A stretch of 64,000 bases of DNA from assembly GCF_041886205.1 (NCBI RefSeq), contig NZ_CP169030.1; one strand, written 5' to 3'. The notes under the pieces are model-generated. The model saw only the letters and a list, made by a program, of their open reading frames with translations. It ran no database searches and was not told the origin of the DNA. This stretch comes from Escherichia coli (lineage in GTDB: Bacteria; Pseudomonadota; Gammaproteobacteria; Enterobacterales; Enterobacteriaceae). A program made the translations under genes and the position numbers. How positions within the stretch are numbered: position 1 is the first letter of the stretch; each line of letters opens with the position of its first letter. Positions 1 to 64,000 of this stretch are shown piece by piece.

Positions 1-2
1 CA

Positions 3-1004
3 GACTGGATCCCAGGTATCAGTGGACATAATGATGAATATCTGAATCTTTTTGAGCCCGTCAGTGAGGATTTTCGTCATATCCAGACGACCGGTAAACG
101 ACTCAGCAGCCTGACGCACTGGCGATATTATTTTGCCTTCTCCTCACCACAGAATGTTCTGCCACCTGAATTCTTCAGACAGCTTTTTGAACAGGCTGGC
201 GTATCGGAAAAACAGCAGCAGCTTTCTGAATTGCTGCTCTCAAAAATCAACAGTGTGGGCAGTCTGTCCGGAACCTGGTTTGAACATATACTGAGCAGAC
301 TGACTCCAGGCCTGATAAGAGAACGTAATTTCGAAGAGTGCGCAGGACTGGTTCATTTTTTCTTCGATCACACCGATGAGGTGAGCACTCGCTTCAGTAT
401 CCGTAACCCATGGTTTTCCCTGCGTGAAATGGCCATTAATGAGGTTGTACGGCATCTGCTGAAGCATATGCAGGATATTGATGAGACCAGAACGATCACG
501 CTTATGGAAAAACTGATCGTTACGGGTGCTTCGCCGTTCTGGATAGCCGATTTTATGCGGGATCTTATCTGGGAACATGGACTTGCTCAGAATGCAGTAC
601 CTTCGCCTTCAGACGCTCTTTTCAGTCGCGATATTACGGAACGGTTGCGTGACAGGTTTGCGGAACGTATGAATCAACCAGAACTTCAGCAACAGCTTCT
701 CCTGCGCAAGTCTCTTCTCGGGTATCTCTACGCCTGGAGAGACATGAGTTCAGGTGAAACCGTGAAGCAATGGGTCAGAGAAGTTACTACCACTGATGAA
801 GGCCTTGTTAACCTGTTGATACGATTACAGACCAGTGTCTTCAGCTCCCACCGAGGGGCATATCGCCGGATTGCGCGTGACCAGGTCAGTCCGTTCTTTG
901 ATGACTGGCCAGCAGTCGAAGAGAAGTTGAAGGTTATGCTGTCCGGCAACGAGCTGACTCCGGAGCAGGAAGCGCTCAAAACAGCGCTGGAAAATGACGA
1001 CTGA
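3..1004 (+). CDS. Hypothetical protein, 5'-truncated by window start (reading frame open from position 3; ORF track start at 231 is only the first in-frame Met)
   Basis: Frame stays open without stops from nt 3 to stop at 1004; no recognisable catalytic motif; convergent with TIR-like gene and separated by a hairpin terminator. Confidence 0.4.
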   Translation, partial: DWIPGISGHNDEYLNLFEPVSEDFRHIQTTGKRLSSLTHWRYYFAFSSPQNVLPPEFFRQLFEQAGVSEKQQQLSELLLSKINSVGSLSGTWFEHILSRLTPGLIRERNFEECAGLVHFFFDHTDEVSTRFSIRNPWFSLREMAINEVVRHLLKHMQDIDETRTITLMEKLIVTGASPFWIADFMRDLIWEHGLAQNAVPSPSDALFSRDITERLRDRFAERMNQPELQQQLLLRKSLLGYLYAWRDMSSGETVKQWVREVTTTDEGLVNLLIRLQTSVFSSHRGAYRRIARDQVSPFFDDWPAVEEKLKVMLSGNELTPEQEALKTALENDD

Positions 1005-1015
1005 CCAAAAATTAA

Positions 1016-1036
1016 GGCCGCTTAGCGGCCTTTTTC
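1016..1036. terminator. Bidirectional rho-independent terminator hairpin (GGCCGC-TTA-GCGGCC followed by T-run)
   Basis: Perfect 6-bp stem palindrome ggccgcttagcggcc then ttttt, located between two convergent ORF ends. Confidence 0.5.
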
Positions 1037-1053
1037 TTACTAAATGAAGGAGA

Positions 1054-1953
1054 TCAGGCGCTTAATGCTTTATCCTTGTCAAAAGGAACACCGGCATACG
1101 CAAGCTCACTCAGCAGTTTGCGTTTCCATCCACCATGCTCATCAAGCTCGGTATAGAGAACCCCGGCAAGATCTGAAGGGATTTCGATATCTCCCTTCCT
1201 GAGTACAAGTACTTTCCCGCGTCCAAGCTTCCCGGCGAAATATCCGAGCTCATACAGGACATTCTGGCGTGCGCGGAGACGTGTGCTTTCAGATGCCAGA
1301 GCACTGCCGCTATCGTCGGGCGTCATCAGCACGATGGCAAAACTGACATCCCCTGACTCTGCTTCAAATTTCTCGATAATCGTCCTGGAGCCGTCAGGAC
1401 GTTCTGAAAGAATGATTTCCTCAAGACCTATCCGGGATATAAAACGGGCAACAGACTGAAGGGCATCATTATCATGGCCATGAACAATAAAAATTTTTCG
1501 GGAAACCGGCCGAAACACTGCAGGCTCAGGATCGTGTTGGTTTTCCACATACAACTGGTAATCGCGCACGAACGGGGCAACTAATGACGACGTGAATTTT
1601 CGAATGGATTCAATAATGTTTCGATCATAGAAAAATGTATGACAGAAATTAAAGGAAAAATTGTTATCGTCTGCCATTTTCTCGATCAGCAGCAACTTCA
1701 GGCCCAAAATATCAGCGGGCTCATCAGGCCACTGTAGAACAGCGGAACCAGCCATGCTGGATTCAGTATCTTCACTCCTGGCCAGAAAGGTATCAAGTTC
1801 AACATTGCGGGTCAGATGTGCATTAACTGACTGCAGATTCTCTGAGTTCAAGAGCCGGGCCAATTGCTTAAGAGGTTGCTGATAGTTCTGAACGTCAGCG
1901 CGCTGAAGGTCGAATACGCAATTTTTAAGTGACTGAAAGATATCAATTGCCAT
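1054..1953 (-). CDS. TIR-like domain protein (COG4271/PF10137-type C-terminal domain) with uncharacterised N-terminal domain; candidate anti-phage effector
   Basis: C-terminal half contains KIFIVHGHD ... AIVLMTPDD ... RARQNVLYELGYFAGKLGRGKVLVL, matching the hallmark motif pattern of bacterial TIR-like nucleotide-binding domains seen in CBASS/Pycsar/Thoeris-type effectors; ~45 percent GC. Confidence 0.5.
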   Translation of the reverse strand: MAIDIFQSLKNCVFDLQRADVQNYQQPLKQLARLLNSENLQSVNAHLTRNVELDTFLARSEDTESSMAGSAVLQWPDEPADILGLKLLLIEKMADDNNFSFNFCHTFFYDRNIIESIRKFTSSLVAPFVRDYQLYVENQHDPEPAVFRPVSRKIFIVHGHDNDALQSVARFISRIGLEEIILSERPDGSRTIIEKFEAESGDVSFAIVLMTPDDSGSALASESTRLRARQNVLYELGYFAGKLGRGKVLVLRKGDIEIPSDLAGVLYTELDEHGGWKRKLLSELAYAGVPFDKDKALSA

Positions 1954-2233
1954 CCTGCCCGCTCTCCTGTCTTTGTTGTTCTGCTCTGTCCAGAATCTGT
2001 TGGCGCAGATTTTCTTTCATGTGTTCGATTAATGGGCTGACCATCGGATTAGTGGCATAACCAGAAGCGCGTTCGTACACCATGGAATAGGCTTCCTGAA
2101 TCGCGTTCTCAATGCTGACAGGATCGTTAGCATCGAAGTGGACATCATAACTTCCGTTTAATGCCTCTGTTGCTCTCTCAACCTCTTTTAGCTGTTTCTG
2201 CATTTTGTCTAAACCTGTGATTTTGACGCTCAT
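1943..2233 (-). CDS. Small hypothetical protein (96 aa), upstream gene of the TIR-like operon, 11-nt overlap with downstream gene
   Basis: ORF immediately upstream and overlapping the TIR-like gene on the same strand, suggesting translational coupling; no recognisable motif. Confidence 0.4.
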   Translation of the reverse strand: MSVKITGLDKMQKQLKEVERATEALNGSYDVHFDANDPVSIENAIQEAYSMVYERASGYATNPMVSPLIEHMKENLRQQILDRAEQQRQESGQDGN

Positions 2234-2381
2234 AACAACCTCCGGACTAAGTGAGATGTATCAACCTTTATAGATAGCACGTTGGAGATGTGGGGTAAGG
2301 GATATCACTCAAATTCCATGTAATTTCATTAAGATCAGACTTAACCTTTTTTCGGATCTCAGATAAAAAAGAAAGAAATAG

Positions 2382-2512
2382 AGATATGCTAAACATATGC
2401 CTGGCATCTACATATGCTACCGCTATACATATGCCACACATCTGCCTATACTAAACATATGCACACACCCGGTGCTTTGAATATTCCGGATATGTTTCAC
2501 ATATCCATATGC
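2382..2512. promoter_or_regulatory. vapBC promoter/operator region with at least five ACATATGC repeats
   Basis: Motif (A)CATATGC occurs at about 2393, 2411, 2427, 2455 and 2505 directly upstream of the vapB start codon; CATATG is palindromic. Confidence 0.4.
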
Positions 2513-2528
2513 TCGGGAGAGAAAAAAC

Positions 2529-2759
2529 ATGAGAACCGTATCGATATTTAAAAATGGCAACAACCGCGCCATCCGTCTGCCTCGTGATCTGGATTTTGAG
2601 GGGGTGAGCGAGCTCGAGATCGTCCGGGAAGGGGACAGCATCATCCTGCGCCCCGTCCGGCCAACCTGGGGATCATTCCTAGAGTACGAAAAAGCCGATC
2701 CAGATTTTATGGCGGAGCGCGAGGATGTTGTCAGCGACGAAGGGCGATTTAACCTGTGA
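2529..2759 (+). CDS. vapB: VapB/VagC-type antitoxin (AbrB/SpoVT fold)
   Basis: 76 aa, N-terminal SpoVT/AbrB-like motif (RAIRLPRDL), stop overlaps start of PIN toxin gene. Confidence 0.8.
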   Translation: MRTVSIFKNGNNRAIRLPRDLDFEGVSELEIVREGDSIILRPVRPTWGSFLEYEKADPDFMAEREDVVSDEGRFNL

Positions 2760-3172
2760 ACAAGACTTATATGCTTGATACCTGTATCTGCTCGTTCATC
2801 ATGCGTGAACAGCCAGAAGCCGTCCTGAAGCGTCTGGAGCAGGCGGTGCTACGCGGCCACCGTATAGTGGTCTCGGCCATCACCTACTCTGAAATGCGCT
2901 TCGGGGCTACCGGCCCAAAGGCCTCACCACGTCACGTCCAACTGGTCGATGAATTCTGCGCCCGCCTCGATGCCATCCTGCCCTGGGATCGCGCCGCAGT
3001 AGACGCCACCACGAAGATTAAAGTGGCACTGCGGCTGGCCGGGACGCCGATCGGCCCGAACGACACGGCGATTGCCGGGCACGCCATCGCCGCCGGGGCG
3101 ATACTGGTAACGAATAATACAAGAGAATTTGAGCGAGTGCCTGACCTGGTGCTGGAAGACTGGGTGAAGTAA
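2756..3172 (+). CDS. vapC: VapC/VagD PIN-domain toxin
   Basis: 138 aa; MLDTCICSF N-terminus and C-terminal VTNNTREFERV motif typical of plasmid VapC/VagD PIN nucleases. Confidence 0.85.
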   Translation: MNKTYMLDTCICSFIMREQPEAVLKRLEQAVLRGHRIVVSAITYSEMRFGATGPKASPRHVQLVDEFCARLDAILPWDRAAVDATTKIKVALRLAGTPIGPNDTAIAGHAIAAGAILVTNNTREFERVPDLVLEDWVK

Positions 3173-3209
3173 GACACTCTTTTCAAAGTCAGGAGATAAG
3201 GGCACCAAG

Positions 3210-3235
3210 AAACAGCCCGTATACGGGCTGTTTTA
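3210..3235. terminator. Bidirectional terminator hairpin (AAACAGCCCG-TATA-CGGGCTGTTTT)
   Basis: Perfect inverted repeat flanked by A-run and T-run between convergent vapC and the RloC-like gene. Confidence 0.5.
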
Positions 3236-3333
3236 ACAGATATCTACAGTAAGCGGTCCTAAACTGTAGGGTATCTTCGAAGATCAGACTATCAGGGAGC
3301 TAAAGCCTATCTTCCGGCGGCAAAAACAGTGGC

Positions 3334-5472
3334 TCAAGCGATACGGGCAACCGAGCTCTGGTTTGCTGCCGGTGGCAGGGCGATGAGCTTGTCACATTCC
3401 ATAATCACGTACTCCGGGATGAGATCGAATCTGGACGGATCTAGTTGACAGATGAACTCATTTTCAATGTGGTACGTTTCGTTAACGAATTTTCGTATTA
3501 CCGGATGGTCCTGATCCAGTTCCAGTAAACGGAATACCTGCAGTTTTTCATAGCCGTTACGACAGCGACGGTACAGGTTTTTTATTTCATCTGGGCTGCT
3601 GACGAGAGCCTGAAGTCGCGGGTAATCAAAACTGTCCACATACTCCCGGATATCCCGCAAGGCCTGCTGAATTTTCTCAGGAGCCATTTTGGGATAGCCC
3701 GAGCCCGCAGCGGCAGGCTCGCGATAATCCAGCGGGACGACGCGTCGATGGAATAGATTGGATAGAAGCTGATAAGCATCACCACGTTCGTCAACGATTT
3801 CAAAGTAGCGACGAAGATAGATGAGCTTAATGATCTCCTCACAGTCTGCTGACGCGGTGATGGATTTGCAGATCTGCATGAATGTCATGATATCGCCGTC
3901 GTTAACAGGTAATTCTTCTATGACTCCAGCAGACAGGCGCAGGCAGGAGGCGGTCACCTGATTACTGAACAACCTTCTGACTGACTTCAGCGTGTCAATC
4001 ACAGGCTCCACGTCATGCGTCAGCATAAGTACAGTCCGGTTCTTCAGGCATTCACCACTTGCACGTCTGAACAGCATTTCAAGAATGGCAAACTTCTTGT
4101 TTTTATCAAAAGAAGATATGGGATCATCAAGGATAATCAGTCCCGGGTTTTTTGACAGGCATTCATACATGAATAACACAATCGCAAAGGCGTTCCGTTC
4201 TCCATAGCTGAGATGCTGGCTACCGCCGCTGACGTACCCGTCAAAATCTATGTGTCGTAGCCTGAGTTTTCTCTGCTCTCCCTCGCCGGCTATATCCACC
4301 CTGTATTTATAGCCTGCATAAGTGAGGAAATTATTGATGTTTGTTTTGTGCTGTGCGATCAGCCGGATCATGCTGTCCCGGTGCCGGTTAATTTTTCCCT
4401 GCAGCGGTCCGGCAAGGTTTATCAGGTCCATAAGGGCCGCGTTCAGTCTGTCGGTGATCCCCTGCATGAGTTCGGATTGCAGATCAGGGAAGAACTGCAG
4501 GTCAATCAACCTGGCAGTGAGCACCTCCCGAACGTTCTGCTGTTCCTGCAGGCTGAAAACATTCAGGCCTCTCAGCGCAGTGAGTTTCTCTGTCAGCGTA
4601 TCGGTCTGGCGTTTCAACGCCACTAGGTACTCGATATGTTCGGCTTCCGGACCGTTCTGAAGCATAGTAATGGCCAGAAGGCGTTCTCTGGCGCTCTCCG
4701 TCAGGTAATTACCGAGGTTTTCCACCAGTCTGATGATAGCGGTCAGGTTTTTAATGGTGGATTTATCGTATTCCTCTCTGACTTGGCGAATTTGTGCTTC
4801 CTTTCCCGTGATATCACCGGTACAGAACGGACAGCAGCCATCCGAAAGGGGCGAAAACTCGAGTCCCTTTGTCTGCCAGTCAATCCATTCCACGCGGCGT
4901 TCACTGCGGATGTAGGGTTGATAGTTCTCAAGACCAGCCGGAATGTGGTGTATTTTATTTCCGCCTGACAGACCTCTCATGCCGGTTGAAGAACGTGAAA
5001 TCCCGGAACTGGTTGATCTGAAAGCATTACTGAGTTCCTGTAGATGGTCTATCAGAGAGTTCAGCTCAGTGTGATCCGTGAAAACAGCCCGGATCTTTTG
5101 CGTCATTTCTTCTATTTCACGCTCTCTTTCCGCATGGGCTTGATTGCGGATAAGAATATTAAAGCTATCACTGATGAGCTCGTCCGGTTGGAACGTAAAC
5201 TGACTGACGTACTCCTCGTTGAAGCACATCACGTCCCCAATCCCGTCAGCACCGATGACAATGGGCCCGGTGCTATCGGGGTTTTCTCCGCGCAGCCGGA
5301 AGGGTATCAGTGCCTGTAGTCCCTGAATGTCGTCCCGCGCCGCACAGCTTATGGCCCGTGACAGCGTACTTTTTCCAGTACCATTTGGCGCAAACTTAAT
5401 GTTCAGTTTATCGGCAGTGAGGGTGATATGTGCTCGTACGATGTTATTGCAGTGGCGTATTTCAATGTCCAT
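3334..5472 (-). CDS. ABC-type ATPase with coiled-coil CxxC zinc hook and C-terminal domain; RloC/PrrC-like anticodon-nuclease candidate
   Basis: Walker A (FAPNGTGKST) at N-terminus, long predicted coiled-coil insert containing CPFC, Walker B/D-loop (LIILDDPISSFD) and H-loop (LMLTHD), then ~220-aa C-terminal domain with LRRYFE and H-containing motifs; architecture matches RloC. Confidence 0.5.
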   Translation of the reverse strand: MDIEIRHCNNIVRAHITLTADKLNIKFAPNGTGKSTLSRAISCAARDDIQGLQALIPFRLRGENPDSTGPIVIGADGIGDVMCFNEEYVSQFTFQPDELISDSFNILIRNQAHAEREREIEEMTQKIRAVFTDHTELNSLIDHLQELSNAFRSTSSGISRSSTGMRGLSGGNKIHHIPAGLENYQPYIRSERRVEWIDWQTKGLEFSPLSDGCCPFCTGDITGKEAQIRQVREEYDKSTIKNLTAIIRLVENLGNYLTESARERLLAITMLQNGPEAEHIEYLVALKRQTDTLTEKLTALRGLNVFSLQEQQNVREVLTARLIDLQFFPDLQSELMQGITDRLNAALMDLINLAGPLQGKINRHRDSMIRLIAQHKTNINNFLTYAGYKYRVDIAGEGEQRKLRLRHIDFDGYVSGGSQHLSYGERNAFAIVLFMYECLSKNPGLIILDDPISSFDKNKKFAILEMLFRRASGECLKNRTVLMLTHDVEPVIDTLKSVRRLFSNQVTASCLRLSAGVIEELPVNDGDIMTFMQICKSITASADCEEIIKLIYLRRYFEIVDERGDAYQLLSNLFHRRVVPLDYREPAAAGSGYPKMAPEKIQQALRDIREYVDSFDYPRLQALVSSPDEIKNLYRRCRNGYEKLQVFRLLELDQDHPVIRKFVNETYHIENEFICQLDPSRFDLIPEYVIMECDKLIALPPAANQSSVARIA

Positions 5473-5689
5473 TTATCTGTCCTTTGCCAGTTATTCCGGG
5501 GGGATTCATATCCTTCCGCAAAATGTGCCCGCATGCTGTGATGCAGATACATAATACATTTCGTTTATACCATTGCTTACACCTCTCCGAGGTGTTCATA
5601 TCAGAAACAAAGATTAGGTCGATCCGACTTAGCCGGAAACCGGATCTGCGCGGCAGAAAAGACGCAAATGATATGATAATTAAGAAATA

Positions 5690-5815
5690 TACATAAAATC
5701 ATATCAGATATGATTTTAATCATTAAAAATGAAACAATATCTGATATTATCAGAAATCAAAAGCACACAAATCATACATGATATGATTTTTACCTGTCAG
5801 AACATTATCAGATGG
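5690..5815. promoter_or_regulatory. AT-rich divergent promoter region with repeated inverted repeats (AAAATCATATC-a-GATATGATTTT and related)
   Basis: Perfect 11-bp arms at 5695-5717 and an imperfect copy at about 5769-5790, lying between the divergently oriented RloC-like gene and the 85-aa gene. Confidence 0.35.
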
Positions 5816-5825
5816 AGCGTGCAGG

Positions 5826-6083
5826 ATGGATCAGGAAATGACGTTTTCACTCAGCTATGAACAACTGACCCGGTTTGCGGAACGACGCATCCGGGAATGC
5901 AATCTGGACAGCCAGGGCGCGATTTATCTCTGCGAGTCAGCCAAAGCCGGAGCCGTGCTGATCTTCTGGCATGAACTGGCCATAAATGGCTATGCCTCAA
6001 TGAATGCCATAAAGAGACAGGAGCTCATTGACGCCGACTTTCAGCGCCTCAGAAAGCTCATCTGGCCGGAGGATGACAGGTAA
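5826..6083 (+). CDS. Hypothetical protein (85 aa), first gene of a translationally coupled pair
   Basis: ORF with stop overlapping the start of the next gene (TAATG); no recognisable motif. Confidence 0.4.
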   Translation: MDQEMTFSLSYEQLTRFAERRIRECNLDSQGAIYLCESAKAGAVLIFWHELAINGYASMNAIKRQELIDADFQRLRKLIWPEDDR

Positions 6084-6673
6084 TGACCCAGAGCCGCCGA
6101 CCGTCGCCACTGCAGCGGAGAGTGCTGATTGTGCTGGCTGCCCTTGATGAAAAACGGCCAGGACCCGTGCTGACGCGGGACATAGAACGGGTGCTGGAGC
6201 GAAGCGGGGAAGCCCCGGTCTACGGGCCAAACCTGCGCGCCTCCTGCCGTCGTCTGGAGGATGCCGGCTGGCTGCGTACCCTGCGCGCTCCGAACCTGCA
6301 GCTGGCAGTGGAGCTGACGGACGCCGGCCGGGCCGTGGCACAGCCTCTGCTGCTGGCAGAACAGGACCGCCTCCGGGCAGAACAGCGTGCGGCAGAAGTC
6401 GTCGTACTGCCGCTGGTCCCGGCAGCAGGTCTGCACGCAGACGGCACTTCTGCCACTGATCTGGCGGTGGAGCTGAACGGCATAACGTATCAGGCCTGCC
6501 GTGGGGATTTTGTGGTGCGTCTCGACGGCAGCACCTGTCTGCAGTTATGGAATAAAGAAGGCAGAGTGGTACGCCGGGAGGGCGATCCGCTGGAAGTGGC
6601 GCAGTGGCTGCAGGCCTGTCATGATGCCGGAATAGAAGTTCGTGTACAGGTTAATGAAAGCGTCACTCCGTAA
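6083..6673 (+). CDS. Putative winged-helix DNA-binding protein (196 aa), high GC
   Basis: N-terminal segment LQRRVLIVLAALDEKRPGPVLTRDIERVLERSG resembles a wHTH; about 65 percent GC, contrasting with the AT-rich upstream region. Confidence 0.4.
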   Translation: MTQSRRPSPLQRRVLIVLAALDEKRPGPVLTRDIERVLERSGEAPVYGPNLRASCRRLEDAGWLRTLRAPNLQLAVELTDAGRAVAQPLLLAEQDRLRAEQRAAEVVVLPLVPAAGLHADGTSATDLAVELNGITYQACRGDFVVRLDGSTCLQLWNKEGRVVRREGDPLEVAQWLQACHDAGIEVRVQVNESVTP

Positions 6674-6690
6674 AAACATGCCAGCACGGT

Positions 6691-7038
6691 TTACACGTCA
6701 TCCCATGATGGCAGCCGGTTAACTTTCCTGCGCCACCAGTGGAAAGAGGCCATGAGCAGTCCGAACAAAAAACCACCCGTGATACTTATAATAATGGCCT
6801 CACCTGCCACCATTCCTGACGGCCTCCAGTAGATAAACCACATTGCACATCCCCAGGAAATGCCCCATAAGCCCCCCGTCAGCACCGTGACCTGCCAGAA
6901 CGGCATAAAGGGTAATGGCGGAAGCCGGATACCCAGCCGCCAGAGAATACGCAGAAGAGGAGGGGCATAATTGCTCCGCCACATCTTTTTGCTGTCCATC
7001 AGGGCAATGGCCCGGGCTTTTTTCTGCTCAAAGGTCAC
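6691..7038 (-). CDS. Small hydrophobic membrane protein (115 aa), function unknown
   Basis: Two or three hydrophobic segments (LPPLPFMPFWQVTVLTGGLWGISWGCAMWFIYW; IIISITGGFLFGLLMASF); located next to the colicin immunity gene. Confidence 0.4.
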   Translation of the reverse strand: MTFEQKKARAIALMDSKKMWRSNYAPPLLRILWRLGIRLPPLPFMPFWQVTVLTGGLWGISWGCAMWFIYWRPSGMVAGEAIIISITGGFLFGLLMASFHWWRRKVNRLPSWDDV

Positions 7039-7166
7039 AGGAGCACCTCCGTTCCATGATGTAAACGTGACACAGCTTATTGTTATTGATTATTATTATC
7101 ATGCTGTGATTATGTTGTCATGCATCAGTACACTGACAAAAGTGCAAAAGAAAGGAAAACAGGCAG

Positions 7167-7502
7167 ATGAACAGAAAATATTATTTTAATAATATGTGGT
7201 GGGGATGGGTGACGGGGGGATATATGCTGTATATGTCATGGGATTATGATTTTAAATACAGATTACTGTTCTGGTGTATTTCTCTCTGCGGAATGGTTTT
7301 GTATCCGGTTGCAAAATGGTATATTGAAGATACAGCTCTGAAATTTACCCGGCCTGATTTCTGGAACAGCGGTTTTTTTGCTGATACACCTGGAAAAATG
7401 GGATTGCTTGCTGTTTATACGGGTACTGTTTTCATATTATCTCTTCCGTTAAGTATGATATATATTCTTTCTGTTATTATAAAAAGGCTGTCTGTAAGAT
7501 AG
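7167..7502 (+). CDS. Colicin Ia/Ib-type pore-forming colicin immunity protein
   Basis: 111-aa membrane protein MNRKYYFNNMWWGWVTGGYMLYMSW... recalled as the colicin Ia immunity protein; convergent with a colicin C-terminal remnant as in ColIa/ColIb loci. Confidence 0.6.
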   Translation: MNRKYYFNNMWWGWVTGGYMLYMSWDYDFKYRLLFWCISLCGMVLYPVAKWYIEDTALKFTRPDFWNSGFFADTPGKMGLLAVYTGTVFILSLPLSMIYILSVIIKRLSVR

Positions 7503-7523
7503 ACAGCCTGTCTTATATTTTAT

Positions 7524-7639
7524 TTAAATACCCCAGAACTTATTCGCTTTTTCCACAAGCGATTCATCAATCAGCGCACCGGTGACAGCCATCAGTAAAC
7601 CATACCCGATAATGCCTAAAGCGCTTCCGGTAAGAATAG
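7524..7639 (-). pseudogene. Colicin Ia-type gene remnant: only the last ~38 codons (C-terminal hydrophobic hairpin ... ESLVEKANKFWGI) remain, truncated by IS903-like element
   Basis: Minus-strand translation ILTGSALGIIGYGLLMAVTGALIDESLVEKANKFWGI-stop ends at 7524; frame is cut at the IS inverted repeat at 7640. Confidence 0.5.
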
Positions 7640-8698
7640 GCTTTGTTGAATAAATCAGATTTCGGGTAAGTCTCCCCCGTAGCGGGTTGTGTTTTCAGGC
7701 AATACGCACGCTTTCAGGCATACCTGCTTTCGTCATTTTGTTCAGCGCTCGTACCAGGGCCATAGCCTCTGCAACCTGACCATCGTAGTCACGCAGCGTC
7801 AGTGAACCCCCGAACAGCTGTTTTACCCGGTACATCGCCGTTTCCGCTATCGAGCGACGGTTGTAATCTGTTGTCCATTTCCACCGCGCATTACTCCCGG
7901 TCATTCGCTGATTAGCCACTGCACGGTTACGGTCTGCATATTCACCGGGCCAGTAACCCGCACCTTTTCGGGGAGGGATAAGCGCGCTGATTTTCTTACG
8001 CCGCAGTTCATCGTGACATAGCCGGGTATCGTAAGCGCCATCGGCGGCGGCTGACCTGATTTTCCGGTGGGTTTGCCGGATTAACCCGGGGAAGGCCTCT
8101 GAGTCCGTAACGTTGTTCAGCGACAGGTCAGCGCAGATGATTTCATGTGTTTTACTGTCAACGGCGAGATGCAGCTTACGCCAGATACGGCGGCGTTCCT
8201 GGCCATGCTTTTTGACTTTCCACTCGCCTTCACCGAAGACCTTCAGCCCGGTGGAATCAATTACCAGGTGTGCGATTTCACCCCGGGTGGGCGTTTTGAA
8301 ACTGACATTAACCGACTTTGCCCGCCTGCTGACACAGCTGTAATCCGGGCAGCGTAGCGGAACGTTCATCAGAGAAAAAATGGAATCAATAAAGCCCTGC
8401 GCAGCGCGCAGGGTCAGCCTGAATACGCGTTTAATGACCAGCACAGTCGTGATGGCAAGGTCAGAATAGCGCTGAGGTCTGCCTCGTGAAGAAGGTGTTG
8501 CTGACTCATACCAGGCCTGAATAGCTTCATCATCCAGCCAGAAAGTTATGGAGCCACGGTTGATGAGGGCTTTATTGTAGGTGGGCCAGTTGGTGATTTT
8601 GAACTTTTGCTTTGCCACGGAACGGTCTGCGTTGTCGGGAAGATACGTGATCTGATCCTTCAACTCAGCAAAAGTTCGATTTATTCAACAAAGCCCGT
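7640..8698. mobile_element. IS903-like insertion sequence (IS5 family, IS903 group), 1059 bp
   Basis: Terminal inverted repeats GGCTTTGTTGAATAAATC at both ends bracketing a 322-aa IS5-family transposase; no matching 9-bp target duplication. Confidence 0.8.
7695..8663 (-). CDS. tnp: IS5-family (IS903-group) transposase
   Basis: 322-aa DDE transposase ORF filling the IS between its inverted repeats. Confidence 0.85.
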   Translation of the reverse strand: MKDQITYLPDNADRSVAKQKFKITNWPTYNKALINRGSITFWLDDEAIQAWYESATPSSRGRPQRYSDLAITTVLVIKRVFRLTLRAAQGFIDSIFSLMNVPLRCPDYSCVSRRAKSVNVSFKTPTRGEIAHLVIDSTGLKVFGEGEWKVKKHGQERRRIWRKLHLAVDSKTHEIICADLSLNNVTDSEAFPGLIRQTHRKIRSAAADGAYDTRLCHDELRRKKISALIPPRKGAGYWPGEYADRNRAVANQRMTGSNARWKWTTDYNRRSIAETAMYRVKQLFGGSLTLRDYDGQVAEAMALVRALNKMTKAGMPESVRIA

Positions 8699-8810
8699 AA
8701 TTCATTTTATCTCCTACAAGATTATTTAATGGAATGAAAAATATCTGGCCTGATAATAATGTTCCAGAATTAATATCTGCAGGCTATGTTAAGTTGTCCC
8801 CACACACAAT

Positions 8811-9086
8811 CTACCTGTTTTCTCGTGTGTGCCACAGGCGCAATACATAAATAGTCTGGCCATTAAGTTCGTAACGGATTTCGTACTCGCCAGCAAAAAT
8901 CCGTCTGACCTCCCTGGGTTCAAACTGAAACAACTGTTCTCCCATACGTGGATGAGTTAACAGAATGACCGGTGCCTGTGTCAGGGATTGCACCGTTCTG
9001 GCGGCCGCAGGTTTACTGGCCAGCACCAGAAAATCATATAACCGCGCCAAATCAGAAAGCGCCTTACTGGTCCACTTCAGTTCCAT
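8811..9086 (-). CDS. RelE/ParE-family toxin
   Basis: 91 aa with typical RelE/ParE C-terminal signature; overlaps upstream antitoxin gene by 1 nt. Confidence 0.7.
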   Translation of the reverse strand: MELKWTSKALSDLARLYDFLVLASKPAAARTVQSLTQAPVILLTHPRMGEQLFQFEPREVRRIFAGEYEIRYELNGQTIYVLRLWHTRENR

Positions 9087-9370
9087 CAGCGTGGCACCGG
9101 TAACGGATTGTCAGTACTGAGGCTGTCCGCCCAGGCCTGTACAGCCTGATGGTCGATAACCTGTCCGGATGTCACATCGTCCAGGGCTTCCAGCGTCAGG
9201 CGATTACGCTCCTCCTCCTGGGCAAGCCATGCAGAAAGCGCCTGTTTGATAACCCAGCCCCGGGAGCGTTCCAGCCTGGCGGCCATCTGGTCGACTTTAT
9301 CAGCCATAGGTAATGGCACATGCGCGGTAATGACTTTTGTTGCTTGTGCACTATTGTTTTTCATTTGCAT
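9086..9370 (-). CDS. Antitoxin (RHH/ParD-like) of the RelE/ParE module
   Basis: 94-aa ORF immediately upstream of and overlapping the toxin gene. Confidence 0.6.
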   Translation of the reverse strand: MQMKNNSAQATKVITAHVPLPMADKVDQMAARLERSRGWVIKQALSAWLAQEEERNRLTLEALDDVTSGQVIDHQAVQAWADSLSTDNPLPVPR

Positions 9371-9465
9371 ATCCGATTAGTTGTTAATCATATTTAATCA
9401 TAGTGATTACATTCAGACCGAACAAGGCAAATAATGCGCATCTGCGCATGTAAGGCAGCATACGG

Positions 9466-9520
9466 AGGTTACATGTAACACAGGTGTAAAACCGCCAAAG
9501 CCCGGCGTAAGCCGGTACGG
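9466..9520. repeat. Copy 1 of ~55-bp imperfect direct repeat (GGTTACATGT ... GTAAAACCGCC-AAGCCCGGCGTAAGCCGGTACGG) with internal CCGGC-GTAA-GCCGG hairpin
   Basis: Near-identical sequence recurs at 31651-31707 in the same orientation. Confidence 0.5.
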
Positions 9521-9566
9521 TCGTCCGAATATCACCAGTCCCACTCCGGCCCTGCGAGGCCATGTG

Positions 9567-9604
9567 GGGGGAACCGCAGAATTCGGAAAAAATCGTACGC
9601 TAAG
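9567..9604. repeat. Left 38-bp terminal inverted repeat of the Tn1721-like transposon
   Basis: GGGGGAACCGCAGAATTCGGAAAAAATCGTACGCTAAG. Confidence 0.8.
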
Positions 9605-9755
9605 CTAACGGTGTTCTCGTGACAGCTCTTTGACTAGGCTTTCTAAGGCCATTCTGATAGCCCTGACTTCCTGAAAAGCCATGGCTAAAATTTGTGCGGC
9701 TAAAAGGGATAACCGATGGTAAAGTAAGTTATCCCTGTCGAGATACTGAAAAGCG

Positions 9756-11333
9756 TTATCCTCGTTTTTCCCAAAACTGTTTTGCCAGTTCGCTCAGAGC
9801 GCTAGTTAACTGAGCGACAGATTTCGCACTTTGCAAATTATTCTGCCCGGTCTGTACATTGGTATCAGCAGCATCGCGTATATTGATAATACTGCGGTTT
9901 ATGTCTTCACTTACTGCTCCCTGCTGCTCGACCGCAGTCGCTATTTGCGCGTTCATGTCGGTAATTTCGTTAACGCGTTGGCCAATTCCATCAAGAGCTG
10001 TAGCTGCTTCCTCTGCGTGAGCTACACTCGTGTGCGCTTGCCGACTACTTTGCTCCATGACTGTAACAGCGGATTGCGCTCGCTCTTGTAGAGCGCTGAT
10101 CATGCTTTGAATATCCGTTGTCGATTGCTGTGTGCGAGCAGCAAGACTGCGAACCTCATCGGCGACAACAGCAAAACCACGCCCCTGCTCACCAGCACGC
10201 GCGGCCTCAATTGCTGCGTTGAGTGCCAACAAATTCGTTTGCTCGGCGATCCCTCGTATAACGTCAAGAACTTTTGATATCTCGTTACTTTGACCTTCAA
10301 GCTCATGAATAACCTGAGTGGCTTGCCTAATTTCACCTTCAAGGGCAGTGATTGACTGGCTTGTGTGGGCTACCAGACGCTGGCCAGATGCCGTCTCAGT
10401 GTCTGCTCTTCCGGCCGCATCTGCAGCATGCTGTGCATTGCTCGCAACCTCTTGAATGCTTGCCACCATTTGGTTTACTGCCGTTGCTATTTGATCTGTC
10501 TCTGCCTGCTGCTCAACTGTAAGTACATTGCTTGACTCAATATCCTTTAGTAGGCCTCGGGTGTGTTCGCTAAGCCGATTTGATGCATCACCTATGCGAC
10601 CTACTATGGCGCCTGTTTCAGCTTGCATCATTCGTAAAGCAAACTCTATTTGGCCAAACTCATCGGTGCGCCCAGTGTAGAGGGATTGACTTAATGGGTT
10701 ATTGGAAATATTCTTGGCTCTTTCAACCAGTCTTCCAAGAGGAGAGAGAATAGCCAAAACACTAACAGAGCTTAAGCTTCCTGACATTAAAGTGGCTAAC
10801 AATAAGCTGCTTATTGATGTATCAGTAAGCATGCCGGCAGCCATTGCGCTTGATATAATACTACCCCATATGAGCAAGAGTATTTTCACGGAAAAGCTAG
10901 CAGCCAATTTCGGCCTCGCGGCCTTCCCGCTTCTCAATTGAGCATATAATTTTTCCGCAGCCAAAACCTGCTCAGGTTCAGGCTTGGTCCTTACAGACTG
11001 GTATTCAACAATCGAACCATTCTTAGCTATTGGCGTTACATAAGCACTTACCCAATAGTGGTCGCCATTTTTACAGCGATTTTTTACTAGCCCCATCCAT
11101 GAGCGGCCAGATTTTAATGTACTCCACATATGCTCAAATGCAGCAGGCGGCATATCTGGGTGTCTTACGATGTTGTGAGGCTGGCCTAATAGTTCTTCCT
11201 CAGTGAAACCACTGATTTTAATGAAGTCAGGATTAACGTACGTGATATGGCTTTGAGGGGAGGTAGTCGAAAGAATATTGGCATCTTTTGGGAGTTCTAA
11301 GTTTCGACCCGTCACTGGTAAATTCTGGCGCAT
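9756..11333 (-). CDS. Methyl-accepting chemotaxis protein-like protein with PAS domain (Tn1721 orfI-type cargo)
   Basis: 525 aa; N-terminal PAS-like region, central TM segments, C-terminal MCP signalling domain ([31 protein letters not shown]). Confidence 0.8.
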
Positions 11334-11620
11334 AAGAACCTCAAGGGTTGGCTGTTTTATTTTATTGTTTTCGGCATTAAGCCCAATTTCTTGAGCGTTA
11401 CGATAAAGCTAGCATGGAAACGATAGGTGCAAGCAAGTTAAGGGTTGCATCGCGCATGTCAATCTAGGCTATACCCTAACTTGATGTCAGGCAGGGCCGC
11501 GCCGCTTCGTCAGAATAGAGTCTGCTTTCCCATTTTTTGACACATGCCCGCGAAGGTTATAGATTTCAGCCTGACAGAAATGGGCTTTGAGGCACAACGG
11601 AACAGAAAGTGCACTTAAGC

Positions 11621-11625
11621 CGCCT
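11621..11625. repeat. 5-bp target-site duplication (CGCCT) flanking IRt of the integron
   Basis: CGCCT immediately outside IRt; the same pentamer lies immediately outside the second IRi at 22464-22468. Confidence 0.6.
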
Positions 11626-11650
11626 TGTCATTTTCAGAAGACGACTGCAC
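11626..11650. repeat. IRt (25-bp terminal inverted repeat at tni end of Tn402-like integron)
   Basis: TGTCATTTTCAGAAGACGACTGCAC. Confidence 0.8.
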
Positions 11651-11766
11651 CAGTTGATTGGGCGTAATGGCTGTTGTGCAGCCAGCTCCTGACAGTTCAA
11701 TATCAGAAGTGATCTGCACCAATCTCGACTATGCTCAATACTCGTGTGCACCAAAGCGAGGTGAGC

Positions 11767-13446
11767 ATGGCGACGGACACCCCACGGATTCCAGAACAAG
11801 GCGTGGCCACTCTGCCTGATGAGGCTTGGGAGCGTGCGCGCCGTCGTGCGGAGATCATCAGTCCGTTGGCGCAGTCGGAGACGGTCGGGCACGAAGCGGC
11901 CGATATGGCGGCTCAGGCGCTGGGCTTGTCTCGGCGCCAGGTATACGTTCTGATCCGGCGTGCCCGGCAAGGCAGCGGCCTCGTGACGGATCTGGTGCCC
12001 GGCCAGTCCGGTGGAGGTAAAGGTAAGGGGCGCTTGCCGGAACCGGTCGAGCGCGTCATCCACGAGCTACTGCAAAAGCGGTTCCTGACCAAGCAGAAGC
12101 GCAGCCTAGCGGCCTTTCACCGCGAAGTCACTCAGGTGTGCAAGGCTCAAAAACTGCGAGTGCCGGCGCGCAATACCGTGGCCTTACGGATCGCTAGCCT
12201 TGACCCGCGCAAGGTCATCCGCCGGCGGGAAGGCCAGGATGCCGCTCGTGACCTACAAGGTGTGGGCGGCGAGCCTCCTGCCGTGACCGCGCCGCTGGAG
12301 CAGGTGCAGATAGACCATACGGTCATCGACCTGATCGTGGTCGATGACCGCGACCGGCAACCTATTGGCCGCCCGTACCTGACCCTCGCCATCGACGTGT
12401 TCACCCGCTGCGTGCTCGGCATGGTCGTCACGCTGGAAGCGCCGTCTGCCGTTTCGGTTGGCCTGTGCCTCGTGCATGTCGCCTGCGACAAGCGCCCTTG
12501 GCTGGAAGGACTGAACGTGGAAATGGATTGGCAGATGAGCGGCAAGCCCTTGCTGCTCTACCTAGACAACGCGGCCGAGTTCAAGAGCGAGGCCCTGCGC
12601 CGGGGTTGCGAGCAGCATGGCATCCGGCTGGACTATCGCCCGCTGGGACAGCCGCACTATGGCGGCATCGTGGAACGGATCATCGGCACGGCGATGCAGA
12701 TGATTCACGACGAACTGCCGGGAACGACCTTCTCCAACCCTGACCAGCGCGGCGACTACGATTCCGAAAACAAGGCCGCCCTGACGCTGCGCGAGCTAGA
12801 GCGCTGGCTCACATTGGCGGTCGGCACCTACCACGGTTCGGTGCACAACGGCCTGCTCCAACCGCCGGCCGCGCGCTGGGCCGAGGCCGTGGCGCGTGTC
12901 GGCGTACCGGCCGTCGTCACACGCGCTACTTCGTTCCTGGTCGATTTTCTGCCGATCCTCCGGCGCACGCTGACCCGCACCGGCTTTGTCATCGACCACA
13001 TCCACTACTACGCCGATGCGCTCAAGCCGTGGATTGCGCGGCGTGAACGCTGGCCGTCCTTTCTGATCCGGCGCGATCCGCGCGACATCAGCCGTATCTG
13101 GGTCCTGGAACCGGAGGGACAGCATTACCTGGAAATTCCCTACCGTACCTTGTCGCATCCGGCTGTCACCCTCTGGGAACAACGGCAGGCGCTGGCGAAA
13201 CTGCGGCAGCAAGGGCGCGAACAGGTGGATGAGTCGGCGCTGTTCCGCATGATCGGCCAGATGCGTGAGATTGTGACCAGCGCGCAGAAGGCCACACGCA
13301 AGGCGCGGCGTGACGCGGATCGCCGCCAGCACCTCAAGACATCAGCTCGGCCGGACAAGCCCGTTCCGCCGGATACGGATATTGCCGACCCGCAGGCAGA
13401 CAACTTGCCACCCGCCAAACCGTTCGACCAGATTGAGGAGTGGTAG
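11767..13446 (+). CDS. tniA: TniA transposase (Tn402/Tn5053 family, DDE)
   Basis: 559 aa starting MATDTPRIPEQG; ORF-track start at 11731 is an upstream in-frame Met. Confidence 0.9.
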   Translation: MATDTPRIPEQGVATLPDEAWERARRRAEIISPLAQSETVGHEAADMAAQALGLSRRQVYVLIRRARQGSGLVTDLVPGQSGGGKGKGRLPEPVERVIHELLQKRFLTKQKRSLAAFHREVTQVCKAQKLRVPARNTVALRIASLDPRKVIRRREGQDAARDLQGVGGEPPAVTAPLEQVQIDHTVIDLIVVDDRDRQPIGRPYLTLAIDVFTRCVLGMVVTLEAPSAVSVGLCLVHVACDKRPWLEGLNVEMDWQMSGKPLLLYLDNAAEFKSEALRRGCEQHGIRLDYRPLGQPHYGGIVERIIGTAMQMIHDELPGTTFSNPDQRGDYDSENKAALTLRELERWLTLAVGTYHGSVHNGLLQPPAARWAEAVARVGVPAVVTRATSFLVDFLPILRRTLTRTGFVIDHIHYYADALKPWIARRERWPSFLIRRDPRDISRIWVLEPEGQHYLEIPYRTLSHPAVTLWEQRQALAKLRQQGREQVDESALFRMIGQMREIVTSAQKATRKARRDADRRQHLKTSARPDKPVPPDTDIADPQADNLPPAKPFDQIEEW

Positions 13447-13448
13447 CC

Positions 13449-14357
13449 GTGGACGAATATCCCATCATCGACCTGTCCCACCTGCTGCCGGCGGCCCAGG
13501 GCTTGGCCCGTCTTCCGGCGGACGAGCGCATCCAGCGCCTTCGCGCCGACCGCTGGATCGGCTATCCGCGCGCAGTCGAGGCGCTGAACCGGCTGGAAGC
13601 CCTTTATGCGTGGCCAAACAAGCAACGCATGCCCAACCTGCTGCTGGTTGGCCCGACCAACAATGGCAAGTCGATGATCGTCGAGAAGTTCCGCCGCACC
13701 CACCCGGCCAGCTCCGACGCCGACCAGGAGCACATCCCGGTGTTGGTCGTGCAGATGCCGTCCGAGCCGTCCGTGATCCGCTTCTACGTCGCGCTGCTCG
13801 CCGCGATGGGCGCGCCGCTGCGCCCACGCCCACGGTTGCCGGAAATGGAGCAACTGGCTCTGGCACTGCTGCGCAAGGTCGGCGTGCGCATGCTGGTGAT
13901 CGACGAGCTGCACAACGTGCTGGCCGGCAACAGCGTCAACCGCCGGGAATTCCTCAACCTGCTGCGCTTCCTCGGCAACGAACTGCGCATCCCGTTGGTT
14001 GGGGTAGGCACGCGCGACGCCTACCTAGCCATCCGCTCCGATGACCAGTTGGAAAATCGCTTCGAGCCGATGATGCTGCCGGTATGGGAGGCCAACGACG
14101 ATTGCTGCTCACTGCTGGCCAGCTTCGCCGCTTCGCTCCCGCTGCGCCGGCCTTCCCCAATTGCCACGCTGGACATGGCTCGCTACCTGCTCACACGCAG
14201 CGAGGGCACCATAGGGGAACTGGCGCACTTGCTGATGGCGGCGGCCATCGTCGCCGTGGAGAGCGGCGAGGAAGCGATCAACCATCGCACACTCAGCATG
14301 GCCGTTTACACCGGACCCAGCGAGCGGCGGCGGCAATTCGAGCGGGAACTGATGTGA
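13449..14357 (+). CDS. tniB: TniB NTP-binding transposition protein
   Basis: Walker A VGPTNNGKS, probable GTG start at 13449 giving MDEYPIIDL. Confidence 0.85.
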   Translation: MDEYPIIDLSHLLPAAQGLARLPADERIQRLRADRWIGYPRAVEALNRLEALYAWPNKQRMPNLLLVGPTNNGKSMIVEKFRRTHPASSDADQEHIPVLVVQMPSEPSVIRFYVALLAAMGAPLRPRPRLPEMEQLALALLRKVGVRMLVIDELHNVLAGNSVNRREFLNLLRFLGNELRIPLVGVGTRDAYLAIRSDDQLENRFEPMMLPVWEANDDCCSLLASFAASLPLRRPSPIATLDMARYLLTRSEGTIGELAHLLMAAAIVAVESGEEAINHRTLSMAVYTGPSERRRQFERELM

Positions 14358-15571
14358 AGCCTGCGCCGCGCTGGCCGCTGCATCCCGCCCCGAAAGAAGG
14401 CGAGGCGCTGTCCTCATGGCTCAACCGCGTGGCCCTTTGCTATCACATGGAGGAGCCCGACCTGCTGGAGCACGATCTTGGTCACGGCCAGGTCGATGAC
14501 CTGGACACCGCGCCACCACTCTCGCTGCTGGCGTTGCTTTCCCAGCGGAGCGGCATCGAGCTGGACCGGCTGCGCTGTATGAGTTTCGCCGGATGGGTGC
14601 CTTGGCTACTGGACAGCCTTGATGACCAGATTCCAGACGCCTTGGAAACCTATGCGTTTCAGCTCTCGGTGTTGCTGCCAAGACTCCGCCGTAAGACGCG
14701 ATCCATCACGAGCTGGCGTGCCTGGCTGCCCAGCCAGCCGATAAACCGCGCCTGTCCGCTCTGCCTGAGCGATCCGGAGAACCAAGCCGTACTGCTCGCG
14801 TGGAAGCTGCCCCTGATGCTGAGCTGCCCGCTGCATGGCTGCTGGCTGGAATCCTATTGGGGCGTGCCAGGGCGGTTTCTCGGCTGGGAGAACGCCGACG
14901 CCGAACCGCGCACCGCCAGCGACGCGATTGCGGCGATGGACCAGCGTACCTGGCAGGCACTGACAACCGGTCACGTGGAGCTGCCGCGCCGACGCATCCA
15001 CGCCGGATTGTGGTTTCGACTTCTTCGCACGCTGCTCGATGAGCTGAACACCCCGCTTTCCGCGTGCGGAACCTGCGCGGGGTATCCCCGCCAAGTCTGG
15101 GAAGGCTGCGGGCATCCGCTGCGTGCTGGGCAAAGTCTGTGGCGACCGTATGAAACCCTGAATCCGATAGTACGGTTACAGATGCTGGAGGCGGCGGCAA
15201 CGGCAATCAGCTTGATTGAGGTGAGGGACATCAGCCCGCCAGGCGAGCAGGCAAAGCTATTCTGGTCCGAGCCCCAAACCGGGTTCACCAGTGGCCTGCC
15301 GACGAAAGCGCCGAAGCCCGAGCCCATCAATCACTGGCAGCGTGCAGTCCAGGCCATCGACGAGGCCATCATTGAAGCGCGACACAACCCCGAGACGGCA
15401 CGCTCGCTGTTCGCGTTGGCTTCCTATGGTCGGCGCGATCCCGCTTCCTTGGAACGGTTGCGCGCCACCTTCGTGAAGGAAGGCATCCCGCCGGAATTTC
15501 TGTCACATTACCTGCCTGATGCACCCTTTGCATGTCTTAAACAAAATGACGGGTTAAGTGACAAATTTTGA
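14354..15571 (+). CDS. tniQ: TniQ transposition protein
   Basis: 405-aa frame starting at GTG overlapping tniB stop (VKPAPRWPLHPAPKEGEALSSWLNR); the ORF-track entry 14084-15571 is an upstream extension of this frame. Confidence 0.8.
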   Translation: MKPAPRWPLHPAPKEGEALSSWLNRVALCYHMEEPDLLEHDLGHGQVDDLDTAPPLSLLALLSQRSGIELDRLRCMSFAGWVPWLLDSLDDQIPDALETYAFQLSVLLPRLRRKTRSITSWRAWLPSQPINRACPLCLSDPENQAVLLAWKLPLMLSCPLHGCWLESYWGVPGRFLGWENADAEPRTASDAIAAMDQRTWQALTTGHVELPRRRIHAGLWFRLLRTLLDELNTPLSACGTCAGYPRQVWEGCGHPLRAGQSLWRPYETLNPIVRLQMLEAAATAISLIEVRDISPPGEQAKLFWSEPQTGFTSGLPTKAPKPEPINHWQRAVQAIDEAIIEARHNPETARSLFALASYGRRDPASLERLRATFVKEGIPPEFLSHYLPDAPFACLKQNDGLSDKF

Positions 15572-15617
15572 CGGATAGAGCTTTCCGGCTCACACTGTCA
15601 CATAATCGAACGTATAC

Positions 15618-16256
15618 GTGACGGGTGAAAAGGTGCTGATCGGCTACATGCGGGTATCGAAGGCGGACGGATCCCAGTCCACCAATTTGCAACGCGATGC
15701 GCTCATCGCCGCTGGTGTGAGCCTTGCGCACCTTTACGAGGATCTGGCCTCGGGCAGGCGCGATGATCGCCCAGGGTTGGCTGCTTGCCTGAAGGCGCTT
15801 CGTGAAGGGGACACGCTGATCGTGTGGAAGCTCGATCGGCTTGGCCGTGATCTGCGCCACCTGATCAACACCGTGCACGACCTAACTGCGCGTAGCGTGG
15901 GCCTGAAGGTCCTGACCGGTCACGGTGCGGCGGTCGACACGACGACTGCCGCCGGCAAGCTTGTGTTCGGTATTTTTGCCGCGCTGGCCGAGTTCGAGCG
16001 TGAGTTGATTTCCGAGCGAACAGTCGCTGGACTTATCTCGGCGCGCGCTCGCGGCAGGAAAGGGGGGCGCCCCTTCAAGATGACCGCCGCCAAGCTACGC
16101 CTGGCGATGGCCAGCATGGGGCAACCGGAAACCAAGGTGGGCGATCTCTGCGAAGAACTCGGGATTACCCGGCAGACGCTCTACCGGCACGTGTCGCCCA
16201 AGGGCGAACTGCGGCCAGACGGCGTAAAGCTGCTCTCCCTCGGTTCAGCCGCATAA
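15618..16256 (+). CDS. tniR: TniR/TniC serine resolvase of Tn402-like element
   Basis: Serine recombinase motifs (IGYMRVSKADGSQ; C-terminal HTH); exact start uncertain. Confidence 0.8.
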   Translation: MTGEKVLIGYMRVSKADGSQSTNLQRDALIAAGVSLAHLYEDLASGRRDDRPGLAACLKALREGDTLIVWKLDRLGRDLRHLINTVHDLTARSVGLKVLTGHGAAVDTTTAAGKLVFGIFAALAEFERELISERTVAGLISARARGRKGGRPFKMTAAKLRLAMASMGQPETKVGDLCEELGITRQTLYRHVSPKGELRPDGVKLLSLGSAA

Positions 16257-16353
16257 ATGGAGGCGACCTGGAACGGGGCGCTGTTCAGTGCGGCAACGAT
16301 CCGATTACCGGTGTCGACCCAGAGCAGCCGTAGAGCTTTTGGGAAAGCTGTCG

Positions 16354-16448
16354 TTCAACGTTTGACGTGAGGGGCCGCCGTAGCGGCGAAGCCGCGAAGG
16401 GAACCCGCAAGCGCAGCTTGTGGGCGGTCCCTCTCGACGGAATGGTTA
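16354..16448 (-). other. Probable attC recombination site of the qac gene cassette
   Basis: Minus-strand inverse core ATCTAAC (plus 16441-16448) and core GTTGAAC (plus 16354-16360) bracket ~95 bp downstream of the qac stop; boundaries approximate. Confidence 0.4.
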
Positions 16449-16460
16449 GATGCGACCGTT

Positions 16461-16793
16461 TTAGTGAACACTTGCCTTAGATAGCAAGTTGAGCACAGCA
16501 ACGCCGCTGATAATGAAGCCGACACCAACAAATCCCCACATATCTAGTTTTTGACCATGCAAAACCCATGCAATCGCAGTGACCAAGACGATCCCGAGGC
16601 CCGACCAAACTGCGTAGGCGATTCCAACAGGAATCGATTTGAGTGTCAGCGACAGGAAATAAAAAGCAGCAGCGTATCCCGCTACGACGATAAAAGACGG
16701 TACTAACCTAGTAAAGCCCTCACTAGACTTGAGCGCAGAGGTTGCAATGACCTCAAAAATAATGGCCGTAGCCAGAAATAACCAATTTTTCAA
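16461..16793 (-). CDS. Small multidrug resistance (SMR) quaternary ammonium compound efflux protein, qacH/qacL-type gene cassette
   Basis: 110-aa frame [27 protein letters not shown]... with probable TTG start; the ORF-track entry 16461-17102 is an artefactual upstream extension through attI1. Confidence 0.75.
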
Positions 16794-16888
16794 AATATTT
16801 CTCCATGGAGTTCCGCGAAGAAATTTTAGGTTCGATTTAAGAAAAAAAACAGTCTTGTTGCTGGCCGAAATTTGTGCGCACAGCAAAG

Positions 16889-16965
16889 CATCTAACTTTG
16901 TTTTAGGGCGACTGCCCTGCTGCGTAACATCGTTGCTGCTCCATAACATCAAACATCGACCCACG
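16889..16965. other. attI1 site (copy 1) with cassette junction GTTAGATGC on minus strand
   Basis: Sequence CCCTAAAACAAAGTTAGATGC (minus strand) directly upstream of intI1; boundaries approximate. Confidence 0.6.
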
Positions 16966-17031
16966 GCGTAACGCGCTTGCTGCTTGGATGCCCGAGGCAT
17001 AGACTGTACAAAAAAACAGTCATAACAAGCC

Positions 17032-18045
17032 ATGAAAACCGCCACTGCGCCGTTACCACCGCTGCGTTCGGTCAAGGTTCTGGACCAGTTGCGTGAGCGC
17101 ATACGCTACTTGCATTACAGTTTACGAACCGAACAGGCTTATGTCCACTGGGTTCGTGCCTTCATCCGTTTCCACGGTGTGCGTCACCCGGCAACCTTGG
17201 GCAGCAGCGAAGTCGAGGCATTTCTGTCCTGGCTGGCGAACGAGCGCAAGGTTTCGGTCTCCACGCATCGTCAGGCATTGGCGGCCTTGCTGTTCTTCTA
17301 CGGCAAGGTGCTGTGCACGGATCTGCCCTGGCTTCAGGAGATCGGAAGACCTCGGCCGTCGCGGCGCTTGCCGGTGGTGCTGACCCCGGATGAAGTGGTT
17401 CGCATCCTCGGTTTTCTGGAAGGCGAGCATCGTTTGTTCGCCCAGCTTCTGTATGGAACGGGCATGCGGATCAGTGAGGGTTTGCAACTGCGGGTCAAGG
17501 ATCTGGATTTCGATCACGGCACGATCATCGTGCGGGAGGGCAAGGGCTCCAAGGATCGGGCCTTGATGTTACCCGAGAGCTTGGCACCCAGCCTGCGCGA
17601 GCAGCTGTCGCGTGCACGGGCATGGTGGCTGAAGGACCAGGCCGAGGGCCGCAGCGGCGTTGCGCTTCCCGACGCCCTTGAGCGGAAGTATCCGCGCGCC
17701 GGGCATTCCTGGCCGTGGTTCTGGGTTTTTGCGCAGCACACGCATTCGACCGATCCACGGAGCGGTGTCGTGCGTCGCCATCACATGTATGACCAGACCT
17801 TTCAGCGCGCCTTCAAACGTGCCGTAGAACAAGCAGGCATCACGAAGCCCGCCACACCGCACACCCTCCGCCACTCGTTCGCGACGGCCTTGCTCCGCAG
17901 CGGTTACGACATTCGAACCGTGCAGGATCTGCTCGGCCATTCCGACGTCTCTACGACGATGATTTACACGCATGTGCTGAAAGTTGGCGGTGCCGGAGTG
18001 CGCTCACCGCTTGATGCGCTGCCGCCCCTCACTAGTGAGAGGTAG
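17032..18045 (+). CDS. intI1: Class 1 integron integrase IntI1 (copy 1)
   Basis: 337-aa tyrosine recombinase [49 protein letters not shown]... Confidence 0.95.
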
Positions 18046-18222
18046 GGCAGCGCAAGTCAATCCTGGCGGATTCACTACCCCTGCGCGAAGGCCATCGGTG
18101 CCGCATCGAACGGCCGGTTGCGGAAAGTCCTCCCTGCGTCCGCTGATGGCCGGCAGCAGCCCGTCGTTGCCTGATGGATCCAACCCCTCCGCTGCTATAG
18201 TGCAGTCGGCTTCTGACGTTCA

Positions 18223-18247
18223 GTGCAGCCGTCTTCTGAAAACGACA
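18223..18247. repeat. IRi (25-bp inverted repeat at intI1 end), copy 1, internal
   Basis: GTGCAGCCGTCTTCTGAAAACGACA; followed by TTTGA rather than the CGCCT seen outside IRt. Confidence 0.8.
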
Positions 18248-18329
18248 TTTGAACCGGGAACCTTCCCTTTTTGGCTAGGCGTGAAACAATGGTCATTTTC
18301 CCTATACCCAAAATGACCAGGAGGCCCGC

Positions 18330-18428
18330 ATGAAAGTCGCACGCATCTACCTGCGCGTGAGCACGGAGGAACAAGACCTAAGCCGGCAGGATGCCATCGT
18401 GGAGAGCTTAAATAAGACCGTCCCGTAA
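18330..18428 (+). pseudogene. Serine recombinase (resolvase) N-terminal fragment, truncated after ~27 codons by the 88-bp repeat
   Basis: MKVARIYLRVSTEEQDLSRQDAIVES matches the catalytic-serine N-terminus of resolvases; frame then runs into repeat sequence and stops. Confidence 0.5.
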
Positions 18429-18495
18429 ATTTCAGCCGAATCCGACAAAAAGGCGTGAAGATTTCCTTTAAATAGAGAGACCGAAGGTCATCCTT
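18408..18495. repeat. 88-bp direct repeat, copy A, flanking the tet(M) segment
   Basis: TTAAATAAGACCGTCCCGTAAATTTCAGCCGAATCCGACAAAAAGGCGTGAAGATTTCCTTTAAATAGAGAGACCGAAGGTCATCCTT, identical at 20999-21086. Confidence 0.85.
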
Positions 18496-18648
18496 TTCCT
18501 AAAAAAGGGGGGGGCCATGGTTCCAAGATGTAAAATCGAGGGCTAATTCAGGCTATACTTGAACTATCCTTAATGGAATCTTTAGCCAGCGGTATCAACG
18601 AAGCAAGAAACATCGAAGACTAATTAAAAGAATCCATACATAACGGAA

Positions 18649-18693
18649 AGAGCCGATAAAATGAGATTGTATTAATCTCATTTTATCGGCTCT
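18649..18693. terminator. Long perfect hairpin (19-bp stem) at the 3' end of the small ORF downstream of tet(M)
   Basis: AGAGCCGATAAAATGAGATT-gtat-TAATCTCATTTTATCGGCTCT. Confidence 0.45.
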
Positions 18694-18850
18694 GCGTCTT
18701 TGCGTCTGGCTCTGTAATCGCAGTTACTTTGAACTGCTTTATTTCAATTAAATTTTCTTGTCTGCATTTCGGACAATAGAGGGGGAATTTTTTTAATTCA
18801 GTATCTTCCCTTATCTTTAATCGTGTTTTATTTCCACATACAGGACACAA
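18683..18850 (-). CDS. Small Cys-rich zinc-ribbon-like protein (~55 aa), Tn916 orf6-like, downstream of tet(M)
   Basis: Minus-strand frame CPVCGNKTRLKIREDTELKKFPLYCPKCRQENLIEIKQFKVTAITEPDAKTQSR with TTG/GTG start; below ORF-track length cutoff. Confidence 0.4.
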   Translation of the reverse strand: MCPVCGNKTRLKIREDTELKKFPLYCPKCRQENLIEIKQFKVTAITEPDAKTQSR

Positions 18851-18968
18851 TATCCACTTGTAGTTTATAATAACTATCTCCTCCTTTACACTTTAATTCA
18901 AATCTTTATTAAAAAATATTTCATCTTATTTAACAAGAAACCATATTTATATAACAACATAAAATACA

Positions 18969-20888
18969 CTAAGTTATTTTATTGAACATATATCGTACTT
19001 TATCTATCCGACTATTTGGACGACGGGGCTGGCAAACAGGTTCACCGGTAGTAACATGGTACCCTTTTAACTCTGTTAAACAAACACTACGTCCATTTGT
19101 AAAGAAAGTTAAATCACTACGATATTCTTGAATACACCGAGCAGGGATTTCTCCACTAAGAATGACCTCATTATTTTTCAATTGAGTGTCTACGATGTTC
19201 GCACAATATTTAGGAGCATCGTTGTATGCTCGTGAAAGATATTCCTGTGGCGCATAAATTTTAAAACTAAGATATGGCTCTAACAATTCTGTTCCAGCTT
19301 TTTTTAAGACTTGTTCCAATACAATAGGAGCAAGCATCCGAAAATCTGCTGGGGTACTAACAGGGCTATAGTATAAGCCATACTTAAAACAGATTTTACA
19401 GTCCGTCACATTCCAACCATACAATCCTTGTTCACAGCCATAGCGTATCCCTTCCATAACTGCATTTTGAAATGATTGATTTAAGTATCCAAGAGAAACC
19501 GAGCTCTCATACTGCATTCCACTTCCCAACGGAAGCGGTGATACAGATAAACCAATGGAAGCCCAGAAAGGATTTGGCGGCACTTCGATGTGAATGGTAT
19601 ATTCTGCATTTTTTAACGGTCTCTCCATATAAATGACTGTAGGCTCTTTTAGTTCTATCTCCACATGATACTTTTCTTGCAACAGTGCACTAATCACTTC
19701 CATTTGTACTTTCCCTAAGAAAGAAAGTATAATTTCATGTGTCGTAGAATCCACGTAATATCGTAGAAGCGGATCACTATCTGAGATTTCCAAAAGGGCA
19801 TCAAGCAACATTTCTCTCTGTTCAGGTTTACTCGGTTCAACAGTTGTTTGTAGTAGAGGGTGCGGATTTTCAATCTTTTTTCTCTGTGGCAATAGTTTTG
19901 TATCTCCAAGAACACTATTTAACTTCAAAAACTCATTTTGCAAAATAACAATTTCCCCGGAATAAGCCTTATCGATTTTACATAATTCACCATTTATTGA
20001 AGTATACATTTCTGTAATTTTTATTTTTTCCTTTTCCGATATTCTAACCGAATCTCGCAAATGCAGTACGCCACTATAAAGACGTATATATGCAAGACGT
20101 TGTCTTTTTTTTGTATATTCAATTTTGAAAACATTTCCGCAAAGTTCAGACTGACCTCGATGTGTTGATGAATAAAATTTATTCGTAATCACTTCTATAA
20201 GGTTATCAATCCCTATATTGTTTTTTGCACTTCCATGATAAAGAGGGAACAGAGAACAATTCTGAAATCTTATGCTTTCCTCTTGTTCGAGTTCCAATGC
20301 TTCTAATGATTTACCGGACATATATTTCTCTAAAAGGTCATCGTTTCCCTCTATTACCGTATCCCATTGTTCAGATTCGGTAAAGTTCGTCACACACATA
20401 TTAGGATACAGTTCTACCTTCTGTTTGATTACAATTTCGGCAGAAAGTTTCTCTTTAATATCCTGATAAACCGTTGATAAATCAATTCCATTTTGGTCAA
20501 TCTTATTGATAAAAAAGATTGTGGGAATCCCCATTTTCCTAAGTGCATGAAATAATATACGAGTTTGTGCTTGTACGCCATCTTTTGCAGAAATCAGTAG
20601 AATTGCCCCATCTAAAACTGATAATGAACGATATACTTCTGCTAAGAAATCCATATGTCCTGGCGTGTCTATGATGTTCACCTTCGTATTTTCCCACTGA
20701 AAAGAGGTTATTCCTGTCTGAATTGTAATTCCTCTCTGACGTTCTAAAAGCGTATTATCCGTCCTCGTTGTACCTTTGTCCACGCTTCCTAATTCTGTAA
20801 TCGCTCCACTGTTATATAATAAGCTTTCTGTTAAGGTAGTTTTTCCCGCATCAACATGAGCTAAAACTCCAATATTAATAATTTTCAT
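18969..20888 (-). CDS. tet(M): Tetracycline resistance ribosomal protection protein Tet(M)
   Basis: 639 aa starting [30 protein letters not shown] (translational GTPase motifs); the ORF-track frame begins 5 codons upstream. Confidence 0.95.
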
Positions 20889-20903
20889 GTGATTTTCCTC
20901 CAT

Positions 20904-20990
20904 TCAAAAGCCCAAAAGGGCATAAAAATCCCAGTGATAAATACTCTTATCACTGGGATTTTTATGCATAACCATAGGCATACAAAGCAT
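20904..20990 (-). CDS. tet(M) leader peptide (28 aa) of the transcriptional attenuator
   Basis: MLCMPMVMHKNPSDKSIYHWDFYALLGF immediately upstream of tet(M), as in Tn916. Confidence 0.7.
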   Translation of the reverse strand: MLCMPMVMHKNPSDKSIYHWDFYALLGF

Positions 20991-20998
20991 ACAGATAT

Positions 20999-21086
20999 TT
21001 AAATAAGACCGTCCCGTAAATTTCAGCCGAATCCGACAAAAAGGCGTGAAGATTTCCTTTAAATAGAGAGACCGAAGGTCATCCTT
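20999..21086. repeat. 88-bp direct repeat, copy B, flanking the tet(M) segment
   Basis: Identical to 18408-18495, same orientation. Confidence 0.85.
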
Positions 21087-21134
21087 GAAGAAGGAGTCCT
21101 CGGTGAGATTCAGAATGCCGAACACCGTCACCCT
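21087..21134 (-). pseudogene. sul1: sul1 5' fragment (codons ~2-17 only), joined on one side to the 88-bp repeat and on the other to truncated attI1
   Basis: Minus strand reads (V)TVFGILNLTEDSFF, the N-terminus of Sul1 dihydropteroate synthase, lacking its ATG and everything after codon ~17. Confidence 0.7.
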
Positions 21135-21200
21135 GCTGCGTAACATCGTTGCTGCTCCATAACATCAAACATCGACCCACGGCGTAACGCGCTTGCTGCT
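21133..21200. other. attI1 (copy 2), truncated: lacks the GTTAGATGC crossover end
   Basis: Sequence identical to copy 1 from CCCTGCTGCGTAACATCG onward, but the cassette-proximal ~25 bp are replaced by the sul1 fragment. Confidence 0.6.
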
Positions 21201-21247
21201 TGGATGCCCGAGGCATAGACTGTACAAAAAAACAGTCATAACAAGCC

Positions 21248-22261
21248 ATGAAAACCGCCACTGCGCCGTTACCACCGCTGCGTTCGGTCAAGGTTCTGGA
21301 CCAGTTGCGTGAGCGCATACGCTACTTGCATTACAGCTTACGAACCGAACAGGCTTATGTCCACTGGGTTCGTGCCTTCATCCGTTTCCACGGTGTGCGT
21401 CACCCGGCAACCTTGGGCAGCAGCGAAGTCGAGGCATTTCTGTCCTGGCTGGCGAACGAGCGCAAGGTTTCGGTCTCCACGCATCGTCAGGCATTGGCGG
21501 CCTTGCTGTTCTTCTACGGCAAGGTGCTGTGCACGGATCTGCCCTGGCTTCAGGAGATCGGAAGACCTCGGCCGTCGCGGCGCTTGCCGGTGGTGCTGAC
21601 CCCGGATGAAGTGGTTCGCATCCTCGGTTTTCTGGAAGGCGAGCATCGTTTGTTCGCCCAGCTTCTGTATGGAACGGGCATGCGGATCAGTGAGGGTTTG
21701 CAACTGCGGGTCAAGGATCTGGATTTCGATCACGGCACGATCATCGTGCGGGAGGGCAAGGGCTCCAAGGATCGGGCCTTGATGTTACCCGAGAGCTTGG
21801 CACCCAGCCTGCGCGAGCAGCTGTCGCGTGCACGGGCATGGTGGCTGAAGGACCAGGCCGAGGGCCGCAGCGGCGTTGCGCTTCCCGACGCCCTTGAGCG
21901 GAAGTATCCGCGCGCCGGGCATTCCTGGCCGTGGTTCTGGGTTTTTGCGCAGCACACGCATTCGACCGATCCACGGAGCGGTGTCGTGCGTCGCCATCAC
22001 ATGTATGACCAGACCTTTCAGCGCGCCTTCAAACGTGCCGTAGAACAAGCAGGCATCACGAAGCCCGCCACACCGCACACCCTCCGCCACTCGTTCGCGA
22101 CGGCCTTGCTCCGCAGCGGTTACGACATTCGAACCGTGCAGGATCTGCTCGGCCATTCCGACGTCTCTACGACGATGATTTACACGCATGTGCTGAAAGT
22201 TGGCGGTGCCGGAGTGCGCTCACCGCTTGATGCGCTGCCGCCCCTCACTAGTGAGAGGTAG
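21248..22261 (+). CDS. intI1: Class 1 integron integrase IntI1 (copy 2, identical protein)
   Basis: Identical 337-aa translation to copy 1; one silent nucleotide difference noted. Confidence 0.95.
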
Positions 22262-22438
22262 GGCAGCGCAAGTCAATCCTGGCGGATTCACTACCCCTGC
22301 GCGAAGGCCATCGGTGCCGCATCGAACGGCCGGTTGCGGAAAGTCCTCCCTGCGTCCGCTGATGGCCGGCAGCAGCCCGTCGTTGCCTGATGGATCCAAC
22401 CCCTCCGCTGCTATAGTGCAGTCGGCTTCTGACGTTCA

Positions 22439-22463
22439 GTGCAGCCGTCTTCTGAAAACGACA
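22439..22463. repeat. IRi, copy 2 (outer end of integron), followed by CGCCT target duplication
   Basis: GTGCAGCCGTCTTCTGAAAACGACA then CGCCT at 22464-22468. Confidence 0.8.
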
Positions 22464-22485
22464 CGCCTTCAACCAAGGAGACATC

Positions 22486-23046
22486 GTGCAGGGGCACCGC
22501 ATCGGCTACGTCCGGGTCAGCAGCTTTGACCAGAACCCGGAACGCCAGCTGGAACAAACCCAGGTGAGCAAGGTGTTCACCGACAAGGCATCGGGCAAGG
22601 ACACCCAGCGCCCCCAGCTCGAAGCGCTGCTGAGCTTCGTCCGCGAAGGCGATACAGTGGTGGTGCACAGCATGGATCGGCTGGCCCGCAACCTCGATGA
22701 CCTGCGTCGCTTGGTACAGAAGCTGACTCAGCGCGGCGTGCGCATCGAGTTCCTGAAGGAGGGCCTGGTGTTCACTGGCGAGGACTCGCCGATGGCCAAC
22801 CTGATGCTGTCGGTGATGGGGGCCTTCGCTGAGTTCGAGCGCGCCCTGATCCGCGAGCGGCAGCGTGAGGGCATCGCCTTGGCCAAGCAGCGTGGCGCGT
22901 ACCGGGGCCGCAAGAAAGCCCTGTCCGATGAGCAGGCTGCTACCCTGCGGCAGCGAGCGACGGCCGGCGAGCCCAAGGCGCAGCTTGCCCGCGAGTTCAA
23001 CATCAGCCGGGAAACCCTCTACCAGTACCTCCGCACGGACGACTGA
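22486..23046 (+). CDS. tnpR: TnpR resolvase (Tn21/Tn1721 subfamily)
   Basis: 186-aa serine recombinase MQGHRIGYVRVSSFDQNPERQ... Confidence 0.9.
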   Translation: MQGHRIGYVRVSSFDQNPERQLEQTQVSKVFTDKASGKDTQRPQLEALLSFVREGDTVVVHSMDRLARNLDDLRRLVQKLTQRGVRIEFLKEGLVFTGEDSPMANLMLSVMGAFAEFERALIRERQREGIALAKQRGAYRGRKKALSDEQAATLRQRATAGEPKAQLAREFNISRETLYQYLRTDD

Positions 23047-23049
23047 CAC

Positions 23050-26016
23050 ATGCCGCGTCGCTTGATCCTCTCGGCCACGGAGCGGGACACCCTGCTTGCG
23101 CTGCCGGAAAGCCAGGATGACCTGATCCGCTACTACACCTTCAACGACTCCGACCTGTCGCTGATCCGCCAGCGACGCGGCGACGCCAACCGCCTCGGCT
23201 TCGCCGTGCAGCTCTGCCTGCTGCGCTACCCCGGTTACGCGCTGGGAACCGACAGCGAGCTGCCCGAGCCGGTCATCCTGTGGGTGGCGAAGCAAGTCCA
23301 GGCCGAGCCGGCGAGCTGGGCAAAGTACGGCGAGCGCGACGTGACCCGTCGCGAGCATGCCCAGGAACTGCGCACCTACCTGCAACTGGCCCCGTTCGGC
23401 CTGTCCGACTTCCGCGCCCTGGTGCGCGAGCTAACCGAGCTGGCCCAGCAGACCGACAAAGGCTTGCTGCTGGCCGGTCAGGCCCTGGAGAGCCTACGGC
23501 AGAAACGACGCATCCTGCCGGCGCTGAGCGTGATTGACCGGGCCTGCTCGGAAGCCATTGCGCGAGCCAATCGGCGGGTCTACCGCGCCCTGGTCGAACC
23601 ACTCACGGACTCGCATCGGGCCAAGCTGGACGAGCTGTTGAAGCTCAAGGCCGGCAGCAGCATCACCTGGTTGACCTGGCTGCGCCAGGCACCGCTGAAA
23701 CCCAACTCTCGGCACATGCTGGAACACATCGAGCGGCTGAAGACATTTCAGTTGGTGGACTTGCCCGAAGGCCTGGGCCGGCACATCCACCAGAACCGCC
23801 TGCTCAAGCTGGCCCGCGAGGGTGGGCAGATGACGCCCAAAGACCTCGGTAAGTTCGAGCCGCAGCGCCGCTACGCGACCCTGGCCGCCGTGGTGCTGGA
23901 GAGCACCGCGACCGTGATCGATGAGCTGGTCGATCTGCATGACCGCATCCTGGTCAAGCTGTTCAGCGGCGCGAAGCACAAGCATCAGCAGCAGTTCCAG
24001 AAGCAGGGCAAGGCGATCAACGACAAGGTGCGCCTGTACTCCAGGATCGGCCAGGCGCTGCTGGAAGCGAAGGAAAGCGGCAGCGACCCCTATGCCGCCA
24101 TCGAGGCGGTGATTCCCTGGGACGAGTTCACCGAGAGCGTCAGCGAGGCCGAGCTGCTGGCCCGGCCGGAAGGCTTCGACCACCTGCACCTGGTCGGCGA
24201 GAACTTCGCCACCCTGCGCCGTTACACGCCGGCCTTGCTGGAGGTGCTGGAACTGCGCGCCGCGCCGGCCGCGCAAGGCGTGCTGGCAGCCGTGCAGACC
24301 CTGCGTGAGATGAACGCCGACAACCTGCGCAAGGTGCCGGCCGATGCACCCACGGCCTTCATCAAGCCGCGCTGGAAGCCGCTGGTGATCACCCCGGAAG
24401 GCCTCGACCGGAAATTCTACGAAATCTGCGCCCTGTCCGAGCTGAAGAACGCCCTGCGCTCCGGCGACATCTGGGTCAAGGGCTCGCGGCAGTTCCGCGA
24501 CTTCGACGACTACCTGCTGCCGGCCGAGAAGTTCGCCGCACTCAAGCGCGAGCAGGCCCTGCCCCTGGCGATCAACCCGAACAGCGACCAGTACCTGGAA
24601 GAGCGTTTGCAGCTGCTGGACGAGCAGTTGGCCACCGTCACCCGCCTGGCCAAGGACAACGAGCTGCCCGATGCCATCCTCACCGAGTCAGGGCTGAAAA
24701 TCACCCCGCTGGATGCGGCGGTGCCGGATCGGGCGCAGGCGCTGATCGACCAAACCAGCCAGTTACTGCCGCGCATCAAGATCACCGAACTGCTGATGGA
24801 CGTGGACGACTGGACGGGCTTCAGCCGCCACTTCACCCACTTGAAGGACGGGGCCGAGGCCAAAGACAGGACGTTGCTGCTGTCCGCAATCCTCGGTGAT
24901 GCGATCAACCTCGGGCTGACCAAGATGGCCGAGTCGAGCCCCGGCCTGACCTACGCCAAGCTGTCCTGGCTGCAAGCCTGGCACATCCGCGACGAAACCT
25001 ATTCGGCGGCCTTGGCCGAGCTGGTCAACCACCAGTATCGCCACGCCTTTGCCGCCCACTGGGGCGACGGCACGACCTCATCCTCCGATGGCCAGCGCTT
25101 CCGCGCGGGTGGCCGGGGCGAGAGCACCGGGCACGTCAACCCGAAGTACGGTAGCGAGCCGGGACGGCTGTTCTATACCCATATCTCCGACCAGTACGCG
25201 CCGTTCAGCACCCGCGTGGTGAATGTCGGCGTCCGCGATTCCACCTATGTGCTCGACGGCCTGCTGTACCACGAGTCCGACCTGCGGATCGAGGAGCACT
25301 ACACCGACACGGCCGGCTTCACCGATCACGTCTTTGCCCTGATGCACCTGCTAGGCTTCCGCTTCGCGCCGCGCATCCGCGACCTCGGCGAAACCAAGCT
25401 GTACGTGCCGCAGGGCGTGCAAGCCTACCCGACGTTGCGCCCGCTGATCGGCGGCACCCTGAACATCAAGCACGTGCGTGCCCACTGGGACGACATCCTG
25501 CGCCTGGCCAGCTCGATCAAGCAGGGCACCGTCACCGCCTCGCTGATGCTGCGCAAGCTCGGCAGCTACCCGCGCCAGAACGGACTGGCCGTGGCCCTGC
25601 GCGAGCTGGGCCGGATCGAGCGCACGCTGTTCATCCTGGACTGGCTGCAAAGTGTTGAACTGCGCCGCCGCGTGCATGCCGGCCTGAACAAAGGTGAGGC
25701 GCGCAACTCGCTGGCCAGGGCGGTGTTCTTCAACCGCCTTGGGGAAATCAGGGATCGGAGCTTCGAGCAGCAGCGCTACCGGGCCAGCGGCCTCAACCTG
25801 GTGACGGCGGCTATCGTGCTGTGGAACACGGTGTACCTGGAACGCGCCACCCAGGGGTTGGTCGAGGCCGGCAAGCCGGTGGACGGCGAGCTGCTGCAAT
25901 TCCTGTCGCCGCTGGGCTGGGAGCACATCAACCTAACCGGCGATTACGTCTGGCGGCAGAGCCGCAGACTGGAAGACGGGAAGTTTCGGCCCTTACGGAT
26001 GCCCGGAAAACCTTAG
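23050..26016 (+). CDS. tnpA: TnpA transposase (Tn3 family, Tn21/Tn1721 subfamily)
   Basis: 988-aa ORF ending inside the terminal inverted repeat. Confidence 0.9.
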
Positions 26017-26049
26017 CGTACGATTTTTTCCGAATTCTGCGGGCTCCCC
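26012..26049. repeat. Right 38-bp terminal inverted repeat of the Tn1721-like transposon
   Basis: Reverse complement reads GGGGAGCCCGCAGAATTCGGAAAAAATCGTACGCTAAG. Confidence 0.8.
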
Positions 26050-26190
26050 TTGTTTGTACGATTCGATATCGATACTGCGTAATGGCCGGTACTTCCCTGT
26101 ACCCAGCTTAAGATTATTACGCCAGACATCATCCCCATTAAGATTGATATGCTCCCAGCCCAACGGCGAAAGGTGAGTGCAGTTGGTCAT
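26050..26190 (-). pseudogene. 3' remnant of a second Tn3-family tnpA, inverted and abutting the outer end of the transposon IR
   Basis: Minus-strand translation [31 protein letters not shown] parallels the TnpA C-terminus [31 protein letters not shown]. Confidence 0.5.
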
Positions 26191-26319
26191 TAATCGGGAG
26201 CTTTTTTCGTTTCAGGGACTCAATGGCTCTTTCTATGTATACCGTGTTCCATAATTTTTCACTCCGTTGAAAACGGAGTACGTGGCAATCGTATCAGTGA
26301 TACAGTTGAGGCAATTGAC

Positions 26320-26520
26320 ACGAATACCCTTTCCGGTATTGATGGCATCAGTTGAAGAGCATGTTATTCTCTTGAGCTATTTGTGCCACACAGGCGCGGG
26401 GGGCGTTTTTTACCACGGGGACTTCGGGCATAAAAACAAGGGGCCGCAAACACGGCCCTTAATTCAGATCTAACCGGGTACGCTATCTGTTGCCCTGGAA
26501 AATTGATCTGACAACTCAGT
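26320..26520. mobile_element. Rearranged IS66-family remnant
   Basis: 26330-26430 resembles the region around 34460-34640 of the intact IS66-family copy; 26466-26513 resembles, in opposite orientation, 32307-32350. Confidence 0.45.
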
Positions 26521-26567
26521 AAAGATCAATACGGTTCTGACGAGCAGCTTACCTGCCTGTTTGCGTT

Positions 26568-27863
26568 TCAGAGCTTATTCTCTGCTGTCTGATAGCCACG
26601 GCTGAGACGAACAAACAGCATTGCCGTTGCGGCGAGTCCGCATAGCGCCGCGCACATGAGCCACCACCCCGGAGAACTCTTATCGCCGGTCAACTGGACC
26701 AATGCGGTGGAGATAGCAGGCGTCAGGCCGCCGAAAATCGCAGTCGCAAGACTAAAGGCCAGCGAAAAACCCACGGTTCGGACATAAACCGGCATCACTT
26801 CGGTCAGGGCCGCCACCATCGCACCGTTATACATGCCAAAAAAGAACGAGAACCAGAGCAGCACCAACGTCATGCGGGTGAAGTCAGGGGCAGCGGTAAG
26901 CCAGTTCATCACCGGCCAGGTGGTGACGAGGGCGAGCAAGGTGATGCCCATCAGCACCGGGCGTCGCCCGATCCGATCAGAGATAGCGCCGCCAATCGGC
27001 AGCCAGATGAAGTTAGAAATCCCTACCAGCATGGTGACAACCAGGCTGTCACGTGCGCTCAGGTTCAACACCGTTCTCCCGTAAGTGGGGGTATAGACAG
27101 TAATAAAATAAAAGGTCGTGGTCGTCATCGCTACCAGCAGGGTACCCGCGGTGATGATGCGCCAGTTTTTAGCAATGGTGGTAAAAATTTCCCGGGTGTC
27201 CGGACGGTGTTTACGTTGTAAAAAGGCTTCAGTTTCCTGTAGCGAACGTCGAAGAACAAAAATCAGCGGAATAATCATGCAGCCAATGAAGAACGGGATT
27301 CGCCAACCCCATTCGGAGATTTCATCGTGTCCCAGCGTGACATTCAGACCGTAGCCGATCAGCGCGGCGACGACAATCGCCACCTGCTGGCTGGCCGATT
27401 GCCAACTGGTGTAAAAGCCTTTATTGCCTGGTGTAGCGATCTCAGAAAGATAAACAGAGACGCCGCCCAGTTCGACGCCAGCAGAAAATCCCTGTAGCAG
27501 ACGCCCCACCAGGACCAGCACGGGAGCCAGCAGGCCGATAGTCTGATAACCCGGCACGAGGGCGATGAGCAGCGTGCCGCAGCCCATAATCGCCAGGGTG
27601 ACCATCAGCCCTTTCCGTCGGCCGATTCTGTCGATATATGCGCCCAACACCACGGCCCCGATAGGGCGCATTAAAAATCCGGAGCCAAAAACGGCAAAAG
27701 TAAGCATTAATGCGGCAAACTCACTTTCGGCAGGAAAAAACGTCTTTGCGATATAAGTGGCGTAAAAACCAAACAGGAAAAAATCGAACTGTTCGAGAAA
27801 ATTACCGCTGGTCACACGCAGTATTGCGCCGAACGTGCCAGCGCGCGATGGTTGTTGAGTCAT
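26568..27863 (-). CDS. tcuC: TcuC-like MFS transporter (tricarballylate/citrate uptake)
   Basis: 431-aa 12-TM MFS protein immediately downstream of tcuB. Confidence 0.7.
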
Positions 27864-27917
27864 TGAAGTTGCTCCACTGTCTTATCAGAATTATGTATAG
27901 AGGTAAGAGTTTGCGGG

Positions 27918-29057
27918 TTAGTCGCCTGAGACCCCCGCCTGTTTTCCACGTCGCTTCTCAATCGCCCATTTGAGTAAAGACGCGCAGCGGTAAAATCCGT
28001 GGGCAAATTTTCCGTATGGAATGGTCAAAAAAAGCGCCATGACCACGCCAAGATGGATGGCAAGCAGGATCCCCATCCATGAGGTGTCTCTTCCCGCCAG
28101 CAAACCTATACCGGTCAGGCTGGTCAGGAGCAGCAGTAAAATAAAACCGCGATCCATCGGTTTCTGTCGCGCGTCGCCATGCAGTGGCGAGCGCTTAAGG
28201 TTTAACCACAGCAGGCCTGCCGGGCCGACAATTAAACCGATTCCTCCGAGCGTGCCAAGCATGACCGGCACGCTGAAGAACGGGTAGGGGGCTTCCCAAC
28301 CGGCGAAGTAGTGGTAACCCGTCGCCACCACGGTCGCGGCGAAACAGAGCATAAAGCCGTAGAAGGTGAAATGGTGGAAACGACGACGCATCAATGTGAA
28401 AGCATCGTCCGCCTCGTTGCAGCCTTTGCCATGACCGCCGTCGAGGTATTTCAGCGTCAGCGCGTTGTGCGACGCTTCGGCAATTTCCGCCGGACGCGGC
28501 CCGACGTGAGAGATCTCGCGCCAGAAGCGGATCACCCCTGCCATTAGTAAACCGATCGCCAGCATGAAAACCGATCCAAACATCCATGCCAGCAGGTTGT
28601 GCGGGAAGATTTGGTAGAAATCACCGGCCAGCGGCGGATGGAGTAGCGATCCCTTCATCCCCATCGCGAGGAGTAAAAAGAGGATCAGACTAAAGACCAG
28701 TGCCAGCGTCACGGTGACGCCAGCCTGGCGATACAGCGCCCCGAAGGCCGCCGGTTGCGCGTAGTGTTGATACGTTTCCAGACGCACTTCCGCCATTGCT
28801 TTCGGCACGTTAATCGCAAACTCATGGGGTGGAGCATACTGGCAGGCGTGCAGGCAGGCGCCGCAGTTATGGCACAGGTTTGCCAGATAGTTAATGTCGG
28901 CTTTGCCAAATTCCAGTCGCTGAGTCATCGCCGGGAACACGGCGCAAAACCCTTCGCAATAGCGACAGGCATTACACACCTGCATCACCCGCTCGACTTC
29001 AGCTTCTGGCTCGGTGAGAATTTTGGCCTCGATGATCAGTTTTTCAAGCTGCTTCAT
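27918..29057 (-). CDS. tcuB: TcuB membrane iron-sulfur protein
   Basis: N-terminal [11 protein letters not shown] and [11 protein letters not shown] cysteine clusters followed by TM segments; probable start MKQLEKL, ORF-track frame extends 27 codons upstream. Confidence 0.75.
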
Positions 29058-30447
29058 GATGCGCCTCCTTACGTGCTGCCTGCGCGGCTTCTTTACCTGC
29101 GATGCGACCAAACGTGGTGCCGATGGACATGCCGACACCGGCGGTATAGCCCTTGCCCAGTACGTTGCCAGCCATCATCTCACCGGCAACGAACAGGTTA
29201 CGGCTGGGGGTGCCTGCGAAGTGAACCGCAGCGTGTTCATTCACTTTCAGTCCCAGGTAGGTAAAGGTGATCCCCGGTCGCAGGGCATAACCGTAGTAAG
29301 GGGGCGTATTAATAGGCCGCGCCCAGTGCGTTTTCGGTGGCGTCAGGCCCTGAGTCGCGCAGTTATCCAGCTTCGTGTGATCAAACTGACCCGGCTGACA
29401 GGCCTGATTGTAGTGCTCCACGGTATGGGTAAAGCGTTCGGGATCCAGCCCCAACTGGCGGGCCAGTTCACTCAGCGTATTGGCCTGTGCGCCGGGGAAA
29501 ACCGGCGGCATAAAGTGACCGATCGCTTTGCTGTCGATAATGGAGTAGCCAATCTGCCCCGGCTGTTGGGCAACCAGACGCCCCCAGATGGCATAGCGTT
29601 TCGGCCAGAAATCTTCGCCTTCATCGTAAAAGCGCTCCGCGTCCCGGTTGACTACCACACCCAGTGAGACGCAATCCACGCGGGTACAAATGCCGCCGTC
29701 GTACAACGGAGCCCGGGCATCAATCGCCACACAGTGGGACTGAGACGGATCGCCGATAATGTCAGCACCGGCATCGATCATAAACTTGAGCAAGACGCCC
29801 TGATTAAAGCGGGTGCCGCGAATGAGGAAGTTATCGGCTGGCCATTCGCCACGAGCGTTCTCTCCCCAGGCGTCGCGCAGCCATTCGCGGTTGGATTCAA
29901 ATCCACCGGCGGCGAGTACGCAGGCTTTCGCCTCAATGCGCTCGTGGCCTGCCAGGGCTGCGATGAATTCGCCGTTGTGCAATTCAAGTGCCTGTACCGG
30001 CGTGTTGTAGCGAATCTGTACCCCCAGCTTTTCTGCGCTGCGGTAATAGGCGTTCACGAGGGCTTTACCGCCGCCCATGAAGAAGGCATTGGTACGCGCC
30101 ACGTGCAGCGCGCCAGAGAGCGGAGGCTGAAAATTAACGCCGTGATGACGCATCCAGTCGCGACACTGGGAAGAGGTCCGGATCACCAGTCGCGCCAACG
30201 CTTCATTGGTATTGCCTTCGGTGACACGCCAGAGATCCTGCCAGAACTCCTCTTCGGGATAACTCTCGACCAGCACATCCTGTGGCGCATCGTGCATACA
30301 GCGTAAATTGCGCGTGTGTTGGGAATTCCCGCCGCGCCATTCCCGGGGCGCAGCCTCTAACAGCAGCACGGAAGCTCCTGCCTCACGGGCGGTTAAGGCG
30401 GCACATAACGCGGCATTACCACCGCCAATCACCAGTACATCAACCAT
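29044..30447 (-). CDS. tcuA: TcuA FAD-dependent tricarballylate dehydrogenase
   Basis: 467 aa, N-terminal dinucleotide-binding motif [17 protein letters not shown]. Confidence 0.8.
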
Positions 30448-30543
30448 CGTCTACTCCATTACCATTTAACTATTTGTTAAATTTGTAATTGAAATGTATA
30501 CGTATGATTGTATGGGCGCTATAACGAATAGCTAAAGATGGGT

Positions 30544-31470
30544 TTAGGGAGCGTAAAGGGTTGCGCCCGGCCAATGACCGGTTTCAACGAGTTCACGCAT
30601 GACTTTTGTGAGTATTACGCGGACTGCAAGACCGGCAGGGGTGAGTTCATCGTCCGACAGACTGACCAGAAAATTGGGGCGGCTGAGGACAGGATTATGG
30701 ACGCCGATCACTCTTAGCGCTTCCCTCTCAAGATGCGAAATGGCTGCACCGGGTTGCAGCGTGGCGCCGAGTCCGCTGCTAACGGCGCGCATCAGTAACG
30801 TCAGGCCGTCAATTTCCGTGGCAATATCGACCTTCAGTCCGTGTTCCTGACAGATGGCTTCCAGTCTGCCACGCAGGCCGTGTCCCTGGCTTGGCATGAT
30901 CAGGGGAATATTCGCCAGTTGAGCAGGCGTTATGGTGTCATCCGGAATATCCGCCAGCAGCTCGTGTGTGCCAATCAGAAACAGGCGCTCCTCAAGAACC
31001 GGTCTGGCGTTCCAGCGCAGGATTTTCTCTTTTTGAAACACGACCGCCAGATCAATCTGGCGCGTGTTGATCATCCGTTCCAGATTACCCGACAGGCTTT
31101 CCACCACATGCAGGCGAACGTCGGCGTAATGTTCCCGCATGGCATGAATAAACGGTATTCCCAGGATGGAGGCGGTGCTGGGGGCCATGCCGACGCTGAC
31201 GTGTCCAGAGAGACGCGCCTCGCGAGAGGCCAAGATCGCATCATCGGCGTGGCGTAGCGCCAATTGTGCCTGCGAGTAAAAAGCCAGACCGGCGTTAGTG
31301 GGCGTGACGCCGCGCGAGGTTCGTTGCAACAGACGAATGGAGAGTTCATTCTCCAGCCTCGTCATCTGTTGACTAAGTGCTGAGACACCGATACCGAGAT
31401 CAAGCGCCGCAATGCCCATACTACCGGTTTCCACAATACGAACAAAATAACGTAGCTGGCGAAGTTCCAT
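30544..31470 (-). CDS. tcuR: LysR-family transcriptional regulator (TcuR-like)
   Basis: 308 aa, N-terminal LysR HTH MELRQLRYFVRIVETGSMGIAALDLGIGVSALSQQMTRLE. Confidence 0.7.
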   Translation of the reverse strand: MELRQLRYFVRIVETGSMGIAALDLGIGVSALSQQMTRLENELSIRLLQRTSRGVTPTNAGLAFYSQAQLALRHADDAILASREARLSGHVSVGMAPSTASILGIPFIHAMREHYADVRLHVVESLSGNLERMINTRQIDLAVVFQKEKILRWNARPVLEERLFLIGTHELLADIPDDTITPAQLANIPLIMPSQGHGLRGRLEAICQEHGLKVDIATEIDGLTLLMRAVSSGLGATLQPGAAISHLEREALRVIGVHNPVLSRPNFLVSLSDDELTPAGLAVRVILTKVMRELVETGHWPGATLYAP

Positions 31471-31650
31471 TGCGATTCTCCGGAGAAGGCTGGGATATTT
31501 ACATTAAATCAACATGCTGTCAGAAGAAAGCACTAAGTAGAGAATGGCGCGCATAACAAAACAACCGACAGGTTGACTTTTCAGAATAGGGGCAGTTTGG
31601 TGATCGTCACCAGTATATGCAGCGTCAGCTGCATGGAAGGCGGCACGCTG

Positions 31651-31707
31651 TGGTTACATGTGATACCGGAGTAAAACCGCCGAAGCCCGGCGTAAGCCGG
31701 TACGGAT
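31651..31707. repeat. Copy 2 of the ~55-bp imperfect direct repeat
   Basis: GGTTACATGTGATACCGGAGTAAAACCGCCGAAGCCCGGCGTAAGCCGGTACGG, compare 9466-9520. Confidence 0.5.
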
Positions 31708-32254
31708 TGACAGATTTCACCTTACCCATCCCTTGCCCTGCCAGACCATACCTGCTTTCAGCCATGACAGAGCTTTTGTGCGCGGTCGGAGTGGTCCCGA
31801 CGAGGGTTTACCCGAAGTCGGGGCGTATCTCCGCGTTAGCGGGCCATCAGGGCCGCTTACGAGCGTGTACTCAATACTTCCAGCGAGAAGACTGACAGCG
31901 ATGAAGATGTAGTTACAACATTCATAATTAAAAGCGACTCTGTTCCGGCCCTTTGGGCCGGGGCGGGGCCGCTTTTCAGTTATGAGGGTGGGGCTTTGTG
32001 GTTTCGGTTCTGCGCTGGACCGGGGTTTTTCTTGGTGGTTCTGTTTGTGTGTTGTAACTAAAGTGGCTCCGGTCGGGGCCCGCCGCTTGCGGTGGGAGGT
32101 GCATATCTGTCTGTCCACAGGACAGGCAGTGAATAGGTTTTCTTTTTAAATGAATGTAATTAAGTAGTTTAAAGGAGATATAAACAGGTGTTTAAAAGAT
32201 ACATTGCACCCTGTAAGGCTGGCGGCTGGCGCTTTATGACATGAACGGTTGTAA

Positions 32255-32262
32255 CCTTATGA
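32255..32262. repeat. 8-bp target-site duplication (CCTTATGA), left copy, of the IS66-family insertion
   Basis: Same octamer at 34963-34970. Confidence 0.6.
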
Positions 32263-32293
32263 AGTAAGCGACTCGTCAGAACCGTATTGATAT

Positions 32294-33865
32294 TTACTGA
32301 GAGCTCAGATCAACTTTCCAGGGCAACAGATCGCGTACCCGGTTTGCCGGCCAGTCCTGGATATGTTCAATGACGTAACGCAGCCACTTTTCTGGCTCCA
32401 CATTGTTCAGACGGCATGTGCCGATCAGCGAGTACAACACCGCCGCATGTTCACCACCGCTGTCGGAACCCGCGAACATCCAGTTTTTCCGGCCTACGGC
32501 CACTCCCCGTAAGGCGTTCTCTGCGATGTTGTTGTCGATTTCCACCCAGCCATTACTGCAGTACACGTTCAGTGCATCCCACTGTTTCAGCAGGTATGCG
32601 AACGCTTTTGCCGTATCTGAGTGACGCGACAGTGTTTTCATCTGTTGCTGTATCCAGTCATACAGTGACTGCATCAGTGGCGCGGCTCTGGCTTTTCTTG
32701 CCGCCAGACGCTGTTCTGCTGAACAGCCCCGGACCTCTGCCTCGATGGCATACAGTTCACCGATACGCTGCAGGGCTTCCGTGGTGATGTAGGTGGACGC
32801 TCTTGCATGCACATCGTGGATTTTTCTCCGGGCATGAGCCATACACGCGGCTTCCGTTATTCTGCCGGATTCGTATAACGCCCGGTAACCACCGTAAGCA
32901 TCGGCCTGAAGCACACCGCTGTAACCGGCCAGGTGATTTTGTGGATGGATACCTTTCCGGTCCGGACTGTACGCGAACCAGACCGCCGGGGGCATCTGTG
33001 AACCGGCGTTACGGTCATCACGGACGTAGACCCACAGCCGGGCTGTCCGGGTTTTACCGCTGCCCGGCTCCTGGACCGGGACGGGGATATCATCAGCATG
33101 GACTTTACCGGGCATCAGCACATACTGGCGCAGGACGTCATACAGCGGCTCCAGCAGTTCAGCAACAGCACCTGTCCAGCGCCCCAGTGTGGCACGGCTC
33201 AGCTCCACTCCCTGACGACGGTATATTTCTGACTGGCGGTATAACGGCAGATGGTCTGCATATTTCCCGGTGACAACATGGGCCAGAAGCCCCGCTCCGG
33301 CATAACTGCGTGCAATGGGTTTTGAAGGTACTGGTGCCTGCACGATATGGTCGCACCGGCAACAGGCCTGTTTCGGACGTTGTGTTTCGATAACCTTAAA
33401 GGCGCTGCTGATAAGCTCCAGTTGCTCTGACACATCACATCCCAGAGAACTGAGTTCACCACCACAGGCAGGACAGCATTCCTCTTCCGGCCGGATAACC
33501 CGGGTTTCACGGGGAAGTGAGGCCGGTAACGGTTTACGGGCTGAAGACTGGCGCAGGGCGGATGGCAGTACCGGGTCATATTGCTCACCCAGCGTTTCCG
33601 CCATTTCTTCCTGAAGTGCGCTGATTCGCTCCTGTGCTTCCTGTATCTGCCGTTCGGTTTTTGCACGAAGTTTTTCTGAGCTTTTACCGAACTGCATACG
33701 TTGCAGTTTCGCAACCAGCGCCTTCAGCCGGTTGATTTCGGAAGCATAAGCCGCCACCCGCTGTGAGAGCAGGCGGTTGTATTCAGCCATCTGGCGGATG
33801 GTGTCCTGTTGCGTCTGCAACAGTGCCCGCAGGCGGGCGTTCTCATGAGCAAGTGAGGTGTCCAT
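32294..33865 (-). CDS. tnpC: IS66-family transposase TnpC
   Basis: 523 aa with N-terminal leucine zipper, CxxC zinc-finger (CPACGGEL ... CRCDH) and DDE region. Confidence 0.85.
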
Positions 33866-33884
33866 ATCCTCACTTTACAACGGG

Positions 33885-34232
33885 TTATATGCGGATTCCA
33901 GCGCGTTCCGTTCGTTTCGGGTGCTTCCAGTTGATACCTTCAAGAAGCATGGATAACTGAGCCGGAGTAAGGTGCACCTTGCCGTCACGGGTGACTGGCC
34001 AGACGAAGCGGCCCCGCTCCAGGCGTTTGGTGAAGAGGCACAGTCCGTCACTGTCAGCCCACAACACTTTTATCTGGTCACCCCGGCGTCCGCGGAAGAT
34101 GAACAGGTGTCCGGAGAACGGGTCATCCTTCAGGACGTTCTGAACTTTTGATGCCAGGCCGTTAAAGCCATTTCGCATATCGGTGATACCTGCAACCAGC
34201 CAGATACGCGAACCTGCAGGGAGAGATATCAT
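33885..34232 (-). CDS. tnpB: IS66-family accessory protein TnpB (Orf2)
   Basis: 115 aa typical IS66 Orf2. Confidence 0.8.
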   Translation of the reverse strand: MISLPAGSRIWLVAGITDMRNGFNGLASKVQNVLKDDPFSGHLFIFRGRRGDQIKVLWADSDGLCLFTKRLERGRFVWPVTRDGKVHLTPAQLSMLLEGINWKHPKRTERAGIRI

Positions 34233-34879
34233 CAGTGGCTGCTCCCTTTTATTTCGCGGATAAGTGTCTGTAATAACGCCGGCGTCAGTTTACCTTTAAG
34301 CCTGAGAGTTCCGGCCGGCAGAACCAGCTCACAACACAGACTGTCGGACGGTGTATTTATCTGCTCTGGTTCCTGTGCGGGGGCCGGGATTTTATTATCC
34401 GGCTCCGGCGTTAACGTCACGGGAAGCAGTGCCGGCATATTTTTTCCGGAAGGCAGCAGGCCACCTTTCCGGTATTGATGGCGCCAGTTGAAGAGCAGGT
34501 TATCGTTGATTCCGTTTTCCCGGGCGATCTGCGCCACACAGGCTCCGGGCTGCAGTGACTGCTCCACTAAGGCGATTTTAAACTCATAAGGGAAGTTGGG
34601 CCGCCGGGGACGTTTTTTTACCACGGGGGCTTCGGATATAACGGTGCTTTCAGGACGTACGACTGGTACCGTGGAAAATTGTCCGTAAAGGCAGGCATCA
34701 AGTTCCTGCTCCGACATGCCTGCGGGCAAAGGCCACGAAAGGCCAGCTCTCCGAAAGCGCACGAACATACTACAAACTGTTGATTTTGGTACACCCAGGC
34801 GACGCCCGGCCACAACCCGGGGTAAATGTTCTTCAAAGTGAAGACGTAAAGCTTCAGTGATCCAGGTCCGGTGTTTCAT
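34232..34879 (-). CDS. tnpA: IS66-family accessory protein TnpA (Orf1, HTH)
   Basis: Frame 34232-34909; probable start at MKHRTWITEALRLHFE. Confidence 0.7.
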   Translation of the reverse strand: MKHRTWITEALRLHFEEHLPRVVAGRRLGVPKSTVCSMFVRFRRAGLSWPLPAGMSEQELDACLYGQFSTVPVVRPESTVISEAPVVKKRPRRPNFPYEFKIALVEQSLQPGACVAQIARENGINDNLLFNWRHQYRKGGLLPSGKNMPALLPVTLTPEPDNKIPAPAQEPEQINTPSDSLCCELVLPAGTLRLKGKLTPALLQTLIREIKGSSH

Positions 34880-34962
34880 ACGATAGTGTCCATTAAAAAT
34901 GATGGACATTATTTTTGTAGAGCCGGAGGAAACAGACCAGACGGTTTAAATGAGCCGGTTAC

Positions 34963-34970
34963 CCTTATGA
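34963..34970. repeat. 8-bp target-site duplication (CCTTATGA), right copy
   Basis: Matches 32255-32262. Confidence 0.6.
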
Positions 34971-34990
34971 GGAAGTCCCTTGCAGTTAAA

Positions 34991-34999
34991 TGTGGATAA
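34991..34999. promoter_or_regulatory. DnaA box (TTATCCACA on minus strand) of the IncFII-type origin region downstream of repA1
   Basis: Consensus 9-mer about 175 bp downstream of the repA1 stop. Confidence 0.5.
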
Positions 35000-35174
35000 G
35001 CAAAATTCCTCGTCTGTGAGGCGTGTTTTGTATCAAAAACAGGAGGGACCGGATGCACCTGAAGGTGGATGATGAGGTTGTTTTTTGTATGCGGTGCTGT
35101 TTTTTTGTTCGCCGACAGGCTTCAGGCGTGCAGATGCCTCCGGTGCGGGCCGGATTATTCAGAGGAGGTCACTT

Positions 35175-36032
35175 TCAGGGGGAATCTGTGGCCAGCCGGC
35201 TGTAATTACGGTTACGTGACAGAATCATGCGCTCTTTCACACGACGCTCCACTTCGCGTTTTACCGCCTCACGATTGGCAGTGAAGCGCCCTTCCGAGAT
35301 TTCACGCGTCAGCTGCCGTTTCACCAGGGTGACGATATCCTGACGTTCCCTGTTCGCATCACGACGCGCACGGGCACGTTTTATTCCACGGGACTTAAGC
35401 TCTGTCTGGTAACTGCGGAAACGCTCACGCACAAAACGCCAGGCTTTCGCTATCAGTTCATCCATACCCAGGGTATCCAGTCCCTGCTTTTTGCGCTGTC
35501 TGTTTTCCCATTCAACACGACTGCGGCGCGCAGCAACCACTGCATCCTCAGACACATCAAGGGCGGCAAATAGCGCCGGTGTGAACGTGATATCGGTCGG
35601 AATGTAGCACCCGATAAGCGGATCATATTCCGTCTGGTAGGTAATCAGTCCCAGCTCTGCAAGGAACGTCAAGGCTCGGGTGGCCCGGGTGATGGAGAGT
35701 TTTCCGGCAGCAGACTCCGTCGCCAGTCCGCACTCAATGGCCAGCGTAGTGATGGAGCACTGGACGCGGTTGGCCAGCGGGTCATAGTGAAAACACAGCC
35801 CCTGCAGCAGCGCATCAATAGCCCGGCGACGCAGTACCGGTGGCATGCGCCGACGCAGTCCCTTCGAACGAGCATGTGCCACATGAATGGCGAAATCAAA
35901 ACGGGAGGTGAAGCCCACCGCCTTTTCCATCAGTTTTTCGCAGAACTTCAGCGTTCCGGCACCTTCACGGGGTGTGAACACCGGATTCGGGTTTTTAACC
36001 TGTGAATAGTATTTTTGAAGGAGATCAGCCAT
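35175..36032 (-). CDS. repA1: IncFII replication initiator RepA1
   Basis: 285-aa protein [41 protein letters not shown]...; ORF-track frame extends 13 codons upstream. Confidence 0.9.
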
Positions 36033-36108
36033 GTCCCCCTCCAACACTATTCCCCCTCCTACGGGCGGCAACTAGCTCGTCTGGGCCGACACGTAAAGTT
36101 TCGAACAT
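36025..36108 (-). CDS. Probable tap/repA6 leader peptide translationally coupled to repA1
   Basis: Short frame [27 protein letters not shown] terminating just inside the repA1 start, as for IncFII leader peptides. Confidence 0.35.
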
Positions 36109-36807
36109 ATCTGGTCTGAACCAGATGGTTCCTCCATCAAAAGCGATGAGATGAAGATCATTATCAAGAGTTTTGAGGGCTCTCCAAACACGAGTGTATG
36201 AACCTCCACTACAAACTGAAAGCTCTTTAACAGATAAGTTAACTTTGTTCGTATCAGGGATGTAGTGTGCGCACATTACTTGTACGAGGGAAACATAAAA
36301 ACTAACCATCGACGCGCTGATTTTATTTTTACGTTTGCCATGCGCTATTACAAGCAAACCTCTGATGAAGATCAGATGCTTGAAGGAGTCAAAATGAGCC
36401 CTTTTCTGGAGAAGGCTGCAAAACAGGTGAGGATACTTGCTGGAATCAATGTGAAGATCTGATTCAATCCCACCCGCTATTACTGAATGTGTTTCATGAT
36501 TAGCCACACCATCCTGCACTTACAATGCACAGAAGGAGTGAGCACAGAAAGAAGTCTTGAACTTTTCCGGGCATATAACTATACTCCCCGCATAGCTGAA
36601 TTGTTGGCTATACGGTTTAAGTGGATCCCGGTAATCTTCTCCTCGTCGCCAAACTAGATGAAGATTATCGGGGTTTTTGCTTTTCTGGCTCCTGTAAATC
36701 CACATCAGAACCAGTTCCCTGCCACCTTATGGCGTGGCCAGCCACAAAATTCCTTAAACGATCAGCAATCTATCACTCACGCCTGAGATAAGCAAGAATG
36801 TGAATAT

Positions 36808-37065
36808 TTACAAAGTCGCTCTGCGTTTCAGCTCTGATTCAATCAGTTTTTCAAGCATCTGCGCCTGGGTAATACCTTCCTCATCTGCCAGTTCACTCAG
36901 CCTGTCTTTTAACCGGGCCTGGATAACCGCATGAAAAGCCTTATGAGTGTTGCTTCTGCGAGCTAGAGAAGCCCTTTGCCTCTCTCTGGCCGGAACAGGG
37001 TTACCTTTCCGGTATGCACGCTTGTTACCTGATGAGGAAGTCACTGCATTTTCTGTCTGCGACAT
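36808..37065 (-). CDS. repA2: CopB/RepA2 transcriptional repressor of repA1
   Basis: 85 aa starting [11 protein letters not shown] with EGITQAQ motif, typical CopB. Confidence 0.75.
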
Positions 37066-37348
37066 CTCGCCCCCTCAATATTTAAACAGGGATCGTTTCG
37101 CAGAGGATACTACAGTTTTTTGAAATCAGCGACTTGAGAATTGTGACAATGATCTGTGTTGGCGCACAAATCATGTCTGATTACGACCGTTTAATGTGAT
37201 TTTGATAATGAAATGACTGAAAAGCAGGATATGCCTGAACCTGGGTGCCGGCCCCGGGCGGGACCGGCTGTTTCTGGCATGTCGGGTGTCTGCCCCTGAA
37301 ATACCTCACACTTCCGGAAAGCGGGGACTTCCGTCCCCGCCCGGCAGC

Positions 37349-37555
37349 TTACTTCCGTGCTTCGTAGGCCAGAGTTACCTGCACCACTGTATTTCCCCTG
37401 TGAATATTCAGCTCACATAACCGTTCCCTGAATATCAGTGAAAAACACAACACCGTAGCGCACACGGCGAGCAACCCGATAAGGGCATATTTCGTCATAA
37501 ACTTTGACCTCTCTGCAAGGAAGAGGCTACAATCAGTAGTGTTAAGGTACTTCAT
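37349..37555 (-). CDS. srnB: SrnB (Hok-family) post-segregational killing toxin
   Basis: MKYLNTTDCSLFLAERSKFMTKYALIGLLAVCATVLCFSLIFRERLCELNIHRGNTVVQVTLAYEARK. Confidence 0.8.
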   Translation of the reverse strand: MKYLNTTDCSLFLAERSKFMTKYALIGLLAVCATVLCFSLIFRERLCELNIHRGNTVVQVTLAYEARK

Positions 37556-37892
37556 GCAGACCTCACGAGTTAATGGATTAACAAGTGGGGTCTTCGCATT
37601 TCTGGTACCTGCGTCTTGCCTGAACCAGAAAGGCTCAGACACCCGCCGCGATAATACCACATTCCCTGTTGCTTAATAACTGCCACCACTGGCGCGATCA
37701 GATATTGGTTGTCTGGAGATTCAGGGTCCAACCTAACTTGAGCCAGCTATAGCGCGAAACCGTAAATTATTGTTCGTATGCTCCCGCTGGTCCAGAATGG
37801 GAATTCCCTCTGTCTGATGTTGAGCAGTCATGGAGAATTGAAACTTGTTTAAGACTTTGGCAGCCTACTGTTTTTAATACACCCAATAAGGT

Positions 37893-38210
37893 ATGAAGAT
37901 GAAACCAGGTAAGTTGTTAGCCGCCGCTACCGTTTTAACGATAACTGCATGTGCTGGAAAGGTTGAAAAAGACCCGCAATATGTAGCCGCAGAGAAATGT
38001 GCAGATTTAGTTATCATAAAATCAAGAGCTCTGGCAGAGAAAGGCATAAGTGGTAAATACGTACTAACATCAAAACTCCGTACAACTTCGACGTCTGATG
38101 GCCCATTCACATCAACAAAAATCAGAGGCATTCCATATGCAACCTCTACGTTCCTCGACAATGGTAATGAGGGGAGTGCCTGGAGAAAATGTATGGGGCA
38201 GAAATTGTAA
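37893..38210 (+). CDS. Putative lipoprotein (105 aa)
   Basis: Signal peptide with lipobox LTITAC; overlapping minus-strand ORF lacks features. Confidence 0.35.
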   Translation: MKMKPGKLLAAATVLTITACAGKVEKDPQYVAAEKCADLVIIKSRALAEKGISGKYVLTSKLRTTSTSDGPFTSTKIRGIPYATSTFLDNGNEGSAWRKCMGQKL

Positions 38211-38996
38211 GCATGAGTTGTTCCCCAAAAGGATTTTGGGGGTGTTAAAAATAGTTTACATTTCCAGTTAAGATTCAGTGCGAAACACTTTTCCCGCAAG
38301 TATCTGTGTGCCACAAATTATATTAATCAGAGTCTTATGGGGTTCAACTTATTCAAACCGTAAGTTTCTGCACAGACTTTCCTGCTGGCCCAGTACACGA
38401 ACAACCTGCCCATAAATATCTGCAGACAATACCGGCTATGAAAAGATAAATAATACCAGTGGAATATATTCCCTCATGTTATTCTCCATATCAAATAAAT
38501 GGCACCTGTATTTCAGGCATCCTGAATATTGCAGCACACATTGAATAACACCTTATTTTGTGAAATAAATCACAAAATATAAAATCACGACTTAATACGA
38601 AAAAAAACTCTGTGCTACTCAGAATTGTCCGGTCATACTACCCGACCGGAGATTAAAAAAGTAAATCTCATGCATTATTCAGCCTTCTGACTCCTGGAGT
38701 AATGAAGGCTGCTTTTTTCGTTACACCTTTCCCCGGCAGCCCGTCGCCATGCTTCTGCCGCTTCCATCCAGCGTCCACTGATCTCCAGAATAACGGCCCG
38801 GCTTCCGGCACGCTGCCAGCGCCAGACCTGACCGTTCCGTGAACTGTTTCTGAATCCATTCATTTTTCTGCCCCTCCCTTTTAGTCGTCAGTATTATTGT
38901 GGTAAATAATTCAGTGGACTGGCTTCCTTTCGGGTACGGAAGTTATTTCCTTTTAAGCCTTATTTCCCTGCCTCCTCTCTCTGATGGAGGCTTTTT

Positions 38997-39557
38997 TTAT
39001 TTCTCATCAAGCACGGCCTGAAGTTCTGCCTTTATCCGGTTCTGGCGGCGGATTTTATCCAGACGCTCTGCCGCATACGCTTCCTCCTCCTGAGAAATAT
39101 GCTCCGTCACATACCCTTCCGTGTCATACCGGCAGGCACCGGCTTTCATGGCACACAGATAGCTTTCTGAACGGGTGATGGCCTTCAGCGCCCTGCGCAG
39201 TTTTTTATGCGAGAGCGGGATATTCCGCTGCGCCACGTCTTCCAGTAACACGTCCCGGATACCGCAGGCCAGAAGCCGGGGCGTGTCACCGTCAAATAAT
39301 CCCGGCCACCAGGGCTTCAGGGTGTTCACGGCATCATCCAGCGTGGGCAGATTCAGATAAATGGACAGCGCCTGTCTGGCCTGCGCTTTTTTTGCCGCCA
39401 GCTCTGCTTCCCGGGCGGCTTTCTCGGCCAGCTTCTGCTTTTTCACCTTCCACTTTGGTGGCGTGGTGACATTGATGATGGTTTTCCGGCTGCGGACAAG
39501 CGTCTCCCCTTCTGTCTTCCGCTTCAGTGTCAGTACCGGTCGCTTCTGCTCTGTCAT
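38997..39557 (-). CDS. finO: FinO fertility inhibition RNA chaperone
   Basis: 186 aa starting [18 protein letters not shown]. Confidence 0.9.
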
Positions 39558-39611
39558 GCTGTGTTCTGCCTCTGACGAATCATCCTCTTGCGGCCAAAGA
39601 TACCACACCCG

Positions 39612-40358
39612 TCACAGCGCCAGAACGCCCAGCACAGCCAGATGACAGGCATAGAACGTCGGGAAAAAGTCTCCGGGCCAGAAACGGGATAATAATTTCC
39701 CTGCACACGACACCAGACCAACGGTCAGCACCGTCATCACAAGGCCGGCTACAGCCGCCGCATCACTGGTGGCAAGGTTAAGCGCCGGAATCACGGCCAG
39801 CAGGCAAGCGACAAGCACCAGACGTTCCATTCTGTCTTCCGCCCGGTACAGCCGGTGGCTGACAGCCAGCATCAGCAGCCCGGCAATGCCGTAACTGGTG
39901 CCGGACAAAGGCCCCCACAGTGCCATCATGAGAATGGCCGCTGCAGTACGCCACCCACTGCGCGTTTCACACCATGTCAGCACCTGTGCCGCCACTGCAA
40001 AGGCAAACAGGATATTCCCCTCATACCAGGGAAAGCCGGCAAAGTAATACCAGAACTGGGAAAAAACTGCCCATCCCCACAGCCGGTTAATGGCCAGTTG
40101 CCGGATATGCGCATGACGGGACAGATTCAGCCCCCACACCAGGGCAAACAGCGGAAAGGCCCCGCGCCCGGCCAGAAACATCCACGACTGGTCCAGATGC
40201 AGAATACGGTTTGCATGGTCCAGAACCATCAGCACCAGTGCCACCGTTTTGATGATATCCCGCTGTCCGGGTGACCAGACCAGCAACGACTGCAACCAGG
40301 TATCGGTCCGGGCAACCAGTGAATCGTTACGTGTCGTGTTCGTGTTATCCGTTGTCAT
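39612..40358 (-). CDS. traX: TraX F-pilin N-acetylase
   Basis: 248-aa polytopic membrane protein starting MTTDNTNTTRNDSLVARTDTW. Confidence 0.85.
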   Translation of the reverse strand: MTTDNTNTTRNDSLVARTDTWLQSLLVWSPGQRDIIKTVALVLMVLDHANRILHLDQSWMFLAGRGAFPLFALVWGLNLSRHAHIRQLAINRLWGWAVFSQFWYYFAGFPWYEGNILFAFAVAAQVLTWCETRSGWRTAAAILMMALWGPLSGTSYGIAGLLMLAVSHRLYRAEDRMERLVLVACLLAVIPALNLATSDAAAVAGLVMTVLTVGLVSCAGKLLSRFWPGDFFPTFYACHLAVLGVLAL

Positions 40359-40377
40359 CAGCGTTTGTCTTCCTGTA

Positions 40378-43300
40378 TCAGTCTCCACCCAGGGTTTTCT
40401 CTTTCTGCAGGTCGCGGACCATATCCCGCTCCATCTGCTGAAGTCGCTCCTGCAGCAGATTTTCCCGGGCAATTTCCCTGACAGCTTCCCGCACCCGTTG
40501 AGGTTCACGCAGTACACCCTCCGGCAGCGCGGCTTCCCGTTCAGTTATGGCAGCCCGGTCACGCTCCTGCCCGGCAATCTCCCTGACAGCCTGCTCTGTT
40601 TTGCCATCCGGCAGGTCAGGTTTGTTCTCTGCCATTTTACGGACAATTTCATCTGCGCGGCGTTCCGTTTCACGACGGATGGCCTCTTCAGCCTGCCGCT
40701 GTGCCAGCACCTCTGCCGTGACCGGTTCGCCATTTCCGGCTCCCGGCCGGACACTGTTGTCCGGGATATCCCCCCACACGCGACCACCGGTGATGGCACC
40801 GGGATTCCACGGACGACCTTCACCGGCGATTCTCACCACCACACCGCTGTCAGGATTATCACGGGCAATCCGGACACCATCCTGCATATTATCAGCCAGC
40901 AGGCTCTCTCCGTTACGGCTGCCCTGCAGGGCCACGAACTGCGCATCCCCGCTGCCTTTCACCCGTCCTTCACCACTGAATCCCCGAAGTCCGTTTCCGT
41001 CATCCGTGGTCAGTGGGTTCAGCCAGATACCGGCGGACTTGCCGTTACGGTCAAAGGCCGGCAGGGCTACATACGGCTGCGGATATTTGCGCCCCGGTGC
41101 AATAAACCGTGCAGGACTGTCTCCCCCGGCCAGCCCTGCCTGACGGAGAACGGCACGACCAGCTGCCACGTCCCGCAGCTCCCGCGCCGTACTGAACAGC
41201 CGCTGCGCATTCATGACCTCCCGGTCAGCCCCCGGCTCCAGCACATCGTGAGCCGTTCCTTTCTGTACGGCTTTGCTGATGGCATCCGTCCAGCCCTGAC
41301 GGTTATCGGTGTACACCTGCACATGCTGCTTCATACGCGACAGGGCCACGTAGGCTGACTCAAAGCCGGCCATCAGTTTCCGGCTGCCTTCCGTACCTTC
41401 AAGCGCGATGGCAAAGGTTTCACTTGCCCCCTGCGCACCGTGAGCGGTGATGGCATAGGCCAGGTCAATATGTTGCTCTGCCCGCTCCTTGGCGGGGCGA
41501 ATCACCCGGGTCTGCTGTCCGCCCGACAGCGTGACACTGTCACCGGAAACCGCTGTCACCGTCCAGACGCTGTTGGCCACATAACCACGCTCCCGGTCAC
41601 TCTTCGTGAAGCGCATCCGGTCACCGGTTCCCACCCTGATGGTGTCCGGGGTGTACAGTGTGACACCTTCAGCCACCGCCTCCCGGGGAGAAATCAGCCG
41701 CGTGTTACCTTCCGCATCCTGCAGGGTTATCAGCCCGTCATCCTTACTGATACCGGCAATCCGGTGATACACATTATCCACCAGGACAAGTGCGTCCCGA
41801 TGTGTCTCCCAGGTGGAGAGACGACGCAGCTCCCCGTCACGTATATTCGCTGTGTTCAGGACAGACACCATGACCTGCTCTTTCCCCAGCTCACCGGCCT
41901 TTTCCCGTACATCATGAATCATGCTGTTCAGTACGCGCCGGTCCTCATTCAGGTGCGTGACAATCAGCGTCTGCTCCCGTGCTTCCGGTGTTCTGCCGGT
42001 ATAGTCGCGGACAATGGCTTCATACAGTGTCATGGGGACATCCGGAAAAGCCTCGCCTTTCAGCATCGCCTTCTGCTGCGCTTCTGCCAGTTTCGCTTCC
42101 TGGCTGTGACTGAACTCCGTCACGGAGTGCTCCGGTGCCCATGCGCCCTCCTGACGTGGCACCTGAGACGGTTTCACACTCTCAAGCCCGGACAGTGCCC
42201 TTTCCACATCCCGGTTAATCAGGCTGTATACCGCCTCCCGCAGTTCCGGCGTCTGACGCACAATCTCCTTCATGATGGCCACATCGGCAGCACTGCGCGT
42301 CTGCTGGAGACGGAAAGGCTGACCGGGCGCGATGGCCTGCAGCTGGTCCGTGTCACCACTGGCCACCGCCCTACCGCCACCGGCCGCAATCAGGGCGTAT
42401 GCCCGTGCCATGTCGGTATTGCCCACCATTGAGCTCTCATCGAGCAGGAACAGCGTGTTGCTGAAATCCGGCGTTTCTCCGCTGCGCTGCTGCAGCTGCG
42501 TGTCATGCAGAAAGGACGCCAGTGTCTGCGCATCCACGCCGGCGCTGCGCATCTCCCCGACCGCACGGTGTGTGGGACCCAGCCCCACGACTCGGGGACG
42601 CTCACTCTCCGGCAGCATGTTCACGGCTGACATCACCGCCCGGAACTGTGTGGTCTTACCCACACCGGCATAGCCCTGTACCACCGTGAAACGGTCGGAC
42701 GTTTCCAGTATCATGCGGGTGGCGGCACGCTGTCCTGATGTCAGTTTCTCCATGAGTTCGCCAGGTACTCTCTCCATCAGCGGCATGACCGCCTCCTTAC
42801 CTTCGAGAATATGGCGAAGAATGCTCTTTTCTGCCTCATACGACGCACGGGAAACCAGCAGACCTGTGCCATAGCCTTTTGCCACATCCACATACAGTAA
42901 ATCACCCCGTTTTATCTGCGCATTGATTTCCCCTCCCAGTTCAGTAAAACCGGTTCCTTCTGCAGCAAACGACTTTGCCTCTGTCAGCAGGTCCACCATG
43001 CTGAAGGCCAGTTTTTTACTTTCCACCACCGGAAGGGCAAGATGAATGGCCTGCTGTGCCGGCGTGTGAAGTGCGGACTTCTGATGACTGATAGCCGTTT
43101 CCAGCGATGTCTCACCGGCCCGCGTCTTTATCTGCTCAGAAACCACCGTAAAGGACGGATGGCGGGCAAGTTTTTCCGCAGTACGGGTTTCATCCAGTGA
43201 GGAATACAGCCGGACATCACGACCACTGCGGGCCAGACCGTTCAGGGTGGCATTGTCCATTGCCATCTGTGTGACGGAGGCAAAAACCGTCGCACTGTCG

Positions 43301-45648
43301 CTGACGGAATGCCCGGGCGTTTCCACCCAGCCGTTCTCCAGCTTCAGTGCCGTGAACGGTGAATCGCTCACAGGCAGGGTGGCCGGTTCAGCCCGTCCCG
43401 GCACAACAACCGTCATCGTGTCCTCACTGACGGACGACACCTGCAGGCGGTCACCGCCGGAGACGCGGAGTCCGGGAATTTTCCCTGTCACCCTCAGACG
43501 CTCGCCGTCTGCCACCGGCATTTTTTCCGGCCGGAACAGCGACCAGCTGCTGTCCAGAGAAGAAATACGCACCACCTGCGTTTCGCCCTGCGCATCCCGC
43601 AGGGTCAGGCTGTGACTCTGCGCCGTCACCCGGTCTATCACATAGCGGTCATGACTGCGTGTCTCCGGGTTCCACTGCTCCATCACCATCCCCGGGCGGT
43701 ACATATCCCGCAGATAACGACTCCGGCTGTCCAGCCAGACCGGTGACAGCGCGGTCATGGTCACCTCCGGATGTCCGAGTACGCCCTGTGTTTTCAGCTC
43801 ACTGCGAATGGTCTGAGTCAGCATGGCCTGTTCCCGTACTCCACTGACCTGCGCCACGCTCTCTTCTCCGGCTTTCACGCTGACCGCAAAATCTCCGGCC
43901 AGCCGGGCATAGCGGACATTACGGTCCGGTTCACTGATGATGGTTGCCGGTCGCTGTTCTCCCCCCTGCCAGCGATATGTGTTCACTCCGGCATCCTTCA
44001 TGGCCATCAGCGCACTGCCGGTACCGGTCCGCTGCCCGCTGTCGATTATCAGGACCTGTACGTTATGCCGTGCGGCACCGTCCAGCAGAGTTAACGTCTC
44101 TTTCAGGGAGAGTTTTTCGCCCTGGTCGACGATAACGGTACTGCCCGGCGTGAAGGTCATGCCCTCCAGCAGCTGACGCCGCCCGGTTATCAGCTCACCG
44201 GACAGACGCTCATCCTGCTTCATGTTCATCTGCGAGCGACGGTCAGCAGCGATAATCTGCACCTCCCGCCCCTGCTCCCGGGCCATCATGACCAGTTCAG
44301 CCACCCGCTCACGCTGCCCGGCTGCACCGCCCTGCCCGGACACAATGGCCAGCGACGGGCGATCCTGTGCCAGCACGCTGACGGCATCGCTGTAACCGGC
44401 CGTCCGGGGAACACTTTTCTCCGGATGTACGGTCACCCGGTTCTGTTTCATGATGTCACGACTGAGTGCCCGGACTGACAGCTCATCGAGCACATGAATC
44501 CCGGACGTGAACAGCCCCTTCTCACGGTCGAGGGGGATAAGCTGCTCACGGCTGATGGCCTCATCGATACCGGCGCGTGCCCGTTCAATCACACCATTTT
44601 CCGGCGGCAGTATGCCGACCGTTCTGGCCAGTACGTCCGTGTACGTGAACTGCACTTTTCGTTCACTTAATCCGGCAATCGCCTGTGTCACCGCCTGCTG
44701 CACATCCGGCCCGTCCTGTGAAGCAGGCCCGGGCGTCAGCGTGCGGAGATCCGCACGCTGATCCGCCGCGTCACGATATGCCCGGATGTCGAACCCGGTT
44801 TCCTTCAGCGTCTGCATCCACTCGGCCATTTTGATCTCCGGATCGACATGCTGTTTGGATTTACGCGTATCCAGCGCCGCCACATCCCGGGATTTCAGCG
44901 AGGCGTCTTCCCCGACGGCCTCCCGGATAGTCTGTGAGCGTCCGGAAAAGGCCTCCACCGGTACACCCGGCATTTCCCACATACCGTGCTTACCAACCAC
45001 TTCAGTTTCATAGCCCAGCGCCTCAACCTGCTCTTTCAGTTTTTCCCGGTAGAGCCTGCCAAAGGCAATCTGATTAGCGTACACATTCTCAATGAACCCC
45101 GTTTTCCCCACTTTGTCACTGCTCAGTGTCTTCCATTCGCCATTATGCTGCGTGACATTAGCCACCACCGCATGCGTGTGTAACTGTGGTTCCTGATCGC
45201 GACTGGTGTCGTGGTTAAACAGTGCCATCACCAGATTACCGGTCAGCACCGTTTCTGACTGTCCGTCCGTCATCACCCGTGTGGAGGCCAGCGCCTCCAC
45301 CTGACGGACAGCAAAATCCACGGCCTGATTATGTGCATCAATCAGGCGCTTATCGCCACCTAACATGGCCATCATGGAGACACTTTTGGGGGCGGAGAAG
45401 GTCAGATCGTAGCCGGGACGATGCCTGTTACTGCCATCCTGCATGCGGCTTAGATCCGCTCCGTCCGGCAGCCTGCCCTCCAGAAGACGGGTAAAAACAT
45501 CCTTATCGACACTGCCCTGCAGCCCCAGCTGTTCAGCCCCCCTGCCGGCCCAGCGTTCTCCCATGCTGCCCAGCACATAGTAATTATCCTTGTCGGTATA
45601 ATAGTTCCCGGCACTTCCGGCCGATCTGACCTGCGCAATACTCATCAT
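40378..45648 (-). CDS. traI: TraI relaxase/helicase (1756 aa)
   Basis: N-terminal relaxase domain, two helicase Walker A motifs (GYAGVGKT), starts MMSIAQVRSAGSAGNYY. Confidence 0.95.
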   Translation of the reverse strand: MMSIAQVRSAGSAGNYYTDKDNYYVLGSMGERWAGRGAEQLGLQGSVDKDVFTRLLEGRLPDGADLSRMQDGSNRHRPGYDLTFSAPKSVSMMAMLGGDKRLIDAHNQAVDFAVRQVEALASTRVMTDGQSETVLTGNLVMALFNHDTSRDQEPQLHTHAVVANVTQHNGEWKTLSSDKVGKTGFIENVYANQIAFGRLYREKLKEQVEALGYETEVVGKHGMWEMPGVPVEAFSGRSQTIREAVGEDASLKSRDVAALDTRKSKQHVDPEIKMAEWMQTLKETGFDIRAYRDAADQRADLRTLTPGPASQDGPDVQQAVTQAIAGLSERKVQFTYTDVLARTVGILPPENGVIERARAGIDEAISREQLIPLDREKGLFTSGIHVLDELSVRALSRDIMKQNRVTVHPEKSVPRTAGYSDAVSVLAQDRPSLAIVSGQGGAAGQRERVAELVMMAREQGREVQIIAADRRSQMNMKQDERLSGELITGRRQLLEGMTFTPGSTVIVDQGEKLSLKETLTLLDGAARHNVQVLIIDSGQRTGTGSALMAMKDAGVNTYRWQGGEQRPATIISEPDRNVRYARLAGDFAVSVKAGEESVAQVSGVREQAMLTQTIRSELKTQGVLGHPEVTMTALSPVWLDSRSRYLRDMYRPGMVMEQWNPETRSHDRYVIDRVTAQSHSLTLRDAQGETQVVRISSLDSSWSLFRPEKMPVADGERLRVTGKIPGLRVSGGDRLQVSSVSEDTMTVVVPGRAEPATLPVSDSPFTALKLENGWVETPGHSVSDSATVFASVTQMAMDNATLNGLARSGRDVRLYSSLDETRTAEKLARHPSFTVVSEQIKTRAGETSLETAISHQKSALHTPAQQAIHLALPVVESKKLAFSMVDLLTEAKSFAAEGTGFTELGGEINAQIKRGDLLYVDVAKGYGTGLLVSRASYEAEKSILRHILEGKEAVMPLMERVPGELMEKLTSGQRAATRMILETSDRFTVVQGYAGVGKTTQFRAVMSAVNMLPESERPRVVGLGPTHRAVGEMRSAGVDAQTLASFLHDTQLQQRSGETPDFSNTLFLLDESSMVGNTDMARAYALIAAGGGRAVASGDTDQLQAIAPGQPFRLQQTRSAADVAIMKEIVRQTPELREAVYSLINRDVERALSGLESVKPSQVPRQEGAWAPEHSVTEFSHSQEAKLAEAQQKAMLKGEAFPDVPMTLYEAIVRDYTGRTPEAREQTLIVTHLNEDRRVLNSMIHDVREKAGELGKEQVMVSVLNTANIRDGELRRLSTWETHRDALVLVDNVYHRIAGISKDDGLITLQDAEGNTRLISPREAVAEGVTLYTPDTIRVGTGDRMRFTKSDRERGYVANSVWTVTAVSGDSVTLSGGQQTRVIRPAKERAEQHIDLAYAITAHGAQGASETFAIALEGTEGSRKLMAGFESAYVALSRMKQHVQVYTDNRQGWTDAISKAVQKGTAHDVLEPGADREVMNAQRLFSTARELRDVAAGRAVLRQAGLAGGDSPARFIAPGRKYPQPYVALPAFDRNGKSAGIWLNPLTTDDGNGLRGFSGEGRVKGSGDAQFVALQGSRNGESLLADNMQDGVRIARDNPDSGVVVRIAGEGRPWNPGAITGGRVWGDIPDNSVRPGAGNGEPVTAEVLAQRQAEEAIRRETERRADEIVRKMAENKPDLPDGKTEQAVREIAGQERDRAAITEREAALPEGVLREPQRVREAVREIARENLLQERLQQMERDMVRDLQKEKTLGGD

Positions 45649-45729
45649 AAACGTATATCCCTTTGACATATCCCGGCATCAATCCCACAATGGATATACA
45701 CAAGACATATCCACATAAGGAGGCAAATA

Positions 45730-45957
45730 ATGGAAACCACCGTATTTCTCAGCAACCGCAGCCAGGCGGTCAGACTGCCAAAAGCGGTTGCATTGCCGGA
45801 AAACGTAAAACGCGTTGAAGTGATTGCTGTCGGACGAACCCGAATCATTACGCCTGCCGGAGAGACATGGGACGAATGGTTCGACGGAAACAGTGTCAGC
45901 GCTGATTTTATGGATAACAGGGAACAGCCTGGTATGCAGGAAAGGGAGTCATTCTGA
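45730..45957 (+). CDS. vapB: VapB-type antitoxin (second vapBC module)
   Basis: 75 aa SpoVT/AbrB-like (VFLSNRSQAVRLPKAV), stop overlaps vapC start. Confidence 0.75.
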   Translation: METTVFLSNRSQAVRLPKAVALPENVKRVEVIAVGRTRIITPAGETWDEWFDGNSVSADFMDNREQPGMQERESF

Positions 45958-46355
45958 TGCTGAAGTTTATGCTCGATACCAACATCTGCATTTTTACGAT
46001 AAAGAACAAACCCGCCAGTGTCAGGGAACGTTTTAACCTGAACCAGGGGAGAATGTGCATCAGTTCGGTCACTCTGATGGAGGTGATATATGGTGCAGAA
46101 AAAAGCCAGATGCCTGAACGTAATCTCGCTGTGATCGAGGGATTTGTTTCCCGCATTGACGTTCTGGATTACGACGCTGCTGCTGCCACACACACCGGCC
46201 AGATAAGAGCAGAACTTGCCCTTCAGGGACGCCCTGTCGGGCCATTTGATCAAATGATCGCAGGTCATGCCCGCAGTCGGGGACTGATTATTGTGACTAA
46301 TAACACCCGGGAATTTGAACGTGTGGGCGGCCTGAGAATTGAAGACTGGAGTTGA
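45957..46355 (+). CDS. vapC: VapC PIN-domain toxin (second vapBC module)
   Basis: 132 aa MLKFMLDTNICIF ... VTNNTREFERV. Confidence 0.8.
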   Translation: MLKFMLDTNICIFTIKNKPASVRERFNLNQGRMCISSVTLMEVIYGAEKSQMPERNLAVIEGFVSRIDVLDYDAAAATHTGQIRAELALQGRPVGPFDQMIAGHARSRGLIIVTNNTREFERVGGLRIEDWS

Positions 46356-46363
46356 CCTGTTCA

Positions 46364-48517
46364 TCAGAAATCATCTCCCGGCTCAACATCCTCCCCGCGC
46401 TCCCGGTGCACATTAATGTTCACCTCTTCACGACGCTGCATCTGCTGCTGGATGTCCGGATGATTTTCCTGTTGCCATGCCTCATAAGCGGCCATATCCA
46501 CCACTTCACCGGATTCACTGATCCCGGGTGGCAGTTGCTGTTCCATCTCTTCTTCCGGTTTCATTTTCAGCTCCTGCTCGATCCCCCCTGCCGGAACATT
46601 CACACCTGAATCTGACTTCTTATCGTTGATGGCAGGAGACACCGGCTGTTGCGGCTGTTCAGCCTGAGTCACGTCTTCTCCGGAAACAACCTCCGGGACA
46701 TCCGGTTCGAAGAGGCTGGCCATCTGACGACCTTCTGCTTCCCTTGCGGCAAGTACGGCACTCAGACGGTTCTCCATTTCCGGGTTGATGTCACGCGGAA
46801 TAAACTCCGGAGCGACCTTCGGTCGTGTCTGATATTTCAGAGAGAGTTTTACTGCCGGATACGGTCCGGGCAGGGTGACATAACAGGTCAGATCCGGCAG
46901 AGACTGAATGTCGGAATAACTGACCAGCGTCTGGCGCTCCATATCCTTACCGGTCGATACCCCGTCACGTACCGGATCAGCACCGTAGGAATACTGCTCG
47001 CTGGCTTTCAGGTGCTCTTTCTCACCAATTTCACCGGCAGCGAACTCTGCAATCTTATGGCTGGGAGAACGGAAAAAGGCACGGGTGTTCATGACGTCAA
47101 ACAGCGAGGCAGCCGCTTTCTCACCGTAGATATCTTCCAGCTGGGCATAGGACTGGATACCAAACACATAACAGCCACCGAACTTACGGGCTTCCGGCAG
47201 GATCTCCACCAGGTCCGGCAGTTTGTGTAACGTGGGTAACTCATCACAGAAAAACCACACACGACGGTTACGGTTTTCTCCCATTGCCAGCAGACCACGA
47301 ATGGCAATGGACAGCCACATGGAGATCACCGGCTTCAGGGAGGCATGGGTGTCGGCATTCGACGAAATAAACAGCCAGCCGTTTTTCTGATCTTCCCGGA
47401 CACCACGCATCCAGTCACGGATGGTAAAAGGCTCACCGTTATGCTCAATCCCCTGCAGGTAACGGATGGCTTTCACGTAGTTGGTCAGCACAGCACGGAT
47501 GGAAATCGCCGTTTTCTCAATTTTCTCTTCCACCAGGTTGGCCGCCGGTGAATTACGCAGGTAGGTACGCAGTTTTTCAATTTTGATGGAAAGCAGTGTG
47601 TCCACCAGTTTGCTGTAGCTGCGGTTGGGGTCATTACGCATCAGATACGCCGCTTCCGCAAAAATGGTACGTCCTGAACCCTGCCAGAACGGGTCCTCTT
47701 TTGTACCCATCGGGATCAGAGTATTTGCGGTATTATCAAAATCCGGCTGTGTCAGGCACTCCTTCCACAAATCCCAGGCGGCACAGCGGGCATCCAGCGG
47801 ATTCAGGATTTTATCGATGGAGGGATCATAGTAACTTTTAACAAATTCCCCCGAACGGTCATAAATCACCACCATATCACCGCGCTGACGGGCGTAGTTG
47901 GCCAGACGACGGATAACTTCCGACTTACCGGCCCCGACCGTGCCGTGCAGACAGAAGTTCTGGATTTCGGAATCCCGGATAATCGGCAGGTCTCCAATCC
48001 GGATATCGGAGTCCTTGCCGTCTTTTTTCAGCATCCGGGCAACGTCTTTCGGATTGTCTGTCAGCTGACGACCACCTGTGACTTCATTTTCGCTCTGTTG
48101 TTTACCCTGACGCCCCAGAATCCAGGAGACAACAAAGAAGGTAATCAGGCAAATAACCAGTGCCACAACAGCAGCCAGCACGAAGGCGGACCATAACTGC
48201 TCACTGCACCAGATCATATATTTGTCATGCAGTACCTGAGCAGCGTTCATGCGGAAGGTTTTACCGTAATACTGGATCTCATAGACCGGCTGGGATTTGA
48301 TTAAATCCCGCATGCCTTCCAGCGTGGTACACCACCAGTAAATACAGCCGTTCACAAACGTCTGCCAGCTTATTTTTATCCATAAAACCAGACCAACGAG
48401 TATCCAGAAAAAAATAAACAGGCAGTAAAGCATGATATTGGCGATCTGGCTGAACATGCGGATACGCATGGACGCAATCTGACCGCCCTGGGTCATATCC
48501 TTTGCGTTAAAACTCAT
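46364..48517 (-). CDS. traD: TraD type IV coupling protein
   Basis: 717 aa with Walker A GTVGAGKS and Gln/Pro-rich C-terminal tail. Confidence 0.95.
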
Positions 48518-48769
48518 GATGATATTCCGAAGAAAAAAAGTCAGTCGGACTGATTATTAATGATGAAAAGATTAATAACCGTTAAATTCCGGCTTCGCCG
48601 GCAACACTTCACGGTCGCACAAAGAATTTGCACAACCGCTCAGTGTTTTCATATTTATTTCGGAAACGCCGGGGAGAAATAAAATTTATTTTATTTCTTT
48701 CCGGGGTTGGACAACGAGCAAAGCGAGGCGTCAGTCAGGAGGCCGGTCAGACCAGCCTCCGGAAGATAA

Positions 48770-49501
48770 TCAGAGAATATTTGCGATTGATTTGGCCAGC
48801 TGGTCTTCGAGAACAGGCTTCGCCTCTTCAAATTTCAGGTTAACCTTGTTCGCATTTGAGACCACACGGGTCTGGTATTTATGCTGGTTACCTGTTTCTG
48901 TACTGGTCTGAATTTTCGCACCTGATGTGCCCTGACGCAGGGCGGCAACATTATCCGTTGTCACCGTTGCCTTAGTACGCTCTGCAATCTGCACATCCGT
49001 GATCATGGTATAGTTCACATCTTCCACCATCGCATCTGCAGCCATACCCACCAGACCGGCAGCAAGGCCCACACCGAGTGTGGCACCGGCAGAATTGGAA
49101 TTATATCCGGTGATACCGGCACCTAACGCTGCACCAACTGCTGCGCCTTCATAACCACGGTTCAGCCATCCCTGAGACTCCCGCAGATCCATCTTATCGG
49201 CCTTCAGCACATTCGCCTGAATCCAGTAGTAGGCTTTATCCGGAGAAGTCACCACCTGATACCCTTTTGCTTTCACAGCATCAGCAATTTTGCCCTGCAG
49301 CCCACTCATGTCTTTATCAGACGTGTTTTTGATCTGCAGAAATACCGTGCGTTCGCTGGCGGGTTCAAGCCAGATGGTCTCACTCATCTGAGTCTTCACC
49401 TCAAGGTTACGCTTCTTGATTGCTGTGCTCATCGCACCACACCCTGAAAGGGCCAGAGTGGAACTGACCAGTGCAACCATCATTAGTTTTTTTGTTTTCA
49501 T
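48770..49501 (-). CDS. traT: TraT surface exclusion lipoprotein
   Basis: Signal peptide with lipobox LALSGC. Confidence 0.9.
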
Positions 49502-49525
49502 CATATATTTACTCTCTAATATCTT

Positions 49526-50047
49526 TTATTTTACTCTTGATAACTTCTTGTTTTTGACGTAACTATTGATTGCATCAATAACACCAACAAATTGATATCT
49601 ACCGATATCTAATTGAATCAAGAACGCCATAATAACCGTCACTAAAATTGCGCCAAAACCGTATATAATCCCTCCACCTAAAAAAGACCATAAAAATATA
49701 ACTCCCATATACACAATGAAATACACTTTAAGTTTTGATGATATAACCCTCATTACGGATGATGTCTTTAGGAATTCTTCCGGCAGAGAGAAATATAACA
49801 TCCTAATCCTTGCCACAATAAACAGAATAATAAGTCCAAGCCATCCTCCGGCTAACACAGCAGTGAGTGTTTCACTTGTCTTTTGTGTTATTAGAAATGA
49901 CATTAGCAAGGGACAAAAAATCATCCACCCCATGATGATAAGCCCGGGTTTTAATCCCTGCCATAGTGACGGAATTCTAATATCTCCTGAGTCAATATGT
50001 TTCTTTAAAACTTCCAACTCACTACTGATAATTTGTTGTGTAATCAT
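49526..50047 (-). CDS. traS: TraS entry exclusion protein
   Basis: 173-aa hydrophobic protein between traG and traT. Confidence 0.75.
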   Translation of the reverse strand: MITQQIISSELEVLKKHIDSGDIRIPSLWQGLKPGLIIMGWMIFCPLLMSFLITQKTSETLTAVLAGGWLGLIILFIVARIRMLYFSLPEEFLKTSSVMRVISSKLKVYFIVYMGVIFLWSFLGGGIIYGFGAILVTVIMAFLIQLDIGRYQFVGVIDAINSYVKNKKLSRVK

Positions 50048-50079
50048 GGTCTCTCCATACCCTACCCAACATGTTATGA

Positions 50080-52896
50080 TTATTCTTTATGCTGGTAACT
50101 CTTTGCTTTCTCTAAAAGCTCTTTCGGACTATCAGCACCAGGTATTCTTTCCTGAGCCAGCTTTTCTTCATTATATTTATTATTCTGAGTTAATGCTTCT
50201 GTTTTATGATGATTTTGTAGTTCAGAATACTGCCCTTTTACAATATTTTCCTCGCCTCGGATGCTGTTCTGAGTATCTCCGATATTACCTCGATATTCTG
50301 TGACCATATTATCAACCTGATGTTTTACATCATTACGGATATTACTGTCCTGCGTTCTTTGCTCAATAATGGCCTGATGTCCCTGATGATCAGCAATAAT
50401 ATCCTGGCTGCCACCACCCGAAGGTACGCTCTCCATTCCTTTACCTATATCTCTACGGGATTCACGCCAGGTGTTATCAACACCAGGCTGTACCTGTTCC
50501 TGCACAAAAGACCACGCCATAGCCCGACGGCGTTCTGCAATCTCCGGCGAACTGGTATTTGTCAGAATAGCTTCAACATCCTGCGGTGCGTTTTTCATCA
50601 CATACTGTGCAAACTGTTGCGACAGATCTTCACTCATCTGCCCACTCATACTCTCAGTACGGGATGCCATTTCAGCATATTCATGGCTGCGGGTCATATT
50701 CGTCGTGTACTGGTCGTAACTCTGTTTCGCTGAATTCAGGGCTGCAGACAACTGATCCACACGGGAATCAGCATTATTGTCAGTATGGCTGCCGGATTCA
50801 CTGACTTTGCGGCTGGTAAAGTAATCGCTGGCTTCTTTAAAGTCTTGTGTAGCTCTGGCATCGATATCATGACGAGCATCATGGCTGGCCCGTGAACCAC
50901 TACTGGCTTCATGTGAGTCAAGATCACTGCCATCAATGCTTGCCTTAGCTCCGGCCTGGAGACCAACCCCTCCACCGTTACCCAATACACTTATGCCTAA
51001 ATGCCCTTTAGCATAAGCATCACCGTAAAGGCCAAGCGACGCATTTGTACTTCTCGAGGCCAGTTCTCTCGTCGCCTGCTCATTACTGATATTATGCGCC
51101 TTCGCATAGCTTTCCACTGCACTGCGCATACGGCTGGCCATCATGGAGTCCTGAGCACTCATCGTGCTGTCAGCACCACCAGTGACAGAGTCACTGCTCC
51201 CCCGGTTAGAGCCAAACTGACTGAGTGTGTTCCAGGCACTGGCAATACTGCTGCTGAAACCATGCAGGGCACTTTCGGCTCTGTTCGACGCCTCCCGGGC
51301 CATTTCCTGTTGTGCCGCTGCAATCTGACGCGTTGCATTGATACCGACCGGTAACCGGGACATCGCTCCGCTTGCATCCATCACCATATTACCGTCACGG
51401 GTCTGTGTGGCGGTTGCGCCACTGCCGGTCTGGTACATCATCTGACCAAACGACGTGGTGCTGTTGGTGCTCCAGCTGAAGCCGTTCACGTTTTCCGTCT
51501 GCATGTTGCCGTAGGAGTAATTACCGTCAACCACACTGCCTGCTGCACTGGCCGTTGGACTGATAGATGAAGAGGCGAAGTGGCTGTACACGCTGGAAAA
51601 ACCTGCGCCAAGGCCTTTTACCATCATCCATGACAACGGGGGGATCATGGCTGAAAGATACCCGGCAGTGGAGGCCAGGTTAGAGTATTTCAGCTGTATC
51701 TGAGAGAGTTCAGACAACACGACCGGCGCACCATTCTGTTTCGCATAGAATGTCATGGCACTGTTCAGAATGGCATACAACAACGGCCAGGTCTGCAGCC
51801 ACATCAGGGCAAACACATACCCCTTTAATACAGACAATGTCAGCTTGTTAAAGACAGCCGCCAGTATCAGGAGCGGGAATATACCAATGGCAATCCCCGT
51901 CAGGATAGTCTGGACCATCGGCAGGTTTCGCATAGTTACATGACCAATGGAGACATGTGCCAGACGTTGTTTCTCCATCGATGACGTGGTGGCCAGACTT
52001 ACCAGGCTGGCGGTGTCACCGTTACGGGCTGCATTACTGGTGATACCCTCTTTCAGGGCATTCATGGTGACGTTCTGGCGCATAATCTGGCTGGCAGACT
52101 GACTGGAGCCGTAGAAATAACTGTAACTGTCACTGACCAGTTGTCTGAATAACAGGTCCGGGTCCGGTCTGCCGCCAAATATCTGCTGCACATAATAATG
52201 CCAGGTCTTGCCTCCCGTCTTTGTATCGAGATTCAGCCTGTCTTTCAGCGTGACCGACGCATCCTTACAAGTTATGAAATTATTATTGTTGTCATAAACG
52301 CCCCGTAGCGGGCTGGGGCGGGAAAAAATCAGCGTGTAGGGGTCAGCGGAGGCCATCAGGTCTTCCAGCGTGTATTTATGATTCAGGTAAATATCACCCA
52401 GCACGCAGTTCTGGACGTAGTCCTGGAACAGATTGATGATTTCCGGATTCCGGGACAGGAAATCGGTGCTTTTCACAATCAGATTCGCCCCGAACAGCAT
52501 CCCCGTTTTGCTGTAGGTGACGCTGTCCGGTTGCGTGAAGATCATCTCGTAACTGGCCACCATTGCATGCCCGATACGGGTCGTCAGTGAAAGTGGCATC
52601 GCCAGACCGACCGGCACATTATCCACCCGGTGAACTTTGACCAGGTCACTGTTATCAATAATCTGCACCGATGTGCGGACATTAACCAGCAGGCTGATAA
52701 GCACAAACACGGCCACCCAGCCCAGCAAATCCATCACGTTGTGCCGCTGTACCCACATTACGGCCACCGCGAGAACAGACAATGTGAGCGCAATTTTTTC
52801 AATGGAATCCCACGTCCAGGTTCCCATAAAGGCGGCAATGGCGTTCAGGTTATTCCGCAACCACTCACCACCGGCAATCACATAAACTTCATTCAC
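50080..52896 (-). CDS. traG: TraG mating-pair stabilisation protein
   Basis: 938 aa, N-terminal membrane domain and large periplasmic C-terminal domain. Confidence 0.9.
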   Translation of the reverse strand: MNEVYVIAGGEWLRNNLNAIAAFMGTWTWDSIEKIALTLSVLAVAVMWVQRHNVMDLLGWVAVFVLISLLVNVRTSVQIIDNSDLVKVHRVDNVPVGLAMPLSLTTRIGHAMVASYEMIFTQPDSVTYSKTGMLFGANLIVKSTDFLSRNPEIINLFQDYVQNCVLGDIYLNHKYTLEDLMASADPYTLIFSRPSPLRGVYDNNNNFITCKDASVTLKDRLNLDTKTGGKTWHYYVQQIFGGRPDPDLLFRQLVSDSYSYFYGSSQSASQIMRQNVTMNALKEGITSNAARNGDTASLVSLATTSSMEKQRLAHVSIGHVTMRNLPMVQTILTGIAIGIFPLLILAAVFNKLTLSVLKGYVFALMWLQTWPLLYAILNSAMTFYAKQNGAPVVLSELSQIQLKYSNLASTAGYLSAMIPPLSWMMVKGLGAGFSSVYSHFASSSISPTASAAGSVVDGNYSYGNMQTENVNGFSWSTNSTTSFGQMMYQTGSGATATQTRDGNMVMDASGAMSRLPVGINATRQIAAAQQEMAREASNRAESALHGFSSSIASAWNTLSQFGSNRGSSDSVTGGADSTMSAQDSMMASRMRSAVESYAKAHNISNEQATRELASRSTNASLGLYGDAYAKGHLGISVLGNGGGVGLQAGAKASIDGSDLDSHEASSGSRASHDARHDIDARATQDFKEASDYFTSRKVSESGSHTDNNADSRVDQLSAALNSAKQSYDQYTTNMTRSHEYAEMASRTESMSGQMSEDLSQQFAQYVMKNAPQDVEAILTNTSSPEIAERRRAMAWSFVQEQVQPGVDNTWRESRRDIGKGMESVPSGGGSQDIIADHQGHQAIIEQRTQDSNIRNDVKHQVDNMVTEYRGNIGDTQNSIRGEENIVKGQYSELQNHHKTEALTQNNKYNEEKLAQERIPGADSPKELLEKAKSYQHKE

Positions 52897-54269
52897 AGCG
52901 TGCTCCCTCCGAAGTGATAGTTGTTCTGGTAACGACTGAGCATGCGGGCGGAAAGCTGCTGACGCATGTAGCTCATCTGACGATCGACAACCAGCAGCGC
53001 ATCCTGCTGTACCTGCACCTGTGACTGAAACGCCGCAATCTGCCGGGTGGCATCATTCATGTTGTCGTTAATATGCCCGATAACCGCTTCGTCATAATTT
53101 CCCGTGGCCACCATCGCCCGTGCCTGCTGTATCAGCTCCTGAATGTACTGCAGCAGGATGTCGTAACCGATATAGTCCGTCAGCTGGTAAATCATACTGT
53201 TGGAAACACCGAGCATCTGCGGGTCAACCAGGTATTTGAAGACGGGGATGGTGGTACTGGAAATAAAGCCTTTTTCCTTGTCATCCAGAGGCGTGTCACT
53301 GACAGCCTTGTTCTGAATGCTGGCCAGAAGTTTAGTAATCTGAGACTTCAGTGCATTATCCCGGCTGATGGTCACCGGTGTGTCTGCCACCACTTTCAGG
53401 CATTTATCAGAATCGTTGCAGTGAGAAATTTTTGCTGTGCCGCCTTCCATCATGGCCCGGATAATTGAACGGTCAGTGGTTCTGGCTGACAGCGGTGTGA
53501 TTTCGCCGTTGGGACCAAACACCAGTGAGCCGGTCAGCGTCATCACAAACTCTTTCAGCTCTTTGTTGCCGTCAAACATTCTGTTTTTGGAAAGCGCATT
53601 CCACATGATGTTGATGTTTTTGGTCACCCGCTCCTTATCCTTGTCGCTGGCTTTATCCCTGACGCTGTCAGATTTCCCGCCAACGGTACATCCCTGCCGG
53701 GAAGCCGCCCAGTCAGCAAAAATATTGCTCTCACCGGCAATGTCCTGACAGACTTTTTGCTGGGACACCTGCGTCCGGGGGAACAGCCCGCCGATAATCC
53801 CCTGTGCAGCCTGGCAGGAACTGAGGTTCATACTGTTAATGTCGCTTGCCATTTTCTGCAGGAAGTCTTTTGCGGTTTTTATTTCCGGCACCGTTGTCTG
53901 CAGGGCAAGGTCAAAAAAGTAACCGGCAGCATTGCTCATAATCTGCTTAACAAAACGCTGCAACTGCTCACCATTAATAAAACTGAACGAGCCGAGATAG
54001 GCGTCGATGCCGCCACATCCAGCATTGATATCCGGCAGCGTCATGGAAATTAGCTGAACATTTTTGACCTGAGTACGGGCATACAGGGAGCCACCGTAAG
54101 CATAGCCGGCGGCCTGCCCCTGCCAGACGCCCGGCTGTGTGGTATTGGAAGCAAATCCCAGCTTATTAAAGAACTGATTCATGTCGCTGTTCACATCCGC
54201 TGACGCTGCAGGCGTCACCGTCAGTAAGGCGGCACAAAGAACCAGAAGAGGTTTAATGCGTGGCATCAT
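52893..54269 (-). CDS. traH: TraH pilus assembly protein
   Basis: 458 aa with signal peptide. Confidence 0.9.
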   Translation of the reverse strand: MMPRIKPLLVLCAALLTVTPAASADVNSDMNQFFNKLGFASNTTQPGVWQGQAAGYAYGGSLYARTQVKNVQLISMTLPDINAGCGGIDAYLGSFSFINGEQLQRFVKQIMSNAAGYFFDLALQTTVPEIKTAKDFLQKMASDINSMNLSSCQAAQGIIGGLFPRTQVSQQKVCQDIAGESNIFADWAASRQGCTVGGKSDSVRDKASDKDKERVTKNINIMWNALSKNRMFDGNKELKEFVMTLTGSLVFGPNGEITPLSARTTDRSIIRAMMEGGTAKISHCNDSDKCLKVVADTPVTISRDNALKSQITKLLASIQNKAVSDTPLDDKEKGFISSTTIPVFKYLVDPQMLGVSNSMIYQLTDYIGYDILLQYIQELIQQARAMVATGNYDEAVIGHINDNMNDATRQIAAFQSQVQVQQDALLVVDRQMSYMRQQLSARMLSRYQNNYHFGGSTL

Positions 54270-54679
54270 TCTTGCCCTCCCTTAATGTGTTCTCCCGGTG
54301 CATACGACATTTCAGCAGGAATATCTCGATATTTCCGTATATTAATTCGTACATTGGGGACAGAAAAAAATGTAACAAGAAACCCGGCTGCAAGCGCATA
54401 TAACGTATACGGAATGGCATATATCAGGATATTCCACATATAACTCGAATTATTTAATTCCGGGTCCGCTTTCCACGAATCAATACAGGCATCAAAAATA
54501 ATATCCATAACTGTCCATAAAACAATTCCGGCAGTCAGGAATACCAGAGACAATCCAGCATACCTGCCAGTAATTCTGGAAATGTATTTATAATCTCGTT
54601 CTGTACTTCTGATTTTGAGTTCAGGATTACTTTTATTTTCTCTCATTATAAGTTCCCTCTGATATTTCCGATGATTCAT
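54266..54679 (-). CDS. trbF: TrbF-like small membrane protein (start uncertain)
   Basis: Position between traH and trbJ as in F. Confidence 0.6.
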   Translation of the reverse strand: MNHRKYQRELIMRENKSNPELKIRSTERDYKYISRITGRYAGLSLVFLTAGIVLWTVMDIIFDACIDSWKADPELNNSSYMWNILIYAIPYTLYALAAGFLVTFFSVPNVRINIRKYRDIPAEMSYAPGEHIKGGQE

Positions 54680-54916
54680 TCAGACCGGTCATGCGGCTGT
54701 AATATATTTCAGACACCGAAATCCATCCCACAATTGCCCCCACAAAAAACACAACAGAAACAGAAAAGGTAAGACTCAGCGAAACGACAATTTCTACAGG
54801 GCTGGCGGGATAAAAAAGCCCCTGACGGATAAAGGGGATATTCAGGCTGACGATTATTCCCGTCACGATGCCGGATATTCCGGCAATGAGTAACACCACC
54901 TGCTTATTTCGCACCT
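54633..54916 (-). CDS. trbJ: TrbJ-like small membrane protein (start uncertain, probably internal GTG)
   Basis: Hydrophobic core VVLLIAGISGIVTGIIVSLNIPF; position as in F. Confidence 0.5.
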
Positions 54917-55449
54917 TTTTTTCCTCCGTACATCTGCAAAACGGTATCCACCCGCGCCATAAAACCGGCGGCATCCGTTGCCCCCTGTAAAAGCGGTAAT
55001 GCCTCAAGCGTGTTGACGTTGACCAGGAAGGTGGTCGGTGTGGCCACCGGGATATTCGGGAAGAAGGTCTGCATCACGTCCGGTGGCACCGGTAATGCTT
55101 CAGGAAAGGCCGTATCCCCCTGACCATCCAGGGTGTAGGAAAAAACGGAAAAGCCGTACTGCTGTGCCAGCTGTTTCAGTACCGGGTCAAACTGGTGACA
55201 GTAAGGACAATGCCCCTGCATAAACAGCACCACCTTCCAGTCGGCCAAGTTAACCTGCCTGCCATTACTGAGACGGAACCAGCGGGGAGCCGGCTTTGCT
55301 GTCCTGGCTGACGTGCCTGCTGCCGGTTGTGCAGGCTGCGTAGCCATACCCTGCGGATTCCAGAGTCGCTCTATTTCATCCCGGGTGGAGGCCTGCACAG
55401 CAGCGGCGCTCAGCAACAGGGTGAACAGCAGTGATTTAGTGAGAGACAT
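54904..55449 (-). CDS. trbB: TrbB thioredoxin-like disulfide isomerase
   Basis: Signal peptide and CPYC active site. Confidence 0.85.
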   Translation of the reverse strand: MSLTKSLLFTLLLSAAAVQASTRDEIERLWNPQGMATQPAQPAAGTSARTAKPAPRWFRLSNGRQVNLADWKVVLFMQGHCPYCHQFDPVLKQLAQQYGFSVFSYTLDGQGDTAFPEALPVPPDVMQTFFPNIPVATPTTFLVNVNTLEALPLLQGATDAAGFMARVDTVLQMYGGKKGAK

Positions 55450-55720
55450 GTCCGCCCTCCTGCTGCCCTTCCATCATGGCCTGTTGCCTGGCTTCCAGTG
55501 CCTCACGCTCTTCCCGGCTGACACGGGCAATCCATGCATCCAGCACCTGGTATGCGCCGAACAGTACGAGAATGGCCGCAATCAGCTCCGCCAGAAAAAA
55601 AGCCATCCAGGGTTTGCTGTAAACAAGACGGGCGACGATATGAAACCAGACACCCAGGGAAAATACCCACATTCCCGTAATATCAAGCCGGGGTAAAGAG
55701 AATCTGCGTTTACTTATCAT
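55436..55720 (-). CDS. traQ: TraQ pilin chaperone
   Basis: 94-aa membrane protein in F gene order. Confidence 0.8.
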   Translation of the reverse strand: MISKRRFSLPRLDITGMWVFSLGVWFHIVARLVYSKPWMAFFLAELIAAILVLFGAYQVLDAWIARVSREEREALEARQQAMMEGQQEGGHVSH

Positions 55721-55800
55721 GTTAAACTCCGGTTATTATTTACATGAGAGTATTCATGTCTGTAATATTCGCGTTTGTGTGATATTAATCAGAGGTACAA

Positions 55801-56115
55801 ATGGAAAAGCGATCTTTTAAAGAAAAACTGGAAATAATCAGAAACATAATAAGAGAGTCGTTACTGGGAAATACGGCAATTATTGCGCTGATATATGCAG
55901 CATCACATTCATTACCGGTCAATGCTTTCCCTGACTATCTTGTAATAAGTTTATTAAGTGTCGCAGCAGGCATCGTTGTATTATGGTTATTTTCAATTAT
56001 CTATATTTATTTTTGTGAGCTATTCAGAAGCCACTGGATTGCGGTATGGTTTATCATATGGTCTTCAGTAATCAACCTCATTATTTTGTATGGTTTTTAT
56101 GACCGTTTTATATGA
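55801..56115 (+). CDS. artA: ArtA (anti-tra strand ORF)
   Basis: 104-aa hydrophobic ORF on the opposite strand between traQ and trbA, as in F. Confidence 0.55.
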   Translation: MEKRSFKEKLEIIRNIIRESLLGNTAIIALIYAASHSLPVNAFPDYLVISLLSVAAGIVVLWLFSIIYIYFCELFRSHWIAVWFIIWSSVINLIILYGFYDRFI

Positions 56116-56116
56116 C

Positions 56117-56464
56117 TTAGCCTGTCATAAGCCCCCTTATAAAAAACCACATCACTCCGGACCATACCGATGACAACATAATACAGATAAATATTCTTCT
56201 GAACCTGTCGAAGCTCGTAACGTCCGGTAATGCGGCCGCAACTATTGAAACAACCAGTGCTGCGCCCTGACTCATAATTGCACCACACAGAAACCAGAGA
56301 CTGGCGGTAAGCACATATAAACACGCGATATTAACAACAAGGAAAACCAGTGAGCTCAGGAGAAACATTTTCCTGTCATTACGCTCAGAAAAGAAATAAC
56401 CGGCAATAATGACAAATATTAACAGAACAACACCTGTAAACATTTTCAAATAATCTTCACTCAT
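56117..56464 (-). CDS. trbA: TrbA membrane protein
   Basis: 115 aa, position as in F. Confidence 0.7.
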   Translation of the reverse strand: MSEDYLKMFTGVVLLIFVIIAGYFFSERNDRKMFLLSSLVFLVVNIACLYVLTASLWFLCGAIMSQGAALVVSIVAAALPDVTSFDRFRRIFICIMLSSVWSGVMWFFIRGLMTG

Positions 56465-56479
56465 AAATCAAATCCGCGA

Positions 56480-57223
56480 TTAAAAATTGGGTTTAAAATC
56501 TTCAGAAACGTTCAGGAACTGTTTTGCCAGGTCGTCCTGCGAAATAAAGCCGTATGATAACGGGCGAACACTGCCCTGTTTCGGGTCAACCAGCATCATG
56601 GCCGGGAAATATTTCACGCCGAGGCGCTGCGCCTGCCCCTGGTCAGTCCGGGAATCCGGCAACAGCGGATTAATCACGCCATCCACGGAAACGGGAATAA
56701 CACTCAGACCATACGTATCCCGGAAGCCATTAATGACCTGCGCCAGTTGCCCGTCGATGGGGTCCTGCCCCCGGTAAAAAAACATGATGCCGTAGTGTTC
56801 AGCCAGTTTCGCAATGGCCTGTCGCTGCTGCGCCTGGTCTGCTGCCAGCTGGTTCCGTACCGTGCCGTTGTAATGACTGTACTGCAGGTTATAGTCCAGT
56901 TCAGGATGTGCCAGCATGGCCTTTCTGGCGCTCATGGTGAAAAGCCCGGCCTGCTGAGCCCAGTAATTTTGCAGCCGGAAATATTTCACAAAATTATCCA
57001 CGCCGGGATACAGAATGGCTTCGTACAGCGCCCGCTTTGTTGCCGTCTGCAGTGCGGCCAGTTTCTGCATAATATCCGGTTCCTGACGGGGGGCTGCAGG
57101 TACAGGTTTATTTTCTTTTTCCTTCGGATTTATTTTCTCGTTATACCACTGCCAGCCTGCATCTTTTCCTGACGCCGGAAAAATAAAGCAGCAGAGTAAC
57201 AGTGGCAGTAATGCTTTATTCAT
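56480..57223 (-). CDS. traF: TraF thioredoxin-fold pilus assembly protein
   Basis: 247 aa starting MNKALLPLLLCCFIFPASG. Confidence 0.9.
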   Translation of the reverse strand: MNKALLPLLLCCFIFPASGKDAGWQWYNEKINPKEKENKPVPAAPRQEPDIMQKLAALQTATKRALYEAILYPGVDNFVKYFRLQNYWAQQAGLFTMSARKAMLAHPELDYNLQYSHYNGTVRNQLAADQAQQRQAIAKLAEHYGIMFFYRGQDPIDGQLAQVINGFRDTYGLSVIPVSVDGVINPLLPDSRTDQGQAQRLGVKYFPAMMLVDPKQGSVRPLSYGFISQDDLAKQFLNVSEDFKPNF

Positions 57224-57476
57224 CTTCATTCCTTTCATCACTTTTTCTTTCATCAGGTTTCTGCAGGTCAGTCAGGGCAGAAAAACAAAAATACAGAATA
57301 AACAGGAGCACACCGGAGTAAAGGATAACGAAAGCAGCGGCAAGCATCCCGTCTGCCGTGGTTTCTTTTACCGTATCCCACGACCAGATAATTACCGGAG
57401 AAATGACAATCGCTGTAATCAAAAGCCGGATAAGAAAATCAATAAAACGGTTCGACGTGAATATGACTTTCATCAT
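57216..57476 (-). CDS. trbE: TrbE small membrane protein
   Basis: 86 aa, position as in F. Confidence 0.7.
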   Translation of the reverse strand: MMKVIFTSNRFIDFLIRLLITAIVISPVIIWSWDTVKETTADGMLAAAFVILYSGVLLFILYFCFSALTDLQKPDERKSDERNEDE

Positions 57477-57499
57477 TTCCCCCGGTTATTTCCCATACC

Positions 57500-59308
57500 T
57501 TACTGTCCTGCCTGTTTCAGCTGGTCAGCAATCTGCTCTTTCACTTTCTGCGTCAGAACGCCACTGTCCGGGATTTTCTGGTTATTCATCAGGTCTTCGT
57601 AGAAGTTAGTGAAATCCAGTCTGTTGAACTGAATTTTCTGCAGCTCATCAACCGTAATCCCCCGACAGTCAGGATGCTTCGCACTACCAAAACTGATACG
57701 CAACTGACCGTTGCGCCCCTGCTGCTGGACTATCTGCGCCAGCTTCGAATCAAACTGACAGTAGCTGCGTTTTTTCTCCAGACAGACACCCAGCACTTTC
57801 TTCGAACAGAACTCCCCGACGCTGACGGTCAGTTTGTTTGATTTTGCTTTAGCCAGGGCCTTTTCATCACTGCTGCATTTGGCCAGCCCGATATCCTGTC
57901 CCCAGCCGCTGTCCTTACAGCAGTTGCTGTATCCGGCTGCAGCCTTCTTACAAAATTTCGCCTGACCGGTGAAAGCACGGACATCCACCCCGTTCAGCGC
58001 CGCAACATCCTTACCTGCTGCGGCCAGTGCCGCCAGCTGAGAAACGGCTTCGGCAAAATCATTACTCTGCCCGCTCTGAGCCTTATCGCATTCGCCATCG
58101 AGACAGAAGACGTCTCCCCCACAGACCATCACTTTCCCGGATGTTTTTGACTCACAGGAGTACGTGGCATATTCATGCAGACAGGCACCTTCTTCGGAGT
58201 AAAAGGCACACTGGTGTGACACCAGGGTACAGGCAGGATTGTCGGTGTAGGTCTGACAGGTTCCCTTGTCTGCTGACTGCGTGACATACGTGTCCCGGTA
58301 TGCCCAGCAGCTCTGGTACATGCTGTATGACTGACCGTCTTTCACCAGCGTCCTATTCCCGCCAGCCTCCGTACATTCTGTTTTTGTCAGTTTCCCCAGC
58401 TCCTTGCTGAACGGGCAGCTTTCAGACCAGACAACATACGGGGTGTACGAGGCTTTTTTTACCCTGACAACCAGACGCAGCTTCATTGCCGTATGACGTT
58501 TGAATTTTGTATTCCCGACCCGGACGGGGTGAGATGACGTAAAAGCCACACCGGCAGTCAGTGTTTTCTGTACTGGTGTAAATGAGGCATCTGCTGAGTA
58601 TTTGGCATTCCAGCTCAGTGGGGTTCCCAGTACTGTAATTGTCATAGGTACACTCTTCTGCAAGTAAGTACGACTCCAGCTGTAATGCGCATCGACAATT
58701 TCACCGGTAACGGGAGAGGTCATGGAGACAACATACTGACCATTCACTTCACGTGCAGGTAGCTGACTCATTTCATACTCCAGCGTCCGGGTTTCCCATG
58801 TGGTACTCCCCTGCAGCTCCATACGGGCAGTTCGTGTGCAGTACTGCTCCACCTGTAAATCCCGCTCACAGGTGTAATTCGTGTATTCACTCCTGCTAAT
58901 CTCCTGCGCACTGCACTGCTGCCCGGTGTTTCCCACAATGCTGTCAGCCCGGTTCACCACATCCCTGCCGGTCTGGATAAACGGTGCATCCGGTGAAAGA
59001 ATGTCTTTCGGCTTGTTCATGAATGACTCTGTAATGGTTTTTCCGGTTTCACCGGTCGCCCATTCCGTGGTGCCGTCATTTTTCAGGCCGCCATCCCCGC
59101 CGGCAGTCACGCCACCGTAATATTTTGTCTCGTCCGGATTCGCGTTATAGCCGGGGATACTCTCCTGTGGCTTAAAGCCTTGAATACTGCTGCTTCCCTG
59201 CCCTTTGATCTGGTGAGCAAAATCAGAACCGGCCCGGTAATCACTGTTGCTGTCAGCCTGTGCCATGCCGGCAACCAGAGCCAGTATCAGAGGTAAAATA
59301 CGTTTCAT
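57500..59308 (-). CDS. traN: TraN mating-pair stabilisation outer membrane protein
   Basis: 602 aa, signal peptide, Cys-rich C-terminal half. Confidence 0.9.
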   Translation of the reverse strand: MKRILPLILALVAGMAQADSNSDYRAGSDFAHQIKGQGSSSIQGFKPQESIPGYNANPDETKYYGGVTAGGDGGLKNDGTTEWATGETGKTITESFMNKPKDILSPDAPFIQTGRDVVNRADSIVGNTGQQCSAQEISRSEYTNYTCERDLQVEQYCTRTARMELQGSTTWETRTLEYEMSQLPAREVNGQYVVSMTSPVTGEIVDAHYSWSRTYLQKSVPMTITVLGTPLSWNAKYSADASFTPVQKTLTAGVAFTSSHPVRVGNTKFKRHTAMKLRLVVRVKKASYTPYVVWSESCPFSKELGKLTKTECTEAGGNRTLVKDGQSYSMYQSCWAYRDTYVTQSADKGTCQTYTDNPACTLVSHQCAFYSEEGACLHEYATYSCESKTSGKVMVCGGDVFCLDGECDKAQSGQSNDFAEAVSQLAALAAAGKDVAALNGVDVRAFTGQAKFCKKAAAGYSNCCKDSGWGQDIGLAKCSSDEKALAKAKSNKLTVSVGEFCSKKVLGVCLEKKRSYCQFDSKLAQIVQQQGRNGQLRISFGSAKHPDCRGITVDELQKIQFNRLDFTNFYEDLMNNQKIPDSGVLTQKVKEQIADQLKQAGQ

Positions 59309-59946
59309 TTCCCGGAATCTCCTTTCCCTGCCAGTAAATCATGAGCCACCTGCCGGCAGTCACCCGTGGCGGCCACTTTCTCCAGCGCCTGGCCGACCCG
59401 CAGGTTTCCCCGGATGATGTCGTATCCCTGACTGCAGAACACCACCAGTGCCGGTACAGTGCGAATGCCGTACTGTGAAAACAGCGTCGGGTCGATCTGA
59501 ACACCATCAGTCGCGCCGTCTTTCACCAGGGACAACACAGCTTCAGCGGTGGTCTTCAGGTCATTGTTCACCATGCCCCGCAGTGTGGCCGGAATACCGA
59601 AGTGCCGGGTTTCGCCCAGCATTCGTTTCAGCCCCTCTTCGGGAATGGAAAACGACACAAAATACAGAGCACCCTGCCGGGGTTTCCCGTCCTGCGAAGC
59701 CTGCTGTTTACGAACCAGCTCATCCAGGAAATGGTTATCTGAACGCTGAAGGGGGTTTTCCAGCACCTGTTTCTCCGCCCAGGCTTTCAGCTGATGGTCA
59801 GGTTTTTCACGCAGTTGTCTGCTTAAATTTTCCTGCTGCTTCAGGAACTGGCGGTTTTCAGGAGTGTTCACGTTTTCTGACGCCATAACCGCCCCGTTCA
59901 GCATCATCAGCAGTGCTGCCAGAGATTTCATACTCAGCTTCATCAT
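59305..59946 (-). CDS. trbC: TrbC pilus assembly protein
   Basis: 213 aa with signal peptide. Confidence 0.85.
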   Translation of the reverse strand: MMKLSMKSLAALLMMLNGAVMASENVNTPENRQFLKQQENLSRQLREKPDHQLKAWAEKQVLENPLQRSDNHFLDELVRKQQASQDGKPRQGALYFVSFSIPEEGLKRMLGETRHFGIPATLRGMVNNDLKTTAEAVLSLVKDGATDGVQIDPTLFSQYGIRTVPALVVFCSQGYDIIRGNLRVGQALEKVAATGDCRQVAHDLLAGKGDSGK

Positions 59947-59951
59947 TCACC

Positions 59952-60944
59952 TCACAGGAAGACACAGTTACGTTTACGCCACATCAGGTAGCCGAAGTTT
60001 TTCTTTGTGTTGGGCGGATTTTTCCCGTTTTCCCAGCGGGTCACGCTGCGCCCGAACGGGTGGCACTGCCCGCTGTCCGGATACATATTCACCATCTGGT
60101 AACGCCAGCGTTCTTTGGGCAGGATTGGGGACGGATATTCATTACAGACGGCGTTATTTTTCCCGATGGTTTCCATAATCATGCCCTGACGGTGCAGCTT
60201 GAACGCCATGCGTTCACTGACCAGCAGGGAGGACTGCAACGGACTGGACTCATTACTCACCCAGCCATTGAACGGGTACATACTTCCCTGCGAACCGGCA
60301 CACCAGAACAGAACATCGAGAGGCATATTAAAGGCGCTGGCAATCGCATCTGCTGCGCAGGCTCCCTGTGCTATCGGATTGGCAAAGATGACAGCTTCCG
60401 GATTGAGAATGGTGGTCAGGCTGCTGTCCGTCCAGGTGGGGTCGATTTCAGAAAGATAAGCGATATCCATGTCACCACCTTCCAGACAGCCCAGCGATGT
60501 GATGATGTTCAGCCAGTACGTCAGCGGGTATTTGTACCAGTGAACGTGATAGAACGCCCCATTTACCTGCTTCTCATCCTTTTTCGCCGTTCCCTGTGCC
60601 GTTTTACCAAAAGCCGGCAGGCTGAAGCCCAGGTTCACCATGCATCCCGGTGACCGGGTGACGTCCGTCAACGCCATCGGCTCCCAGTAACCAATGGCCA
60701 GCCCGATACGCCTGAACAGCGGCGGCGGTGCCGGACAAATCTGAATGGGCATCGACGGGTTCGCCGTGTCGGGGACCTTACCCTGACTGACTTTGATACT
60801 GCCCAGCGAGAGCGGGAAAATACAGCTCCAGCAGATATCTGTGATCGGGTTTACAAAACGCCCCTCACAGGCAGAATCCGCAGACGCCGCAGGGACATGA
60901 CCGGCGAAAAGGAATAACATCAGCAGCCACAGCCTTCGCTTCAT
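59952..60944 (-). CDS. traU: TraU pilus assembly/DNA transfer protein
   Basis: 330 aa with signal peptide MKRRLWLLMLFLFAGHVPAASA. Confidence 0.9.
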   Translation of the reverse strand: MKRRLWLLMLFLFAGHVPAASADSACEGRFVNPITDICWSCIFPLSLGSIKVSQGKVPDTANPSMPIQICPAPPPLFRRIGLAIGYWEPMALTDVTRSPGCMVNLGFSLPAFGKTAQGTAKKDEKQVNGAFYHVHWYKYPLTYWLNIITSLGCLEGGDMDIAYLSEIDPTWTDSSLTTILNPEAVIFANPIAQGACAADAIASAFNMPLDVLFWCAGSQGSMYPFNGWVSNESSPLQSSLLVSERMAFKLHRQGMIMETIGKNNAVCNEYPSPILPKERWRYQMVNMYPDSGQCHPFGRSVTRWENGKNPPNTKKNFGYLMWRKRNCVFL

Positions 60945-61573
60945 TTTCTGCCCTCCTCTGCCGGAATAAATTCCACCTTCAGGAAGCGATCGCCGGGAAC
61001 GGCGCTCACCCGTGCCGGGACCTGATCAATGCCGAGGCGCTGGCAGAGCACACCGTTCTGGTCAAAGTAAACACGGCTGTCCAGAGACTTCTGCATCTCC
61101 GGGATACTGCCCTGCACGAGGATAATTTTGCTCTCCAGTGTGGGCGGCGTCTGGCGTTTCATCCAGGCCACCTGCGCCGGATCATCGCCATTGATGAAAT
61201 ACAGCGTCTGGTTAAAAGGAACATACTGCAGCGGATTCATCACTTCACCCTGACGGGCAAACACCCGCCCTTCGTTATCCCGGATATCCGCAGCCAGTCT
61301 GACGGACGGGTCAAACAACCGGCTGCCGTATTTCTCCGTGCGTCCGATACCGGGCACGGCAGGGGGCCGCAGACTGTTGCGGATCACCCGCTCCTTAAAG
61401 GCATCCATTTTCCGGCCCATCTCACCGGACTGCTCCAGTGCCGTCAGGCGCTGCATGATCACCGTCAGCATGTCCGGCTCCTTTACCGGCCACAGATCGC
61501 CCCAGGTACCAAGATCGGCGGCGGCCACACTCTGCCCCCATATCAGCAGGGCAATCAGCCCCCGGCATCTCAT
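60941..61573 (-). CDS. traW: TraW pilus assembly protein
   Basis: 210 aa starting MRCRGLIALLIWGQSVAA; ORF-track frame extends upstream. Confidence 0.85.
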   Translation of the reverse strand: MRCRGLIALLIWGQSVAAADLGTWGDLWPVKEPDMLTVIMQRLTALEQSGEMGRKMDAFKERVIRNSLRPPAVPGIGRTEKYGSRLFDPSVRLAADIRDNEGRVFARQGEVMNPLQYVPFNQTLYFINGDDPAQVAWMKRQTPPTLESKIILVQGSIPEMQKSLDSRVYFDQNGVLCQRLGIDQVPARVSAVPGDRFLKVEFIPAEEGRK

Positions 61574-61956
61574 GGTTCCGCCCTCATTCGCCGGGCAATA
61601 TCCTGCTGGATTTCCCGGGTGATATCCGGTGCCCCCTGTACCACAGCAGGCGACACCAGAATGACCGCGTGGTGTTTCTGCTGCCACGCCTGCAGGCTGG
61701 CTTCCAGTGCCGTGTTAAAACGCGCTGAAAGGGCTTTTGACTGCGCTTCTGACAGTTGTTTCTGACTGGCGCTGTCAAAAAACGCATCCACGGTCTGTTT
61801 CATGTTGAAGGCGACAGTCACCGGTGCGTTCAGTCTGACAATGCCGTAACTGACGGCTGCGTTCAGTAACACCATTGCCAGGCATCCCGGCACCGTCCAC
61901 CACCAGTGGCTGCGTCGTTCTGCCGTGACGTCGGCGGGTTTCTGCATTGAACTCAT
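61570..61956 (-). CDS. trbI: TrbI
   Basis: 128 aa with one TM segment, position as in F. Confidence 0.8.
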   Translation of the reverse strand: MSSMQKPADVTAERRSHWWWTVPGCLAMVLLNAAVSYGIVRLNAPVTVAFNMKQTVDAFFDSASQKQLSEAQSKALSARFNTALEASLQAWQQKHHAVILVSPAVVQGAPDITREIQQDIARRMRAEP

Positions 61957-64000
61957 GCCACACTCCTGTATTTCTCATGTTCTTCCAGCCAGGCTTCCAG
62001 CGAAGCCATTTCCGGCCCTGACTTCTTCCACGCCAGCTGCCACACTGCCTCATGAATACTCAGCCCCTCTTTACGCTTCTGCTGCACAAACTCAAAATCC
62101 GGGCCGTCAGAGCTGTACATGGCGCGGCTTAACGGGTCCACAAACAGACGGTGCCAGGAGGAATGGTTTTCCACCTGCAGCAGGAAGGAACTGAACCACT
62201 GGTCTTTGGCCGCACCAAACTTACCAATCATGTCGCGCTGCAGTGGCAGGAACTGGTCCGGATACAGTTGGTTGTATTTCGCGAACTCCTTCGCACTCTG
62301 TTTGAGGATAATTTTGTAGGAGGAGTTACCCCATGCCGCGCGGGCAGCACTGGAGGCCTTATCAGAGTCAAAGTCGACGATGTTCTGTGTGATGGTGATA
62401 TAGGCACCGGTATGACGGCGGGCCGTACGGTAGCCTTTCTCAATAAATTCACCGACCTTGTGATTTTTGAAGTCCAGCAGACGCCAGCCTTCATCAATAA
62501 CGTTCAGTTTCTTGAGGTTACGCGGCGTGCGGTACATCCTGTTCTCGATGTAGATAATCAGGGAGAACATCACCGCAACCAGCAGTGACGGACGGTCTTC
62601 CAGTCCGCCCAGCTCCAGCACCACCATTTTTGCGTCATCCCGCAGGGACGGCTCATCAGAGTTAAAATACTGGCCGTAAGTGCCGTTGGCAGTGTACTGG
62701 TCAAGCAGCACAATCATTTCGTCCAGACGGCTGCGGATAGTCGGTGACTCGGCATACTGCTCGCTGTCACTGGCGTTTTTCAGGAAATCCACCACGTCAT
62801 CAATACGTGCTCTGTTCTCTTTGGCCAGCCAGGAGGCTCTGACCGCCTGCAACAGCAGACCTTCATGCACTTCATCCAGGTTACCGTTGGGGCTGGCCAT
62901 CACTGACAACTGGTCACGGACACGCTCCGCTGACTGGTCAATATCGGTGATGTTCGCAAACGGGTTAAAACGCAGGGTTTCACCGTCCAGATACACCCCG
63001 CCCATGTTCTCACACAGGGACTTGTATCCATCCCCCATGTCGAACACCACGGCAAAGCCTCCGGAGTCCAGCACGCTGCGGATAAGTGGCTGTATCAGCC
63101 CGGTTTTACCGGCCCCGGAGGTGCCACAGACCGCCATGTTGTAGTTGGTGTTATTCATCCCCCGGAAGAAAATATCGATAAACGCCAGCTGGTTACGGTA
63201 GGTGGGTGCCAGCAGACCTGCCGGTGTCAGGGGGTTATCCGCCACTAACGGCATCAGGTTGGCAACATTAAAGCTCTCTGCGCGCTGAACCACTCCGGCC
63301 TCTTTCAGCTGTTTAAACAGCCCTTTCCCGGCCATAAAGGGCAGGCAGGTCAGGAAATTGCGCATGTGGTTAAAGCGCGGTGAAATCAGCTCAAAACCGT
63401 TTTTACGAAAGCTGTTCAGGATGTCCTGCTCCACTTCCAGCGCCGTTTCATTATTGTCCTTGCAGAATGCTGTGATGTTGAGGAAGTAGGACACCACGGA
63501 GGACTGACCGGAGCCCAGCCGCTGACGCAATTCCCCCCACTCCTTCGCCTCTTTCTCCACGGACGGAAACCATTTGGCATAGGAGGTCTTCGACTTTTTC
63601 TCCAGGTCCATGTACTTCAGGTTGGCTTCGCTGTGGGTTTTCACCTGGTCTTCCACCACCAGAGTCAGCGTCAGGATGAACGGACAGGAGATGGACAGTT
63701 CCGGGTTCAGCAGGTTGCTGTAGTTGTCGGCCACGTTCCACAGGAAGGCGATTTCCGGGTTACGGGCCAGATGGAAATTCAGGATGCGGGCCGTGCTGTT
63801 CCTGCCGTTCTCACGCAGGCCCAGCGTCAGGTAATCAGCCCGGACTTTCAGATCAAAACTGTCCTCCACACACTGATAATTCAGATCAGAATACGGGTCC
63901 AGCTGACGTCTTTTCGGGTACAGGGAGTCCGGGTTATGGTTAATCATCTCCCCGACAATATCGATAAAGGCCTGTGCATCCACCGTCTGTGTGGTGATAC
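61953..64000 (-). CDS. traC: TraC type IV secretion ATPase (VirB4-like), N-terminus beyond window end
   Basis: Walker A GTSGAGKT, matches C-terminal ~680 aa of F TraC; frame open to window edge. Confidence 0.9.
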   Translation of the reverse strand, partial: ITTQTVDAQAFIDIVGEMINHNPDSLYPKRRQLDPYSDLNYQCVEDSFDLKVRADYLTLGLRENGRNSTARILNFHLARNPEIAFLWNVADNYSNLLNPELSISCPFILTLTLVVEDQVKTHSEANLKYMDLEKKSKTSYAKWFPSVEKEAKEWGELRQRLGSGQSSVVSYFLNITAFCKDNNETALEVEQDILNSFRKNGFELISPRFNHMRNFLTCLPFMAGKGLFKQLKEAGVVQRAESFNVANLMPLVADNPLTPAGLLAPTYRNQLAFIDIFFRGMNNTNYNMAVCGTSGAGKTGLIQPLIRSVLDSGGFAVVFDMGDGYKSLCENMGGVYLDGETLRFNPFANITDIDQSAERVRDQLSVMASPNGNLDEVHEGLLLQAVRASWLAKENRARIDDVVDFLKNASDSEQYAESPTIRSRLDEMIVLLDQYTANGTYGQYFNSDEPSLRDDAKMVVLELGGLEDRPSLLVAVMFSLIIYIENRMYRTPRNLKKLNVIDEGWRLLDFKNHKVGEFIEKGYRTARRHTGAYITITQNIVDFDSDKASSAARAAWGNSSYKIILKQSAKEFAKYNQLYPDQFLPLQRDMIGKFGAAKDQWFSSFLLQVENHSSWHRLFVDPLSRAMYSSDGPDFEFVQQKRKEGLSIHEAVWQLAWKKSGPEMASLEAWLEEHEKYRSVA

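Follow-up and report, generated by a model that had tools for sequence, protein, structure and literature searches.

The window analysed here is a stretch of 64,000 nucleotides from an Escherichia coli contig (NZ_CP169030.1, assembly GCF_041886205.1). It carries a plasmid-borne tricarballylate (tcu) operon whose genes all lie on the minus strand (26568–31470): tcuC (26568–27863), tcuB (27918–29138 in the list of open reading frames, 27918–29057 in the shorter PGAP call made for identical plasmids), tcuA (29044–30447) and tcuR (30544–31470). Gene names follow the PGAP annotation of plasmids that are 99.7–99.8% identical. Directly downstream of the operon lies a scar (26328–26552) made of two short pieces of IS66-family sequence, segment A (26328–26433, minus strand) and segment B (26472–26552, plus strand), separated by a 38-nt spacer (26434–26471, minus strand). 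The left context of the scar (26050–26327, minus strand) comprises a frameshifted 3′ fragment of a Tn3-family tnpA (26050–26254, minus strand, PGAP), the final 20 nt of a FAD-binding oxidoreductase gene (26251–26270, minus strand) and a stretch (26271–26327) for which no match was found beyond the same context. This tnpA fragment belongs to another element than the adjoining Tn1721/TnAs1-like transposon, of which the transposase gene (23050–26016) and a 38-bp terminal repeat (26012–26049) are found further left. On the tcuR side, IncF backbone begins at 31603; an intact ISCro1 element (32263–34962, minus strand) and the stop codon of the IncFII repA gene (35175) follow. In the one full RefSeq record examined, neither fragment of the scar is annotated; the sole feature marked by PGAP at this place is the neighbouring pseudogene (equivalent of 26041–26254), labelled 'Tn3 family transposase, frameshifted, incomplete'.

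The region 26000–26600 was compared with the whole window by BLAST. Segment B (26472–26552) matches 32344–32264, at the right end of the intact ISCro1, in inverted orientation with 90.1% identity over 81 nt (E = 1e-26). Its first part (26472–26522) corresponds to the final 16 codons of tnpC followed by the stop codon (NRVRYLLPWKIDLTTQ) and shares with ISCro1 the TnpC C-terminus NRVR-LLPWK-DL--Q, while positions ~26523–26552 form a terminal inverted repeat. Terminal inverted repeats of the IS66 family begin with 5′-GTAAGC(G). The outer terminus of segment B, which ends in GCTTAC at 26552 and points toward tcuC, has this GTAAGC in agreement with the ISCro1 end GTAAGCG, and the whole repeat has the same architecture in both (GTAAGC...AACCGTATTGAT). 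Read from the outside inward, the terminus is GTAAGCTGCTCGTCAGAACCGTATTGATC in segment B and GTAAGCGACTCGTCAGAACCGTATTGATA in ISCro1, with three mismatches in the terminal 34 nt. The remnant possesses such a repeat at this end only. The best database matches to segment B are IS66 right-end stubs on Shigella pINV plasmids (92.6–92.7% over 81–82 nt), and PLSDB yielded no closer full-length relative of the remnant, the best hits there being fragments at 92.6% (the Shigella stubs) and ~90% (ISCro1).

Segment A is a decayed internal fragment of an IS66-family tnpA, corresponding to residues ~90–149 of ISCro1 TnpA in the helix-turn-helix region (the Pfam domain HTH_Tnp_1 spans residues 102–159). It aligns directly with ISCro1 at 34464–34641 in three collinear blocks of 93, 74 and 81% identity. 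Two of them were detected by BLAST (26328–26367 with 34464–34503, 92.5%, E = 6e-11; 26395–26433 with 34602–34641, 85%, E = 5e-6), and the middle one was added by a repeat search (26367–26401 with 34515–34549, 35 nt, 74%). The minus-strand translation, PEVPVVKNAP..RACVAQIAQEN..NMLFN*CHQYRKG, aligns with ISCro1 TnpA, with deletions of 12 and 60 nt and an in-frame TGA in place of a Trp codon of ISCro1. Counted from the left end of the intact element, the matching region occupies nt 322–499, where tnpA encodes HTH_Tnp_1.

These alignments bear out the sequence-only reading, which had described a rearranged IS66-family remnant with one segment direct and the other inverted relative to an intact copy, and they support a common origin. 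The view that the segments come from different ends of the element holds for segment B, which is a right end, and fails for segment A, which is internal. Similarity is indeed present in the interval first proposed (26320–26520); its right limit, however, drops 32 nt of segment B that form the terminal repeat, and the true extent is 26328–26552. That the resemblance could be due to chance or low complexity, with no shared ancestry with the IS66 family, can for practical purposes be dismissed: although the middle block of segment A reaches only 74% and its alignment takes two gaps, the E-values within the window (1e-26 and 6e-11) are far beyond chance, the three blocks are collinear with the tnpA frame preserved, segment B stops exactly at an IS terminus and encodes a TnpC C-terminus, and PLSDB contains thousands of IS66-family copies that match these intervals.

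Of a length that is 2700 bp in ISCro1, only 187 nt are left in the scar. TnpC is reduced to its final 16 codons and the DDE_Tnp_IS66 catalytic domain is gone, so the remnant, as a fragment, descends from an IS66-family member but is not a functional one. As for the accessory genes, tnpA is represented by ~35 codons with two deletions and a stop, and a BLAST search of ISCro1 against the whole window found no similarity to tnpB outside the intact copy and no fragment of the element other than those in the scar. No left inverted repeat was found in 26191–26472, where local alignment of IS66 ends scored the same as with shuffled sequence; a MITE-like IS66 derivative, for which both terminal repeats are required, was rejected on this ground. 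The 8 nt adjoining the sole surviving terminus (ACAGGCAG; ACGGGCGG in the native sequence) have no second copy close by. As the remnant encodes nothing and has no second end, it cannot transpose. Compared with ISCro1, in which the same tnpA and tnpC regions are found, the scar is thus diverged (~90% in segment B, 74–93% in segment A), it has no tnpB, catalytic domain, left inverted repeat or target duplication, and its two pieces are mutually inverted. The strand of segment A is opposite to that expected from a simple internal deletion of the element to which segment B belonged, and a simple deletion is therefore not enough to produce the two pieces. Two oppositely oriented IS copies explain this layout equally well as one rearranged copy.

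The intact element shows what has been lost. It contains tnpA (34232–34909), tnpB (33885–34232) and tnpC (32294–33865), encodes the Pfam domains HTH_Tnp_1, TnpB_IS66, DDE_Tnp_IS66, zf-IS66, LZ_Tnp_IS66 and DDE_Tnp_IS66_C, has the terminal repeats of the family and matches annotated ISCro1 copies in many plasmids at 100% identity over 2700 nt. The original description of ISCro1 is from Citrobacter rodentium. The element is bracketed at 32255–32262 and 34963–34970 by a perfect duplication of 8 bp, CCTTATGA, which was read directly, so that the limits 32263–34962 given for it earlier are exact. Duplications of 8 bp are the size reported for IS66 (PMC6778807). Because this duplication is perfect, the intact ISCro1 is a separate, recent insertion, later than and independent of the scar. 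The junction of ISCro1 in this window is absent from PLSDB as a single piece, and in at least 27 other plasmids an identically oriented ISCro1 is located 48 nt from this site. Relative to IncFII repA, the insertion is 204 nt beyond the stop codon (35175), and a perfect DnaA box, TGTGGATAA, is found at 34990–34998, 20–28 nt from the element. Going by the layout of R1/R100, this site would be in or beside the oriR region; the FII origin may therefore be disrupted by ISCro1.

The remnant, 5.7 kb from the intact ISCro1, had been interpreted as a second, decayed copy of this IS, able together with ISCro1 to invert the tcu block (through the 81-nt repeat) or to delete it (through the direct tnpA repeat). 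The term second copy is misleading: with pieces only ~90% identical to ISCro1, the remnant derives from a related, different element, and other plasmids carry the same pieces with no ISCro1 at that site. The tie between the two is a family resemblance only. Rearrangement of tcu by this pair is also very improbable. The repeats are real and oriented as described, and full-length IS66 copies do recombine homologously, with 270 kb deleted from the Agrobacterium plasmid pAt15955 (PMC6778807). The scar and ISCro1 likewise place IS66-family repeats on one replicon; however, the Agrobacterium copies are full-length and essentially identical, whereas the scar shares only 81 and 106 nt with ISCro1, at no more than 90% identity, and uninterrupted identity extends over at most 20 nt (inverted) and 19 nt (direct). 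Efficient RecA-dependent recombination in E. coli requires a minimum of ~23–27 bp, and at 10% divergence exchange is further held down by mismatch repair. Since the perfect matches fall below this minimum, recombination between the scar and ISCro1 is expected to be very inefficient, and exchange could occur as a rare event. A transposase-dependent route meets a geometrical obstacle, because the right termini of the stub and of ISCro1 face each other across tcu, leaving the operon outside both ends. Moreover, the remnant predates the ISCro1 insertion, and in each of the 14 PLSDB records that contain the stub the match also takes in 6 nt of the spacer on its left, with no hybrid junction indicative of inversion; neither a longer IS at tcuC nor any product of recombination between the scar and ISCro1 was found among these 14 records. 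To predict instability of the tcu block from the pairing of the remnant with ISCro1 is therefore unwarranted.

The position of segment B is more informative with respect to the operon itself. When one genome per species was searched for relatives of TcuC, the hits were chromosomal loci, the closest being that of Citrobacter amalonaticus (TcuC 99% identical, DNA 92%), followed by other Citrobacter, Raoultella and Klebsiella tcu loci at 80–83%. Homology to chromosomal tcu starts at 26553–26555, immediately after the IS terminus, and extends to 31586. In the native chromosomes (Citrobacter, Raoultella, Klebsiella) the tcuC stop codon TGA is followed by AACGCAAAC and then by a terminator hairpin, GGGCGGAG...CTCCGCCC. 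In the window, TGA and AACGCAAAC are followed by AGGCAG, and the IS terminus GTAAGCTGCTCG comes directly thereafter, giving the junction pattern AACGCAAACAGGCAG followed by GTAAGC. What is left of the native tcuC 3′ flank (26553–26567, minus strand) thus amounts to 9 nt and a further 6 nt, AGGCAG, from the left arm of the terminator, and the IS end falls within this arm, so that the hairpin is cut; to judge from this junction, the native tcuC terminator would have been destroyed at capture. Because the IS terminus abuts Citrobacter-type DNA within the tcuC terminator stem, the stub marks one edge of a captured 5.0-kb block found on a group of IncF plasmids and consisting of tcuC-tcuB-tcuA-tcuR with its native flanks (26553–31586, minus strand). 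We therefore consider it probable, at roughly 0.8, that 26328–26552 holds two dead, non-contiguous pieces of an IS66-family element that is related to ISCro1 yet distinct from it (~90–93%), with segment B marking the edge of tcu.

The other edge of the block is different. Homology to tcu passes through the terminator hairpin upstream of tcuR and ends around 31586, and IncF backbone homology resumes at 31603, 16 nt past this end. In the tcu-free plasmid pH1519-76 the same backbone (yacAB, repeat element, oriR, repA) is uninterrupted and devoid of cargo. No IS end was found at the right edge (31586–31603), which is a plain junction. Capture of chromosomal operons between IS copies is a general pattern, and here too the transition from chromosomal to plasmid DNA coincides exactly with an IS terminus, which cuts the native terminator. 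In contrast to this pattern, only one edge carries an IS end. A composite, IS-flanked transposon carrying tcu was considered and is not demonstrable: the outer end of the left stub faces the cargo, the absence of an IS end at the right edge leaves such an origin unsupported, and ISCro1, further to the right, inserted later and has a duplication of its own.

The spacer between the two segments matches neither ISCro1 nor any compared locus beyond the same context. A terminator scan detected in it, on the tcuC strand (26458–26441), a hairpin of the form GGGCCG-N6-CGGCCC followed by CTTGTTTTTA, with a predicted folding energy of −16.4 kcal/mol (z = −2.4). No promoter was found in 26000–26700, and an Rfam search at a permissive E-value returned one chance-level snoRNA match (18.5 bits against a gathering score of 50). 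The hairpin could have been co-opted to terminate the tcuC transcript and form its 3′ end in place of the native terminator, the scar being retained for that reason. This would be consistent with the loss of the native terminator, with the presence of a G+C-rich hairpin and T-run on the appropriate strand 110 nt past the tcuC stop codon, and with the 100% identity of 26251–26451 between lineages whose tcu genes differ by 8%. We nevertheless regard such a co-option as distinctly unlikely. About 0.8 sites of this kind are expected by chance in the 700-nt stretch scanned, and the z-score is only −2.4. A recombination breakpoint accounts more simply for the high identity, and selection was rejected in its favour as the cause of the 100% conservation of the scar. 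Among close plasmids the scar varies as much as tcu (99.0–99.4% against 99.7%), metagenome contig L091 has no hairpin and still has tcuC, and in many plasmids Tn2 appears to be inserted at 26436/26437 beside the hairpin, with everything beyond gone.

The latter plasmids are resistance plasmids of E. coli and Klebsiella, in which homology stops at 26436 and blaTEM-1 is found within ~150 nt. This looks like a Tn2-type insertion in the spacer with loss of segment B and tcu, judged from blaTEM-1 by itself. Segment A is accordingly widespread without segment B.

The complete arrangement, from segment A through the spacer and segment B to tcuC, was found in at least 14 PLSDB plasmids, in 18 complete E. 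coli genomes and in one metagenome contig, the two pieces being 99–100% identical in those plasmids and that contig. The junction pattern had no match in 100,044 species genomes and two in metagenomes, one contig showing the same arrangement and the other a further truncated one. An intact IS at the tcuC junction was likewise not found in the 100,044 species genomes, and the metagenomes gave only rearranged versions. Four contexts (L003, L004, L005 and L092) could be read across the position that ISCro1 occupies in the window, as far as the replicon or the point where tcu homology ends, and none has ISCro1 there. As the scar occurs in contexts with no ISCro1 at this position and the ISCro1 junction of the window is absent from PLSDB, the scar is old, and ISCro1 recent and unrelated to it. 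Three different left contexts were observed: the Tn3-family remnant of the window, a complete oxidoreductase gene in p417H-90 and pZ1323HEC0399-2 (with which homology starts at 26251), and a truncated stub in contig L091, where ~25 nt of it remain beside an IS21-like fragment. What these contexts have in common is solely the junction of the IS end with tcuC.

Between the window and p417H-90, 26251–26451 is 100% identical, 26452–26576 contains three to four differences, and the tcu genes are ~92% identical. A sharp drop in identity is visible between L005 (5784–10244) and the window (26251–30723), homology with p417H-90 ending inside tcuR at 30723. Since two lineages share an identical derived junction and have tcu genes ~8% apart, the simplest reading of these comparisons is a single capture, after which the tcu allele would have been replaced by homologous recombination with another Citrobacter-type tcu locus. 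This replacement is a further assumption that the best explanation needs. Scar variation being no less than that of tcu among close plasmids, a special constraint on the scar is not indicated.

The surroundings of the scar form a mosaic. The Tn1721/TnAs1-like transposon to its left is 16.5 kb long (9567–26049), with 38-bp inverted repeats at 9567–9604 and 26012–26049 and no 5-bp target duplication. At its insertion point ~210 bp of the pMB3176_2 backbone (L003, 8783–8992) are missing, including the terminal repeat of the older Tn3-family remnant; this points either to insertion with an adjacent deletion or to recombination between transposons. Inside the transposon there are a 1333-bp direct repeat of 99.9% identity (16915–18247 and 21131–22463), which is probably the duplicated intI1 annotated on either side of tet(M) in JML285_P2, and an 88-nt repeat was found at 18408–18495 and 20999–21086. 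IS4321 is an IS110-family element that targets the 38-bp repeats of Tn21-type transposons. In p2017-02-2CC_1 (L008, 1279–2283) it directly adjoins the truncated Tn3-family remnant near the scar. A diverged pair of IncF backbone elements (82–83% over ~240 nt), located at 9440–9566 (continuing in L003, 8668–8905) and at 31617–31869 and carrying the hairpins GGTTACATGT...GCCCGGCGTAAGCCGGTAC..., brackets the whole cargo island with the Tn3 remnant, the IS66 scar and tcu. The tcu-free plasmid pH1519-76 (L090) has one match to this element in the stretch compared. Two bracketing copies against this one match suggest that the island arose from the joining of two F-type backbones.

Solo IS66 right-end stubs recur on F-type plasmids. 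Those of the Shigella pINV/F-type plasmids (for example beside ccdAB in NZ_CP026099.1) resemble segment B in being short stubs on F-type backbones. They differ from it in that the Shigella stub is 127 nt long, is 97% identical to ISCro1, flanks ccdAB and ipaH9.8, and is associated neither with tcu nor with an inverted tnpA piece. On S. flexneri pINV (L089, 3155–3281) the 127-nt stub beside ccdAB is annotated as a 35-aa 'transposase domain-containing protein'. The literature yielded nothing on plasmid-borne tcu associated with IS66. The scar is an ordinary mobile-element scar.

The most likely history of the locus is as follows; both the order of events and the part played by the IS in capture are inferred, the latter from its position only. 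An IS66-family element may have inserted into the tcuC terminator of a Citrobacter-like chromosome, or a cointegrate may have formed there, after which the neighbouring operon would have moved to an F-type plasmid together with the IS. Later, deletion and inversion, or else the overlap of the IS with another copy in opposite orientation, would have destroyed the element and left the 81-nt end and the 106-nt tnpA piece. The flanks would then have been reshaped by a Tn3-family element, by the Tn1721-like transposon of 16.5 kb and, in no plasmid but this one, by the insertion of a fresh ISCro1 between tcuR and the IncFII replicon. A more specific proposal is that the IS66 right end is the footprint of a one-ended mobilisation of the complete Citrobacter tcuRABC operon to IncF plasmids, the stub and the hairpin having served since then as the working 3′ end of the tcuC transcript; its support is positional only, and we consider it unlikely.

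Annotation of the two fragments would delimit the tcu cargo (26553–31586) on IncF plasmids and would also point to a Citrobacter-like donor. The locus provides a small example of a metabolic operon carried on E. coli plasmids with an IS end at its junction.

Follow-up and report, generated by a model that had tools for sequence, protein, structure and literature searches.

A complete tcuRABC cluster, closest to that of Citrobacter amalonaticus, on an IncF resistance plasmid of Escherichia coli

Plasmid-borne citrate and tricarballylate genes have been known in E. coli since around 1980; tricarballylate is formed in the rumen from trans-aconitate. The 1985 report of Sasatsu et al. is said to give ORF sizes of 431 aa (a 1296-bp ORF) and 379 aa, as in the DNA described here, and a 1.9-kb fragment with only the 431-aa ORF was reportedly enough for Cit+. 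In the work of Lewis et al. 2004, TcuC alone reportedly allowed growth of E. coli K-12 on citrate, and tcuABC growth on tricarballylate. The tcuA product is a tricarballylate dehydrogenase, that of tcuB a FADH2:quinone oxidoreductase and that of tcuC a transporter (PMC10468695, citing Lewis et al. 2004, 2006). In the IncHI1 plasmid R27 the genes are named citA/citB, for citrate transport (PMC7366339); papers on IncHI1 plasmids speak of a 'citrate operon' and of citrate-utilisation genes, and Tn3411 has been described as a transposon for citrate utilisation. The references cited for the Cit+ plasmids of E. coli and Tn3411 are Ishiguro 1982 and Sasatsu 1985.

We analysed a 64,000-nucleotide stretch of E. 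coli DNA, called hereafter the window. It contains an IncFII RepA and F-type TraI (40378-45669) and TraD (46364-48517), its best database matches are plasmids, and it belongs to an F-type conjugative multidrug-resistance plasmid; an earlier note on this DNA was thus right to place it on a plasmid and not on the chromosome. R27 carries the same cluster with 95.9% nt identity. Judged from its sequence, the tcuRABC of the window is the citA/citB determinant, the classical basis of plasmid citrate utilisation, and public plasmid records already list this module under the name tcuRABC. The earlier note had presented plasmid carriage as notable; it is not, for a classical determinant with 99.3-100% identical copies in 16 E. 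coli plasmids.

Table 1. Features in and around the tcu cluster (window coordinates)
Feature	Position	Strand	Remarks
Tn1721/TnAs1-type Tn3-family transposon, 38-bp terminal inverted repeat	26012-26049		read from sequence
Second Tn3-family transposase gene, 3' remnant, pseudogene	26050-26310	-	PGAP on identical NZ_AP024116 stretch
IS66-family debris	26328-26552		BLAST vs ISCro1: 92% over 73 nt; 92.5% over 40 nt
tcuC terminator hairpin, leftover 3' arm	26553-26567	-	IS66 end in place of 5' arm
tcuC (= citA)	26568-27863	-	MFS tricarballylate/citrate:H+ symporter, 431 aa
tcuB (= citB)	27918-29057	-	membrane 4Fe-4S electron-transfer protein, 379 aa, two CxxCxxCxxxC motifs
tcuA	29044-30447	-	FAD-dependent tricarballylate dehydrogenase, 467 aa
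tcuR-tcuA intergenic control region	30448-30543	-	conserved dyads CTAAA-N6-TTTAG and TTAAC-N5-GTTAA directly 5' of tcuA
tcuR	30544-31470	-	LysR-family activator, 308 aa
Native tcuR upstream region	31471-31589	-	includes fur terminator, 31562-31575 (terminator-like site found)
IncFII replicon conserved segment, distal edge (backbone)	31603-32262		PLSDB matches
ISCro1, intact IS66-family element	32263-34962	-	NF033517, 478 bits; Pfam TnpB_IS66 and HTH_Tnp_1
ISCro1 genes	tnpA 34232-34909, tnpB 33885-34232, tnpC 32294-33865	-	
IncFII repA (replication initiator)	35175-36071	-	TIGR03474, 581 bits, cut-off 447

An ORF scan found the four minus-strand genes listed in Table 1, none of the four with an internal stop. 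ORFs, NCBIfam and Pfam together identify a complete tcuRABC set, intact and located to the base where the earlier note had put it. The longest ORF for tcuB is 27918-29138, and its 379 aa are counted from the conserved annotated start. The tcuA/tcuB overlap of 14 bp is the same in Salmonella and Citrobacter. TcuA scored 791 bits with the equivalog model NF006130 (cut-off 369) and 687 with TIGR02485 (373), TcuB 712 with NF011607 (524) and 391 with TIGR02484 'CitB' (247), and TcuC 733 with NF011656 (445). Scores with the equivalog and subfamily models were thus 1.4 to 2.1 times the cut-offs, and chance was ruled out for the gene identities (E = 1e-214 to 1e-238). TcuA matched Pfam FAD_binding_2, both CxxCxxCxxxC motifs were visible in the TcuB translation, and TcuR matched HTH_1 and LysR_substrate. 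For TcuR, no dedicated NCBIfam model scored above its cut-off, the best model (NAC) falling below its own; the PGAP label of the protein identical to the window's LysR is TcuR. All four proteins are exact matches of public sequences, and the one identical to TcuC bears the source names 'tricarballylate/proton symporter TcuC' and 'Citrate-proton symporter'. 'CitB' is the name that KEGG, TIGRFAM and Pfam use for TcuB.

The earlier note had named two findings that would overturn it, proteins of a different FAD-oxidoreductase/transporter family or a chromosomal window. Both are for practical purposes ruled out, the former by the family scores and by 87-95% aa identity with their syntenic counterparts in Salmonella, the latter by RepA, TraI and TraD and by the plasmid matches. 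Matches to flavocytochrome c, ketosteroid dehydrogenase and ProP-type proteins were far below cut-offs.

The LysR regulator gene lies directly 5' of tcuA, in the same orientation. An alignment of the tcuR-tcuA region from seven genera revealed a near-invariant block of 47 nt, in which the window equals Salmonella, and this block is a putative TcuR operator/promoter. A sigma-70 promoter scan gave nothing over background (2 sites, versus 3.5 expected). By analogy with the orthologous, characterised system of Salmonella, TcuR would sense tricarballylate and activate tcuABC through the conserved operator between tcuR and tcuA, and TcuC would import tricarballylate, and citrate too, by proton coupling. 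The FAD enzyme TcuA would convert tricarballylate to cis-aconitate, which would enter the TCA cycle, and TcuB, with its two 4Fe-4S motifs, would reoxidise the TcuA flavin and pass the electrons to the respiratory chain. Because E. coli has, to our knowledge, no aerobic citrate carrier and no tcu, the plasmid should confer on it both growth on tricarballylate and the classical Cit+ phenotype.

Comparison with chromosomal relatives placed the cluster next to C. amalonaticus. Identity over the four genes was 98.3% nt with the C. amalonaticus chromosome, versus 80.9% with Salmonella, and reached 97.9% over 5042 bp when both intergenic flanks were included; in a neighbour-joining tree the window was sister to C. 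amalonaticus. Protein identities to C. amalonaticus and Salmonella were 99.8% (one of 431 residues differs) and 94.7% for TcuC, 98.7% and 88.9% for TcuB, 99.1% and 92.7% for TcuA, and 97.7% and 86.7% (syntenic protein) for TcuR. The dN/dS ratios versus Citrobacter, R27 and Salmonella were 0.02-0.19 (0.02-0.07 for tcuC). At the nucleotide level, tcuR was 96.4% identical to Citrobacter, below the other genes, and only 87.8% to R27, which indicates mosaicism. The chromosomal tcu site is fur-ybfN in Salmonella and in Citrobacter, with the gene order of the window. In Citrobacter the divergence of tcu follows that of its flanks (93.8% versus 96%), and therefore the operon is native there. The earlier note, which regarded the operon as usually chromosomal in Salmonella-like genomes, was correct as to the native chromosomal location, identified here as fur-ybfN, but the closest source found is the C. 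amalonaticus chromosome at this locus and not Salmonella. This donor call is based on one C. amalonaticus assembly (GCA_023035355.1, L084), and in a species-wide scan none of C. amalonaticus, C. farmeri and Salmonella was among the matches listed; a closer source may therefore exist.

The chromosome-derived segment spans 5.0 kb (26553-31589), and BLAST against L084 gave endpoints of 26555-31588. In the junction alignment, R27 and two Citrobacter chromosomes keep the full tcuC hairpin, AAGCGGGCGGAGATATCTCTCCGCCCGCTT. In the window an IS66 terminus (GTAAGC...) meets the module at 26552, in the loop of this terminator, and defines one exact edge of the captured DNA. On the tcuR side, the homology with the Citrobacter chromosome ends 6 nt past the fur stop codon, and no IS end is present at the junction (31589/31590). 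More than 5000 PLSDB plasmids match the window from 31603, 31610 or 31617 onward (92-96%), that is, from beyond the tcu module, the exception being the top match, AP024116. The IS-mediated capture proposed earlier is therefore only half supported: an IS66-family end cuts the tcuC terminator hairpin, but the tcuR-side junction has no counterpart. An IS66-family element inserted earlier in the terminator probably took part in the capture, and the tcuR-side junction would be the product of recombination or of a deletion where the module borders on the FII replicon segment. Neither the donor assignment nor the base-exact capture junctions were found in the literature searched.

The IS66 debris consists of a tnpA-like piece (26328-26433) and an ISCro1-like end (26472-26552, about 81 nt) in opposite relative orientation. 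The latter and the ISCro1 end at 32264-32344 are inverted repeats of each other (90%), and this 81-nt repeat is most likely the ~55-bp repeat of the earlier note. A border of IS66 debris is indeed present on the tcuC side, but the tcuR-side IS66 element is intact. That ISCro1, about 790 bp from tcuR, is flanked by an 8-bp target duplication, CCTTATGA (32255-32262 and 34963-34970, boundary +/-1 nt), and its empty site is visible in AP024116. Insertion at the same site, annotated ISCro1, was found in at least 51 other plasmids, whose best matches are not among the tcu carriers; one that was checked is without tcu. Because of its own duplication and its presence at this site outside the tcu carriers, ISCro1 is no evidence for the capture: it is an independent simple insertion, and arrived separately. 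An IS66-family composite transposon, with two complete IS copies around the cargo and a target duplication shared by their outer ends, was rejected, since the debris, rearranged and 225 bp long, is not a complete IS, and since ISCro1 is flanked on either side by an 8-bp duplication of its own and occurs at the site without tcu. Identity with Tn3411 was likewise rejected: no IS3-family ORF or repeat (IS3411) brackets the cluster, and its neighbours are Tn3- and IS66-family debris next to tcuC and, beyond tcuR, FII backbone with ISCro1.

As described earlier, the cluster stands between a transposon, whose terminal repeat ends at 26049, and the replicon, with repA 3.7 kb past tcuR. The 38-bp repeat, which we take to be the Tn1721 terminal repeat, is the outer edge of a resistance region with tet(M), a class 1 integron and a Tn1721-type transposon. 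The transposon's TnpA ORF (23050-26016) scored 1289 bits with the Tn3 transposase model, and PGAP names its homologue 'TnAs1 family'. Database matches nos. 3-9 of the window begin at 26050, where the second transposase remnant starts; PGAP calls the identical NZ_AP024116 stretch a Tn3-family transposase, partial and frameshifted, and this remnant and the end of TnAs1 tnpA are inverted repeats of each other (72%).

Among 5426 complete E. coli genomes, 36 (0.7%) carry the tcu cluster; of the places where it lies, 26 are plasmid-borne and 11 chromosomal. Sixteen complete E. coli plasmids have the 4.9-kb cluster with 99.3-100% identity, many with it about 1 kb from IncFII repA, and all four genes are intact in these and in the window. 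The near-identical plasmids come from humans, veal, calves, cattle and wastewater, and their resistance regions are rearranged. Related copies were gained independently by IncHI1 plasmids and E. coli chromosomal islands, and such repeated acquisitions argue for repeated positive selection. Some sister copies are decaying: an ETEC sister plasmid has a frameshifted tcuA and an intact transporter gene, and elsewhere tcuC is truncated or the cluster partial, one copy keeping tcuRAB with part of tcuC lost. Selection thus does not act on every copy in E. coli.

We assign a probability of roughly 88% to a joint explanation: a captured piece of chromosome beside the IncFII replicon, with the function expected from its orthologues, a capture in which IS66 took part on one side, and a separate ISCro1. 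A possible but clearly less probable reading is that citrate uptake alone matters, TcuC (CitA) giving Cit+ and tcuR, tcuA and tcuB being passengers. It agrees with the naming of the R27 homologues for citrate transport, with the 'citrate operon' of the IncHI1 papers and the description of Tn3411, and with the ETEC plasmid that has lost the tcuA frame and kept the transporter. The 431-aa ORF on a 1.9-kb fragment, reportedly enough for Cit+ in Sasatsu et al. 1985, fits as well. However, the four genes are intact here and in the 16 near-identical plasmids, dN/dS is as low for tcuA and tcuB as for tcuC (though the divergence may mostly predate the capture), and the sister copy that lost part of tcuC keeps the three supposed passengers; moreover, both phenotypes can coexist.

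It is improbable that the cluster is a silent hitch-hiker, beside the replicon by chance and kept via selection for resistance genes. It does adjoin the indispensable FII replicon and a large region with tet(M), the class 1 integron and the Tn1721-type transposon, its carriage is rare, and some copies are pseudogenised. Against this, it has stayed intact and 99.3-100% identical across human, veal, calf, cattle and wastewater plasmids despite rearranged resistance regions, it has kept its native regulator and operator, and it was gained independently by IncHI1 plasmids and chromosomal islands.

As far as sequence comparison goes, tcuRABC on this IncF plasmid is real, ordinary and already known, with a phenotype that we infer. 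What is added here is the donor lineage (the C. amalonaticus group, not Salmonella), the exact junctions and the finding that ISCro1 is unrelated to the capture. Plasmids of this kind, known from humans, veal, calves and wastewater, tie a carbon-source trait to transferable multidrug resistance, and E. coli made citrate-positive by them may confuse classical identification. A more speculative proposal, which we consider unlikely, is that the IncF tcu is a recent, direct, IS66-made capture from a C. amalonaticus-like chromosome, providing a dual citrate/tricarballylate niche trait in calf and cattle E. coli. If it were true, with tcu locked to the FII replicon and to tet(M)/integron/Tn1721, antibiotic use and diet would co-select one plasmid.

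Among the closest known systems are the other IncF tcu plasmids (for example NZ_AP024116 JML285_P2; CP063715, from veal; NZ_CP103720). They share with the window the operon (99.3-100% identity), the Tn3 and IS66 debris next to tcuC, the junction with the FII backbone and, at 100% identity, the tet(M), integron and Tn1721 resistance region. The window differs by the extra ISCro1 between the tcu flank and repA, by another repA allele (94.9%) and by lacking a ~5.5-kb tet(A) segment. R27 has the same four genes, and a citrate-uptake phenotype is expected in both, but it is IncHI1, not IncF, and its junctions differ: it retains some 30 bp from the 3' end of fur and the whole terminator, followed by an ISNCY transposase, and the mosaic tcuR of the window is 87.8% identical to its tcuR (nt). 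The Salmonella tcuRABC resembles that of the window in its four genes, their order, orientation and 14-bp overlap, the control region and 87-95% aa identity; in contrast, it is chromosomal, at fur-ybfN, 80.9% identical in nucleotides, with a TcuC of 434 aa versus 431 aa, and its tcuC terminator is not truncated by an IS66 end. In C. amalonaticus L084, tcuRABC has fur and ybfN on its two sides and an intact terminator, whereas fur and ybfN have been lost from the plasmid copy.

Four open reading frames, all on the minus strand, were found exactly where a tcuRABC tricarballylate utilisation cluster had been claimed (4/4; coordinates are listed in the table), and the feature is genuine and intact, under the right name. 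TcuA, TcuB and TcuC scored far above the curated NCBIfam cut-offs, and so do not fall into a different protein family. For tcuB, the start at 29057 was retained, as it is common to all annotated homologues (the longest reading frame is 27918-29138); tcuA and tcuB overlap by 14 bp, and two CxxCxxCxxxC motifs were seen in the TcuB translation. For TcuR, no dedicated model among those of NCBIfam passed. It shares 86.7% identity with the Salmonella protein encoded at the same position, and an identical protein is named TcuR by PGAP. All four genes (4/4) are intact, with dN/dS values of 0.02-0.19 in every comparison. A 47-nt block of the tcuR-tcuA intergenic region, with two dyads in it, matches Salmonella at every position; a promoter scan returned 2 sites, versus 3.5 expected. 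The location on a plasmid also held, since IncFII RepA, TraI and TraD are encoded in the window, which is an F-type conjugative plasmid.

Coordinates of the tcu module, its borders and other features of the window
Feature	Position	Strand	Remarks
ORF	1054-1953	minus	CAP12/Pycsar-type TIR effector domain, PF10137, E = 4e-37
ORF	3334-5472	minus	712 aa, AAA_13 domain, without NCBIfam match
Stretch beside Tn1721 chemotaxis-protein-like gene	9446-9543		98 nt, 78% identity to 31631-31728
tet(M)/intI1 region	16915-22261
intI1 copies, identical	17032-18045, 21248-22261		on either side of tet(M)
Direct repeats, perfect	18408-18495, 20999-21086		88 nt, bracketing tet(M)
tet(M)	18969-20903	minus
Tn1721/TnAs1-type transposon	ends at 26049		38-bp terminal repeat
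Another Tn3-family transposase gene	26050-26310		3' remnant
IS66-family debris	26328-26552		two pieces, opposite relative orientation
tcuC	26568-27863	minus	431 aa; NCBIfam TcuC family 733 bits, cut-off 445
tcuB	27918-29057	minus	379 aa; NCBIfam TcuB family 712 bits, cut-off 524
tcuA	29044-30447	minus	467 aa; NCBIfam TcuA family 791 bits, cut-off 369
tcuR (LysR gene)	30544-31470	minus	308 aa; both LysR domains
Native DNA upstream of tcuR	31471-31589		119 bp
IncFII replicon segment, distal edge	follows 31471-31589		conserved
ISCro1	32263-34962		intact, 2.7 kb; 8-bp duplication CCTTATGA at flanks (32255-34970); then repA

The module is not new: public records already carry its annotation, and the modest novelty lies only in assigning the donor and in fixing the junctions to the base. 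Public sequences that match the four proteins exactly are spread over roughly 800 to more than 1000 contigs. Among 5426 complete E. coli genomes, 36 carry a tcu cluster, located on a plasmid in 26 places and on a chromosome in 11. Of the complete E. coli plasmids in RefSeq, 16 share the entire operon with the window at 99.3-100% identity, many of them with its start about 1 kb past repA, and 11 PLSDB plasmids have the same module, debris and FII junction at 98.5-99.8% identity.

Regarding the source of the module, a TcuA scan across species listed mostly Burkholderiales, and Salmonella, C. amalonaticus and C. farmeri were not among the matches listed; relatives were instead found through exact-protein look-ups. 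TcuC of one Citrobacter amalonaticus assembly differs from that of the window at 1 of 431 residues, and its contig carries a chromosomal tcuRABC between fldA-fur and ybfN-chiP-glnS-nagE, a synteny shared by Citrobacter sp. CFNIH2 and Salmonella. Across the four tcu genes, nucleotide identity to the window was 98.3% for the C. amalonaticus chromosome, 96.0% for the IncHI1 plasmid R27, 96.0% for a copy in an E. coli draft genome, beside a fimbrial cluster, 92-95% for E. coli chromosomal-island copies, 93.3% for CFNIH2 and 80.9% for Salmonella. In a neighbour-joining tree, the window and an identical IncF copy were sister to C. amalonaticus, and every E. coli mobile copy was nested in the Citrobacter clade. 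Judged by these comparisons, the closest source found is the C. amalonaticus group rather than a Salmonella-like genome (98.3% versus 80.9%). The E. coli chromosomal copies were also rejected as a source, being less similar (92-96%) and located in islands, not at the fur site. The island adjoins a fimbrial usher/chaperone cluster and lies away from the fur-ybfN site; on an IncHI1-like plasmid of an ETEC strain, tcuA is frameshifted. The divergence of the operon is about equal to that of its flanks, both between two Citrobacter genomes (93.8% identity against 96%) and when Citrobacter is compared with Salmonella (80.8% against 84-85%), a pattern that marks the operon as native to these chromosomes.

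Capture of the operon from a chromosome by an insertion sequence, as had been proposed, stands for one junction only: an IS66 end is present there, but no IS was found at the other. The window and the Citrobacter chromosome are homologous over 26555-31588. On the tcuC side, this homology stops within the tcuC terminator hairpin: alignment of the junction showed the IS66 terminus (GTAAGC...) inserted in the hairpin's loop. The terminal 81 nt of the debris (26472-26552) match the ISCro1 end at 32264-32344 in inverted orientation, at 90%, and are most likely what had been described as a repeat of about 55 bp. On the fur side, homology ends 6 nt past the fur stop codon, with the fur terminator kept. 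From 31603-31617 onwards follows an IncFII segment common to more than 5000 plasmids, whose matches, except for the top hit, begin past the tcu module.

The intact IS66-family element probably meant in the earlier proposal is ISCro1, and it is unrelated to the capture. It is missing from the closest tcu plasmid (NZ_AP024116), where the empty site is visible, and it occupies the same site, downstream of IncFII repA, in at least 51 other PLSDB plasmids; ISCro1 is thus an independent insertion. The best matches of these plasmids lay outside the tcu carriers, and in the one examined, which is without tcu, a CAAX-protease gene and pemIK come after ISCro1 in its place. The common site points either to a hot spot for insertion or to common descent of the replicon segment. 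A composite IS66 transposon bracketing tcu was excluded on the same ground, together with the fact that the tcuC side holds rearranged debris. Identity between the repA regions of the window and of the closest tcu plasmid is only 94.9%, pointing to a replicon swap by recombination.

The resistance region of the window comprises Tet(M), two intI1 copies and a Tn3-family transposon, and lies upstream of the module with 100% identity to plasmids of veal and human origin. The tet(M)/intI1 structure is likewise 100% identical in the veal and human plasmids; the tet(M) segment looks like a Gram-positive-type sequence that entered a class 1 integron setting by insertion or was duplicated inside it. 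In NZ_AP024116 and its veal relative CP063715, a Tn1721 segment of about 5.5 kb (tetR/tet(A), an EamA-family gene and a truncated tnpA) stands between the TnAs1 tnpA and the tcuC flank. It is missing from the window (region compared, 25000-26050), a difference that deletion by recombination between two tnpA copies would explain. Elsewhere, the 98-nt stretch resembling the replicon-distal IncFII backbone that adjoins tcuR (31631-31728) may be left over from the flank of a second F-type replicon, and the TIR-effector and AAA_13 reading frames could be an anti-phage defence pair carried by the plasmid.

With respect to function, E. coli K-12 reportedly grows on citrate with TcuC alone and on tricarballylate with tcuABC (Lewis et al. 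2004). The expected phenotype should include citrate uptake. By orthology to the Salmonella system, TcuR would activate tcuABC when tricarballylate is present, TcuC would import the substrate, TcuA would oxidise tricarballylate to cis-aconitate, and TcuB would pass the electrons back to the membrane. PMC10468695, citing Lewis et al. 2004 and 2006, summarises what TcuA, TcuB and TcuC do.

Under other names, the cluster is the known plasmid citrate-utilisation determinant. Its R27 homologues are named citA and citB, "involved in citrate transport" (PMC7366339), and comparative papers on IncHI1 plasmids call it the "citrate operon" or "genes for citrate utilization". TcuB is still labelled CitB in TIGRFAM, Pfam and KEGG, and a transporter identical to that of the window is named "Citrate-proton symporter" by sources. 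Descriptions of natural Cit+ plasmids in E. coli and of the transposon Tn3411 date from 1982-1988. The window copy is not Tn3411, since no IS3-family copies flank it. Identical BLAST endpoints (26553-31589) might be read as a single capture shared by R27 and the window. Alignment of the junctions excluded this reading, because these endpoints are set only by the junctions of the window and R27 reaches further into fur and the terminator. R27 retains the complete tcuC hairpin together with some 30 bp from the 3' end of fur; its cluster is less trimmed than that of the window and is probably an independent derivative. Moreover, R27 and the window share only 87.8% identity in tcuR, compared with about 99% in tcuA and tcuB, which shows that the cluster is mosaic.

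Follow-up and report, generated by a model that had tools for sequence, protein, structure and literature searches.

In the 64,000-nucleotide stretch of Escherichia coli DNA analysed here (the window; contig NZ_CP169030.1), a copy of the IS66-family element ISCro1 lies within oriR, the minimal origin of an IncFII-type replicon that retains its initiator and control genes. We consider it likely that the split origin has been inactivated or crippled and that a second replicon, located outside the window, maintains the plasmid.

The interrupted IncFII-type origin

The replicon, the inserted element and the separated parts of the origin are arranged as follows, in window coordinates.

36808-37065, minus strand: copB/repA2, repressor, 85 aa (ORF; annotated 'replication regulatory protein RepA' in relatives)
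36592-36682, plus strand: CopA antisense RNA gene (Rfam RF00042, 99.4 bits, full length)
36500-36574, minus strand: tap, RepA leader peptide, 24 aa, intact (translation)
36025-36507, minus strand: extra ORF, 160-164 aa, a divergent remnant of the N-terminal part of repA
35175-36032, minus strand: repA1, IncFII-family initiator, 285 aa, intact (translation; Pfam IncFII_repA PF02387, E=6e-26)
35000-35174, minus strand: CIS spacer between repA1 and oriR, intact (alignment to R100)
34991-34999, minus strand: DnaA box TTATCCACA (sequence; within the 188-bp oriR1 of PMC5883639)
34971-34999, minus strand: repA-proximal stub of oriR, about 29 bp, with the DnaA box (alignment to R100)
34963-34970: right copy of the target-site duplication, CCTTATGA (sequence)
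32264-34962, minus strand: ISCro1-like IS66-family element, 2,699 bp (identity to annotated ISCro1 copies)
34232-34909, minus strand: tnpA, HTH accessory protein, 225 aa (ORF; Pfam HTH_Tnp_1)
33885-34232, minus strand: tnpB, IS66 accessory protein, 115 aa (ORF; IS66 TnpB annotation in relatives)
32294-33865, minus strand: tnpC, DDE transposase, 523 aa (ORF; Pfam DDE_Tnp_IS66, E=8.7e-103)
32255-32262: left copy of the target-site duplication, CCTTATGA (sequence; empty site in NZ_CP083264.1)
32104-32262, minus strand: larger, displaced portion of oriR, about 159 bp, far boundary approximate (colinear with R100)
32145-32153, 32168-32176 and 32191-32199: three TCNTTTAAA 9-mers at 23-bp spacing (motif scan)
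31600-32103, minus strand: region downstream of oriR, with GC-rich palindromes and the repA4 region (colinear with R100)

The window encodes an IncFII_repA initiator, with CopA, tap and CopB upstream of repA, as in an IncFII-type replicon. The repA1 stop codon is at 35175-35177, and the extra ORF, situated between tap and repA1, overlaps the stop codon of tap at one end and the start codon of repA1 at the other. It is best explained as part of an R100/R1-type IncFII replicon of an 'IncFIC/F18-like' subtype. With R100 (NR1) and R1 this replicon shares the gene order copB-copA-tap-repA1-CIS-oriR, the CopA RNA, tap, a RepA of the same family and the distance of the DnaA box from repA1, and the restored oriR and downstream sequence are colinear with theirs and ~95% identical. 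The replicon differs in the splitting of oriR by a 2.7-kb IS, in the extra 160-aa ORF, and in the N-terminus of RepA; relatives are typed IncFIC (MOB-suite in PLSDB).

The IS carries tnpA, tnpB and tnpC as intact, consecutive and co-directional genes on the minus strand, and the tnpC product contains zf-IS66, LZ_Tnp_IS66 and C-terminal domains (Pfam) besides DDE_Tnp_IS66, which upholds the initial annotation's description of an intact IS66-family element. Its terminal inverted repeats, both starting GTAA, are imperfect (GTAAGCGACTCGTCAGAACCG versus GTAACCGGCTCATTTAAACCG), the tnpC-distal one at 32264 and the tnpA-proximal one at 34962. Over the full 2,699 bp the element is 99.9% identical in nucleotide sequence to copies annotated by NCBI as 'ISCro1 family' in 10 other plasmids, and we base its identification on those copies and on the published length. 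TnpA is identical to that of the copy in L001, TnpB to those in L001 and L003, and TnpC differs from that of other ISCro1 copies by one amino acid. The published ISCro1 of pT28R-1 has the same length (2,699 bp), the same three proteins and an 8-bp target duplication, but is inserted in an IncHI1 backbone at a different target, TAACCTTT (PMC12115866). The window element is best explained as an ISCro1 that is probably transposition-competent.

The 8-bp duplication reported initially was recovered as CCTTATGA on both sides of the IS. Measured in the downstream direction, the target 8-mer is 205-212 nt from repA1 and 21-28 bp from the DnaA box, in agreement with earlier estimates of about 210 bp and 20-30 bp, respectively, and the span 32255-35174 comprises the IS and the repA-proximal stub of the origin. 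One extra A (32263), absent from the initial annotation, separates the left CCTTATGA copy from the IS end; at other ISCro1 copies the 8-bp duplications directly abut the IS ends. In an uninterrupted close relative, NZ_CP083264.1, the empty site reads AACCTTATGAGGAAG and the target 8-mer is single-copy. Because deletion in silico of 32263-34970 leaves a sequence that is colinear with R100 and CP063715.1, and identical across the target (GTTGTAACCTTATGAGGAAGTCCC) to NZ_CP083264.1, the flanking repeats mark a true simple insertion and are not a chance repeat.

Neither PLSDB nor the RefSeq complete E. coli genomes contain the exact junction; every match there with a query coverage of 80% or more was two-piece, with the IS at other offsets. 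This absence, together with the standing of IS copies as a classic source of misassembly, could be taken to indicate an assembly artefact or chimera, in which the assembler misplaced an IS copy. We find this hardly credible, since a matching 8-bp duplication of a single-copy target is found at both junctions, the flanks rejoin perfectly as known origin sequence, and 12 analogous insertions with clean duplications occur in independent assemblies. What is new is the exact junction; the insertion event itself is ordinary.

In R1, oriR1 measures 188 bp, including the DnaA box, and binding of DnaA there needs RepA bound immediately downstream of the box (PMC5883639). Alignment of the restored sequence to R100 places the insertion inside the R1/R100 minimal oriR and not outside it. 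Rather than a contiguous oriR about 175 bp downstream of repA, the window contains all of its parts, split 20 bp past the DnaA box. Counting the 188 bp from the DnaA box, which we take to be the start of oriR, ~29 bp are still attached to repA and the other ~159 bp are now 2.7 kb away. The initial annotation had noted this separation and raised the possibility that the sequence to the left of the IS is the rest of oriR, and after excision ~31600-32262 is indeed colinear with R100. The displaced ~159 bp presumably represent most of the RepA-binding stretch, and the AT-rich TCNTTTAAA 9-mers (seven matches in the motif scan versus 1.35 expected) are the presumed helix-opening site.

Replication with a split origin

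In the most probable account, ISCro1 entered the minimal oriR by ordinary transposition and duplicated 8 bp of its target. The DnaA box and ~20 bp stay beside repA1 and CIS, and the remaining ~159 bp are now 2.7 kb off. As far as sequence can tell, the resulting origin is most likely inactive or severely crippled. The intact copB, copA, tap and repA1 would probably still be expressed, and the plasmid would still type as FII/FIC and may continue to exert CopA-mediated FII incompatibility. Replication would depend on another replicon beyond the window; by analogy with relatives, RepFIB and/or RepFIA are the most likely candidates. No other initiator gene was found in the parts of the window surveyed. 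Resistance, defence and tcu functions occupy 1-31500, and hok/sok, finO and tra genes lie in 37200-64000.

A different outcome is conceivable, in which the origin still functions, perhaps weakened, with RepA from repA1 loading on the displaced ~159 bp without the DnaA box, and with the IS only placing repA/CIS farther from the origin. In vivo, R1 can do without the DnaA box and can replicate without DnaA, and scrambling the box in oriR even raised the copy number of MiniR1-1 (PMC5883639); losing just the DnaA box would therefore not be enough to inactivate the origin. The displaced part is moreover undamaged, with all three 9-mers kept, and repA1 and the control elements are intact. Even so, a functional split origin seems improbable to us: RepA acts in cis, near its own gene, and no plasmid was found in which an interrupted FII is the sole replicon. 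Furthermore, saturating transposon mutagenesis of pEC958, whose working replicon is RepFII, showed that the RepFII oriV region is required for maintenance and does not tolerate insertions (PMC4398462).

Comparison with other plasmids points towards dependence on another replicon. Each of the 12 others found to carry ISCro1 in the repA-oriR interval is typed IncFIB-positive, according to MOB-suite labels in PLSDB, which are imperfect (R100, for example, is labelled 'IncFIA'); annotation confirms a RepB-family (RepFIB) initiator gene in pSTEC719_4 and pT28R-2. The latter, with its published type F18:A-:B-, was considered as a sole-replicon counter-example and rejected, as its record begins with the RepB-family initiator gene. 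In pEM76, pRKI3099b and pA68_p1, repA is not annotated beside the IS, and the FII replicon is therefore not needed there. The F plasmid provides a parallel, as its RepFIC, an IncFII-like secondary replicon, is silenced by a mobile element, Tn1000, while another replicon maintains the plasmid. However, Tn1000 disrupts replicon genes, whereas the replicon in the window keeps its genes undamaged and is interrupted only at the origin, by an IS66-family element that hits this region recurrently.

Under the favoured reading, in which a second replicon maintains the plasmid, the FII/FIC replicon reported by typing tools probably does not drive its replication, and it is from the other replicon that copy number, host range and incompatibility should be predicted.

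Recurrent ISCro1 insertions between repA and oriR

In other plasmids, ISCro1 has inserted into the same interval in 12 independent events, at 10 positions within 223 bp and in both orientations; six of these insertions target the CIS spacer. Four events were added by an opposite-orientation query, the design of the first query having yielded one orientation only, and the overall orientation split (9:4) is not significant. Two 8-mers were each used twice, in opposite orientations. Of the 13 events found, one lies in repA1, within the portion that the search reached. Among 4,380 RefSeq E. coli records with the origin region, 151 are without an intact copy, ~20 of these broken copies being due to ISCro1 (one orientation).

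The closest counterpart to the window is p14406-FII (NZ_MN823988.1), a related FII/FIC replicon with the extra ORF, in which ISCro1 occupies the same 8-bp oriR target. Because the IS orientation is opposite, the last target base differs (duplication CCTTATGG, at the position of CCTTATGA in the window) and the duplication directly adjoins the IS ends without an extra A, this insertion represents an independent event. The pYSP8-1-CTX-M-14/pT28R-2 group (~27 PLSDB records) has the same IS in the same orientation and in the same repA-oriR interval, but at a target, GTCTGTGA, located 13-20 bp from the DnaA box in the direction of repA (window 35012-35019), leaving oriR whole but cut off from repA/CIS. 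The ISCro1 copy beside the FII origin of pT28R-2 is not commented on in PMC12115866. Two further candidates were set aside: L012 (NZ_CP135713.1), a false joined match with the IS elsewhere, and the H21/H22-type plasmids, in which ISCro1 lies outside the origin, between hok and finO (checked in pGN4554-3).

This clustering may reflect a strong regional target preference of ISCro1 for the repA-proximal CIS-oriR of IncFII-type replicons, an explanation to which we give somewhat less than even odds; the element would then be a recurrent, semi-specific 'origin killer' in FII+FIB plasmids that spares the typing and incompatibility genes. A possible cause is a bent or melted state of the DNA there, or its occupation by cis-acting RepA. 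Selection might instead account for the pattern, if ISCro1 inserted at random and those insertions that silence the redundant FII origin of FII+FIB plasmids were kept, for a lower copy number or cost or for the avoidance of two active origins. All carriers do have a second replicon, origins are also broken by other causes (ISCro1 accounting for the ~20 of 151 given above), and ISCro1 is also found at unrelated sites, including the leading region of pCT and the hok-finO gap of pGN4554-3. Selection without target preference nonetheless strikes us as rather unlikely, as hits in the 858-bp repA1 would serve silencing equally, yet a single event was found in the part of repA1 that was searched, versus 12 in 223 bp. 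The reuse of two 8-mers in opposite orientations also speaks against it, as do three sibling goat STEC plasmids, each with a single newly acquired ISCro1 when compared with an IS-free sibling, in all three cases in the repA-oriR interval, at differing sites and in differing orientations.

Other ideas on the choice of this interval were also weighed. A general targeting of origins by ISCro1 is not supported, as the copy in pCT, an IncK plasmid, lies in the leading region. The 9-mer of oriR also occurs, as TCATTTAAA, in the tnpA-proximal inverted repeat of the IS; as an attractant this likeness is at most a local contributor, the motif being found within 200 bp of none of five non-origin ISCro1 sites. 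That the insertions mark the terminus of unidirectional replication was rejected by reasoning, as hits occur on the repA side and within oriR; the leading strand of R1 is said, by Bernander et al. in 1992, to start ~400 bp beyond oriR.

As one of many, the insertion in the window is unexceptional, and the hot spot is of modest interest. At least 12 independent ISCro1 insertions in 223 bp suggest either that an IS66-family element prefers active plasmid origins as targets or that selection has repeatedly favoured the silencing of one of the origins in multireplicon F plasmids. How IS66-family elements choose their targets is poorly understood, and the repA-oriR interval would offer a convenient natural hot spot for studying this choice.

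An intact ISCro1 within oriR

The inserted element begins with GTAAGCG at 32264 and ends with CCGGTTAC at 34962; it has imperfect terminal inverted repeats and is 2,699 bp long, the published length of ISCro1 (PMC12115866). Along the whole element it shares 99.9% identity with copies in many plasmids annotated as ISCro1 by NCBI, and its three genes (ORFs of 31500-37200) share one direction:

34232-34909, minus strand: tnpA, 225 aa (ORF reading; Pfam HTH_Tnp_1)
33885-34232, minus strand: tnpB, 115 aa (ORF reading)
32294-33865, minus strand: tnpC, 523 aa (ORF reading; Pfam DDE_Tnp_IS66, E=9e-103)

TnpC additionally carries zinc-finger, leucine-zipper and C-terminal IS66 domains (Pfam); it differs by one residue from other ISCro1 copies, to which TnpA and TnpB are identical. 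With near-identical proteins and a full-length match, the element is intact and presumably active; it is a regular IS66-family member. The target duplication CCTTATGA is present on both sides (32255-32262 and 34963-34970), bearing out the initial annotation of an intact IS66-family element with an 8-bp duplication. A single additional A at 32263, between the left duplication and the IS end, occurs neither in the empty site nor at any other ISCro1 junction examined; since the duplications of other copies adjoin the IS ends exactly, it is a small junction anomaly, which may reflect imprecise joining or later mutation.

When 32263-34970 is removed in silico, the restored sequence can be aligned to R100 and to CP063715.1, a relative lacking the interruption, with no rearrangement from the repA1 end through the DnaA box and ~700 bp further. 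The closest uninterrupted relative, NZ_CP083264.1 (99.3% identity over 293 bp), has the empty site exactly as predicted, GTTGTAACCTTATGAGGAAGTCCC. By these comparisons, the event is a clean insertion into oriR, placed relative to two landmarks:

35175-35177, minus (repA) strand: repA1 stop codon
34991-34999, minus (repA) strand: DnaA box TTATCCACA, 176-184 nt downstream of the repA1 stop

The 8-mer used as target occupies the positions 205-212 nt past this stop and 21-28 bp beyond the DnaA box, in agreement with the distances first proposed (~210 bp and 20-30 bp). Masai's 1983 work reportedly has oriR begin at the DnaA box; with that start, ~29 bp of oriR remain beside repA1 and the other ~159 bp now lie at ~32104-32262. 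In R1, the origin spans 188 bp and includes this consensus DnaA box (PMC5883639). The break therefore falls within oriR, and the AT-rich, GC-palindromic stretch beyond the IS, suspected from the outset to be the rest of the origin, is colinear with that of R100. In its AT-rich part, within 32145-32199, the repA strand has the 9-mer TCNTTTAAA three times, at 32145, 32168 and 32191 (23-bp spacing); the motif has 7 matches in the window against 1.35 expected. The 9-mer repeated thrice in oriR also occurs in the tnpA-proximal inverted repeat of ISCro1, as TCATTTAAA at 34945-34953.

Recurrent insertion in the repA-oriR interval

Neither PLSDB nor 5,426 complete E. coli genomes of RefSeq contain the window's exact junction. 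Searches with junctions of either orientation, followed by flank mapping, recovered the other ISCro1-type insertions listed below.

ISCro1-type insertions (target duplication where given, then window position of the restored sequence; + is the orientation of the window copy; the CIS spacer separates the DnaA box from repA1)
TAATTAAG, 32157-64, +: CP101952.1; within oriR
GTTTAAAG, 32167-74, +: NZ_CP146652.1; within oriR
GTTTAAAA, 32190-97, -: CP101970.1; within oriR
CCTTATGA, 32255-62, +: window copy; within oriR
CCTTATGG, 32255-62, -: p14406-FII, NZ_MN823988.1; within oriR
CTTGCAGT, 34979-86, -: CP057791.1; within oriR
GTCTGTGA, 35012-19, +: pYSP8-1-CTX-M-14, pT28R-2 and ~25 more records; CIS spacer
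junction near 35050, +: CP142530.1; CIS spacer
CCTGAAGG, 35058-65, +: pSTEC719_4; CIS spacer
CCTGAAGG, 35058-65, -: NZ_CP104631.1; CIS spacer
junctions at 35086, +: pEM76; CIS spacer
junction at 35087, +: pRKI3099b, IS variant only 94% identical; CIS spacer
GCACAAAA, 35429-36: NZ_CP141845.1; inside repA1

Twelve independent events thus occupy 10 positions in 223 bp of the repA-oriR interval, a count that says nothing about ISCro1 density elsewhere, as the searches centred on this interval (the main caveat). Two 8-mers were each targeted twice, once per orientation, and carriers of the GTCTGTGA insertion include E. coli, Klebsiella, Salmonella and Shigella. The origin region is intact in 4,229 of the 4,380 RefSeq E. 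coli records that carry it; ISCro1 accounts for ~20 of the 151 broken ones, counting the + orientation alone.

The cleanest internal control for recurrence is a set of four near-identical STEC plasmids of goats from Shandong, all reported in a single study (NZ_CP041415.1, CP101970.1, CP101952.1 and CP101958.1). CP101958.1 (82,741 bp) is IS-free, and each of its three siblings (~85.4 kb) has gained exactly one ISCro1, all within the CIS-oriR interval and differing in site and orientation; after in-silico excision, the siblings match CP101958.1 at 99.98-100% identity over 4.8-8.2 kb. If insertion were uniform across 82.7 kb, two further insertions would fall into one and the same ~230-bp stretch with a probability on the order of 1e-5, by our own arithmetic.

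One of two explanations is that selection for silencing of a redundant origin keeps these insertions. Against selection alone stand the reuse of identical 8-mers, the three of three goat siblings hit in one interval, and the single insertion within the searched range in repA1, a far larger target. Alternatively, ISCro1 may prefer CIS-oriR DNA as a target, this DNA perhaps being bent, melted or RepA-loaded because RepA acts there in cis. A simple sequence rule is disfavoured: the duplicated 8-mers have no common consensus, five ISCro1 sites outside origins lack TCATTTAAA nearby, and in the IncK plasmid pCT the element lies in the leading region, away from the origin. While a single ISCro1 insertion, as in the window, is ordinary, its recurrent and possibly targeted insertion at FII origins is a modestly interesting lead.

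Origin function and accompanying replicons

The break lies 20 bp past the DnaA box, within the stretch that RepA must occupy, and leaves the AT-rich 9-mers 2.7 kb away, so an R1-type origin complex is not expected to assemble at the split oriR. Indirect support comes from pEC958, which replicates from RepFII: in a saturating transposon mutagenesis of this plasmid, the oriV region of RepFII, copA, repA6, repA1 and repA4 proved necessary for maintenance (PMC4398462). The chief objection is that the DnaA box is itself dispensable, MiniR1-1 copy number having risen when the box was scrambled (PMC5883639); the displaced 159 bp may therefore keep some activity, which we regard as improbable.

The other carriers likewise give indirect support: all other plasmids found with ISCro1 in the repA-oriR interval are typed IncFIB-positive, with a RepB-family (RepFIB) initiator, repE and sopAB confirmed in pSTEC719_4 and a RepB-family initiator in pT28R-2. 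No repA is annotated beside the IS in pEM76, pRKI3099b and pA68_p1, so these plasmids do without an FII replicon. Their repA side of ISCro1 has been exchanged for unrelated DNA or IS26, a structure which suggests that IS-adjacent deletions took out the FII repA after insertion.

Mobile elements are known to silence secondary IncFII-like replicons in multireplicon F plasmids, as with RepFIC and Tn1000 in F itself, and the window case would belong to that kind. Full-text literature searches returned no description of recurrent ISCro1 insertions in oriR; the one paper found on a carrier, pT28R-2, treats ISCro1 solely as a recombination substrate and types the plasmid IncF18:A-:B- (PMC12115866). 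Unlike this typing, the pT28R-2 record (NZ_CP049355.1, 1-978) opens with a RepB-family (RepFIB-type) initiator gene. R100 is labelled 'IncFIA' by MOB-suite as given in PLSDB. Replicon labels from publications or MOB-suite/PLSDB should be verified against sequence.

The remaining replicon and its surroundings

A contiguous origin is the one defining trait that the window replicon lacks; it is otherwise a regular R100/R1-type replicon:

36808-37065: copB, intact (ORF reading)
36592-36682: CopA RNA, intact (Rfam, 99.4 bits)
36500-36574: tap, intact
35175-36032: repA1, 285 aa, intact

An additional minus-strand ORF (36025-36519, 160-164 aa) lies between tap and repA1. Its GTG start codon overlaps the tap stop codon, exactly at the usual repA start, and its terminal ATGGCTGA overlaps the start of repA1. 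The product shares 34% identity with RepA1 in the winged-helix core (E=3e-9) and has no Pfam family assigned. The ORF is present in ~507 PLSDB records, while R100 and CP063715.1 lack it. It appears to be what remains of the 5' part of a divergent repA and now to pass translational coupling on from tap to repA1.

No other initiator gene was found in the checked parts of the window (Pfam, Rfam and relatives' annotation; ~9700-24000 from close relatives' annotated features only), the ORFs at 231-1004 and 6083-6673 having no Pfam match. Positions 1-31500 hold defence and toxin genes, Tn3-family and integron resistance modules, tet genes and tcuRABC. At the left end, a TIR-domain protein of CAP12/Pycsar effector type (1054-1953), a PIN-domain toxin (2756-3172) and a 712-aa AAA_13/ABC-like ATPase (3334-5472) are probable defence or toxin-antitoxin cargo. 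From 37200 to 64000 follow hok/sok, finO, then traX-traI onward; between sok and finO, Rfam places AS-pc02 (antisense to pHK01_099) on the plus strand at 38642-38754 (87 bits).

Follow-up and report, generated by a model that had tools for sequence, protein, structure and literature searches.

A truncated RepA paralogue as a probable middle cistron between tap and repA1 in the RepFIC replicon of an Escherichia coli plasmid

Resistance and virulence genes in Escherichia coli and Klebsiella are carried mainly by IncF plasmids, and the copy-number control of R1 and R100 is a textbook system. CopB acts as a transcriptional repressor of the repA promoter in IncFII replicons, and in R1 and R100 the antisense RNA CopA blocks translation of the leader peptide tap, and the repA start becomes accessible only when tap is translated. 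Blomberg, Nordström and Wagner (1992) and Wu et al. (1992) reportedly described this CopA/tap control of repA in R1/R100. In the E. coli DNA analyzed here (the window, a stretch of 64,000 nt), the spacer between copB and repA1 at 36033–36807 measures exactly 775 nt, versus 304 nt in R100. The original prediction, which correctly pointed out that classical IncFII replicons have a far shorter interval, considered a variant, expanded control region or a small insertion within it. This raises the question of what the additional DNA contains, and how it bears on the synthesis of RepA1.

Organization of the copB–repA1 interval

All genes of the replicon are located on the minus strand (Table 1), and RepA1 is 95% identical to its R100 counterpart (92% at the DNA level). 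A search for a CopA-like antisense RNA, for which structure prediction had been proposed as a check, returned a full-length match to the CopA family; on the minus strand, the complement of CopA provides the leader of the repA mRNA with its CopT target. A sigma-70-like site at 36557–36585 (plus strand), the sole one in 35900–37250, lies just upstream of CopA, and tap hardly differs in its DNA from the R100 counterpart. In size and position, CopA, CopT and tap are thus normal for an IncFII replicon, and the extra DNA constitutes a protein-coding cistron, so that the idea of a variant or expanded control region was not borne out.

Table 1. Coordinates of the features of the replicon within the window
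Feature	Coordinates	Strand	Evidence and remarks
copB (repA2), 85 aa	36808..37065	-	Pfam RepB-RCR_reg (PF10723), E 3.4e-31; NCBIfam PRK13702, 134 bits (cut-off 87)
CopA antisense RNA	36592..36682	+	Rfam RF00042, 99.4 bits (gathering threshold 60), full length 1-92
tap leader peptide, 24 aa	36500..36574	-	Pfam RepA1_leader, E 1e-12; NCBIfam tap_IncFII_lead, 59 bits
ORF160, middle cistron	36025..36507	-	GTG start at 36507, TGA at 36025-36027
Predicted winged helix-turn-helix core of ORF160, residues ~61-135	36103..36327	-	Structure model
65-codon antisense frame	36265..36462	+	Judged spurious
Predicted junction hairpin	36004..36052	-	MFE -29.7 kcal/mol, z -2.65; 1/200 shuffles as stable
repA1, full-length IncFII initiator, 285 aa	35175..36032	-	NCBIfam incFII_RepA (TIGR03474), 582 bits (cut-off 447)
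DnaA box of oriR (TTATCCACA)	34991..34999	-	178 nt downstream of repA1 stop, as in R100
Putative IS66-family element, 2.7 kb	32263..34962	-	28 bp beyond DnaA box; empty-site comparison

Alignment with R100 yielded two blastn blocks, covering 37202→36498 and 36031→34960 of the window, which overlap by 9 nt; the additional DNA therefore behaves as a single clean indel of 466–475 nt (approximately 40–44% GC), corresponding to the body of the long open reading frame. Homology covers copA and continues in tap as far as GGATGGTGTG(G/A)CT, where it stops at the R100 repA1 start codon, and restarts at the repA1 start (A/G)TG(G/A)CTGATCT, i.e., at the second start codon present here. The low-GC segment that had been noticed is real: GC contents in 100-nt windows are 0.37–0.44 across approximately 36100–36550, versus 0.50–0.64 in repA1, and the composition of the segment is unlike that of repA1.

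The long frame on the repA1 strand had been read as 164 codons beginning with a GTG (36025–36519, minus strand), and it does exist in that form. In relatives, the homologous start is a GTG or TTG that matches the R100 repA1 start, which corresponds here to the GTG at 36507, located 8 nt inside tap; starting at this codon, the product comprises 160 aa, and we refer to the cistron as ORF160. Its end, previously described as tap-like, resembles tap in geometry alone: the TGA lies 2 nt after the repA1 ATG (ATGGCTGA), as in the tap/repA1 overlap of R100, whereas comparison of tap DNA with the last 90 nt of the ORF gave a score no better than shuffles (p = 0.24), and homology of the ORF160 C-terminus to tap was rejected. 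The divergent 65-codon frame is likewise present; it contains in-frame stops in two related loci (L005 and L006), has no Pfam or NCBIfam family match, and was rejected as a gene. The original prediction had also named an outcome that would speak against it, namely a spacing standard for the replicon subgroup together with extra frames lacking conservation. The spacing is indeed standard for RepFIC/IncFIC(FII), and the 65-codon frame is not conserved, but the 164-codon frame is. We conclude that the 775-nt interval consists of an ordinary IncFII control module (repA promoter region, CopT/CopA, and tap) and one extra cistron, ORF160, and that the locus is a RepFIC replicon, of which the extra cistron is standard architecture.

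Saadi, Maas, Hill and Bergquist (1987) are said to have described RepFIC (of plasmids F and P307) and RepFIIA as homologous regions separated by non-homologous ones, and to have reported that the F copy of RepFIC is interrupted by Tn1000. The locus studied here is near-identical to the copB-copA-tap segment of F (NC_002483), with 99.87% identity over 2267 nt (window 38500→36234) up to Tn1000. Since identity ends at 36234, where Tn1000 begins, the transposon in F is located inside ORF160, at about codon 91, and not within the 285-aa repA1. Plasmids with an identical region were typed as IncFIC by MOB-suite, and every ORF160-bearing plasmid whose typing was inspected also carries an FIA and/or FIB replicon. 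The whole 951-nt region is contained in at least 483 PLSDB records, ORF160 is encoded by 507 PLSDB records (≥80% coverage), and the segment occurs in 525 of 5426 complete E. coli genomes, almost always with ≥99% identity. The closest overall plasmid, CP063715, is devoid of ORF160; its replicon is 86–94% identical and hence represents a different allele, not a recent loss, for which reason CP063715 was discarded as an isogenic ORF160 deletion. As a sequence feature, the extra cistron has been present in the databases ever since F and P307 were sequenced. In the searchable literature, including full text on RepFIC (the early RepFIC papers lie outside this search), we found no paper in which the ORF is analyzed as a truncated RepA paralogue that is conserved and coupled by translation; one genome paper mentions in passing “an ORF” in the repFIIA-repFIC region, which may be ORF160 (PMC2626276).

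Relationship of ORF160 to RepA and its conservation

Of 5000 first-order Markov simulations of the 495-nt stretch occupied by the 164-codon frame, 0.24% contained an open frame of 160 codons or more by chance. The ORF160 protein is related to the neighbouring RepA1 (BLASTP, E 3e-9), and profile–profile alignment with hhalign placed its residues 23–153 colinearly with residues 24–172 of RepA1 (98.3%, E 2.3e-14). It stays below the thresholds of curated families: no Pfam match was obtained at E ≤ 1 (PF02387), and the match to TIGR03474 reached 17 bits, as against a cut-off of 447, and covered model positions 49–124 only. On the basis of these comparisons we regard ORF160 as a C-terminally truncated, very diverged RepA paralogue, that is, a remote homologue and not a member of the curated family. 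The nearest full-length RepA in plasmid records is merely about 29–34% identical to it, and judging by these identities ORF160 does not derive, as a recent fragment, from a known initiator. RefSeq lists the product as hypothetical protein WP_001443034.1.

Structure modelling predicted a winged-helix fold for ORF160 (see Table 1 for the core); its first 26 residues, which are poorly conserved, were modelled with low confidence. In the model of RepA1, the elements succeed one another as they do in ORF160, and long C-terminal helices (residues 190–274), which ORF160 lacks, come after them. The two models suggest that ORF160 is a diverged copy of the predicted winged-helix N-terminal portion of RepA, without its C-terminal helical part. 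A recognition-helix motif is common to ORF160 and RepA1 and is invariant across lineages; sequence and profile searches retrieved no solved structure for RepA1. We also considered whether the AGG AGG pair at 36055–36060 might programme a +1 frameshift that fuses ORF160 to the repA1 frame, which is open from 36071, but judged this unlikely because the tandem AGG pair is confined to the E. coli lineage.

Protein searches with ORF160 yielded 24 clusters, the full-length members of which comprise 151–199 aa and are 66–96% identical; homologues in several enterobacterial genera have amino-acid identities of 65–88%, with the frame kept. Cluster sources named in the records are E. coli, Salmonella salamae, Citrobacter, Lelliottia, and Klebsiella, to which a PLSDB match (L003) adds Enterobacter. 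The order copB-(tap)-ORF-repA was found in seven further loci from plasmids, draft genomes, and metagenomes, with Enterobacter, Salmonella, and Citrobacter as named hosts; repA codes for 285 aa wherever it is complete, and in an eighth locus (L012) the sequence breaks off inside the ORF. Most of the syntenic loci yielded a CopA match, and both overlaps, that of the tap stop with the ORF start and that of the ORF stop with the repA start, are kept in every one of them. Two loci, L007 and L011, carry an in-frame 120-nt insertion after codon 2; their ORFs hold a 40-aa piece resembling the N-terminus of 339-aa Rep proteins, and a 1-nt indel near the ORF end turns ATGACTGA into an ATGA overlap.

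Values of dN/dS for ORF160 (Nei-Gojobori) were 0.25–0.50 in six lineages and 0.23–0.72, with a median of 0.43, in nine lineages; separate calculation gave 0.31 for the predicted winged-helix core and 0.56 for the N-terminal 60 codons. Fisher tests on independent pairs resulted in p values of 6e-7 to 9e-3, and variable sites are distributed over the three codon positions as 0.36/0.27/0.53. Values for repA1 (0.05–0.26) are below those of ORF160. The frame of ORF160 and both overlaps are thus conserved, and the frame is under purifying selection.

Synonymous divergence of ORF160 (dS 0.22–0.64) is far below that of the adjacent repA1 (dS 0.73–1.8), and ORF160 is the best-conserved stretch of replicon DNA across lineages, with mean pairwise DNA identities of 0.77–0.90, as compared to 0.60–0.78 for repA1 and 0.51–0.68 for most of copB. 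In every lineage, its GC content (43–45%; GC3 39–42%) is lower than that of repA (54–57%; GC3 58–69%). Patterns of identity are incongruent, the RepA1 proteins of L005 and L006 being 89% identical but their ORF160 proteins 72%, which indicates that the modules have recombined. Because ORF160 dS is so far below that of repA1 and the gene trees disagree, part of the apparent conservation may reflect recent recombinational spread; constraint on synonymous sites is another possible cause of the low dS. RNAalifold on eight lineages detected no conserved RNA structure across the body of ORF160 (the covariation term was positive, i.e., penalising, and 5 of 137 pairs were compensatory), leaving RNA structure unsupported as the cause of the low synonymous divergence.

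Proposed translational relay and alternative explanations

With RepFIIA of R1/R100, the locus shares copB, CopA/CopT, tap with its hairpin, a start codon 8 nt inside tap, and the offset of the DnaA box. In R100, however, the tap stop overlaps repA1, whereas here the tap stop overlaps ORF160 and the ORF160 stop in turn overlaps repA1. At the tap/ORF160 junction, the same hairpin is predicted as at the tap/repA1 junction of R100, with tap codons pairing with the downstream Shine-Dalgarno (SD) sequence and GTG; by homology with that junction, ORF160 would be the cistron that is directly controlled by CopA in this replicon. The hairpin predicted at the ORF160/repA1 junction (Table 1) encloses the repA1 SD sequence GGAGGGGGA (36034–36042), the repA1 ATG (36030–36032), and the stop codon of ORF160, the latter being located in the loop. 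Its outer arms correspond to the inverted repeat I2, and its 3' arm is formed by repA1 codons 4–7 (CTCCTTCAA), so that the predicted anti-SD sequence of repA1 lies downstream, within repA1, in contrast to R100, where it lies upstream, in tap. The inner stem is kept in 8/8 lineages; as it is nearly invariant, covariation lends the hairpin no support.

These features can be combined into a two-step relay. CopA would bind CopT and thus block tap translation. Ribosomes terminating at the end of tap would open the tap/SD hairpin and begin ORF160 at the GTG inside tap, in the same manner as they begin repA1 in R1/R100. They would then read 160 codons and stop at the TGA 2 nt past the repA1 ATG, within the hairpin that presumably hides SD and ATG, enabling RepA1 synthesis. 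Through such a relay, RepA1 output would stay under CopA/CopB control. The geometry of the overlaps and the predicted hairpin suggest a coupling from tap via ORF160 to repA1, which may be obligatory. The arrangement most likely originated by recombination, through which the 5' half of a repA already present was joined to a new repA-ori cassette downstream of it. The constraint at the protein level argues that the product of ORF160 matters as well; speculatively, the protein, a predicted lone RepA-type DNA-binding domain produced alongside RepA1, might modulate initiation, for instance by partnering RepA1 on oriR or the promoter, or by competing with it there, a role at the DNA that is plausible because the recognition-helix motif is shared with RepA1. 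Taken as a whole, a normal IncFII control module to which ORF160 has been added as a truncated RepA paralogue, acting in a translational relay to repA1, is in our view the best explanation of the locus, with a probability of roughly 0.7.

The competing explanations differ from this reading in the role they assign to the additional DNA. ORF160 could be a mere recombination scar, the leftover 5' half of an older repA that stayed in place when recombination brought in a new repA1-oriR cassette, and in which selection maintains only an open frame for ribosome transit and the polypeptide is inert. Selection on the frame as such would fit the truncation point and the in-frame indels, and the N-terminus is indeed weakly constrained (omega 0.56); moreover, the GC content of ORF160 is unlike that of its flanks, different lineages of short ORFs occur upstream of different Rep types, as repeated initiator swaps predict, and the 40-aa piece in the ORFs of L007 and L011 is a visible recombination scar. 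Frame-only selection predicts, however, an omega near 1, whereas the predicted winged-helix core shows 0.31, with p down to 6e-7. The invariance across lineages of the recognition-helix motif shared with RepA1, and the constraint on the analogous short ORF of Klebsiella-type plasmids described below (omega 0.21), likewise speak for a functional polypeptide, and we consider an inert scar unlikely, though well worth keeping in mind.

A relay would be superfluous if repA1 were expressed independently, by means of its own strong SD sequence or of an internal promoter; the additional 470 nt would then uncouple RepA1 from CopA/tap or just lengthen the leader. In favour of this notion, repA1 has a much stronger SD sequence here than its R100 counterpart, and in this lineage a second copy of the sequence lies 17 nt upstream. 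Yet no sigma-70-like promoter was found within ORF160 on the minus strand, nor anywhere on that strand in 35900–37250, SD and ATG are buried in the predicted stable hairpin, and all lineages, including those with a 1-nt indel, keep the stop/start overlap, which independent initiation would not need; independent expression therefore appears very improbable. Least of all do the data suit a small mobile element or a random insertion that brought open frames by chance into the control region. The clean indel relative to R100, the low GC content, and a 9-nt quasi-repeat (TGGCTNATC) on the flanks might be taken as traces of such an event, but the quasi-repeat turned out to be a pair of homologous start regions (GTGGCTAAT and ATGGCTGAT), and the extra segment lacks terminal inverted repeats. 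Its content is a truncated repA paralogue with a frame that is intact across genera and improbable by chance. The mobile origin that a small insertion would imply is thus unsupported, and we attach next to no probability to it.

Related layouts, state of oriR, and implications

A profile search of 1.8 billion representative proteins revealed distant short relatives (176–241 aa), all of which end approximately 10–20 residues past a conserved A-R motif with which the aligned region terminates. In all contexts examined, the next gene codes for a 337–339-aa Rep of a different lineage with a weak IncFII_repA Pfam match, and its start is overlapped by the short ORF. Locus L017 and the Klebsiella plasmid KY454639 show the succession copB, tap, short ORF, and Rep with 8-nt overlaps, and L017 also gave a CopA match. 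The L017 short ORF has counterparts of 60–80% identity in at least 468 PLSDB records, mostly from Klebsiella and Salmonella among the matches listed; one record of this Klebsiella/Salmonella type was inspected in detail. The metagenomic loci L014 and L015 have the same layout, preceded by what we read as a short upstream ORF (in L014, of about 17 codons); in L015, a short RepA-N ORF and a gene for a 339-aa Rep occur together with an IncL/M-type pseudoknot element (Rfam PK-repBA). The short ORFs of these loci are 42–51% identical to the N-terminal half of classical RepA1; for the Klebsiella-type short ORF the values are 42–45%, as against 25–29% identity to ORF160. Purifying selection acts on the latter short ORF as well (omega 0.21), and its dS of 0.68 is below that of the downstream Rep, 2.4; hairpins over the Rep start are predicted in these loci too, with z about -2.4.

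The IncFII-typed plasmids of Klebsiella and Salmonella with two “repA” genes in succession (for instance INF167_p0001 and KY454639) hence resemble the RepFIC locus in having copB, CopA, tap, a short RepA-N (183 aa), and a full Rep, in the 8-nt overlaps at both junctions, in the predicted hairpin over the Rep start, and in a dS of the short ORF below that of Rep; they differ in their downstream initiator, which belongs to the other, 337–339-aa lineage. It is tempting to regard the short RepA-N proteins as an unrecognised class of plasmid replication-control proteins, each a lone RepA-type winged-helix domain encoded by the middle cistron of a three-step relay. The layout would have been retained or re-created in at least two lineages, RepFIC of F-type plasmids and the 337–339-aa Rep group of metagenomic contigs and Klebsiella/Salmonella plasmids, behind CopA- or IncL/M-type control, and the proteins would act in trans on oriR or RepA, setting copy number or adding a layer of incompatibility beyond that of CopA. 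We put this generalization forward tentatively, the odds being against it. In the searchable literature, no paper was found that notes the recurrence of an ORF160-type layout in other replicon lineages.

Replicons of the I-complex and of IncL/M (repY-repZ of ColIb-P9; repB-repA of pMU604 and pMU720) comprise two cistrons and employ leader-peptide coupling and a pseudoknot. They share with the present locus an antisense RNA that blocks a short leader ORF, the translation of which is needed for translation of the initiator, but there the leader is followed by rep only, whereas here an extra cistron is placed in the middle. Rfam searches identified no pseudoknot element in the window (PK-repZ scored 19.9 bits, under the gathering threshold of 44). 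Shortened initiator isoforms that are made beside the full initiator and modulate replication are exemplified by the short forms of R6K pi and by TrfA-33/44 of RK2. They provide a precedent for a partial Rep polypeptide influencing initiation; however, they are N-terminally shortened and arise from internal starts in the same gene, in contrast to ORF160, which is a separate, diverged, C-terminally truncated gene known here from its sequence.

Downstream of repA1, the R100-like origin is split, relative to R100 and CP063715, by the putative IS66-family element (Table 1), after which the rest of the origin resumes. The element is flanked by an 8-bp target duplication (CCTTATGA at 32255–32262 and 34963–34970), and contains ORFs of 225, 115, and 523 aa, which we take to be the three IS66-family genes. 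The oriR of this plasmid may be non-functional; no second replicon was found in the scanned part of the window. As the replicon is disrupted both in F, by Tn1000 in ORF160, and here, by the IS66-family element in oriR, its function in E. coli plasmids may often be dispensable.

If RepA1 synthesis indeed passes through an extra cistron, the textbook model would be incomplete for a sizeable fraction of F-type replicons, given that ORF160 occurs in about 10% of complete E. coli genomes and an analogous ORF in hundreds of Klebsiella plasmids. Likewise, a DNA-binding domain of RepA that is conserved on its own would be a candidate for regulating copy number or incompatibility, and plasmid-curing cassettes might be directed against it. 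The layout also suggests how initiator-origin cassettes may be swapped behind an existing antisense-RNA control module. With respect to annotation, the “hypothetical protein” WP_001443034.1 and the short proteins called “plasmid replication initiator RepA” could both be renamed truncated RepA paralogues.

Synonymous divergence and possible links between replicon types

Both synonymous divergence and GC3 are consistently much lower in the short ORF than in the neighbouring rep gene, with dS of 0.2–0.6 vs. 0.7–1.8 and GC3 of about 0.40 vs. 0.58–0.69, as determined for ORF160 and repA1 of the window (36025-36507 and 35175-36032, respectively) and for the equivalent gene pairs in loci L003-L013, L017 and L019. 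A search for a conserved RNA structure as the cause of the low dS and GC3 of the short ORF found none.

Two ORF160 homologues (L007 and L011) carry a 40-codon in-frame insertion after codon 2, which contains SQAKWDGVPSDEQIR and is similar to the N-terminus of the 339-aa Reps of L014, L015 and L017. The insertion looks like a recombination scar joining the ORF160-type and 339-aa-Rep replicon types. In L015, a PK-repBA element (IncL/M-type regulatory pseudoknot) is immediately followed downstream by the short RepA-N ORF and then by the 339-aa Rep; the three-cistron layout is therefore joined here to a non-CopA control module.

At the upstream edge of repA1, the SD-like motif GGAGGGGGA is present twice, at a spacing of 17 nt, and a pair of rare AGG AGG codons in tandem coincides with the point where the repA1 frame opens upstream of its ATG. 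Only the E. coli lineage has this feature. Fusion of ORF160 to the repA1 frame by a +1 frameshift at AGG AGG is conceivable, albeit not conserved.

In the PLSDB typing lines of all five inspected E. coli plasmids that bear ORF160 (L001, L002, L020-L022), IncFIC comes together with the MOB-suite label "rep_cluster_2244"; CP063715, which is devoid of ORF160, also lacks the label. ORF160, or else this allele, may be what the label is keyed on.

Insertions in RepFIC replicons

RepFIC of classical F is reported to be interrupted by Tn1000 (gamma-delta). Comparison of plasmid F (L018, NC_002483; 3850-4190) with window positions 36574-36234 placed the Tn1000 site within ORF160, at about codon 91, and not in the 285-aa repA1. 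A repA1 annotation is absent from the 4 kb after Tn1000 in NC_002483.

Relative to R100 and plasmid CP063715, the replicon origin in the window is split by a putative IS66-family element with three ORFs, whose insertion site is 28 bp away from the DnaA box of oriR, so that the replicon may be inactive in the window's plasmid.

Coordinates of features in the window and in related loci
Feature	Location	Strand	Remarks
CAP12/Pycsar-type TIR effector domain protein	1054-1953	-	
AAA_13 ATPase	3334-5472	-	712 aa; near TIR protein
TniQ- and Mu-transposase-like genes	11731-15571		upstream of 337-aa ORFs
337-aa ORF	17032-18045	+	
644-aa ORF	18969-20903	-	
337-aa ORF	21248-22261	+	
Target duplications of putative IS66-family element	32255-32262; 34963-34970		
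Putative IS66-family element	32263-34962		ORFs of 225, 115 and 523 aa
oriR DnaA box	34991-34999		
Duplicated SD-like motif and AGG AGG region	36034-36062	-	CGTAGGAGGGGGAATAGTGTTGGAGGGGGACATG
hok/sok-type toxin-antisense module	37349-37660 (-); 37488-37644		Rfam sok, 95 bits
AS-pc02 (antisense to pHK01_099)	38642-38754	+	Rfam, 87 bits
ORF160 homologues with 40-codon insertion	L007 3001-3600; L011 529-1125		
PK-repBA element	L015 3367-3490		Rfam

Other features of the window

The hok/sok-type module adjoins copB, at a position where the annotation of the related plasmids has a Hok/Gef family protein; the AS-pc02 match is placed between the replicon and the genes on the finO side. Elsewhere, the 644-aa ORF, coding for an EF-G/EF-Tu-family GTPase, sits between the two 337-aa ORFs, which give identical tyrosine-recombinase (Phage_integrase) Pfam matches. 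The TIR-effector protein and the AAA_13 ATPase could form a plasmid-borne anti-phage defence pair.

Follow-up and report, generated by a model that had tools for sequence, protein, structure and literature searches.

Genes at the traD-traI junction

The window analysed here is a 64,000-nucleotide stretch of Escherichia coli DNA (GCF_041886205.1, NZ_CP169030.1). Its genes traD and traI are separated by a gap of exactly 715 bp (45649-46363), which an earlier note on this DNA had described as filled by a VapB/VapC pair on the strand opposite to tra. The ORF listing agrees with both the gene calls and the orientation:

45730-45957, plus strand: vapB, antitoxin of 75 amino acids with AbrB/SpoVT-MazE fold (ORF call, Pfam, NCBIfam; vapB in the F annotation)
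45957-46355, plus strand: vapC, toxin of 132 amino acids, predicted PIN-domain tRNA(fMet) endonuclease (ORF call, Pfam, NCBIfam)
46364-48517, minus strand: traD, type IV coupling protein, upstream neighbour in the tra operon (ORF call and F annotation)
40378-45648, minus strand: traI, relaxase/helicase, downstream neighbour (ORF call and F annotation)

The antitoxin gene lies directly 5' of the toxin gene, to which it is joined by an ATGA overlap. VapB barely exceeds the Pfam cut-off for MazE/AbrB (PF04014; 24.9 bits, cut-off 24.7) and scores 112 bits with the NCBIfam VapB family NF040493 (cut-off 60). VapC matches the PIN domain (PF01850; E=6e-21) and the tRNA(fMet)-specific VapC family NF010285 (286.9 bits, cut-off 143), and it keeps the catalytic acidic residues D7, E42, D98 and E119, all four of which are invariant in the family alignment. 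Neither of the two VapC proteins of the window matches any PADLOC model, and an Rfam scan of both strands of 45300-46700 gave a sub-threshold chance match only.

Over 1501 bp (45300-46800) the window is 100% identical to plasmid F (NC_002483.1), where the matching stretch is annotated traD, VapC-family toxin, vapB and traI; the module of F is thus the same in sequence, position and orientation. VapC equals chain A of PDB entry 9H6A, the crystallised F-plasmid VapC, in 132 of 132 residues (100%), and it is near-identical to the Shigella structures 3TND (278 bits) and 6SD6. There is very little doubt that the module is the type II toxin-antitoxin system vapBC of plasmid F, whose family goes by the names mvpAT or STBORF1/2 on Shigella pINV and vapBC2 on Salmonella pSLT. 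Its presence at traD-traI is a rediscovery: structure, initiator tRNA target, autoregulation, roles in maintenance and tolerance, and the position "within trbH" have all been published. The present analysis corrects the premise that F lacks vapBC at this junction, and it supplies the distribution of the module. The pair can no longer be regarded as an unusual filler relative to F, as had been suggested earlier, given the complete identity found when the comparison with F was run.

The start of traI was placed at 45648 (MMSIAQ...), since RefSeq and the plasmids that lack vapBC at this site put it there. The maximal ORF (40378-45669) opens seven codons further upstream; these additional codons (45648-45669, minus strand) read MSKGYTF-MMSIAQ and overlap, on the opposite strand, the -35 box and vapO half-sites. 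Long plus-strand ORFs of 369 and 330 amino acids run antisense to traI at 40249-42432, where GC is 60-64%, and are in all likelihood common shadow ORFs.

Published function of vapBC

VapC of identical and near-identical systems is a PIN endonuclease that cuts initiator tRNA(fMet) and thereby halts translation, and the corresponding VapB proteins neutralise their toxic partner and are degraded by Lon (PMC11796401, PMC5065971). According to the literature on these proteins, the C-terminal tail of VapB contacts VapC, its N-terminal AbrB-type domain contacts the operators, and the VapB4C4 hetero-octamer represses its own promoter. Degradation of VapB by Lon leads to killing or arrest of plasmid-free cells in near-identical systems (post-segregational killing). 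Hetero-octamer structures of F-plasmid VapBC are available (9H6A-9H6D; mBio 2024, PMC11796401), and vapB mutations in a chromosomally integrated F caused antibiotic tolerance and enhanced Lon-dependent plasmid stabilisation (PMC11796401). For Salmonella, Lobato-Marquez et al. (PMC5065971) described vapBC2 as an mvpAT homologue "encoded within the trbH gene" that stabilises pSLT 5.5-fold. A 2025 preprint (10.1101/2025.06.29.662172) reports autoregulation via inverted repeats and an antisense transcript, as-trbH, the function of which is given there as unknown.

Control region

Scans for direct and inverted repeats and for promoters delineated a control region between the start of traI and vapB:

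45650-45729, plus strand: vapBC control region (repeat/inverted-repeat scan and promoter scan)
45653-45660, plus strand: ATATCC-type half-site GTATATCC, predicted operator (repeat scan)
45663-45668, plus strand: -35 element TTGACA (promoter scan)
45666-45673, plus strand: ATATCC-type half-site ACATATCC, predicted operator (repeat scan)
45686-45691, plus strand: -10 element CACAAT (promoter scan)
45692-45699, plus strand: ATATCC-type half-site GGATATAC, predicted operator (repeat scan)
45705-45712, plus strand: second copy of half-site ACATATCC, predicted operator (repeat scan)
45717-45723, plus strand: Shine-Dalgarno sequence AAGGAGG, followed by the vapB ATG

The promoter scan gave 10 of 12 matches, with -35 and -10 enclosed by the four half-sites. 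Seven lineages, among them pSLT, Shigella, Serratia, Edwardsiella, Pantoea and Escherichia albertii, have kept the half-sites, TTGACA and GGAGG. The half-sites are predicted from the sequence to be autoregulatory operators, an assignment based on near-identical systems (10.1101/2025.06.29.662172). Only 5 nt separate the first vapO half-site from the start of traI on the opposite strand, and promoter and operators together occupy the interval 5-65 nt from that start, facing the tra transcript.

Anatomy and distribution of the cassette

The extent of the inserted DNA was determined by alignment with pSLT and with three F-like plasmids that have an empty site (pEC51-NDM5, p18044_2 and pRHB19-C13_3):

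45645-46360, no strand assigned: vapBC cassette of 716 bp (operators, promoter, vapB and vapC)

In the empty-site plasmids, whose traD 3' and traI 5' ends are 94-99% identical to the window, the cassette is missing and the TGA of traD overlaps the ATG of traI by one base (TTCTGATGATGAGT). We presume that R100 has the same empty-site arrangement. The junction reads TGATGATGAGT in the empty site, as compared with TGATG (at trbH) and TTATGATG (at traI) in F. The 716 bp of F and pSLT are inserted exactly at the one-base overlap of traD stop and traI start and face against the tra operon. Within the cassette GC content is lower and GC skew flips sign. Its edges are ambiguous by the 4 nt ATGA present at both junctions, which could reflect microhomology as well as a target-site duplication. 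A repeat search at the cassette ends found neither terminal inverted repeats nor long direct repeats. Insertion mediated by an IS element or transposon was considered and rejected, as the cassette has no terminal inverted repeats and no transposase ORF, and only the ATGA is repeated.

The distribution of the cassette was surveyed in PLSDB with the 1501-bp junction as query. Among 4223 matching records, not all of which cover both flanks, 1155 carry the cassette between traD and traI, that is, about a quarter of F-like plasmids; a query with the cassette only gave 1166 plasmid records. In those records inspected among the ones covering about 51-53% of the query, traD is directly adjacent to traI. 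The statement that the two genes are normally almost adjacent in F-like operons hence applies to roughly three quarters of the matching plasmids, but not to F, pSLT and pINV. Matches of empty-site plasmids are split in two within the 3' end of traD (around 46400-46800), and the spans of the records vary between about 780 and 970 bp, which indicates a length polymorphism in the region of the Gln/Pro-rich C-terminal tail of TraD.

The earlier note had counted it against its own reading if the insertion were a fixed feature of a well-described plasmid lineage with no effect on transfer. The first part is what was found: F, pSLT, Shigella pINV and plasmids of Serratia and Edwardsiella all have the cassette at the same junction, and it diverges together with its flanks. 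For the second part, the classification of trbH as non-essential (PMC5102898) and a 1993 study of trbH mutants give indirect support. Compared with F, the cassette is 86% identical at the nucleotide level in pSLT (N-terminus of TraI, 88-89% at the amino acid level), 74% in Serratia (TraI, 62.5%) and 72% in Edwardsiella (TraI, 70%). Such parallel divergence points to long residence of the cassette in the tra operon rather than to repeated recent capture. In pSLT, junction and boundaries are the same as in F, VapC is 95% identical, the 239-codon trbH frame described below is open, and the two plasmids differ by sequence divergence only (vapC dS 0.84, dN/dS 0.03). The Shigella flexneri pINV copy (MvpAT/VapBC of pMYSH6000 and pWR100; 3TND) and that of S. 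sonnei (6SD6) are about 97% identical at the nucleotide level. They have the same operators and the same antisense trbH ORF, and remnants of traD and traI still flank them. In contrast to F, the tra operon of pINV is decayed, an IS3 element adjoins the cassette, and the module lies outside any working operon; tRNA(fMet) cleavage and post-segregational killing are the functions ascribed to Shigella mvpAT in the literature. The window plasmid itself departs from F outside the module: the second vapBC pair and the candidate defence genes treated below match p1 of E. coli JNU and other plasmids, not F.

Relatives of the F module were also seen at other positions of F-type tra operons. In E. albertii (NZ_CP030785.2, 2501-3126 of locus L006) one is located, counter-oriented, between a DUF2726 gene and traD, and in Pantoea stewartii (pDSJ09, 2501-3126 of locus L092) another lies, likewise counter-oriented, with traF on one side and the trbB-side genes on the other. 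Entry into tra operons seems to be a recurrent event in this family. The Serratia proteamaculans plasmid (NZ_MT039190.1) has an incomplete second copy of the 5' end of traI between traD and the cassette (3185-3865 of locus L007, minus strand). It encodes 226 amino acids, is annotated as MobF-family relaxase and begins with MMSIG on the traD stop, which suggests a junction duplication in this lineage.

The trbH frame

On the tra strand, the cassette is spanned by a single ORF:

45645-46364, minus strand: trbH, 239 codons, antisense to vapBC, exact match to UniProt P19381 ("Protein TrbH [E. coli K-12]")

The ATG of trbH overlaps the stop codon of traD (TGATG), and its TGA overlaps the ATG of traI (ATGA). 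Its start is the site at which traI was formerly initiated, and the upstream GGAG is retained. As the frame is codon-aligned with vapC, it can be closed only by the vapC codons TTA, CTA or TCA. TrbH has no match in Pfam or NCBIfam and no PADLOC family. In comparisons between lineages dN/dS amounted to 1.0-3.2 in the trbH frame and to 0.03-0.12 in the vapC frame, and identity in the TrbH frame was 48-73% where that of VapC was 71-95%. The TrbH protein is not conserved; only the openness of the frame and its register are. The inverse arrangement, with vapBC as the shadow and trbH as the real gene, was ruled out by the dN/dS values and by the solved structures.

A trbH-like ORF is open in five tra-embedded lineages, i.e., F, pSLT, Serratia, Edwardsiella and Pantoea. 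The frame of S. proteamaculans (267 codons) begins 1 nt beyond the stop codon of the preceding ORF and ends on traI with ATGA. That of Edwardsiella anguillarum (272 codons) is linked to traD by TGATG and to traI by ATGA. In P. stewartii, where the cassette follows traF, the frame (241 codons) ends 61 nt before the next gene without overlap. The non-coding DNA that these cassettes have in excess comes in multiples of three (Edwardsiella, +69 and +30 nt; Serratia, +36 nt). The tra-embedded copy of E. albertii (78% identical) is closed by TCA at Ser37, and it abuts neither the DUF2726 gene nor traD. Short members of the "TrbH" cluster (96 and 67 amino acids) had been considered as truncations in Shigella; they stem from alternative starts at internal Met codons and are uninformative with respect to upstream stops.

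Between the open lineages, synonymous sites of vapC are saturated (pS 0.68-0.87), with the exception of the pair F-pSLT (dS 0.84), which implies that codons have been redrawn many times without an antisense stop arising. The probability that the frame of F is open by chance was 0.04-0.19 after synonymous randomisation. With the codon usage of flanking tra genes, values for the individual lineages were 0.19, 0.13, 0.19, 0.015 and 0.10 (product, 7e-6); with a codon usage pooled over the control set of vapC genes they were 0.02-0.09 (product, 5e-7). When F and pSLT were counted as one, the joint chance was about 4e-5. These products refer to a small sample of five open lineages and one closed lineage which share ancestry and are not fully independent. 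As controls, homologues outside tra operons were collected from 80 genome loci, 77 of which were usable, and the frame was scored over vapBC. It was open in three of the 77, each of which had a GC3 of 0.79 or more; among the 66 homologues whose GC3 did not exceed 0.75, not one was open (Fisher p=1e-5).

Transfer protein, shadow ORF or translational bridge

The name in UniProt (P19381), the annotation as conjugative transfer protein in some records and the maintenance of the ORF in several lineages would fit a functional 26-kDa transfer protein overprinted on vapBC. We consider this very improbable and close to refuted: the dN/dS values speak for a protein free of purifying selection, quite in contrast to VapC, identity in the TrbH frame is low against that of VapC, domain matches are lacking in Pfam and NCBIfam, and about three in four of the conjugative F-like plasmids that are similar in other respects lack the ORF. 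A second explanation is a mere shadow ORF whose openness and ends are accidents of insertion geometry and codon usage and have no consequence for traI. The missing domain matches and a dN/dS of at least 1 fit it, as does a published comparison that puts trbH with the non-essential tra genes and finds it, at 8% of MOBF12 plasmids, to be the one with the poorest conservation (PMC5102898). In addition, the frame is codon-aligned with vapC and has a chance of 0.04-0.19 of being open in F, and the start codon is simply the traI ATG left over at the junction. This explanation is possible though rather doubtful. It has to account for five tra-embedded lineages that are open despite saturated vapC synonymous sites, for the low joint chance even with F and pSLT merged, for the complete lack of open frames among the GC3-matched homologues outside tra, and for non-coding indels in the cassette that are all multiples of three; moreover, the sole closed copy, that of E. 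albertii, does not abut its neighbours.

We therefore lean, tentatively and at something close to an even call, towards a third explanation based on these sequence comparisons, namely that trbH is a selectively maintained translational bridge, and not a gene for a transfer protein or a frame left open by accident. A counter-oriented toxin-antitoxin cassette would have landed in the one-base overlap of traD and traI and split a translationally coupled pair. With the insertion, trbH would have inherited the original ribosome-binding site and ATG of traI, and it would terminate on the present traI ATG; since then, selection would have preserved the tra-strand frame across the cassette, in register and without stops. 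Ribosomes passing through trbH would keep traI coupled to traD and, by covering the antisense stretch of tra mRNA (about 0.7 kb), guard it against Rho-dependent polarity; translation of trbH might also help RNA polymerase to pass VapBC-bound operators. The TrbH protein itself would probably be irrelevant. Counting against such a bridge, an antisense frame is open in 4-19% of cases by codon usage alone in a single lineage, the lineages are related (F-pSLT, dS 0.84), and the Pantoea ORF falls short of the next gene by 61 nt. In addition, Maneewannakul and Ippen-Ihler are said to have found in 1993 that F transfer persisted when trbH carried a kan insertion, and trbH::kan mutants reportedly were transfer-proficient; a cassette promoter could mask polarity in such mutants. 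A literature search on Rho and polarity in the F tra operon returned nothing on the traD-traI junction.

The apparent selection for an open trbH frame is the sole part of this analysis that goes beyond the publications found, and it may be new. If the bridge exists, avoidance of TTA, CTA and TCA would constrain codon choice in vapBC from the opposite strand, and it would show that synonymous sites of a toxin-antitoxin system can be shaped by the strand that faces them. It would explain a tra gene that has been an orphan for 35 years, and it would provide a clean example of an operon that tolerates a counter-oriented cassette by means of a meaningless ORF kept open for ribosomes, which would be of moderate interest to the fields of conjugation, operon polarity and overlapping genes.

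A second vapBC module in the window

A second, paralogous vapBC pair had been noted at 2529-3172, and it is real:

2529-2759, plus strand: second vapB, 76 amino acids, distant paralogue (ORF call, Pfam, NCBIfam)
2756-3172, plus strand: second vapC, 138 amino acids, GTG start, distant paralogue (ORF call, Pfam, NCBIfam)

The two VapC proteins are 42% identical (E=2e-30) and the two VapB proteins 28% (E=5e-10). Both modules have the same two-gene architecture with PIN and AbrB-type domains. The two VapB proteins belong to the same NCBIfam VapB subfamily and have the motif TW...DFM..RE in the toxin-binding tail. Unlike the F module, the second pair sits outside the tra operon, between two PADLOC candidate defence genes. 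Its toxin is a PIN/VapC-family protein (PF01850, E=2.8e-15) that stays below the cut-offs of the tRNA(fMet)-specific models (NF010285, 104.6 versus 143 bits; NF047863, 122 versus 140 bits), which suggests that it may differ from the tRNA(fMet)-specific VapC in its target. The pair might correspond to VagCD of IncF plasmids, which is a guess; none of the source names of the database matches says VagD.

From the sequence VTNNTREFERV, which is indeed present in both VapC proteins, the earlier note had derived a hint of cross-neutralisation or cross-activation. This does not hold, as VTNNTREFERV, in which the catalytic Glu lies, is an active-site motif of the whole family, near-invariant in the alignment and specific to no pair; it was one of the two patterns used in our homologue search. 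That the two modules cross-neutralise or cross-activate each other, and that vapBC transcription against tra modulates traI, appears unlikely. The common VapB subfamily and tail motif would be compatible with cross-talk, and non-cognate VapB-VapC interactions are documented in Mycobacterium tuberculosis (PMC7517352, PMC7472061). A literature search for cross-talk in enteric VapBC pairs returned mycobacterial cases only. Against cross-talk stand the low identities, the family-wide nature of the shared motif and the possibly different target of the second toxin, and also the fact that IncFIB plasmids carry VagCD and MvpAT together and that curing vectors provide each antitoxin separately (PMC11537010). 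Judged by sequence, cross-neutralisation at 28% and 42% identity is compatible yet not expected. Modulation of traI could be envisaged from the closeness of the vapB promoter and operators to the traI start and from their orientation opposing the tra transcript, but plasmid F has the same arrangement; F is transfer-proficient and constitutively derepressed.

The genes next to the second vapBC pair (231-1004, plus strand; 1054-1953, minus strand; 3334-5472, minus strand) form an apparent small defence island. They encode a TIR-like protein (PADLOC candidate PDC-S35, E=2e-65), an AAA ATPase of 712 amino acids (PADLOC candidate PDC-S06, E=8e-286) and a P-loop/KAP NTPase that is cut by the start of the window.
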